This document shows positions 1-25,056 of a DNA stretch of 25,056 nt, piece after piece. The stretch covers positions 1 to 25,056 of the forward strand of contig CBDHHL010000030.1 of the NCBI GenBank assembly GCA_965263355.1. Reading direction: 5' to 3'. This DNA comes from Leptolyngbyaceae cyanobacterium. GTDB taxonomy: Bacteria > Cyanobacteriota > Cyanobacteriia > Phormidesmidales > Phormidesmidaceae. Under the pieces are notes generated by a model, which was not told where the DNA came from, did no database searches, and saw only the letters and a program-made list of their open reading frames with translations. Both the position numbers and the translations under genes were made by a program. Each line of letters begins with the position of its first letter. Positions within the stretch are counted from its first letter, which is position 1.

Positions 1-162
1 CTTTATATGATCCGGTGTGGCCATTATCGCATGGGTATTGAAGCGATTGACCGACGTGCTCCTGGCACAACAAAGGCTAACTGGTTTCTCAATATTGAAG
101 CTTGTAAGAAGAGAGATTTAGTTGCCCCGCATAAACGACGACCTGGCAAAGCAGCCTCCTAA
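1..162 (+). CDS. 3' end of excisionase/recombination-directionality-factor-like small DNA-binding protein (partial; not in ORF track)
   Basis: Frame 1 reads LYMIRCGHYRMGIEAIDRRAPGTTKANWFLNIEACKKRD...* (TAA 160-162) and aligns by eye with LYKVRSGHYRAGKEIIDRRSPQSSRPDWYADIEKCQARD of 3870..4208. It is convergent with the integrase at 159..1280 and overlaps its stop codon. Confidence 0.75.
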   Translation, partial: LYMIRCGHYRMGIEAIDRRAPGTTKANWFLNIEACKKRDLVAPHKRRPGKAAS

Positions 163-1280
163 GAATTGTTTTTCAATGCTTCAAGATATGCCTGGGCAGC
201 TCTTACACTACTAATGTGTTTTTGATAGGTTTCAAGATTTAACGTCGCTGAATGTCCAGCCATCTGTGCTGCTACAGCAGTGGGTAATCCCAGATCTAGC
301 GCTGCTCGGATGTTCCAGGCATGGCGAAGATCATAGGGTTTGAATGGCATTTTATATCGACTGAATTGTGTTGATGTGCGATCGCCATAAATTTTGTTGA
401 TCGGAGCAGTAATGTTGGGTTTCGTAATGTTAGCTAACTTCCAACGATCAACCCAGATACGGGGTAACGGAAACACTTCACGATTGCCAGTTTTTGTTGC
501 GTCCGGCACTAGAGCAATAGGCCATGACTCTCCATCGAATGTTTTGTAGACAATCTCACATAAAAACGCCTCGTGATCGCGTAAACCATAGGTAGCCATT
601 ACTCCGGCAATCCATTGCCACCCGCGATTTTTAATCGTGTCAATAGCGGTGACGATTTGTTCATCTGTTGGAATGGTACGCGTAACTTTCTTGGGGTTAT
701 AACTGCCCTGCTTTGATTTGAGATCGCACTCAATTCCGGCAAACTTTGCCAACCGCTGTAGCTTCTGACAAGCAATCTGCAAGCTCCGACTATTGGGCTT
801 CCATCTAGATGTGGTCTGTTCCAGTAGAGCTGCTGTCAGTTTGCGCTCAGACGTCAGCCACTTGAATGCTGGATACCAGAATTCTTCCTTCCACTTGAGA
901 TTAATGGCATCCTGGTCACCATTTTGAGATTTTAACCAGTCTTTGCGAAATCGTTCTATCCAGTAGCCACAGGTTTCTTTACTACGATCTACTTCCTCTT
1001 CCTGAGCTACCATTTCCCACTCAAATCGCTTTTGAGCGAGCAACCCACCAATGCGCTTGGCCTCAGATTCAGCGAACTTTAACCCGGTCGGATTGGCATA
1101 CACATCTAGACTCAGATATTGCTGATACGGCTTTTGGCGGTTGCTACCAGGTTTAGGCGGCAGCACCGCTCGTAAACTCAGTTTTTCCTGGCGGGTTCCT
1201 CGGGCATAAACACGAACCCCAATGTTAGCTGCCTTCAACCGCTCATTAATCGCTTCAATCGTCAGTACTTTTGAGGGCAT
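159..1280 (-). CDS. Tyrosine recombinase/integrase, XisA/XisC-like family, apparently intact
   Basis: Catalytic motifs MATYGLRDHE (R), KTG (K), YDLRHAW (HxxR position, here YxxR), AGHS (H), ETY (Tyr). The N-terminal LSLRAVLPPKPG...ANPTGLKFAESEA...LLAQKRFEW resembles the XisA/XisC N-terminus. Confidence 0.92.
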   Translation of the reverse strand: MPSKVLTIEAINERLKAANIGVRVYARGTRQEKLSLRAVLPPKPGSNRQKPYQQYLSLDVYANPTGLKFAESEAKRIGGLLAQKRFEWEMVAQEEEVDRSKETCGYWIERFRKDWLKSQNGDQDAINLKWKEEFWYPAFKWLTSERKLTAALLEQTTSRWKPNSRSLQIACQKLQRLAKFAGIECDLKSKQGSYNPKKVTRTIPTDEQIVTAIDTIKNRGWQWIAGVMATYGLRDHEAFLCEIVYKTFDGESWPIALVPDATKTGNREVFPLPRIWVDRWKLANITKPNITAPINKIYGDRTSTQFSRYKMPFKPYDLRHAWNIRAALDLGLPTAVAAQMAGHSATLNLETYQKHISSVRAAQAYLEALKNNS

Positions 1281-1284
1281 GGTG

Positions 1285-1313
1285 TGACCTATCCGTGAAC
1301 TAAATATGAACTA
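1285..1313 (-). repeat. Three 7-bp repeats with 11-bp period, putative integrase arm-type sites
   Basis: TGACCTA 1285, TGAACTA 1296, TGAACTA 1307, immediately upstream of the integrase ATG. Confidence 0.6.
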
Positions 1314-1435
1314 CTTTTTTTCCGTTCTGTGCAGTTGTGTCTGCTGTCTCATTTCGGAGTAGGAAACCTATAGTCTATATATAGCAATAGTTTTACGGAT
1401 TTTTCAAGTCTTTTCAAAAACAACGAGATTTCAAT

Positions 1436-1487
1436 GATTGCCTGTCTTACAAGCAGGATGTCACTGGTTCGAGCCCAGTACCGTCCA
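1436..1487 (+). pseudogene. 3' fragment of tRNA-Val(TAC), att-site remnant
   Basis: CCTGT-CTTACAA-GCAGG anticodon arm, ACTGG-TTCGAGC-CCAGT T-arm and 3' acceptor strand ACCGTCCA. No 5' acceptor strand or D-arm upstream. Confidence 0.9.
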
Positions 1488-1541
1488 TCAAGGAAAGCCA
1501 AGCCCAAAGCTAGTTACAGCGGTTTCTTTAAGAAGTCGTCG

Positions 1542-1616
1542 AACTGACTCAGTGGGGCTGAACTAGAATAAACTGACTAATTTTTAGATCAAAATTAGAT
1601 CAGTAATTTGAGTTCA
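1542..1616 (+). repeat. Putative arm-type/accessory-factor sites upstream of second integrase
   Basis: TAGATCA 1585 and 1596 (11-bp period) and GAGTTCA 1610 mirror the motifs before integrase 1. Also TGAACTA 1559 and AACTGACT(C/A)A 1542 and 1571. Confidence 0.55.
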
Positions 1617-1618
1617 AA

Positions 1619-2748
1619 ATGGGGCGTAGAACACTTACCGTAGAAGCAATCAATGCCAGGTTGGATGCCGCTCAACTGGGGCTAAAGATCTATCAGCGTG
1701 GCGATAAGTTATCCATTCGCGGTACGTTGCCGCCCAAACCCAGTAGCAAGCGGATAAAACCCCATCAGCAGCTAATTAGTCTGGGAGTGTATGCCAACCC
1801 AGCCGGTCTGGAATATGCCGAGTCAGAAGCCTTTCGCCTGGGCGGTTTGCTGGCCCAAAAGCGGTTTAGCTGGGAGGAATTTAGTTTAGAAACCCCAGAT
1901 CAGGCTAAAGATACTGATCTAATTTGTCGGGTTTGGATCGAGCGATTTCGGCTGGAATGGTTGAAGCATCAGGATTCTGATGATGCAGCCACTGATCTAA
2001 AATGGCGCGAGCAGTTTTGGTACCCCGCCTTTAAGTGGCTATCCCCTGATGCGGCCCTGACACCCCATTTATTAGAAAGTGTGGTGCAACGGTGGAAGCC
2101 CAATAGCCGCAGTCGCCAGATTGCCTGCCAAAAATTGCAGCGACTGGCGGACTTTGCCAATATCAAGTCAGATATTAAGGCCCAGCAGGGGGACTACAGC
2201 CTTAGCAATGTAGAGCGCATCATCCCGGAAGATGCCGACATTATTGCCGCCATTGATCAGATGAAAAATAAGTCCTGGCAGTGGGTGGCTGGGATGATGG
2301 CCACCTATAACTTGAGGGACCATGAAGCTTTTCTCTGTGAGGTGGAGTGGCGAGACTATGACGCTGAAAATATGACGATGAAAAATGGCTGGTGGCCCTG
2401 GTGCCTGATGCCACTAAGACAGGCAGACGGGAAACGTTTCCATTGCCTCCTGAATGGGTTGAGCGCTGGCAATTGGGGGATATGCGTCGGCCCAAAGTAA
2501 CGGCCCGAATGAATAAGGACTATGGCGATCGCACCTCCAACGCATTTCAGCGAGCCAAAATGCCGTTTCCTCCCTACAGTTTGCGCCATGCCTGGAATAT
2601 TCGTGCGGCTCTGTGGTTGGAACTGCCCACTGCAGTGGCTTCTCAGGTTATGGGCCACAATCCTAATGTGAACCTGGGCACTTATCAAAAGCACATTTCC
2701 AAAGCGCGGGCAGCTCATATCAAGTCGTTGAGAAGGCCCACACTATGA
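1619..2748 (+). pseudogene. XisA/XisC-like tyrosine integrase paralog, frameshifted by a 14-bp duplication
   Basis: ORFs 1619..2500 and 2392..2748 together align along integrase 1. Removing one copy of TATGACG(C/A)TGAAAA (2357-2370/2371-2384) restores CEVEWRDYDDEKWLVALVPDATKTG. Confidence 0.88.
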
Positions 2749-2914
2749 ATTTTAGAAAAACCTTAAATTACAAGGCATATAGCTTATTTACTCTGGCCGT
2801 ATATTGTGGCTATTCAATCTGACTTGATATCAGGCATATTTTGAAGCGTTAAGACGTAAGCAGGGTGGATAATTCTTTCAAGAACTATGCTGTATATTGT
2901 TAACAGGATTTAGA

Positions 2915-3331
2915 ATGGGATTTCTTGATTTTTTCAGAAACAACAATCACCAAGATAACCAGTTAGCTCTGTTTGAGGGTGAAGAAACCTCGATTATCGA
3001 CAGCACTGAACCGTCCCGTAACCTGGCCAATAAACGCCTCATGGAGGAAGCCAAAAAACGAGGCGGAACTGCTCGTACTTATCCTGCTATCAATGCCTCT
3101 GCCATTCAGGAAATGTTGGGAGAATCACCTGATCAGCTATATGATGCGTTGGGTATTCCGCAAAGCGATCGCAGTCGTCTACCCCAGGCAGCTAAAGAAG
3201 CATTAATGGTTGGCGATATCGCAGCACTGGAGCAAATATTAGACGATAATGCTATTGGGCACCGCCCACTCATGCAAGCTGCTACAAAGGGGTATCGTAA
3301 AGCCAAAGGCATTTTCCGCTGGAATCGGTAG
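2915..3331 (+). CDS. Hypothetical protein, island cargo (weak resemblance to DinD/antirepressor C-terminal helical region)
   Basis: Open frame with ATG at 2915, followed 2 bp after its stop by the next ORF. The family resemblance is by eye only. Confidence 0.6.
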   Translation: MGFLDFFRNNNHQDNQLALFEGEETSIIDSTEPSRNLANKRLMEEAKKRGGTARTYPAINASAIQEMLGESPDQLYDALGIPQSDRSRLPQAAKEALMVGDIAALEQILDDNAIGHRPLMQAATKGYRKAKGIFRWNR

Positions 3332-3333
3332 TC

Positions 3334-3804
3334 ATGCTAAGTCTCAACACACTACGCCAGGAAACCTACGCAAACTGGGAAGTTCTACATTTTTGTAAGG
3401 CTGCTTATCCCCATGCGTCACTCTCTTGGAATGTAGATGACACCACAGCCCAACGTTTACCATACACTAACCAGCCTTTCAAAACCGATATTCGTCAGCA
3501 ATTTGGAGACCTGAGAAAGCGCCATACTTGGCAGCAAGCCGCTATCTATTACGCGGCACTAAGTATGCTCAGCAGTGATTTAGAAAGCTGGCAAATACTT
3601 TGCTGGGCCACTATTCCAAACTACCTTGGTCAGGATCTAATCATGGAGCATTATCAGACTGAACTGCACGACTGTCTGTTTCAGATGCCCAGGTTTATCG
3701 AAATCATCAAAGCCGGTTTAGAACAGCTTTACCAACGCCCCGACCTCTCAGAAGAACGCGCCCAAATCGAAGCCTCTCGCAACATCAATTTGTTACCCGT
3801 TTGA
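3334..3804 (+). CDS. Hypothetical protein, island cargo
   Basis: 156-aa ORF starting 2 bp after the previous stop. No recognisable motif. Confidence 0.6.
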   Translation: MLSLNTLRQETYANWEVLHFCKAAYPHASLSWNVDDTTAQRLPYTNQPFKTDIRQQFGDLRKRHTWQQAAIYYAALSMLSSDLESWQILCWATIPNYLGQDLIMEHYQTELHDCLFQMPRFIEIIKAGLEQLYQRPDLSEERAQIEASRNINLLPV

Positions 3805-3869
3805 GCTATTTGATTGCAATAGCGCATTAGATGGTGAGCTATTCTTTGGCCTGGTTCAGAATGAGGCAA

Positions 3870-4208
3870 TCAAGCACTGCGAAGGGTGGTGCGTTTGGCA
3901 GCTATGGTGCGATCTCGTGCCTGACACTTCTCAATATCGGCGTACCAATCAGGACGGCTAGACTGTGGAGAACGACGGTCTATAATCTCTTTGCCTGCTC
4001 GATAGTGACCAGACCTAACTTTATATAAACAGGCATCATAATTTTTATAGCCCAACAGTTTCCAGGCATCACTGAGCTTGACTAGTTTTGCCGGGGTTTC
4101 TAGTTCAGCATTGAGACGATTATGCAACACCTGTAGTTGTTGCTCAATATCATCCAGCCTGTGATGAAGCTGCCGAAACAACTCTTGCAGCAATTCTCCA
4201 GTATCCAT
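3870..4208 (-). CDS. Putative excisionase/RDF-like winged-helix protein with N-terminal coiled coil
   Basis: LVKLSDAWKLLGY...CLYKVRSG is HTH-like. A paralog at 1..162 sits next to the other integrase. Confidence 0.7.
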   Translation of the reverse strand: MDTGELLQELFRQLHHRLDDIEQQLQVLHNRLNAELETPAKLVKLSDAWKLLGYKNYDACLYKVRSGHYRAGKEIIDRRSPQSSRPDWYADIEKCQARDRTIAAKRTTLRSA

Positions 4209-4525
4209 ATCAAATCCCCAACAGTGATAACAGGGTGAGAAACGGGGAGTATGTCAAACATTCTCAATATGCTTGGTGAACCTTGATGCCACTAATCTTA
4301 GGACACCCTCATTAGTCAGCCCTGTTTTCATGCTGATTACTTTAACTTTCTTGACTAACTAATGCTTGGATATTTTGCTGAAACCACTCAATTACAAAGG
4401 CTTGCATTTCTTTAGAGCCTTTTAAGCATTAGCCTTGAACGAAAAAATATTTAAATTACGCATAATATCAGCATGGCTGCTAAATGCTGAGCGACGATTG
4501 AAGCGGAATTATCAAAAGTCAGTCC

Positions 4526-4951
4526 ATGCCCCGCAGACAAGATCCTTCCTCCACCCCCACAGCAACCGCTGCTGGCAATAAAGCCAGGGTGCGGTTTACC
4601 TTTGAGCCTGACCGTAGTTCTCCCAACGGGATGACCTATAGCTGGCTAATTCATAGAACCTACAAGGGCAAAACAAAAGCTGCTGATGCTGTAAGAGCTT
4701 TTTGGTTACCGTTTGCCTATCAGGATGCAAATAATCACTCTGAATCAGAACTCAAGGACCTTGCCCAACAATCTATCTGGCGAATGGAAGAACAAATTCA
4801 ACATCTGCGGGAAACCTTTGGACTGAAAGTTCCACTAAGAAGAACAGAACCAGCAGAGGTTACAGAAATAGATCCTCTTGCAGCACTTACAGAGGAGACT
4901 TCTCGTTTGAACCAGACGGATCTGCTTGATGACTTTTCCGATGTGCTCTAG
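4526..4951 (+). CDS. Hypothetical protein, divergent from the excisionase-like gene
   Basis: 141-aa ORF with acidic C-terminal tail. No function supportable. Confidence 0.6.
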   Translation: MPRRQDPSSTPTATAAGNKARVRFTFEPDRSSPNGMTYSWLIHRTYKGKTKAADAVRAFWLPFAYQDANNHSESELKDLAQQSIWRMEEQIQHLRETFGLKVPLRRTEPAEVTEIDPLAALTEETSRLNQTDLLDDFSDVL

Positions 4952-4993
4952 GAGGTGATGGTGACAAAGTCATCCAATTCTAAAGTTTCATCT

Positions 4994-5021
4994 GAATCTC
5001 TCAAACTTTAAAGAGAGATTC
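4994..5021. terminator. Inverted repeat, possible terminator
   Basis: GAATCTCTC (4994-5002) pairs with GAGAGATTC (5013-5021), between convergent genes. Confidence 0.35.
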
Positions 5022-5193
5022 TTGTATGGTAGTTAATTTGTTATGTTAGGATCCCTGTGTTCAGTTTCAATAGGGATAAAGGAGATTAATACTGGCTCCT
5101 GACTCAATATACTAAGAAGACTGTTGCTCAGGTGCAATCAAGCCAAATGTGACAATCAGTAGGGGAGGCGATAGTTTCTGTTGGAAATCGCTC

Positions 5194-5526
5194 TCAATCC
5201 TTTGAGCCATTAATTTTTCGGCCTAGATTTCCCTTCTCATAGGAGTCTTCGGCATTTACGTTAGGCCTGCATATCGTAGTCAGCTTCCATCGCTCCACCC
5301 ATTCTGGGTAAAAGGCTTGATAAACGAGACGAGGACCCGTTTTTCCCTTAAGGACTTGTAAGCCTTCATTTGTAAATTCGCAGAAGAAACCCTCATGGGG
5401 ACGAATACCATAGGTAGCCATCATTCCATAAACCCACTGCCAGTTTTGATTAGGAATTTGTTCTCTCCACTCAGCAATTAATTCGTTAGTGGTAGAACTT
5501 CCTCTTCGACGGTTGGACAATAACAA
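5194..5526 (-). pseudogene. Internal fragment of a third XisA-like tyrosine integrase
   Basis: WQWVYGMMATYGIRPHE...KGKTGPR...PEWVERWKL matches the catalytic core of integrases 1 and 2. N- and C-termini are missing. Confidence 0.82.
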
Positions 5527-5599
5527 GTGATCCTTTTTCTCTGGAAGTGGGCGGGCGTGACCTCTTTGTCGACTTTGGGGCCGAAAAATTACTCATTGC

Positions 5600-6405
5600 T
5601 CAACGTAAAAACCAGAAAATTGCTGTAGAAGTCAAATTGGTAGCCCCCCGCGCACTGTCTCGTTTATAACTCTCCCCAATCCAAATTTGGGAAATATCGT
5701 CTGCAATTACCCCCCAGCGCAAACCAAGGGCTTCCCCCGTACGACAGCCCGTACCAAAGAGAAAACGAATCAAAGGCGTATAGTACCGATAGGCCCTGGA
5801 CTCATCCATGGTGCTGATAATGGCTCGGATTTCATCCAGGGTAAAGGGTTGGGGTGACTCAATAGGCGGCACCTTAAATGCCGAAATCATTGTCTTCCAT
5901 GGATTTTCCTTAAGCAGCCCTGCTGCAATGCCCCATTCCCAGGCAGCATTGATCACTGAGAAATATTCTGCTGCACTAATGGGAGAAATCTGAGTCAGCA
6001 GATAATCCCGAAATAATATGGTCGTGCGCTCAGTATAGTCAGCGGCCAGTTTGGTGTTGGCAAATTTGGCTAGCTTTTTCTCAACGTGCTGATACTTTTC
6101 CAGAGTTTAGCGGCCACCAGTTTGGATTTGGCAAACTCTTCCAGCAATGACTGACCAGTCAGCTCACGGGATGCCTTTGCCGTATCGCTCTTATATTTCA
6201 TCAGACTGGGGTCAAAGTGCCCGGTGGCCATATCCATCTCGATTTGCCGGGCTTTCATCTCTGCGGCGGCCCGTCCAATGGACTCGTCAACTAACCCCAA
6301 ACTAAATTGGTACCGTTTCCCCTGCCACGACCAGCGCAAGGATAAACGCCCGTTGCGCTCCAGAATGACCACGGTACCTGCTTTTGCTTTAGACCGGACT
6401 GCCAT
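5600..6405 (-). pseudogene. Frameshifted, C-terminally truncated phage-type tyrosine integrase with N-terminal arm-binding (DUF3596-like) domain
   Basis: N-terminal GRLSLRWSWQGKRYQFSLGL...AEMKARQIEMDMATGHFDPSLMKY and catalytic FLFGTGCRTGEALGLRW lie in different frames. No HxxR or Tyr box follows. Directly downstream of tRNA-Val(GAC). Confidence 0.85.
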
Positions 6406-6410
6406 ATTTT

Positions 6411-6451
6411 TTGCACCAATCTTGCACCAATATCTTACGTTTTTGGTGCAA
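6411..6451. repeat. Arm-type repeats of the tRNA-Val(GAC) element
   Basis: TTGCACCAAT at 6411 and 6422 (11-bp period) and inverted TTGGTGCAA at 6443. Confidence 0.65.
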
Positions 6452-6536
6452 ATTTATCGAATCTGATGCAACTTGGGACGCTCCAGAAGAGTTTCCTTTT
6501 CGCTCAGATTTACCTTATATCAGGGGTTTCAGGGAA

Positions 6537-6610
6537 TGGACGTACGCCGACTCGAACGGCGGACCTCATCGATGTCAACGATGCGCTCTAACCAACTGAG
6601 CTATACGTCC
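6537..6610 (-). tRNA. trnV: tRNA-Val(GAC)
   Basis: Reverse complement GGACGTATAGCTCAGTTGGTTAGAGCGCATCGTTGACATCGATGAGGTCCGCCGTTCGAGTCGGCGTACGTCCA folds to a full cloverleaf with anticodon GAC. Confidence 0.97.
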
Positions 6611-6786
6611 TTAATGGCTTATAAGCCTAACATAGCAGCTTCAGATGGGGCAACAGATTTTAGAAAGATTATGAAAATATATAAAGGCATCCCCCCGTGG
6701 CTGCCCTGGAGCAATGGCAGAAGACCGAATCACCAGTTCAGCTAAATTCATCTAGGATAAATCAGGACATTGAGGACGACTGGTCT

Positions 6787-7545
6787 ATGGACTGGAAAGA
6801 GGTAGCAGGCAACTGGCTGTTAATACCGCCAAATCCAGTAGGAATTATTCACTTTTTAGGTGGTGCTTTCGTCGCGGCGGCTCCCAATGTTACCTATGGT
6901 TGGCTGTTGGAAAATCTCTACAATCATGGTTACGCCATCGTGGCGACACCATTTATTAACACCTTTGACCATGGCGCGATCGCAACCGAAGTCCTCACCA
7001 CTTTTGACCAGGCCATGATCTATCTGCGCCGTCAGGTGATCGGCGATCGCTACCTACCCATCTACGGCCTCGGCCATAGCATGGGTTGCAAAGTCCATCT
7101 GCTAATCGCCAGCCTCCACAAGGTTGACCGCGCTGGTAATATTCTGATTTCCTTCAATAACTATCCCGCCCGCAAGTCCATCCCGCTGCTAGACCAGTTT
7201 GTCCAATTTGCCCCCGACTTTGACATCGAATTTACCCCTAGCCCTGGTCAAACACTGGACCTGGTTCGCGATCGCTACACCGTAGGTCGCAATCTACTAA
7301 TCAAATTTCGTAAAGATACCATTGACCAAACCTACGACCTCAGCGACGTCCTATACCAACGCTTTCCCCAGTTCACCGCCATTCAAATCCTCAAAGGTAC
7401 CCACACCACACCCATCGCCCAAGACGTTCGTTGGCAACCGGGTCCGTCCTTTACCCCCTTCGATGCCATTGGCCAGTTTGTAAAGCAAGAGTTCTATAGA
7501 GATTTAGGCCAGCTAAAAGAAACCGTATTGCAATGGTTGAGTTAA
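6787..7545 (+). CDS. DUF1350 family alpha/beta hydrolase-fold protein
   Basis: MDWKEVAGNW...IIHFLGGAF and nucleophile motif GLGHSMG. ATG 6787 is preferred over the ORF-track start. Confidence 0.88.
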   Translation: MDWKEVAGNWLLIPPNPVGIIHFLGGAFVAAAPNVTYGWLLENLYNHGYAIVATPFINTFDHGAIATEVLTTFDQAMIYLRRQVIGDRYLPIYGLGHSMGCKVHLLIASLHKVDRAGNILISFNNYPARKSIPLLDQFVQFAPDFDIEFTPSPGQTLDLVRDRYTVGRNLLIKFRKDTIDQTYDLSDVLYQRFPQFTAIQILKGTHTTPIAQDVRWQPGPSFTPFDAIGQFVKQEFYRDLGQLKETVLQWLS

Positions 7546-7623
7546 AAATCCGCCCACTTGATGATAACGACTCCAATATTTGCTGCTAGGGTTGGATAGA
7601 TTCTTGCCATATCTAGCCACCTT

Positions 7624-9078
7624 ATGCTGCTTCGCTTGTTAACGTTCGGCACAGCCATTCTGCTATTTACGTTCCCAGGCCAGCTAGCCTGGGCTGATGT
7701 TCCACCTAAGTTAATTGCCCAGGTCGATAACGCCACTGCTGAAACAGCAGACTCGGACGATGAGAGTTCTCAACCTGACGATACATCTGAAAATGCGGTT
7801 GAGACACCCGATGAGGCCATTCCTGAGGAGCCTTTAGATGACGTAGATCAGCTAATTCTTGAAGGATTAACCCTCTATGAAAACGGCAATTTGTCGGCAG
7901 CAAAAACGCCCTTAGAACAAGCGCTGGCCGATGCTCGCACGAATGAAAACCCGGTCCAGGAATCGTTTGCCCTTACCTTACTGGGGTTAGTCACCGTCAA
8001 CCAAGGAGATAATGCCGCTGCTGCTGACTACAGTCAGCAGGCCCTGACGGTCTTGGAACAGGTAGACGATCCTGAATCCACCGTAGTCGCTCTCAATGTC
8101 CTGGCGCTAGCCACTCAATCCCAGGGAAATTTCCCTGATGCTATTGCCTACGGTCAGGAAGCCCTCAGGGTGTCCGAAAGCATTAGCTTTGACTCGGGTA
8201 AATTGAATTCACTGAGCATTTTGGCAACCAGCTACAGAACAGTGGGGCAATATCCCCTGGCCCTAGAGGCTGCGCAGTTAATGATTCCGCTGGCGCAATC
8301 AGAGCGCAATGGTCGAGCCCTATTGACGGCTCTAAATGTAGCCAGTTCTTCGCTATTGAGCCTGGAAGATTATGAAACAGCACTCACAGCGTCTCAAGAT
8401 GCCCTTAGCATTGCCACTGAATTAGACAATCAGCCAGGGCGCGCGTTGGCCCTTAGCAATGTCGGCAGGGCCCACTATCGATTAGGAAACCTGGAAGAGG
8501 CAATTGAGTCTCAAACTGAGGCGTTGGAATTAGCTGAAGAAGTGGGTTCGTTAGATGTGCAGCTAACAGCACTCTATGTGTTGGCGCTGGCCTCCTATGA
8601 CCAGGAAGAGTTAGAAACTGCCGTTGATTTTTATCAACAGCGGTTGGAGTTAAGTCGTAACGCTAATGCTGTGGGTGCCGAGTTACAGTCGCTTTTAGGG
8701 CTGAGTTCGGTCTATTTGGATAGTGGTCAGTATGAGGATGCGATCGCATCGTTTGACAATTTGTTAGCCCTCTCAGAAGAGCGTAACCATCGTCTGTTTC
8801 AAAGTTTGAGCCTTTCTGGCTTAGGCTTTGCCAATGCCCAGCTAGAGAACTATCCCACAGCCCAGGGCCATCTTGAGCAAGCCCTGGTAATTTCTCAAGA
8901 AATGGGCGATAGCGCCACCGAATTTGGCCTCTTAAGTTTGTTGGTCGAGGTCCATCAAGCCCAAAATAATCTGCAACAGGCTGCAGACTATGCAGCCCAA
9001 GCAGCGGCTTTGCAAGCAGAAGCAGCGGCGGCAGAAGAGTCATCTTCCCCAGAGGATGCAGCGGATAATATTGAATAA
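7624..9078 (+). CDS. Secreted acidic tetratricopeptide repeat protein
   Basis: Hydrophobic signal peptide ending AWA, acidic linker, then ~40-aa TPR units (e.g. ALSNVGRAHYRLGNLEEAIESQTEAL). Confidence 0.85.
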   Translation: MLLRLLTFGTAILLFTFPGQLAWADVPPKLIAQVDNATAETADSDDESSQPDDTSENAVETPDEAIPEEPLDDVDQLILEGLTLYENGNLSAAKTPLEQALADARTNENPVQESFALTLLGLVTVNQGDNAAAADYSQQALTVLEQVDDPESTVVALNVLALATQSQGNFPDAIAYGQEALRVSESISFDSGKLNSLSILATSYRTVGQYPLALEAAQLMIPLAQSERNGRALLTALNVASSSLLSLEDYETALTASQDALSIATELDNQPGRALALSNVGRAHYRLGNLEEAIESQTEALELAEEVGSLDVQLTALYVLALASYDQEELETAVDFYQQRLELSRNANAVGAELQSLLGLSSVYLDSGQYEDAIASFDNLLALSEERNHRLFQSLSLSGLGFANAQLENYPTAQGHLEQALVISQEMGDSATEFGLLSLLVEVHQAQNNLQQAADYAAQAAALQAEAAAAEESSSPEDAADNIE

Positions 9079-9601
9079 AGAGGGATACGTTAACTATGTA
9101 AGTACCTCCACCTCATGCCAAAACTGACGCATCATTGAGTACGCGCCTTCACAATTATGTCGGTTGCTTTACCAACGTAAATTTGTTGCATCGGTTGAAA
9201 TATATTAATATTCAAAGCTGTTTGGAACGTCGTCTTCGAACAATTATTTTGATGTCATAAAATCTTGAAAATTGTGTAGAGCAGTGAACTAGAAAAGGGT
9301 TTTTGCCACTGTTTGGTTGAGGATACAGTGCCTTGGGCTGCACTCCTATTCTTAGAGCCCTTTCTAGTTGTCAGTGTAATTGTGCCTAATCGGGGTGGAA
9401 ACTTATCCCGGCATAATTTTGGCAATTCTGCCCACCGTTGACGAACGTATCGCAAAAAGCTGGATACATTCAGCCTTTTGCGACGCACATAGCCGTTTTA
9501 ACTTAAGGTTTCTAGCGAGCAGCATTGTCGTTAACTATGTGCGCCAAGCTATGTCTACAGAACGCTTAAATCTAGTGATTACTCAAGGAGTGTTAGGTCA
9601 G

Positions 9602-9829
9602 ATGGCCCAGGTCATTGTTGGTGAAAATGAAGGTATTGAGTCAGCGTTACGACGTTTTAAGCGTCAGGTATCGAGGGCAGATATCTTCTCAGATATAAAA
9701 AAGAAACGTTATTTTGAAACTCCTATTGAAAAAGCAAAGCGCAAGGCCATTTCCCGCCGTCGCAAGCGCCGCTTTAAGGCAAATTCTAATAATACTAATG
9801 CCAATGCTAATGCCAATGCTAGCACCTAA
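9602..9829 (+). CDS. rpsU: 30S ribosomal protein S21
   Basis: [41 protein letters not shown] is typical cyanobacterial S21. GGAG lies upstream of ATG 9602. Confidence 0.95.
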
Positions 9830-9890
9830 GCATGTTGCCCATTGCTAAGGGCCTGACCTATGGAGGCTAAGTCCAGTTAAAAGCCCAACA

Positions 9891-9929
9891 GCTAAGGGGC
9901 GATGAAGTTAACCTTCATCGCCCCTTAGC
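9891..9929. terminator. 17-bp perfect hairpin downstream of rpsU
   Basis: GCTAAGGGGCGATGAAG-TTAAC-CTTCATCGCCCCTTAGC. Confidence 0.7.
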
Positions 9930-10203
9930 CATAAGTATAGCCTTAGCCTTTAAGCGGCCTTGCCAATAATAATGCCAACCTCTTGAGGTCAGGCGGTTTA
10001 GAAATATAGTTTTCTCATATGCCCTAACTGTACTGCGGTACGACACCCCTCAACCGTGCGTGAGATCACATATTTTTAAGTTTCGTATCACATGGGTTAG
10101 GTAAATCCTTGTAAATGCCGATAGCAGTAGGCGTTAGCCTTGATTACCAATGGTAGAAGAAATGCTAATGCAATTACTTCCCATAGCAAAGAGCGATCGC
10201 TTA

Positions 10204-10587
10204 TTAAGCCTCATAGAGTTCCAGGGGTAGTCCATCGGGGTCTTGAAAAAAGGTAAAGCGTTTGCCAGTTAATTCATCTAATCGCACGGGTTCAACGGCA
10301 ATGGCGTGGCGTTTGAGATGGGCGATATTCAAATCGAGGTTGTCAACGGCTAGGGCTAAATGGCGTAAACCACAGGCTTCGGGACGAGTGGGTCGAGCAG
10401 GAGGCTGGGGAAATGAAAATAGCTCTATTTGCCCATTACCCAGGCGTAAATCAAGCTTGTAGGATTGCCGCTGCTCACGCCAGGTTTCACAAATGATGTC
10501 AGCACCTAAGATATCAATGTAAAAGTGCTTGGACCGCTCATAGTTAGAGCAAATAATGGCGATATGGTGAATAGCTTTGATTTGCAT
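10204..10587 (-). CDS. VOC/glyoxalase I-like protein (YaeR family)
   Basis: IHHIAIICSNYERSKHFY, IELFSFP, GLRHLA, FFQDPDGLPLELYE. Confidence 0.92.
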   Translation of the reverse strand: MQIKAIHHIAIICSNYERSKHFYIDILGADIICETWREQRQSYKLDLRLGNGQIELFSFPQPPARPTRPEACGLRHLALAVDNLDLNIAHLKRHAIAVEPVRLDELTGKRFTFFQDPDGLPLELYEA

Positions 10588-10606
10588 GGGGATTGGGGTT
10601 GTGAAT

Positions 10607-10640
10607 TCTGTAGAGGTGTTCCATGGAACGCCTCTACAGA
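10607..10640. repeat. REP-like palindrome
   Basis: TCTGTAGAGGTGTTCCATGGAACGCCTCTACAGA, a palindrome with one mismatch and GTAG ends. Confidence 0.7.
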
Positions 10641-10915
10641 GGGAATTGAATAGGGATTGAATAACCTGTCCTTAATGACAGAAGGCATGTCAAGCCTGTT
10701 TCAGCGATTATTGTCAAAAGCTGACTTTAGAGCACCCCTATGGTCGAAGATGCGTTTTTGATGATTTTTTCAGTAGCAATTGACCATGCTTTTTTATGGG
10801 ATCCCCTGCTAAGTTAAAGGTGGCTTAAGAAATGCTCGGTGCATTTAATCGATTACAACTAACTTGGCAATTACCCCGACCCAGACGCGGTCGGGGTTTC
10901 ATTTTGCGGTAGTGT

Positions 10916-12040
10916 TTACGCCAGTTTGGCAGAGGCTTGTAACCACAGAGTAGTGTTGTTATCGATATGGTTAGGCTGTCCATCTTTGTCAAGGGCACTA
11001 AAAGTTTGCAGGTATTGCTGTAGCTGCGGTGGCAACTCTGGGAAATGAAATTGGGCATCGCCACCAGCCACTCCAGCCCAAAAGTCCCGTAGGATTGGGG
11101 CATACTGCTCTGCCTCAGACGGTGGTAAATGAAGCGGCTTACTGGTGAGCAGTTTCAGCATAAAGGGGAAAGACCGATCCCCCATCCATTGTTGGGAGGT
11201 TGCTTGTAAAGTGGGCCAACCGGGAACGGCTTCAATTCGATGGGAGATAATGTCTAGAAGATTGCCCTCGTCTGCCATGGTTAACTCACAGATGCGATAA
11301 GGGTGGGGATAACTGACCAGGGACCCTGTTGTTACTTCATAAAGCTGGTTTGCTTGAGCAATGTCTTGAATATGGAGATGGCCTGTAAACATCAGAGGCA
11401 CACCAGCGGCCTGCAGACGCTCGGTTAAATCTGTGGCGTTTTTAACCATGTAACGCTGTCCCATACGGCTACGGGATTGGCGGGGTAGATGTTCTAGGGC
11501 ATTGTGGTGCAGCATAACCAGGGTCAACTGATCGGTTAGCTGGGCCAGTTTCTGATCGAGCCAATCCAACTGCTCTGGGTCCAGATTTCCAGTGTAGAAA
11601 GGCTCACCATCGGGTTCAAAACCGTTGGAGTTAAGGCCAATCAAATGCAGGCCGTCTAAGATTTTATGGTGATAGTAGGGGCGGCTTGGCTCAGTGTAGC
11701 CAAAGGCCTGGTAGAGGTCGACAAATTCTTCGAGGGAAATGGTGCGATCGCACCCCCCACGCCTCACCACATCATGATTACCAGGGACCACGTACACCGG
11801 AAACGACAGCTGCTCCAAACGGCGGACTAACCATTGGTGGTTTTCCCGTTCACCATGCTGGACAAGGTCACCAGGCAACAGCAAAAAATCAATCCCCACC
11901 TGTTCCAAGTGATCTAAAATCTGTTCAAATGCTGGAATGCTAACTTCCACCAGATGAAATCGGTTAGGAGAATCCCACACAGTATGAGGTAAGGCAATGT
12001 GGAGGTCACTAACTATCGCAAAACGAGCCAAAAGCGTCAT
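10916..12040 (-). CDS. Calcineurin-like metallophosphoesterase
   Basis: SDLH, PGDL, PGNHD, LHH and GHLH motifs. ATG at 12040 preferred. Confidence 0.92.
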   Translation of the reverse strand: MTLLARFAIVSDLHIALPHTVWDSPNRFHLVEVSIPAFEQILDHLEQVGIDFLLLPGDLVQHGERENHQWLVRRLEQLSFPVYVVPGNHDVVRRGGCDRTISLEEFVDLYQAFGYTEPSRPYYHHKILDGLHLIGLNSNGFEPDGEPFYTGNLDPEQLDWLDQKLAQLTDQLTLVMLHHNALEHLPRQSRSRMGQRYMVKNATDLTERLQAAGVPLMFTGHLHIQDIAQANQLYEVTTGSLVSYPHPYRICELTMADEGNLLDIISHRIEAVPGWPTLQATSQQWMGDRSFPFMLKLLTSKPLHLPPSEAEQYAPILRDFWAGVAGGDAQFHFPELPPQLQQYLQTFSALDKDGQPNHIDNNTTLWLQASAKLA

Positions 12041-12273
12041 GGGAATTGATAGGCTAAATAAACAACACAAAGGCTCAATGAGTTTTGTAGAGCTTTGCTC
12101 TTCTAGCTTTGCTGAGTATTTTGAATTCTGTAGAGTTTTGCTTTTCTCAGTTAGCTGAGTACTTTAAAGTCAAAACCTAACTCAAAACATAGGCCCAAGG
12201 CCATACGCTTACGCGTACCAAAACTAAGACCAAAAACTTTTTTAGCCTAGTTCTATCATCGCTTGTTTCGACC

Positions 12274-12930
12274 ATGTCCCGTGTGCGCCAGCACGTTAAT
12301 CCCCTAAATATTCGCTACGCGACCCCTGTTACGCCACCCCTATGGACAGAGGTATATGCCCACCCCGAGCAGCCTTTACACATTGATATTGGCTGTGCCA
12401 AAGGCTATTTCATTAGCGATATGGCCCAAGTTTGCCCAAACTGGAATTTTCTTGGCTTGGAGATTCGAGAACCTTTGGTGGAGCAGGGGCTTAGACATCG
12501 CGACCAACTTGGCTTAAACAATCTGCATATTCTATTTTGCAATGCCAACAATTCCCTACGTCCCTTGCTGGCAAGTTTGCCCAACCCCCCCCAGCGTGTG
12601 AGCATTCAATTTCCAGATCCCTGGTTTAAAAAGCGGCATCAGAAGCGACGCGTTGTGCAACCACAATTAGTGGCAGATCTAGCCGACTTTATGCTCCCAG
12701 GGGCTTGGGTCTGGCTCCAGTCCGATGTAGAAACAGTTGCGAAGGAAATGGTTGAGGTGTTTTGTGTCAATTCCTCCTTCCAGCGGTCCTTTGAGCCACC
12801 CTACCCAGCTCCCCCAGACACTACTGGCCCTTGGCTGGCCGAAAACCCATTACCAGCCCAAACCGATCGTGAACGGGTCACCTTAACCCAGGGAAAACCC
12901 GTCTATCGAGCATTGTTTATCAAGGCCTAA
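12274..12930 (+). CDS. trmB: tRNA (guanine-N7)-methyltransferase
   Basis: RVRQHVNPL, DIGCAKG, GLEIR, QFPDPWFKKRHQKRR, QSD. Confidence 0.96.
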   Translation: MSRVRQHVNPLNIRYATPVTPPLWTEVYAHPEQPLHIDIGCAKGYFISDMAQVCPNWNFLGLEIREPLVEQGLRHRDQLGLNNLHILFCNANNSLRPLLASLPNPPQRVSIQFPDPWFKKRHQKRRVVQPQLVADLADFMLPGAWVWLQSDVETVAKEMVEVFCVNSSFQRSFEPPYPAPPDTTGPWLAENPLPAQTDRERVTLTQGKPVYRALFIKA

Positions 12931-12931
12931 T

Positions 12932-12969
12932 CCCTTATGGAGACGTGCCATGGCACGTCTCCATAAGGG
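12932..12969. terminator. Perfect 38-bp palindrome (REP-like), probable bidirectional terminator
   Basis: CCCTTATGGAGACGTGCCATGGCACGTCTCCATAAGGG between convergent genes. Confidence 0.7.
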
Positions 12970-12979
12970 GAAATCCAGC

Positions 12980-13462
12980 CTACTCCGTAACCGTCAGGTC
13001 GTAACGCAGACGACCTTCTTGCTCAAAGGACCCCACCCAAAGTTTATAAGTACCTTTAGCAAAGGTGTCTTGAATGACAGCATCCCGATTGCTACGACTG
13101 GCATTGTCGCTACAGCGAATAGTGCCGTTATTCGGGCCTTGAATCAGCAATGTTGTATCCGCACCACCACTATCTATGGCAATGGTTAGCTGAGTAAAGT
13201 CTTCTTCTAACGTCAAGACATGATCGGGGGTACGGTCACCATACCCCAGACAAAATTCACCACTGCTGTCACGACTGGCAATGTTCGATAGGCTGTAGGT
13301 TCCTACAGTTTCGCCATTGGCTTGGCTAGACGTAAAGCCCAATGCCAGACGCATATCACTAGAGGCTTGGGCAGCGGTAGCTAATAGTAAGGGCAAAGCA
13401 ACACCAAACAGCTTAAAGGCTGTTGATTGAACAGTTGACTTGAAAACGGTTGACTTAAACAT
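12980..13462 (-). CDS. Secreted hypothetical protein (PPC/pre-peptidase C-terminal-like beta domain)
   Basis: Signal peptide ending AQA; PDHVLTL, DTTLLIQGP, RCSD, GTYKLWVGSF. GAGGT upstream of ATG 13462. Confidence 0.75.
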   Translation of the reverse strand: MFKSTVFKSTVQSTAFKLFGVALPLLLATAAQASSDMRLALGFTSSQANGETVGTYSLSNIASRDSSGEFCLGYGDRTPDHVLTLEEDFTQLTIAIDSGGADTTLLIQGPNNGTIRCSDNASRSNRDAVIQDTFAKGTYKLWVGSFEQEGRLRYDLTVTE

Positions 13463-13759
13463 GGTCACACCTCAGGAGCACACAGGCAGGAAGTTTACAA
13501 AAGGCTTTTGTAGCAAACATCCAGAATGTAAAGACGTTTCACCTCCTGTTGATTAGCAGATTAGAATTACTTCTATCCTAATCAATGGAAGACTATAGTT
13601 AACTATTTTTAGCGTCCTCACTTGTCTACAATATCTCTTTAAAGAAGACTGAATGCAGCGACAATGACGCTTTTCAAAACTGGTACAAACCTTGCAGGCT
13701 CAGGATAAATCTCAAGAATCTTATCTTTAGTTTAGAAAAAGCTTATTAAAGCAATGTTT

Positions 13760-13827
13760 TATAGCGGTTCCCAGTTAAGATGACTACATTCTGGCGATGT
13801 ACGTGAGTAGGGTGGGCAACGCCCACC
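13760..13827. repeat. Short dispersed repeat plus REP-like hairpin
   Basis: TATAGCGGTTCCCAGTTAAGATGACTACA (13760-13788) resembles a common cyanobacterial dispersed repeat. GTAG-GGTGGGC-AAC-GCCCACC (13807-13827) is a GTAG-type REP hairpin. Confidence 0.55.
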
Positions 13828-13882
13828 GTTCAGTGAGTGGTAGTACGCATAAGCGTATGGTCCTCGGCCTTTTTGGGTATAT

Positions 13883-14638
13883 TCAATCCGTCTGAGAAAC
13901 CCGTTGGAAATGGAAGGCATACCCCTTAATCTCTTTGCACTCTGGTAGCCGGTAGGTCAATTGTTTACTGGTTGTTTTACCCAAACTGACTAAAGACTCT
14001 GCCATTTTGACGGCAGCGGCAACAGCATCAATAACTGGCACACCTAGACAGTCTTCTAACTGTTGTTCTAAACCACTCATACCAGCACAACCCAGACAAA
14101 TAGCTTCCGCTCCATCCTGTTGGATAGCCAGCTGGCTAGCTTCGATCAACACATTTAGTGTGGCCATCCGATCCTGTTCTGTGTCTAAGACAGACAGTTT
14201 TGTGGTACGAACAGAAGCACATCGGTCTGTAAAACCTGTTTTTTGGATTGTTTTTTCTACCATGTCCCGTACGCGATGGAGTGTGGTAACCACACTCCAT
14301 TTAGCAGCTACCATGTTAGCGACATAGAGACTGGCCTCAGCAATGCCCACCACTGGTTTGGACGTAATCTCGCGAGCAGCTTCAATACCAGGGTCTCCCC
14401 AACAGGCCAGAATAAAGGCATCAGAATTAGTATCAAGAATAATTTGTTCTAAAATACTGGGAATAGCTAGATATTCGTCATAGAAACTCTCAATGGATTC
14501 CGGTCCTGCTTGGGGTTGTACAGTCGTAATTTCGGTGTGAGGAAATTTAACCGCCTGGGCCGAGGCATTGATATTAGCCGTCATCGGCTGGCACGTGTTG
14601 CCGTTGATAATTTTTATATGACAGGTTGGTTGAGGCAT
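13883..14638 (-). CDS. Asp/Glu/hydantoin racemase family protein (hydantoin/allantoin racemase-like)
   Basis: IKIINGNT, GPESIE, ACWGDPG and CLGCAGM with two catalytic Cys. Confidence 0.9.
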   Translation of the reverse strand: MPQPTCHIKIINGNTCQPMTANINASAQAVKFPHTEITTVQPQAGPESIESFYDEYLAIPSILEQIILDTNSDAFILACWGDPGIEAAREITSKPVVGIAEASLYVANMVAAKWSVVTTLHRVRDMVEKTIQKTGFTDRCASVRTTKLSVLDTEQDRMATLNVLIEASQLAIQQDGAEAICLGCAGMSGLEQQLEDCLGVPVIDAVAAAVKMAESLVSLGKTTSKQLTYRLPECKEIKGYAFHFQRVSQTD

Positions 14639-14703
14639 GGTCTTGGAAAGCTAGAACAGGCCTATGCTCCCATGCCAGTTAACAAAAGACTTATTCTTAC
14701 TCG

Positions 14704-17097
14704 CTAATCTTTATCACTTGCGGCGATGTATCCCCAGCTATAGGCCGTTGGTCCAATGGACTGGTGCACTGTAAATTCAGTTACCGGCACATAGTAGTAG
14801 GAATCAAAATAGGCCTCGGCTGTAGGCCATTCCCAAGGGCTAGGACTCATTTCCTTGGCAAACTTTTTAATCGCTGCTTCCCACTTACCCGCATGACCAT
14901 TGGGGTTTTGCACATCCATGGGGCCATAGACGGTAATTCCAGGTGGGGGTTCTTGCCCAGATGCACGCATATCTGCCATTAAGGGCATTTGAGGATTTCG
15001 GTACCCTAAACCGATGGTGTACATCATATTGCTAGGGTTGGCACCCGCAGCAAATTGAGTGGCTAAAATGCCTGCCCGTAAATAAGCTTCGTCCCCAGTC
15101 AGGGTATGGGCATGGAACAGGGCGCGAGTTTTGGGAGTAGTCATAGAGCCCCAACCAATGGCACTTTTAGGATCTGCATTCCACTTAAAGCCAGTGCTCT
15201 CGATAGTTTCAATGTCACGTTTGGCAGCTTTGACAATAGCGTTGATCCCGTTTTGCTGAACTGTCTGATCGACTGACCGTTGGGTGCGCGCATAGACAAA
15301 TGCACTATGGCTTTGGTCATAGTAGCTGTGGGGTGATACGGATGCATTCGCATCCTTAAACGCTGTTGTATTTAGAAAGAGTTGATGCCATTTATCATTA
15401 CCGGTTAGCCGATATAGCTCCGCAGCCGCCAAATTTCGCTGCGAATCAACAATTTGGTGTTGTTTGTCTGTGGTTTTAGCCAGCTCGGCCTCGGCCCAGT
15501 CCATGGCTCGAATTGCACTTTCTTGATAGGTTTGGGCTAAGGCTTTGTCGTAATTCTCTAATACATAGGCAGCGCGAGCAGCTACATTGGCGTAGAAAAA
15601 GCTAGACCAAATGCCTGGACCATAGGCCATAACTGTGAGAGATTCTTGCCAGCTGCCTTGGGGCTTAATGGGATGCTCTGCAGATTCAATTCCCCCTGGA
15701 ATGCCCCCGTCTTTGGTTTGTAGACGGCGGAATACATCCAGACCCCATAGGGCTTCATCCAGAATATCGGGTAAGTTATTACTGGATTCCGGTAGATTTA
15801 GCTTGATAGCATCGAAATACTCTGGATGGAGTTCTACTAATTCTAAAAACGACCGACTCACATGCAGGTGAGAAATACGACGATCCCAATCCCCGGCATC
15901 CATCCATCCACCCCAGGCATTGGAAAGTTCCTCATCAGTACGAGTATTGACCAGAGCTTCAAAGGCATTCAGCCCATCCCGATAGTTAAACCCCATACGG
16001 GTATCCATCAATGGCACCGTGGACTGATAGATCACCATGCCGTCTTCAGGGTGAAATGGACGGAGCCGTTGGTAATCGGTGTAGGGCTGCTCTAGGGCAA
16101 TGCCACTGCGCTGATGGTACATGCCTCGGGCTGACACATAGAAGCCATCACGCCAGGTATTTTCGCCAATTTCAAATTCGTAGGATGTGCCTACGCCATC
16201 GACATAAATACGATACTGACCGGGAACCGAAAATTCACTAAAGTCCATCATGAAGACATCGGTTTGATGATGGTTTCTATCCTGTCGATCCCTATAGTCT
16301 TTTGACTGCGATAGGATAGTCTTACCTGCGTAGACTTTTTCATCCGTTGCTGCATCCATTAGCCAGAAAGGTTTGCCGGTTTCATAATCCAGGCCACCCC
16401 CATTGCCCATCCAGGTGGACAAAAAGGCAACTTTGGCTGGATCATCAGGATCAAAACCCAGGTGGGAGATTTGTACAGCCTCACTGCGAGTTTGTTCAGG
16501 CTTATAAACAAACGTCATGTCGTTTAGGCCCTTTTTGCCAAAGCTAATTCGATAGGTTTCGCCAATAGTTAGCTTTTCGGGCAGTTCTAGGTATAGGGTA
16601 TGCACCATGGGCCATTCGAACTGCCAGGGACCGGTTTCAGCCATGGAACTGATATTGCTTTTACGGTAGATATTAATGGGAGTAATCTTAGTGCCATTGC
16701 TGGTCGTAATTTTGTAATGGCTGAGGACATCCACACAGTCGGTATTGAGTTTTGGTCCCACATATTGATCGGCTAACCAGATCATGTTGGGGGTATCTGG
16801 AACCAACTGGCCAAAAAATTTGCCCTGGCGCGATATCCAACCGTCTTTCTTAACCACATCCCCAGGTTCTGCTTCGTAAACGACTTGCTTACCACGGACC
16901 AGTTCACCCGTTTCTATCCGTAGCGCCAACATATTTTCACTTACGGTGTAAATATGGGTGCTCAAGAGGTTGGAGGAATCGACCTCTTGAGCAGAGGCGA
17001 GGTTAACAACGGCAGCCGGTTGAAAGCTAGAAAGTCTAGCATTGCATTGGCCAGCGTTAGTCCAACCAAGTAGAAAAGAGAGAAGATTTTCTAGCAT
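14704..17097 (-). CDS. Glycoside hydrolase family 9 with N-terminal Ig-like domain
   Basis: Ig-like region (QISHLGFDPDDPAKVA...DFSEFSVPGQY), YHQRSG, GGWMDAGDWD catalytic Asp motif and C-terminal EFTVHQ catalytic Glu. Confidence 0.9.
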   Translation of the reverse strand: MLENLLSFLLGWTNAGQCNARLSSFQPAAVVNLASAQEVDSSNLLSTHIYTVSENMLALRIETGELVRGKQVVYEAEPGDVVKKDGWISRQGKFFGQLVPDTPNMIWLADQYVGPKLNTDCVDVLSHYKITTSNGTKITPINIYRKSNISSMAETGPWQFEWPMVHTLYLELPEKLTIGETYRISFGKKGLNDMTFVYKPEQTRSEAVQISHLGFDPDDPAKVAFLSTWMGNGGGLDYETGKPFWLMDAATDEKVYAGKTILSQSKDYRDRQDRNHHQTDVFMMDFSEFSVPGQYRIYVDGVGTSYEFEIGENTWRDGFYVSARGMYHQRSGIALEQPYTDYQRLRPFHPEDGMVIYQSTVPLMDTRMGFNYRDGLNAFEALVNTRTDEELSNAWGGWMDAGDWDRRISHLHVSRSFLELVELHPEYFDAIKLNLPESSNNLPDILDEALWGLDVFRRLQTKDGGIPGGIESAEHPIKPQGSWQESLTVMAYGPGIWSSFFYANVAARAAYVLENYDKALAQTYQESAIRAMDWAEAELAKTTDKQHQIVDSQRNLAAAELYRLTGNDKWHQLFLNTTAFKDANASVSPHSYYDQSHSAFVYARTQRSVDQTVQQNGINAIVKAAKRDIETIESTGFKWNADPKSAIGWGSMTTPKTRALFHAHTLTGDEAYLRAGILATQFAAGANPSNMMYTIGLGYRNPQMPLMADMRASGQEPPPGITVYGPMDVQNPNGHAGKWEAAIKKFAKEMSPSPWEWPTAEAYFDSYYYVPVTEFTVHQSIGPTAYSWGYIAASDKD

Positions 17098-17349
17098 CTG
17101 GATACCGGGAAAGAAGTAGGAAAGTGGTATTTAGACGTTGCTCATGTCTAGGCCTAAGGTTTAATCCTAGAGAGCACTACACCTTGATTCTTAAACGTCT
17201 GTGCAAATGGTAGAAATGTTCCTTTAAGCAAACAAAATTGATAGTCGGATAAACCGTTACGATTACATTAATGTTTCTAATGTTTGCAGCTGTGTCCGGA
17301 ACAAAAGTTAACGCTCCGAGCGTACCTTGACAACTAGATAACCGTGTAG

Positions 17350-17530
17350 GTTAGAGTTAGCATCCTAGAATGCTCAAGTCCTACCCCCAAAGTGCATGGG
17401 GACAGCCTATTCCCCGCATAGCGACTGGCTATCAACGGGTGAAGCGGGAATAAAAGGCGGTAACCAGGGAGCCTCACTTGGAATCCCGTTGAGCACAAAG
17501 TATTTGACATTTGATAACCCATACATTGTA
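17350..17530 (+). ncRNA. ssrS: 6S RNA (cyanobacterial SsaA), boundaries approximate
   Basis: Motifs recalled from cyanobacterial 6S RNA in order: GAATGCTCAAG, CATAGCGACTGGC, GGTAA, CACTTGG. Long-range pairing TGCTCAA/TTGAGCA and TATTCCC/GGGAATA gives a rod with a central bubble. TTGACA at 17327. Confidence 0.72.
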
Positions 17531-17765
17531 TGAACATCAGTGAAATGTAGGCTTTGACTTTCTGGGATTCCCGGTTCGACAATATCGAATTGGGAAGAAC
17601 CAATCAAGGTCTCATCAAGGATTCAAAACGCTGATTACTCCCAGTCGGCAAAACCTCAAACGTCACCTAAGGCAGATTAGGTCTATTATCCATACTCACC
17701 AAGCATCTCCACTGCCCCTAGCCTCATGTCTGTCATTTTTTATGTCACAACGTATCTGAATTCGC

Positions 17766-20158
17766 TCAGATGTTTAATGCAGCCTCTACCCTATTAATCC
17801 AACTCTGTAATGCCTGAGTATTGGGATGATTTGAACCTAACGTTGTTTGGTAGATCGGCAATGCCTGCAACAGTAATGACTGAGCCGCCTCATATTGGCC
17901 CTGCTGATATCGTAATACCCCAAGGTTAAAGAGGCTAGTGGCCACAGAGGGATGCTCGTCGCCCAACACGCGTTTTCTCATCGCCAGGGCCTCTTGGTAA
18001 GAGCGGTTCAGCCTCTGAGTAGCGCCCTTGATTGTCGTAGAGCCCTGCCAGATTGTTGAGGCTAGTGGCCACATCGGGATGCTCGTCGCCCAACACGCGT
18101 TTGCTCATCGCCAGGGCCTCTTGGTAGAGCGGTTCAGCCTCTGAGTAGCGCCCTTGATTGTCGTAGAGCCCTGCCAGATTGTTGAGGCTAGTGGCCACAT
18201 AGGGATGCTCGTCGCCCAACACGCGTTTGCTCATCGCCAGGGCCTCTTGGTAGAGCGGTTCAGCCTCTGAGTAGCGCCCTTGATTGTTGTAGAGCCCTGC
18301 CAGATTGTTGAGGCTAGTGGCCACATCGGGATGCTCGTCGCCCAACACGCGTTTGCTCATCGCCAGGGCCTCTTGGTAGAGCGGTTCAGCCTCTGAGTAG
18401 CGCCCTTGATTTTCGTAGAGCAAGGCCAGATTGTTGAGGCTTTGTGGCCACATCGGGATGCTCGTCGCCCAACACGCGTTTTCTCATCGCCAGGGCCTCT
18501 TGGTAGAGCGGTTCAGCCTCTGAGTAGCGCCCTTGATTGTCGTAGAGCAAGGCCAGATTGTTGAGGCTAGTGGCCACATAGGGATGCTCGTCGCCCAACC
18601 CGCGTTTTCTCATCGCCAGGGCCTCTTGGTAGAGCGGTTCAGCCTCTGAGTAGCGCCCTTGATTGTAGTAGAGCCCTGCCAGATTGTTGAGGCTAGTGGC
18701 CACAGAGGGATGCTCGTCGCCCAACACGCGTTTTCTCATCGCCAGGGCCTCTTGGTAGAGCGGTTCAGCCTCTGAGTAGCGCCCTTGATTGTCGTAGAGC
18801 AAGGCCAGATTGTTGAGGCTACTGGCCACATCGGGATGCTCGTCGCCCAACCGCTCACGCGCCATGGTTAGACAAAATTTACGCCAAGTCTCAGCTTGAG
18901 CATAGAGCCCTTGACCTTCATAAAAGCGACCGAGACCAATGTAGGGCCAGACCAAATTGTCATCGCTTAGGTGAGCGTTCCACTGATGAATCACTTCAGC
19001 CATATGGGGAGTCAGGTCACTCCAGGCTAACCACTGAGACTGTGTCGGTGTCTCATCCAGCTCTTGAGCCGCTGCCACCATGGTTTGACAGTAGGTCGCT
19101 ATCAACGATGATGATTCCGACACCTTAGTCCGAATAAACCGTTGAATCAACTGATGGTATTGATAGCGCTTTTCCTCTACTCGGCGTATTACACTCAAGC
19201 GTAGTAATTCATCATCCCGTTGTTCCTCCAGGTCTTCGGCATCCACGTCTGGGAAACACGCCTCAACACGGTCCCAGGAAATCGGAGCGAGTGCAAAACA
19301 GCTCAACAAACAGGCCAATGTCTGAGCCTCGTCGCTGAGGGCTTGCCAGCTTAATTCAAAGGCACTGGCTACCCCTAAGGGATTCGTCATCCCCGATTCT
19401 GCGTTGACTAACGCACGGGCTGCAAACGCTTGAGCCTTTAGCCGTCGTTGCATCTCTACCAGGGAGAGATCCGGTTTTCGCGCCAGATACCGCCCGACTA
19501 ACTCCAAAGCTAAGGGTAAATATCCCAGCCAGTTACACAGAGCCTTTGCCTGCCCCAACTCCGCTTCAATGCGGGTTGCCCCCACCAATTGTTTAAGCAA
19601 GTCCAGCGCAGCAGGTTCTTCAAGGACCTCAATATTGACTGAGGTCACGTTAGTCGCTAGATGCTGTCGTCGGGTGGTGAGCAGTAGGGTAAACCGTTTA
19701 TTGGTCGGTAAATAGGGGGCAATGGCTTCATAGTGTGTGACATCATCCACCACGATGAGTACTGAAGCGGGTGACTCTACCTCAGAAAACTGGGGCCATT
19801 GATTCCAGCAATAGGCAATTCTGGCGTTTAATGGCAGCTCGTCAGACGGATTTAGGTCTAAGTACCCAGCCGCAAACGCCAGTATCTGAGGGGCAATGTC
19901 CTGGTCCCGCGATTCCAGCCAGCACACCCCACCGGGATAATCAGAGTCTTCATAGGCTCTCACATACTGCAGGGCCAGCTCTGTTTTGCCGATGCCGCCC
20001 ATGCCCACCACAGCCGTAATCGCTACCTGGTGAGACTGCTGTAGTTGGTTATGCAGCCGCTGTAAATCAGACTCCCGACCCACAAAGTGTCGGGTGCCCT
20101 TTAGAGGCGTGTTATTAGGGGGCGTTAGCTTTGTCCGTGCCCGCTCAGACGACTCTAG
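17766..20158 (-). CDS. NB-ARC + TPR (NLR-like STAND) protein, copy B; two apparent frameshifts in the repeat array; true start unresolved
   Basis: FVGRE, Walker A GMGGIGKT, Walker B LIVVDDV, GYLPLAL, YHQL, then 42-aa TPRs. The frame is open from 20158. ORFs 18386..20083, 17935..18453 and 17766..18074 are pieces of one gene. Confidence 0.88.
17935..18860 (-). repeat. Near-identical 126-bp TPR tandem array (8 GDEHP motifs)
   Basis: GGGATGCTCGTCGCCCAAC at 17949, 18076, 18202, 18328, 18455, 18581, 18707, 18833. Confidence 0.95.
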
Positions 20159-20272
20159 CTAATAGCTGATATTAACGGTATTATCCTGACCCAGGATGAC
20201 AGGAGCTGTCGGATTATTGACCTGATTACTTTCACCGCCGAACACGTTTTGTTCGTTCTGAGGATTGCTCAT
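20159..20272 (-). CDS. 37-aa N/Q/G-rich putative amyloid-signalling peptide, in frame with downstream NB-ARC (not in ORF track)
   Basis: MSNPQNEQNVFGGESNQVNNPTAPVILGQDNTVNISY*(TAG 20161-20159) matches the C-terminus of 24317..24742 (QNVFGGEANQVNNPTGPVITGGSNNTYNITT). Confidence 0.75.
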   Translation of the reverse strand: MSNPQNEQNVFGGESNQVNNPTAPVILGQDNTVNISY

Positions 20273-20288
20273 GGGTCAGGAACATAGG

Positions 20289-20335
20289 AAGAACATCTGT
20301 CCCTGTTATGGCTTATCGAGCCCGGATTTAGCAAG
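20289..20335 (-). promoter_or_regulatory. Putative promoter shared by both NLR loci
   Basis: Minus strand TTGCTA-18 bp-CATAAC-AGGG..AGATGTTCTT, conserved at 24761-24806. Confidence 0.55.
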
Positions 20336-20415
20336 ATAGGTTGATAAACTGGTTGATTCGGGAGGATGGCAACTTCGTTAAGGCTGCTGGCAACCTATTC
20401 TTAGTGTGGATTGAT

Positions 20416-20664
20416 ATGAGTATTGTGATTTCAGATGAAATAATCAGAGCGTCTGAGCTAAGTCAGGCGGAATTTTTGCAGGAAATTGCCCTCCATCTAT
20501 TTCAATCAGGGCGGTTAACCCTGGGCTATGCGGCCCAAATGGCTGAGATGGAGAGATTTGCGTTTCAGGCGTTTCTCAAATCTCGACAAGTACCACTTTA
20601 TGTTTATGACGTAGAAGATTTTGAGGTAGATCTGAAAAACTTACGCGAGCTAAACCGCCTGTGA
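20416..20664 (+). CDS. UPF0175 family antitoxin-like protein
   Basis: MSIVISDEII...EIALHLFQSGRLTLGYAAQMA...F...L...VP. ATG 20416 preferred. Confidence 0.85.
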   Translation: MSIVISDEIIRASELSQAEFLQEIALHLFQSGRLTLGYAAQMAEMERFAFQAFLKSRQVPLYVYDVEDFEVDLKNLRELNRL

Positions 20665-20690
20665 TCATTATCAGTGACACGTCAGTCATT
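20661..20690 (+). pseudogene. First ~10 codons of a DUF3368/PIN-type toxin; remainder missing
   Basis: GTGA overlap with the UPF0175 stop reads MIIISDTSVI, the typical DUF3368 N-terminus. Similarity then ends and the frame stops soon after. Confidence 0.6.
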
Positions 20691-20932
20691 TTCGTCTTCA
20701 GTCGTTATTATGGGCTACCTGCAATTCGCCCTTGGCAATGACTTTGATACGTTTTGCAACGTTGGGATAGTCCCCCAGGTTTGACCTAATTCCAGCGTCA
20801 GCATCTCTAGCTGGCTTTTTCTCATTCAGTCACAGACAAGCGCGTTTGCAACCTATACTGAATTTGAATATCCTCGAAACGATTGCCCGTGTAGTTCTCA
20901 GTTAAAATTCCGGCTTAGGAATACTGCTTAAA

Positions 20933-21493
20933 ATGACCGTCCAAATTCTGCGAAAAAAATTCACGATAGGACAGTATCACCAGATGATTGAGTCTGGCAT
21001 TTTAACTGACCGGGATCATGTGGAACTCATTCAGGGAGAAATTATTGAAATGTCGCCCGTTGGCAGACACCATGCCGCCTGTGTAGACCGCCTCAATGAG
21101 CTATTAGTCTTAAAATTATTCCGAAAAGCATTGATTCGAGTGCAAAGTCCAATTCTCCTCAGTGACGACTCTGAACCACAGCCGGATGTCTCCATCCTGC
21201 AACGACGAGAAGATTTTTATCATGCAGGGCACCCCACTCCTGCCGATATTTTTGCCCTGGTGGAAGTATCCGATAGCACTATTGACTTTGATCGAGACGT
21301 GAAAGTCCCTATATACGCTCAGGAACAGATTCCTGAGGTTTGGCTGGTTAACTTAAACGATACCCATATTGAGCGCTATCGCCAGCCCATTGCTAACACT
21401 TATCAACAACGGCAGATTTTTAATCTGGGAGAAACGCTTAACTTTCAAGCATTTCGTGATGTTCCTATAGAGGTAATTCAAGTCTTTGGATAG
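20933..21493 (+). CDS. Uma2 family (DUF820) endonuclease-fold protein
   Basis: VELIQGEIIEMSP, SEPQPDV, LVEVSDST, KVPIYA..IPEVWLVNL. Confidence 0.93.
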   Translation: MTVQILRKKFTIGQYHQMIESGILTDRDHVELIQGEIIEMSPVGRHHAACVDRLNELLVLKLFRKALIRVQSPILLSDDSEPQPDVSILQRREDFYHAGHPTPADIFALVEVSDSTIDFDRDVKVPIYAQEQIPEVWLVNLNDTHIERYRQPIANTYQQRQIFNLGETLNFQAFRDVPIEVIQVFG

Positions 21494-21670
21494 AGCAAAT
21501 GAGTTATCTCAAGATGGGTACATGGGTAGATGGGTTCTGTTTATCTCTCACCTATTCACTATAAATTGTTTACGCACGCTATGGTGAAAACATAAGCTTG
21601 GATGTTGCGTTTCAACTAGCCCTAGCCTCATGTCTGTTATTTTTTTATGCCAAAACATACTTGAATTCGC

Positions 21671-24316
21671 TCAGGTGTTTAATGCAGCCTCTACCCCATC
21701 AATCCAACTCTGTAATGCCTGAGTATTGGGATGATTTGAACCTAACGTTGTTTGGTAGATCGGCAATGCCTGCAACAGTAATGACTGAGCCGCCTTGATA
21801 TTGGCCCTGCTGATATCGTAATACCTCCAAGGTTAAAGAGGCTAGTGGCCACATCGGGATGCTCGTCGCCCAACACGCGTTTTCTCATCGCCAGGGCCTC
21901 TTGGTAGAGCGGTTCAGCCTCTGAGTAGCGCCCTTGATTGTCGTAGAGCAAGGCCAGATTGTTGAGGCTAGTGGCCACATCGGGATGCTCGTCGCCCAAC
22001 ACGCGTTTGCTCATCGCCAGGGCCTCTTGTAAGAGCGGTTCAGCCTCTGAGTAGCGCCCTTGATTGTCGTAGAGCCCTGCCAGATTGTTGAGGCTAGTGG
22101 CCACTAGGGATGCTCGTCGCCCAACACGCGTTTGCTCATCGCCAGGGGTAAGAGCGGTTCAGCCTCTGAGTAGCGCCCCGTAGAGCCCTGCCAGATTGTT
22201 GAGGCTATTGGTAGGGATGCTCGTCGCCCAACACGCGTTTTCTCATCGCCAGGGCCTCTTGTAAGAGCGGTTCAGCCTCTGAGTAGCGCCCTTGATTGTC
22301 GTAGAGCCCTGCCAGATTGTTGAGGCTAGTGGCCACAGAGGGATGCTCGTCGCCCAACACGCGTTTGCTCATCGCCAGGGCCTCTTGGTAGAGCGGTTCA
22401 GCCTCTGAGTAGCGCCCTTGATTGTCGTAGAGCCCTGCCAGATTGTTGAGGCTTTGGGCCACATCGGGATGCTCGTCGCCCAACACGCGTTTTCTCATCG
22501 CCAGGGCCTCTTGGTAGAGCGGTTCAGCCTCTGAGTAGCGCCCTTGATTTGAGGCTAGTGGTAGAGCCCTGCCAGATTGTTGAGGCTAGTGGCCACTACT
22601 GGCCACATAGGGATGCTCGTCGCCCAACACGCGTTTTCTCATCGCCAGGGCCTCTTGGTAGAGCGGTTCAGCCTCTGAGTAGCGCCCTTGATTGTCGTAG
22701 AGCCTGCCAGATTGTTGAGGCTAGTGGCCACATCGGGATGCTCGTCGCCCAACACGCGTTTTCTCATCGCCAGGGCCTCTTGTAAGAGCGGTTCAGCCTC
22801 TGAGTAGCGCCCTTGATTGTCGTAGAGCCCTGCCAGATTGTTGAGGCTAGTGGCCACATAGGGATGCTCGTCGCCCAACACGCGTTTTCTCATCGCCAGG
22901 GCCTCTTGGTAGAGCGGTTCAGCCTCTGAGTAGCGCCCTTGATTGTCGTAGAGAGCCCTGCCAGATTGTTGAGGCTACTGGCCACAGATAGGGATGCTCC
23001 TCGCCCAACCGCTCACACGCCATGGTTAGACAAGTGTCGTACCAAGTCTCAGCTTGAGCATAGAGCCCTTGACCTTCATAAAAGCGACCGAGACCAATGT
23101 AGGGCCAGACCAAATTGTCATCGCTTAGGTGAGCGTTCCACTGATGAATCACTTCAGCCATATGGGGAGTCAGGTCACTCCAAGCTAACCACTGAGACTG
23201 TGTCGGTGTCTCATCCAGCTCTTGAGCCGCTGCCACCATGGTTTGACAGTAGGTCGCTATCAACGGTGATGATTCCGACACCTTAGTCCGAATAAACCGT
23301 TGAATCAACTGATGGTATTGATAGCGCTTTTCCTCTACTCGGCGTATTACACTCAAGCGTAGTAATTCATCATCCCGTTGTTCCTCCAGGTCTTCGGCAT
23401 CCACGTCTGGGAAACACGCCTCAACACGGTCCCAGGAAATCGGAGCGAGTGCAAAACAGCTCAACAAACAGGCCAACGCCTGAGCCTCGTCGCTGAGGGC
23501 TTGCCAGCTTAATTCAAAGGCACTGGCTACCCCTAAGGTATTCGTCATCCCCGATTCTGCGTTGACTAATGCACGGGCTGCAAACGCTTGAGCCTTTAGC
23601 CGTCGTTGCATCTCTACCAGGGAGAGATCCGGTTTTCGCGCCAGATACCGCCCGACTAACTCCAAAGCTAAGGGTAAATATCCCAGCCAGTCACACAGAG
23701 CCTTTGCCTGCCCCAACTCCGCTTCAATGCGGGTTGCCCCCACCAATTGTTTAAGCAAGTCCAGCGCAGCAGGTTCTTCAAGGACCTCAATATTGACTGA
23801 GGTCACGTTAGTCGCTAGATGCTGTCGCCGGGTGGTGAGCAGTAGGGTAAACCGTTTGTTGGTCGGTAAATAGGGGGCAATGGCTTCATAGTGTGTGACA
23901 TCATCCACCACGATGAGTACTGAAGCGGGTGACCCTACCTCAGAAAACTGGGGCCATTGATTCCAGCAATAAGCAATTCTGGCGTTTAATGGCAGCTCGT
24001 CAGACGGATTTAGGTCTAAGTACCCAGCCGCAAACGCCAGTATCTGAGGGGCAATGTCCTGGTCCCGCGATTCCAGCCAGCAGACCCCACCGGGATAATC
24101 AGAGTCTCCATAGGCTCTCACATACTGCAGGGCCAGCTCTGTCTTACCGATGCCGCCCATGCCCACCACAGCCGTAATCGCTACCTGGTGAGACTGCTGT
24201 AGTTGATTATGTAACCGCTGTAAATCAGACTCCCGACCCACAAAGTGCTGGGTGCCTTTTCGCGGTGTATTATTGGGGGGCGTTAGCTTTGTCTGTGCCC
24301 GCTCAGACGACTCCAG
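21671..24316 (-). CDS. NB-ARC + TPR (NLR-like STAND) protein, copy A; repeat array with several indels; true start unresolved
   Basis: Near-identical to copy B. Stop TGA at 21673-21671 (…QSWIDGVEAALNT*). Frame open from 24316. ORF-track pieces 22919..24241, 22639..22893, 22205..22498, 21742..22104. Confidence 0.85.
21840..23010 (-). repeat. 126-bp TPR tandem array (10 G(D/E)EHP motifs, two units garbled)
   Basis: Motif at ~21856, 21982, 22107, 22213, 22340, 22466, 22610, 22735, 22861, 22991. Irregular spacing at 22107-22213 and 22466-22610. Confidence 0.9.
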
Positions 24317-24742
24317 TCAAGTCGTAATGTTGTATGTATTATTGCTACCACCCGTGATCACAGGGCCGGTCGGATTATTCACCTGGTTGGCTTCACCACC
24401 GAACACATTCTGTACATTCTGGCCTTGCACCTGGCCAATACTAATCACCTGCTGAATCTCTTGTGCTAAAGATTTCACCTGTTGGGCAAACTCGTCATCC
24501 TCAGCCATCGCTACGCCTAGGTAATTCGTGACCGTTTCCTTATCGGTCTCATCTCCCTTATCAGCCCGAGCCAGGGCCGCTTTCGCTTTTCCCTGAAACT
24601 TAGAACTGATCAGCTCTGTTAATGCGCTTAATTTTTGACCCAACTGTTTACGGGCATCGTCCGTTAAGGATTTGGTAAGTGTGCCAACCGCCGTTGTAAA
24701 AATTAGCGTTGCGATTGAGGCCGCTGTAATTGGGTCTGTCAT
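24317..24742 (-). CDS. BELL-like helical effector with C-terminal amyloid-like (BASS-type) motif
   Basis: Hydrophobic N-terminal helix MTDPITAASIATLIF, helical core ending AMAEDDEFAQQVKSLAQEI, then N/Q/G-rich tail. Adjacent to an NB-ARC-TPR gene, as known for BELL/BASS proteins. Confidence 0.75.
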   Translation of the reverse strand: MTDPITAASIATLIFTTAVGTLTKSLTDDARKQLGQKLSALTELISSKFQGKAKAALARADKGDETDKETVTNYLGVAMAEDDEFAQQVKSLAQEIQQVISIGQVQGQNVQNVFGGEANQVNNPTGPVITGGSNNTYNITT

Positions 24743-24760
24743 AGTCTAGAACGATTAAAA

Positions 24761-24806
24761 AAGAACATCTCCCCTGTTATGGCTTATTCACCCCAGAGTT
24801 AGCAAG
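24761..24806 (-). promoter_or_regulatory. Putative promoter of copy A
   Basis: TTGCTA (24805-24800)-18 bp-CATAAC (24781-24776), same as upstream of copy B. Confidence 0.55.
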
Positions 24807-25056
24807 TACCCTTGATGGATTTTTATTCAAATAAAAAGGCCCCTGCATAATCACAGAAGCCTCATTTGATGTTCTTTTGTACGATCTATTCAGACCGACA
24901 GAATATTAGTATGGCTCAAGTCGCTGGCATTGTGATCAGATTGGATTTTGACCTCTGGACTAATCGCGGCCTAAATCGGTCAACTGTCACACTCCTCAAC
25001 CCCTGATTCAATGGTTAAGGGCATTCGCTGAAACCCTTATAACTGCGTTGATTAGT

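What the first reader, a model, noticed from the sequence alone, without database searches (positions are those of the whole stretch)
20083..24319. Conserved in-frame stop codon between amyloid motif and NLR in both paralogs: candidate programmed readthrough
Seen: copy A reads ...NNTYNITT-TGA(24319-24317)-LESSERAQTKLTPPNNTPRKGTQHFVGRE and copy B reads ...DNTVNISY-TAG(20161-20159)-LESSERARTKLTPPNNTPLKGTRHFVGRE. The stop is at the same position, 25 codons before the V of FVGRE, but is a different codon. The 25-codon linker differs between copies by 6 synonymous and 3 non-synonymous codons with no indels. It carries the PNNxP...FVGRE lead-in typical of NB-ARC domains and has no ATG/GTG/TTG start. 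Both stops are followed by CTR-GAG, and a CUAG-like 3' context is known to favour readthrough in eukaryotes and viruses. Inference: readthrough would give abundant short effector/peptide plus a small amount of full-length amyloid-tagged receptor from one gene, a ratio suited to nucleated amyloid signalling. Two independent nonsense mutations or sequencing errors at one homologous codon are unlikely. I do not know of this arrangement being described.
Basis: partly seen in the sequence, partly recalled or inferred. Interest (0 to 1): 0.93.

Follow-up and report, generated by a model that had tools for sequence, protein, structure and literature searches.

The report
Stop-codon readthrough pseudoknot in cyanobacterial NLRs
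Many cyanobacterial immune-receptor genes carry a conserved stop codon followed by a small knotted RNA structure, placed as in mouse leukaemia virus, which probably lets one gene make plenty of a short cell-death protein and a little of the full sensor fused to it; this is inferred from sequences and still needs a bench test.

Summary
Both stops are real, and the arrangement is a widespread family trait. Searches that left the stop out of the query gave 108 distinct elements: 101 follow TGA, 7 TAG, none TAA or a sense codon. All nine pairs form in 26 of 32 loci picked by protein homology alone; 0.3 are expected with synonymous codons resampled. Leaky stop, 8-base spacer and pseudoknot is the layout of the gammaretroviral readthrough signal. 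The cassette joins Bell-like/amyloid-tail proteins (also TIR, hydrolase) in frame to several sensor classes that mostly lack a start codon. It replaces the receptor's own copy of the amyloid motif found in ordinary two-gene pairs. Related loci use a textbook -1 frameshift cassette at the same junction, and two database proteins have Trp at the stop position. Best reading (about 0.8): programmed readthrough gives abundant effector plus scarce effector-sensor fusion. No RNA, ribosome or protein data were available, so readthrough itself is not shown. Ten literature searches and Rfam found no description.

The parts
24761..24806 (-). Upstream block shared by both copies (candidate promoter/leader; function not tested)
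   Evidence: the sigma-70 scan did not call it
24317..24742 (-). Copy A upstream ORF, 141 aa: Bell-like helical domain (residues about 7-107) plus N/Q/G-rich amyloid-like tail
   Evidence: no significant Pfam hit and no NCBIfam or PADLOC hit
24317..24319 (-). Copy A in-frame TGA, preceded by a pyrimidine and followed by CTG
24309..24316 (-). Copy A 8-nt spacer
24278..24308 (-). Copy A H-type pseudoknot: S1 24308-24304 with 24295-24291; S2 24300-24297 with 24281-24278; A-rich 9-nt loop between them
21671..24316 (-). Copy A linker, NB-ARC and TPR repeats; the frame is open for 465 codons to 22919, then the TPR region is frameshifted in this assembly
20289..20335 (-). Copy B version of the shared upstream block
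20159..20272 (-). Copy B upstream ORF, 37 aa: amyloid-like motif alone, homologous to copy A's tail
20159..20161 (-). Copy B in-frame TAG followed by CTA
20120..20158 (-). Copy B 8-nt spacer (20158-20151) and pseudoknot (20150-20120)
17766..20158 (-). Copy B linker, NB-ARC and TPR repeats; the frame is open for 590 codons to 18386, frameshifted further on

Best explanation
The junction is a portable cis-acting recoding cassette: pyrimidine, UGA (or UAG), CUR, 8-nt spacer in all, then a 31-nt H-type pseudoknot. SHOWN from sequence: conservation of the stop, spacing, base pairs and frame. INFERRED: with the stop in the A site the pseudoknot sits at the mRNA entry channel and lets a near-cognate tRNA (probably Trp at UGA) compete with the release factor, so a minority of ribosomes go on into the sensor. 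One transcript then yields abundant short protein (Bell-like effector with amyloid-like tail) and scarce full-length effector-motif-STAND-repeat fusion. INFERRED from the known Bell/BASS and Bab/Agp logic: the activated fusion oligomerises, folds its motif into an amyloid seed and recruits the free effector pool, giving cell death or abortive infection. One copy of the motif serves both sides, so sensor and effector always match and can be swapped as modules. In the window, copy B would give a free motif peptide plus an ordinary motif-NLR able to seed copy A's effector.
For: (1) Blind tests with the stop left out of the query. Covariance model over 151 genomes: 16 of 16 hits directly after TGA. 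Pattern over metagenomes: 40 of 40 after TGA. Looser pattern over 401 genomes: 29 of the 30 fetched loci after TGA, the exception a context-free chance hit that I dropped. Pooled with the 19 seeds: 108 distinct elements, 101 TGA, 7 TAG, 0 TAA, 0 sense; ordinary two-gene neighbours end in TAA in 17 of 28 and are in frame in 7 of 28. (2) Structure. 19 seeds: 96.5% of cells paired, 23 double changes, 0 of 500 shuffles as high, slid controls at most 52%. All nine pairs in 84 of 103 elements versus 1.1 expected with synonymous resampling. In the set defined by protein homology and stop only, 26 of 32 versus 0.28, and 0 of 77 no-stop NLRs at the same register, 5 of 77 at any of five registers. (3) Nucleotide-level constraint: G at third codon positions +9 (99%), +18 (97%), +24 (94%); +1 codon CTA/CTG in 94 of 108 although TTA/TTG are over half of downstream Leu codons; pyrimidine before the stop in 25 of 27 four-fold boxes versus 0.53 background. 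(4) Frame: Walker A in frame without a stop in 94 of the 96 loci where one was found within 200 codons, 12 had none by my pattern; 61 of 95 have no ATG/GTG/TTG before the hhGR motif. (5) Modular use: 10 downstream and 7 upstream clusters at 35% identity, with NACHT, other STAND, TIR and hydrolase partners; 19 label changes on a rough NB-ARC tree, at least 5 forced; near-identical sensors carry either the cassette or their own start plus motif (L132/L135, L157/L162). (6) Interchangeability with -1 frameshifting: A_AAA_AAG with a hairpin 3-5 nt behind joins upstream ORFs to the same NLR family in L016, L126, L141, L144, L147, L158, L283, and the L141 upstream protein is homologous to that of the TGA-cassette locus L154 (30% identity, E 4e-14). 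(7) Two database proteins have Trp at the stop position, one a full Bell-motif-NB-ARC fusion (P0161, P0153). (8) The geometry matches MoMLV: 8-nt spacer, S1 starting at G9 (PMC13517186 section 4.1.1).
Against: No direct evidence of translation: no ribosome or proteome data could be queried. Model- and pattern-based sets are biased towards the seeds, and many loci are related, so counts are not independent events. Single-sequence folding recovers S1 fully in 1 of 5 cases and z-scores are weak (the program cannot fold pseudoknots). One locus has GTG directly after the stop and is annotated as starting there (L058); four database proteins are called as starting at that position (P0042, P0152, P0156, P0158); 27 of 95 loci have GTG/TTG and 7 an ATG before the hhGR motif. 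Broken cases exist: a 1-nt loss in the loop in two Leptolyngbya boryana strains (L063, L276), a deletion in L107, truncated or shifted sensors in L020, L177, L195, L202, L204, L214, and frameshifted TPRs in both window copies. The genetic code used for P0161 is unknown, so its Trp could be a gene-caller artefact. Constitutive in-frame forms with linker remnants and no stop also occur (L015, L094, P0149, P0150, P0154, P0155, P0163).
Confidence: 0.8

Rival explanations
1. Termination-coupled re-initiation: the ribosome stops, then restarts at the codon after the stop or at a nearby weak start, so the sensor is made separately and without a motif.
For: GTG at +1 in L058; CTG at +1 in 40 of 108; four database proteins begin there; 34 of 95 loci have some ATG/GTG/TTG before hhGR.
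Against: The +1 codon is CTA in 54 and CCA/CCG/CAG/AAG in 6 of 108; a stem at +9 would overlap the initiation footprint (inference); a sensor without motif or effector could not signal in the BASS scheme; the parallel -1 frameshift loci point to fusion.
Confidence: 0.07
2. A-to-I editing of the mRNA turns UGA or UAG into a Trp codon, guided by the pseudoknot.
For: UGA and UAG, but not UAA, are one edit from UGG, which fits 0 TAA of 108; Trp stands at this position in P0161 and P0153.
Against: The same pattern follows from leaky-stop preference; the contexts lack the UACG motif of bacterial TadA targets (recalled, not from a call); the spacing matches a ribosome-contact position.
Confidence: 0.05
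3. In-frame ribosomal hop or bypass over the stop, giving a fusion shorter by a few residues.
For: It gives the same architecture; stop-hopping is known from synthetic E. coli constructs (PMC5009743 passages).
Against: Take-off and landing codons share their first two bases in only 5 of 108.
Confidence: 0.04
4. Selenocysteine, pyrrolysine or codon reassignment.
For: An in-frame UGA followed by a structure resembles the bacterial SECIS layout (PMC7026636 passages).
Against: Both TGA and TAG occur; selA in 0 of 5, tRNA-Sec over cut-off in 0 of 5 (the best hits are tRNA-Ser), pylS over cut-off in 0 of 5 carrier genomes, some possibly incomplete; TGA ends ordinary genes in these loci.
Confidence: 0.01
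5. Pseudogenes, assembly errors, or a DNA-level module-swapping site with no translation role.
For: Window TPR regions are frameshifted; several carrier loci are broken; modules do swap at this junction.
Against: The same stop position occurs in complete plasmid records of cultured strains (Acaryochloris marina pREB4, pREB5, pREB8; Nostoc C057 and UHCC 0870); covariation includes G.U pairs and a pseudoknot; long open frames follow in most loci.
Confidence: 0.03

Closest known systems
Bell/BASS-NLR gene pairs (Dyrka et al., 10.1101/2020.01.06.895854) and E. coli Bab/Agp (Ibarlosa et al., 10.1101/2024.11.07.622273)
   Same: Small helical effector with a C-terminal N/Q/G-rich motif next to an NB-ARC/NACHT-repeat gene in multicellular cyanobacteria; also TIR and hydrolase effectors. 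The tail of the A. marina pREB8 protein is identical to an entry in their BASS data.
   Different: There the motif is present twice, in two separately started genes. Here the sensor has no motif and mostly no start of its own, and is joined in frame across a conserved stop. Neither main text holds 'readthrough' or 'stop codon'.
All-in-one effector-NLR fusions
   Same: The readthrough product has that architecture; P0161 is a natural example.
   Different: A conserved stop makes the effector-only form the main product.
Gammaretroviral (MoMLV) gag-pol readthrough signal
   Same: Stop, 8-nt conserved spacer, H-type pseudoknot whose first pair starts at G9, coding for the start of the downstream protein; sister lineages use -1 frameshifting instead.
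   Different: Bacterial, chromosomal or plasmid, mostly UGA-C rather than UAG-G, 31 nt with 5+4 pairs rather than 50 nt; no sequence likeness was tested or claimed.
Bacterial stop redefinition: SECIS/Sec, Pyl, Qbeta coat UGA readthrough, B. subtilis sacB
   Same: An in-frame stop decoded in part as sense.
   Different: No Sec or Pyl machinery found; the passages read list no pseudoknot stimulator for the bacterial or phage cases.
Bacterial -1 frameshift cassettes of the dnaX/IS type (A_AAA_AAG plus hairpin)
   Same: Short product plus long fusion from one mRNA; such cassettes sit at the same junction in seven related loci.
   Different: The finding itself keeps the frame and crosses a stop.

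Membership tests
Bell/BASS-NLR two-gene pair | Short (120-140 aa) helical protein with hydrophobic N-terminal helix and acidic residue at position 2-3 | tested here: met
   141 aa, D at position 3, five helices over residues 7-107
Bell/BASS-NLR two-gene pair | Match to the authors' Bell profile or a HeLo/MLKL/CC-type fold | tested here: inconclusive
   The profile was not available; best fold matches Z 6.3 or less, the plant resistosome N-terminus at Z 6.1, rmsd 3.3, 75 aligned; Atlas lead PF20701 HetE-N on 14% of one cluster
Bell/BASS-NLR two-gene pair | C-terminal BASS motif | tested here: inconclusive
   Tails are N/Q/G-rich (0.34 versus 0.14; 92 of 104 at 0.25 or more); a carrier's tail is in the BASS data, but the window's own motif was not found in the stored, cut file
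Bell/BASS-NLR two-gene pair | Second copy of the motif at the N-terminus of a separately initiated NLR | tested here: not met
   No motif and no start between stop and FVGRE in either copy; no start before hhGR in 61 of 95 carriers
Bell/BASS-NLR two-gene pair | Amyloid fibril formation and cell-death activity | not testable with these tools
   needs bench work
NB-ARC/TPR (STAND) receptor | NB-ARC domain followed by TPR repeats | tested here: met
   PF00931 E 1e-16 in both copies, TPR_10/TPR_12; repeats frameshifted in this assembly
Gammaretrovirus-type readthrough signal (works-like) | In-frame stop followed by an 8-nt conserved spacer | tested here: met
Gammaretrovirus-type readthrough signal (works-like) | H-type pseudoknot with covarying stems | tested here: met
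   (comparative evidence only)
Gammaretrovirus-type readthrough signal (membership) | UAG-G context, 50-nt G-C-rich knot, retroviral gag-pro junction | tested here: not met
   UGA-C in most, 31 nt, cyanobacterial genes; no Rfam match near either element
Gammaretrovirus-type readthrough signal (works-like) | Measured readthrough that depends on both stems | not testable with these tools
   needs reporter assays
Sec/Pyl recoding | selA, tRNA-Sec or pylS in the genome | tested here: not met
   0 of 5 carrier genomes over cut-off for each, positive controls rang; the window's own genome is not held

The most novel reading that the evidence does not exclude
The cassette is a regulated switch, not a fixed-ratio leak: the pseudoknot or the termination step responds to infection or stress (release-factor or tRNA changes, a ligand, pH), so that recoding itself arms the receptor. 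It would be a bacterial family of retrovirus-like readthrough elements used as a licensing step in innate immunity, freely exchanged with -1 frameshift cassettes across unrelated effectors and sensors.
Probability: 0.2. Interest if true: 0.97.

Novelty: new variant of a known kind. Interest (0 to 1): 0.91.

Why it matters
Structure-stimulated stop readthrough is a textbook feature of eukaryotic viruses; in bacteria the reviews read list only Sec, Pyl and a few leaky cases. A compact, covarying, widely spread bacterial element would give a natural substrate for studying how an mRNA structure biases termination on the 70S ribosome, and a small part for setting protein ratios. For immunity, it adds a third architecture between two-gene amyloid pairs and all-in-one receptors. 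It may explain Bell genes whose neighbouring NLR has no matching motif, and it means that about a quarter of the sampled cyanobacterial NB-ARC-TPR loci (33 of 121) may be annotated with wrong starts. Cultured strains carry it (A. marina MBIC11017 has three such loci and one frameshift locus on plasmids), so it can be tested directly.

Tried and rejected
No genome is held for the window. Rfam: nothing near either element. PADLOC and NCBIfam name neither part usefully. Sequence and Foldseek searches of the PDB with the Bell-like protein found nothing significant; the wide fold search gave only generic helical bundles. Viral contigs: 0 matches with two patterns. Sequencing runs: no RNA holder listed, so editing could not be tested. 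Five non-cyanobacterial plasmid NLR loci (Thiodictyon, Herpetosiphon twice, Prosthecochloris, Haliscomenobacter) and one Streptomyces locus showed no such junction by eye; blastn of the element against plasmids gave only E 3-9 hits; genome searches could not leave the phylum, so the range outside cyanobacteria is untested. A pattern for suppressor tRNAs failed to hit even ordinary tRNAs and says nothing. Earlier findings of the scan: none. A hairpin enclosing the stop appears in some single folds but is not conserved across the alignment by eye and was rejected. The tree is a quick tree on 106 columns, 114 rows (L069, L102, L131, L145, L176, L177 and L184 left out), and only shows that the label is scattered. 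Literature searches that found no description of this arrangement: (listings), plus term searches inside papers. The library lacks most subscription papers, and the bioRxiv supplements of Dyrka 2020 (Table S2) and Ibarlosa 2024 were not seen and may bear on BASS class and prior notice. No complex prediction was run.
Full report
OBSERVATION. On the minus strand, copy A has a 141-codon ORF ending in TGA (24319-24317) and copy B a 37-codon ORF ending in TAG (20161-20159). [quoted passage not shown] The linkers differ by 6 synonymous and 3 non-synonymous codons, and the first 400 codons by 25 in all, so the copies are recent paralogs. Stop B is bridged without a listed change by contigs of two public runs of one study; no shown piece bridges stop A. 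Both TPR regions are frameshifted in this assembly. One run lacks two 2-base insertions of copy A, so these may be assembly faults, but paralogous repeats could also explain that. No genome is held for the window.

THE STOP IS A FAMILY TRAIT. Six of 22 relatives from the genome collection have the same layout. A search of 301 cyanobacterial genomes with the linker and first part of NB-ARC gave 129 matches in 60 genomes. I fetched 121 of them; seven further G003 matches and one at a contig end were left out. Of the 121, 33 have a TGA 24-32 codons before the hhGR motif behind an upstream ORF (by hand, in 24 genomes), 77 have their own start and N-terminal motif or domain, 6 have a frameshift-type junction, and 5 are other or unclear. 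Complete plasmid records of cultured strains show it too: A. marina MBIC11017 pREB4, pREB5 and pREB8, two other Acaryochloris strains, Nostoc C057 and UHCC 0870, that is 7 of the 11 regions first opened; an eighth (Leptolyngbya boryana) has the cassette out of frame by one base. A natural fusion protein used as query gave 32 matches: the 23 that reach from the Bell part across the junction each hold one TGA, and the 9 others cover only the sensor side.

THE ELEMENT. Behind the stop lie an 8-nt spacer, stem 1 (+9 to +13 with +22 to +26), and stem 2 (+17 to +20 in the loop with +36 to +39), with a 9-nt A-rich loop between. On 19 seeds, 96.5% of cells pair, 6 of 9 pairs show double changes, no shuffle of 500 reaches the covariation score, and slid partners pair at 52% or less. 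In 85 elements not identical to a seed, 68 form all nine pairs when loop lengths may vary, 50 in the fixed register. Keeping each protein sequence and resampling synonymous codons, 1.1 of 103 would form all nine, against 84 observed. Because those sets were found with a model or pattern, I repeated the test on the 32 loci defined by protein homology and stop alone: 26 observed, 0.28 expected; among 77 no-stop receptors 0 at the same register and 5 at any of five. Third codon positions are fixed where the structure needs them. Single-strand folding gives weak support only. Rfam has no match.

BLIND TESTS. A covariance model built without the stop gave 16 hits in 11 of 151 genomes, all 16 directly after TGA. 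A stop-free pattern gave 40 metagenome loci, all 40 after TGA. A looser one gave 34 matches in 25 of 401 genomes (5 for the reversed control); of the 30 fetched, 29 follow TGA and one is a context-free chance hit, which I dropped. Pooled with the seeds and de-duplicated: 108 elements, 101 TGA, 7 TAG, no TAA, no sense codon; CTA or CTG follows in 94 and a pyrimidine precedes in 102. In 28 ordinary neighbours of self-starting receptors the upstream stop is TAA in 17, the distance runs from -4 to 237 nt and 7 are in frame. The review PMC7026636 (passages) says readthrough is lowest at UAA, highest at UGA and favoured by C at +4 and by UGA-CUA.

WHAT IT JOINS. Upstream, 99 of 106 proteins fall in one Bell-like cluster; the rest include alpha/beta-hydrolases, TIR domains and a helical protein. 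Tails are N/Q/G-rich in 92 of 104, and one is identical to an entry in the BASS data of PMC8086366 (supplement passages). Two upstream proteins (L154, L020) have no such tail, so the cassette is not tied to amyloid signalling. The window's copy B is the only clear motif-only case. The model of copy A's protein is a helical bundle with a low-confidence tail, with no decisive fold match. Downstream there are 10 clusters: the main NB-ARC-TPR family (81 of 99), NACHT proteins, other STAND types and a few non-STAND ORFs. Walker A is in frame with no stop in 94 of 96 loci where it was found within 200 codons, and 61 of 95 have no usual start before the hhGR motif. The cassette is scattered over a rough NB-ARC tree, and near-identical sensors carry either the cassette or their own start and motif.

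A PARALLEL SOLUTION. Seven related loci have A_AAA_AAG in the upstream frame, a hairpin a few bases behind and the receptor in the -1 frame without a start (L016, L126, L141, L144, L147, L158, L283; L184 is a weaker eighth); 2 of 69 self-starting receptors have the heptamer in that phase. A_AAA_AAG is the dnaX shift site (PMC5009743 passages). The upstream protein of L141 is homologous to that of the TGA-cassette locus L154. One family thus reaches the same sensor type by frameshift or across a stop, as retroviruses do for gag-pol.

MECHANISM. The layout equals the MoMLV signal: stop, 8-nt spacer, H-type pseudoknot starting at G9 (PMC13517186, passages and section 4.1.1). I infer that the knot meets the mRNA entry channel while the stop is in the A site and favours a near-cognate tRNA over the release factor. 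Of 17 proteins matching a linker profile, two have Trp at the stop position, four are called as starting just after it, and several are stop-less forms with linker remnants; the code behind one Trp case is unknown. The products would be abundant effector and scarce fusion. By the Bell/BASS scheme (Dyrka 2020, sections 7 and 9 and passages) and the Bab/Agp result (Ibarlosa 2024, abstract and section 4), the activated fusion would seed the free effector through the shared motif. These last steps are inference.

RIVALS. Re-initiation is favoured by one GTG at +1 and some downstream GTG/TTG, but most +1 codons are CTA and a motif-less sensor could not signal. A-to-I editing fits the stop spectrum equally and could not be tested here. 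Hopping lacks matched codons (5 of 108). Sec and Pyl machinery was not found in five carriers. Decay explains some loci (L063/L276, L107, L177, L195, L202, L204, L214, L020) but not the pattern.

NOVELTY. Ten searches (listings only unless named) found no description. Term searches in the two BASS papers, the survey of prokaryotic in-frame stops (PMC7918605), a genome-language-model RNA scan (10.64898/2026.09.22.753630), PMC8195603, PMC13092985 and Kibby 2022 gave no mention. The library omits most subscription papers, and bioRxiv supplements were not seen. Both ingredients are known kinds; their union, and a pseudoknot readthrough signal in bacterial genes, appear new. Verdict: real feature, new variant of a known kind, readthrough about 0.8 likely, interest 0.91.

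Noticed in passing
L016, L126, L141, L144, L147, L158, L283 (A. marina pREB7), weaker L184: Candidate -1 frameshift cassettes (A_AAA_AAG plus hairpin) joining a helical protein, a CHAT or a TIR domain to NB-ARC-TPR receptors; no description turned up in one search. Worth a study of its own.
   Followed up: partly
L063:1981-2033 and L276 (two Leptolyngbya boryana strains): The cassette is intact except for one base missing in a G run of the loop, which puts the receptor out of frame in both strains: an inactivated allele or a slippage switch.
   Followed up: partly
L069, L145: Out-of-frame junctions between an upstream domain and NB-ARC with no clear slippery site or pseudoknot; unexplained.
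   Followed up: no
L205, L219, L249, L259: The cassette leads into ORFs with no Walker A and no Pfam hit, so it also feeds non-STAND partners.
   Followed up: partly
L015:4005-4045, L094: Self-starting motif-NLRs that keep a decayed remnant of the element and have lost the stop and first codons.
   Followed up: partly
window 20341-20664 and 20933-21493 (+): UPF0175 and Uma2-family genes lie between the two copies on the opposite strand.
   Followed up: no
window 159-1280 (-), 1619-2748 (+), 5194-6405 (-), 6537-6610 (-): Several integrase-like ORFs by eye, some split, beside a tRNA-Val gene: probably an island boundary. The two longest had no Pfam hit.
   Followed up: no
window 14704-17097 (-): GH9 cellulase-like gene with an Ig-like domain directly downstream of copy B.
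   Followed up: no
L241 (G003:C108): Cluster of six tRNA genes within 1.6 kb, part of a tRNA array.
   Followed up: no

Follow-up and report, generated by a model that had tools for sequence, protein, structure and literature searches.

How can a receptor signal to an effector through a shared, predicted amyloid motif when the reading frame of the receptor does not contain this motif? This question is raised by a locus in a 25,056-nt stretch of DNA from a Leptolyngbyaceae cyanobacterium, referred to here as the window. We confirm that the window holds a Bell-like gene with a Q/N/G-rich tail and two NB-ARC–TPR paralogues (copies A and B). In the fungal NWD2/HET-S and HELLP pairs, receptor-to-effector signalling runs via a shared amyloid motif. 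The initial annotation had assumed a classical layout of this kind, with a separate NLR gene that bears the motif. However, neither NB-ARC reading frame in the window contains the motif. Each follows a stop in frame, a TGA after the Bell ORF for the first and a TAG at the homologous codon for the second, and the receptors would gain the motif only if the in-frame stop is passed. From sequence comparison we consider it likely that programmed stop-codon readthrough lets one gene supply much effector together with a small amount of receptor bearing the motif, in the service of amyloid-triggered cell death.

The Bell-like effector gene (24317..24742, minus strand) encodes 141 aa and ends in TGA. 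Its product has a hydrophobic N-terminus (MTDPITAASIATLIF) and the motif at its C-terminus. AlphaFold2 predicts a five-helix bundle for residues 7–106 (helices 7–18, 28–48, 52–58, 65–81 and 83–106) with a mean pLDDT of 76.9, ~85–93 in the core and ~50 in the tail. This bears out the small helical protein with hydrophobic N-terminal helix and C-terminal motif that had been proposed, and agrees in size and fold with the Bell side of a Bell/BASS–NLR pair (~120–140 aa, ~100-aa five-helix domain). Helix 1 is hydrophobic with an acidic residue at position 3, as in MEPIS-like N-termini (acidic at 2–3), and D3 and P4 are at least 90% conserved among 27 close homologues. The protein is 35–36% identical to RS01205 of Nostoc PCC 7120 (E 9e-15) and AM1_RS36955 of Acaryochloris marina (E 3e-16). 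The tails of these two proteins are Ccya03_s025 and s023, found verbatim in the available part of the published Bell-side BASS set (PMC8086366 supplement 1), which also holds several homologues. By sequence, the window protein is a homologue of published Bell/BASS proteins, as the initial annotation had suggested.

Comparison of the model with the HeLo, HELL, MLKL and CC folds gives no clear match among solved structures, and Foldseek against solved structures finds none at E ≤ 0.001. The best fold row is the ZAR1 CC region (6j5t_G; Z 6.3, rmsd 3.2, 76 aligned), which is tied with unrelated bundles. Pfam, NCBIfam, PADLOC and PDB sequence searches return no family for the protein or for its 85-member alignment. 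The fungal pairs differ from the window locus in being separate genes, and no sequence or significant fold match between them and the window protein was found. Matches in the Atlas are unnamed cyanobacterial clusters; one of them carries PF20701 HetE-N on 14% of its members, with recognition below threshold, and serves as a lead only.

Motif A (24320..24421, minus strand) contains 8 N, 5 G, 5 T, 4 V and 2 Q in 33 residues, a composition from which it is predicted to form amyloid. In the alignment it is collinear with the Ccya03-type BASS tails; judged from set sizes, Ccya03 would correspond to BASS9 and C07 to BASS5. The words NVQNV, GGEGNQ and QVNDP have no match within the available part of PMC8086366 supplement 1. 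Motif B sits in a 37-aa ORF lacking a Bell domain (20159..20272, minus strand; ATG at 20272, TAG at 20161–20159). It keeps the residue of motif A at 24/33 aligned codons, with 11 synonymous and 9 residue-changing codon differences, and the match score of 118 exceeds all 200 shuffles. A motif had been claimed at the 5′ end of the second NB-ARC–TPR gene. A second copy is indeed located upstream of it, but outside the NLR reading frame proper: the 37-aa ORF shares the frame of the NB-ARC and is cut off from it by the TAG. No motif duplicate is found after the copy A stop (p 0.68). Motif-only cassettes like copy B are not seen among the other junctions described below, and a DNA search of 172 genomes for more of them gave leader or junction matches only. 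The leader is a conserved element at 24772..24783 (minus strand), ~41 nt 5′ of the ATG, which is common to copy B (20301..20312, minus strand, ~40 nt 5′ of the copy B ATG) and close homologues. It is a possible −10 box and is not among the consensus promoter matches.

Receptor A (21671..24316) and receptor B (17766..20158), both on the minus strand, match Pfam NB-ARC with E ~1e-16 and share 97.7% DNA identity over the first 1277 nt past the stop. Receptor A continues the frame of the Bell ORF. In both NB-ARC frames there is no ATG before codon 53, which is inside Walker A, and the earliest GTG is the V of FVGRE. A predicted readthrough signal is located at each stop. Signal A (24278..24319, minus strand) consists of the TGA (24319–24317), an 8-nt spacer, stem 1 (24308–24304 paired with 24295–24291), stem 2 (24300–24297 paired with 24281–24278) and an A-rich loop 2 of 9 nt. 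Signal B (20120..20161, minus strand) has the TAG, an 8-nt spacer, stem 1 with one U–G pair, and stem 2.

The same arrangement of stop and pseudoknot is observed at 111 junctions across Cyanobacteria, including Nostoc PCC 7120 (RS01205/RS01200) and A. marina. They comprise 89 junctions, 5 further plasmid loci and 17 loci of a last set, and come from several orders and also from complete records. Covariance model matches at E 1e-3 to 0.05 (14 loci), together with L176 and L177, were junk and were removed before counting. Past the stop, the frame stays open for at least 100 codons in 104/111 junctions (83/89, 4/5 and 17/17, respectively); it is lost early in five element loci (L036, 81 aa; L045, 86; L158, 46; L107, 32; L187, 20). 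Three different stop codons occur at this one position, TGA in 60, TAG in 28 and TAA in 1 of the 89. In the training set, for which stop identity was no selection criterion, TAA makes up 1/42 element stops versus 7/35 other Bell stops. A pattern that also permits TGG and TAA gives 22 matches, 21 with TGA and 1 with TAG, and its reversed control gives 0. The base after the stop is C in 84/89 junctions versus 5/34 others, a difference that is partly circular; the −1, +4 and stop counts of the test loci share this circularity, because the model that selected them includes stop context, and the loci share descent. As expected of readthrough, a conserved stop with a 3′ C and avoided TAA is found together with a downstream frame that is kept without a conserved start. 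A short spacer-only pattern performed no better than its control and was rejected. No match to the junction pattern was found in viral_contigs.

The element downstream of the stop is a predicted, covarying H-type pseudoknot separated from it by the 8-nt spacer. Covariation of stem 1 is 0.557 versus 0.20 in shuffled alignments (0/500), and 0.442 versus 0.134 in a repeat on 49 matches, of which 47 were new. For stem 2, which model R1 does not treat as pairs, it is 0.393 versus 0.172 (0/500), with slid controls at most 0.166; the partner-swap score is 11.3 versus 9.8 ± 0.2 (0/300). Stem 2 has at least 4 bp in 17/17 further loci and just 2–3 bp in 26/94, and even with swapped partners ~51/94 attain 4 bp. 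The nine-pair pseudoknot as a whole is 89% paired, with covariation of 0.557 versus 0.203 (0/500) and slid controls at most 0.117. The G–U pairs are a pointer that the structure acts as RNA. Single-sequence folding of the two window junctions, which has no pseudoknot model, fares no better than shuffled sequences do (z −1.69 and +0.68), and no Rfam family matched the junctions. Translational bypassing was rejected as well: take-off and landing codons match in 54/94 loci against 50.9 expected, and 72/300 swaps are as high. With the stop, the predicted pseudoknot and the in-frame receptor gene all conserved, ribosomes are likely to read through occasionally.

Element and duplicated motif exclude each other. 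A motif duplicate past the stop is found in 1/43, 0/42 and 0/17 element loci, the sole one scored being L068, versus 24/31 other Bell loci. The element therefore stands in for the classical duplicated motif. On the Bell tree, built by a quick method on 116 columns, the layout changes at least 6 times between element and duplicate; the row of P0029 is a wrong segment (the N-terminal ATPase) and is disregarded. P0029 from Adonisia turfae is the only natural stop-free Bell–motif–NB-ARC fusion found, with the ATPase as an extra N-terminal domain. Such all-in-one fusions, mentioned in the available text of Dyrka et al., have the architecture of the putative readthrough product. They provide no free effector, whereas a leaky stop would give both proteins.

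We propose that translation would usually terminate at the stop, setting free the small Bell effector that carries the predicted amyloid motif. A minority of ribosomes would pass it owing to the weak U-stop-C context and the predicted pseudoknot 8 nt downstream, yielding a Bell–motif–NB-ARC–TPR receptor. Once this receptor senses a ligand, probably phage-related, it would assemble into oligomers in which its motifs would come together as an amyloid seed. Free effector, present in abundance, would be converted by this seed, and the N-terminal helix of the converted effector would go on to damage the membrane; HET-S and, in the accessible text of bioRxiv 10.1101/2024.11.07.622273, Bab/Agp set a precedent for this step in the work of others. 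At copy B, readthrough would produce a motif–NB-ARC–TPR receptor and termination a free 37-aa motif peptide. Since this cassette is Bell-less, its signal would go to the effector of copy A. That two receptors act on a single effector, as the initial annotation had it, is plausible only if both paralogues are translated past the stop.

The NB-ARC protein could instead start by itself just past the stop, from CUG or another non-AUG codon or by termination–reinitiation, with the pseudoknot controlling initiation or mRNA stability and the receptor activating the effector without the motif. Termination–reinitiation is common in prokaryotes, according to the available part of PMC6728339, the codon after the stop is CTG in 32/89 junctions, and some linkers carry an early GTG, TTG or ATG. 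The first ATG precedes Walker A in 16/79 loci (at or after it in 63/79) and in 6/17 of the last set (11/17 without), and ATG, GTG or TTG stands ahead of the FVGR motif in 33/69; at loci with such early starts the codons alone leave room for separate initiation. However, the commonest codon after the stop is CTA (39/89), CCA, CCG, ACA and TTC occur as well, and the first possible starts are spread over codons 1 to 119. In RefSeq, six named cases with the frame kept are annotated from ATT (4), ATC or TTG. Separate genes would have no need to keep the frame, yet nearly all junctions do so, and the mutual exclusion of element and duplicate would be left unexplained. We regard separate initiation as unlikely.

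Readthrough could also be real and serve other signalling, such as development or cell–cell recognition in filaments, in place of amyloid death or defence. PADLOC has no model that matches the Bell protein, and the function of the Bell/NLR pair is called unresolved in the accessible text of 10.1101/2024.11.07.622273. According to the same text, the Bell-related Bab/Agp pair nevertheless causes amyloid-controlled abortive infection. The homology with Bell/BASS proteins in the literature also speaks against this alternative, and the variable TPR units and the frequent swapping of sensors suit immunity; we hold it to be quite improbable. The downstream proteins form 12 clusters at 35% identity, and 71/83 match NB-ARC and 15/83 NACHT. 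Some partners are non-NLR, a point that would fit other signalling: no P-loop was found in L012, and L185 has a hydrophobic segment and a PsbP-related annotation.

A dedicated factor that recodes or removes the stop, by A-to-I editing of UAG or UGA to a Trp codon, a suppressor tRNA or Sec/Pyl insertion, is very unlikely to replace near-cognate readthrough. A single A-to-G change would turn either TAG or TGA into TGG, and just one of the 89 junctions carries TAA. The bacterial SECIS is a hairpin 3′ of UGA, which the junctions recall. Against this, close homologues differ in whether they carry TGA or TAG, as do the two copies in the window, and the stop lies outside the covarying structure; a hairpin including the stop shows no covariation and was rejected. 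Selenocysteine recoding was rejected on the 28 TAG junctions and on tRNA-Sec, which is over the cut-off in 0/5 element-bearing genomes versus 5/14 controls. Decaying fusion genes with stops from nonsense mutation or faulty assembly, as the many indels in the window TPR arrays and the stop-free P0029 might suggest, can hardly account for the three stop codons that share one position across 111 loci of several orders, for a conserved, covarying structure, or for a copy B TAG spanned by independent contigs (X1, X2).

Putative programmed readthrough sets the locus apart from its relatives. In the available text of Dyrka et al. (10.1101/2020.01.06.895854), Bell/BASS–NLR pairs of cyanobacteria have a 120–150 aa Bell effector, a C-terminal Q/N/G-rich motif and a collinear NB-ARC/NACHT-repeat neighbour, as here, but there the NLR gene stands apart, with a start and a motif copy of its own. 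No such neighbour is found in the window, where one stretch of motif would serve both proteins via the in-frame stop and pseudoknot. The locus would work like the Bell/BASS family, yet it is not a classical member. That text has 0 mentions of stop codon, readthrough, read-through or in frame. Bab/Agp (BASS11), an E. coli antiphage system, resembles the locus in its helical membrane-targeting effector with MEPIS-like N-terminus and in amyloid templating by the sensor. It differs in its TPR–GreA/B–PIN sensor, a shorter Babybell domain and two ordinary genes, and the accessible text of 10.1101/2024.11.07.622273 does not mention readthrough.

The geometry of the junction is that of viral readthrough signals. 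The available part of PMC3159437 describes UGA-CUA, an 8-nt spacer and the MuLV pseudoknot, and the MuLV gag-pol and alphavirus-type signals share with the junctions a stop that is leaky, here putatively so, a CUA or CUG 3′ context, the 8-nt spacer and a compact pseudoknot or stem. The viral signals yield both a shorter and a longer product in a fixed proportion, and the junctions would do the same. The former act on eukaryotic ribosomes, whereas the present element is bacterial, chromosomal and plasmid-borne, has much shorter stems (5 bp and ~4 bp) and uses UGA and UAG alike. The ~45-nt cassette is probably, on balance, a widespread portable bacterial readthrough signal, a counterpart of retroviral gag-pol, and a plug-in joint by which cyanobacteria link any new sensor domain to a death effector gated by amyloid, in a ratio that is fixed and possibly tunable by infection. 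The element is not described in the literature searched, which includes the two Bell papers, PMC12261475, PMC7918605 and PMC5009743. In the same literature we also found no report of readthrough of this kind in bacterial immune genes. If true, common structure-driven stop-codon readthrough would be added to bacteria, and receptor and effector motifs would stay identical, with effector in excess, without a duplicated motif. It would also account for the many cyanobacterial Bell genes lacking a matching NLR-side motif and for NB-ARC neighbours annotated from ATT or ATC, and many NLR gene models would be wrong.

Two observations on the window itself may be added. The UPF0175 and Uma2 genes that separate the two cassettes (20341..21493, plus strand) are probably outside the system. 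The TPR arrays are broken by frameshifts, which the initial annotation did not mention, just as it missed the in-frame stop and pseudoknot. Receptor A has ~9.3 near-identical 126-nt units, several of them frameshifted, and receptor B ~7.3 units, two of which are 127 nt long; these frameshifts are probably assembly errors, though the arrays may be genuinely broken.

The window locus is real and odder than first flagged: a putative Bell/BASS-type immune module that is rewired via a predicted readthrough pseudoknot. On the minus strand, a Bell-like ORF of 141 aa (24742-24317) is followed by an NB-ARC-TPR region (21671..24316; copy A). UPF0175 and Uma2 genes on the opposite strand separate it from a second NB-ARC-TPR region, again on the minus strand (17766..20158; copy B). 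Both motif copies claimed by the initial annotation are found in the window. The second had been placed at the 5' end of its NB-ARC gene, and six-frame translation does not bear this out: in A and B alike, a stop divides the motif ORF from the NB-ARC. It falls at the same codon position in the two copies (TGA for A, TAG for B), and each NB-ARC continues in the frame of the upstream motif ORF. The copies are 97.7% identical across the 1277 nt after the stop. The upstream ORF of copy B (20159..20272) has 37 aa, with leader and ATG spacing as in A and the helical domain absent. Over 33 codons the two motifs show 11 synonymous and 9 residue-changing differences, which suggests selection on the motif peptide. 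The copy B stop is spanned by contigs of runs X1 and X2, with no variant at it among those listed; the copy A stop is spanned by no contig piece among those listed. Within 24404-24818, X1 and X4 contigs connect 24757 directly to 24466 and lack most of the Bell domain in between; a related strain may carry a further cassette that is Bell-less or swapped.

The element emerges from an alignment of 44 junctions: the stop has U on its 5' side and C on its 3' side, and 8 nt of spacer lead to a 5-bp stem that carries compensatory changes as well as G-U pairs. Bases of the hairpin loop pair a second time, with a segment located 9-11 nt past the stem, and this second stem covaries independently, so that an H-type pseudoknot is predicted. 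A pattern search of 401 genomes added 17 loci, and in every one of them the second stem has 4 bp or more; it is short in 26 of 94. When single sequences are folded, the structure is not favoured at the window junctions.

The survey of junctions covered Cyanobacteria. In the first 13 homologous loci the downstream frame is kept in 12 (9 TGA, 3 TAG), and the remaining one is a classical pair, a separate NLR gene with its own motif copy. Of 172 genomes in the family, 60 were matched by a profile search. The post-stop signature follows 42 of 77 distinct Bell-like stops; behind 41 of them the frame runs on for 80 or more codons, and the other reaches a contig end. Among the 35 stops without it, 8 are in frame: three have an ATG of their own (codon 5-6), one is an element variant and four extend for just 81-88 codons. 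A covariance model built from nothing but the 57 junction nucleotides was applied to 151 phylum genomes, in each of which only 37 candidates were scored, and gave 14 examined new matches at E<1e-3, each at the end of a Bell-like ORF, with an NTPase following in frame in 13. Fourteen weaker matches were junk. The model matched in 46 of 150 family genomes, and the pattern search in 17 genomes, all of at least 4.9 Mb. In total, the downstream frame runs on for 100 codons or more at 104 of 111 junctions, two reach contig ends and five break early (including Leptolyngbya boryana, with one base missing in a G run). Some counts of the nucleotides around the stop are circular, as loci were chosen by sequence model, and the loci are also related by descent.

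The NLR gene of a classical pair starts independently and carries a motif copy itself, as described in the 2020 Bell preprint (10.1101/2020.01.06.895854). One test, used for both classes, finds a duplicate of the motif behind the stop in 24 of 31 Bell loci that lack the element and in 1 of 43 that have it. The duplicate is also absent from 42 further element loci, examined by in-frame translation only, and from 17 others. On the Bell tree the layout switches back and forth, with 11 changes, at least 6 of them forced by well-supported branches. L045 and L052 are near-identical loci yet have opposite layouts, and Acaryochloris plasmids carry one NB-ARC subfamily in either layout. The anatomy of the element, its conservation, its covariation and its exclusivity with a duplicated motif are direct observations. 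As to independent starts, no ATG occurs ahead of Walker A in 63 of 79 loci, and for the six named genes that are in frame the RefSeq start is ATT, ATC or TTG; early alternative starts are offered by ATG in a minority of loci and by GTG/TTG in about half. A natural stop-free fusion is known (P0029, Adonisia turfae), carrying an extra N-terminal ATPase. That the receptor gains its motif via readthrough would be the simplest account of these sequences.

UGA-C is a weak bacterial terminator. Partial readthrough of the in-frame stop would resemble that of MuLV, whose signal has an 8-nt spacer and a pseudoknot, and of UGA-CUA viral signals (PMC3159437). Readthrough or an equivalent fusion event appears quite likely. 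By analogy with Bab/Agp (10.1101/2024.11.07.622273), amyloid templating would then lead to membrane damage, and an amyloid-gated death function is about as likely as the readthrough. The whole model, a readthrough-coupled Bell/BASS effector and receptor with amyloid-gated death, is reasonably likely. A second receptor would be made from copy B, along with free motif peptide, and this peptide may amplify or buffer signalling. The element is described nowhere in the available parts of the Bell 2020 and Bab/Agp 2024 preprints, PMC8086366, PMC12261475, PMC7918605, PMC5009743, PMC3159437 and PMC6728339. The term 'stop codon' has 0 occurrences in five amyloid-signalling papers; the journal version and tables of Bell 2020, the bioRxiv supplements and subscription literature may bear on novelty.

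Relatives of the Bell-like protein are 138-145 aa long in 25 of 27 cases, in a database search over 77-247 aa proteins only. AlphaFold2 with 57 sequences predicts five helices across residues 7-106 and a low-confidence tail. No Pfam family fits, and the best fold-search row, the ZAR1 CC region (Z 6.3), is tied with others. The protein matches Nostoc PCC 7120 RS01205 and Acaryochloris AM1_RS36955 by sequence. By this homology it belongs to the Bell group, since the tails of the two homologues are letter-for-letter Ccya03_s025 and s023 of the published Bell-side BASS set (PMC8086366, available part). The window motif words match none of the listed entries in the available part of that set; by alignment with the Ccya03 class, the motif is a putative BASS-like variant. 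Elsewhere, the L170 motif tail has tandem NNIETQ-like pseudorepeats, comparable to beta-solenoid amyloid motifs.

The 126-nt TPR units number 9.3 copies in A and 7.3 in B, with lengths in the window spread over 107-144 nt. The indels are probably assembly errors, because several extra window bases are absent from the contigs; they may also be real decay, and repeat reads map ambiguously. The 42-aa units (17931-18851, 21838-23009) are near-identical and vary at a few fixed positions (D/S/Y, AG/AL, D/Y/N). In this they resemble fungal NLRs, whose sensors consist of repeats of high identity, and a recognition-diversifying array is possible.

At other loci, the element links a Bell-motif ORF to non-NLR partners, one with a PsbP-related annotation and a hydrophobic segment (L185:3501-4601, Tolypothrix PCC 7601 plasmid) and one in which a P-loop was not detected (L012:5001-6281). 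On A. marina pREB4 (L180:1329-5457), a readthrough-type Bell-NLR cassette precedes a second Bell-motif protein with an uncharacterised C-terminal domain. CHAT-like sequence, called by eye, is fused to or behind Bell-like domains in L031:1501-2704 and L095, which may be other effector layouts of the same family. A classical motif pair adjoins a dTMP kinase gene on Anabaena cylindrica pANACY.03 (L184:3501-6931), its second gene having no P-loop in the part examined. In the window, 159-6405 looks like an integrated element: an integrase-like ORF cluster, called by eye from an HxLRH-like motif and without Pfam or NCBIfam match, with small ORFs of no assigned family, extends up to tRNA-Val (6537-6610). 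Two of the ORFs (159-1280 and 1619-2748) are paralogues that have diverged, the latter with a frameshift, and fragments lie at 5194-6405. A secreted-looking GH9 cellulase-family protein (14704-17097) and a separate TPR protein (7624-9078) are ordinary neighbours.
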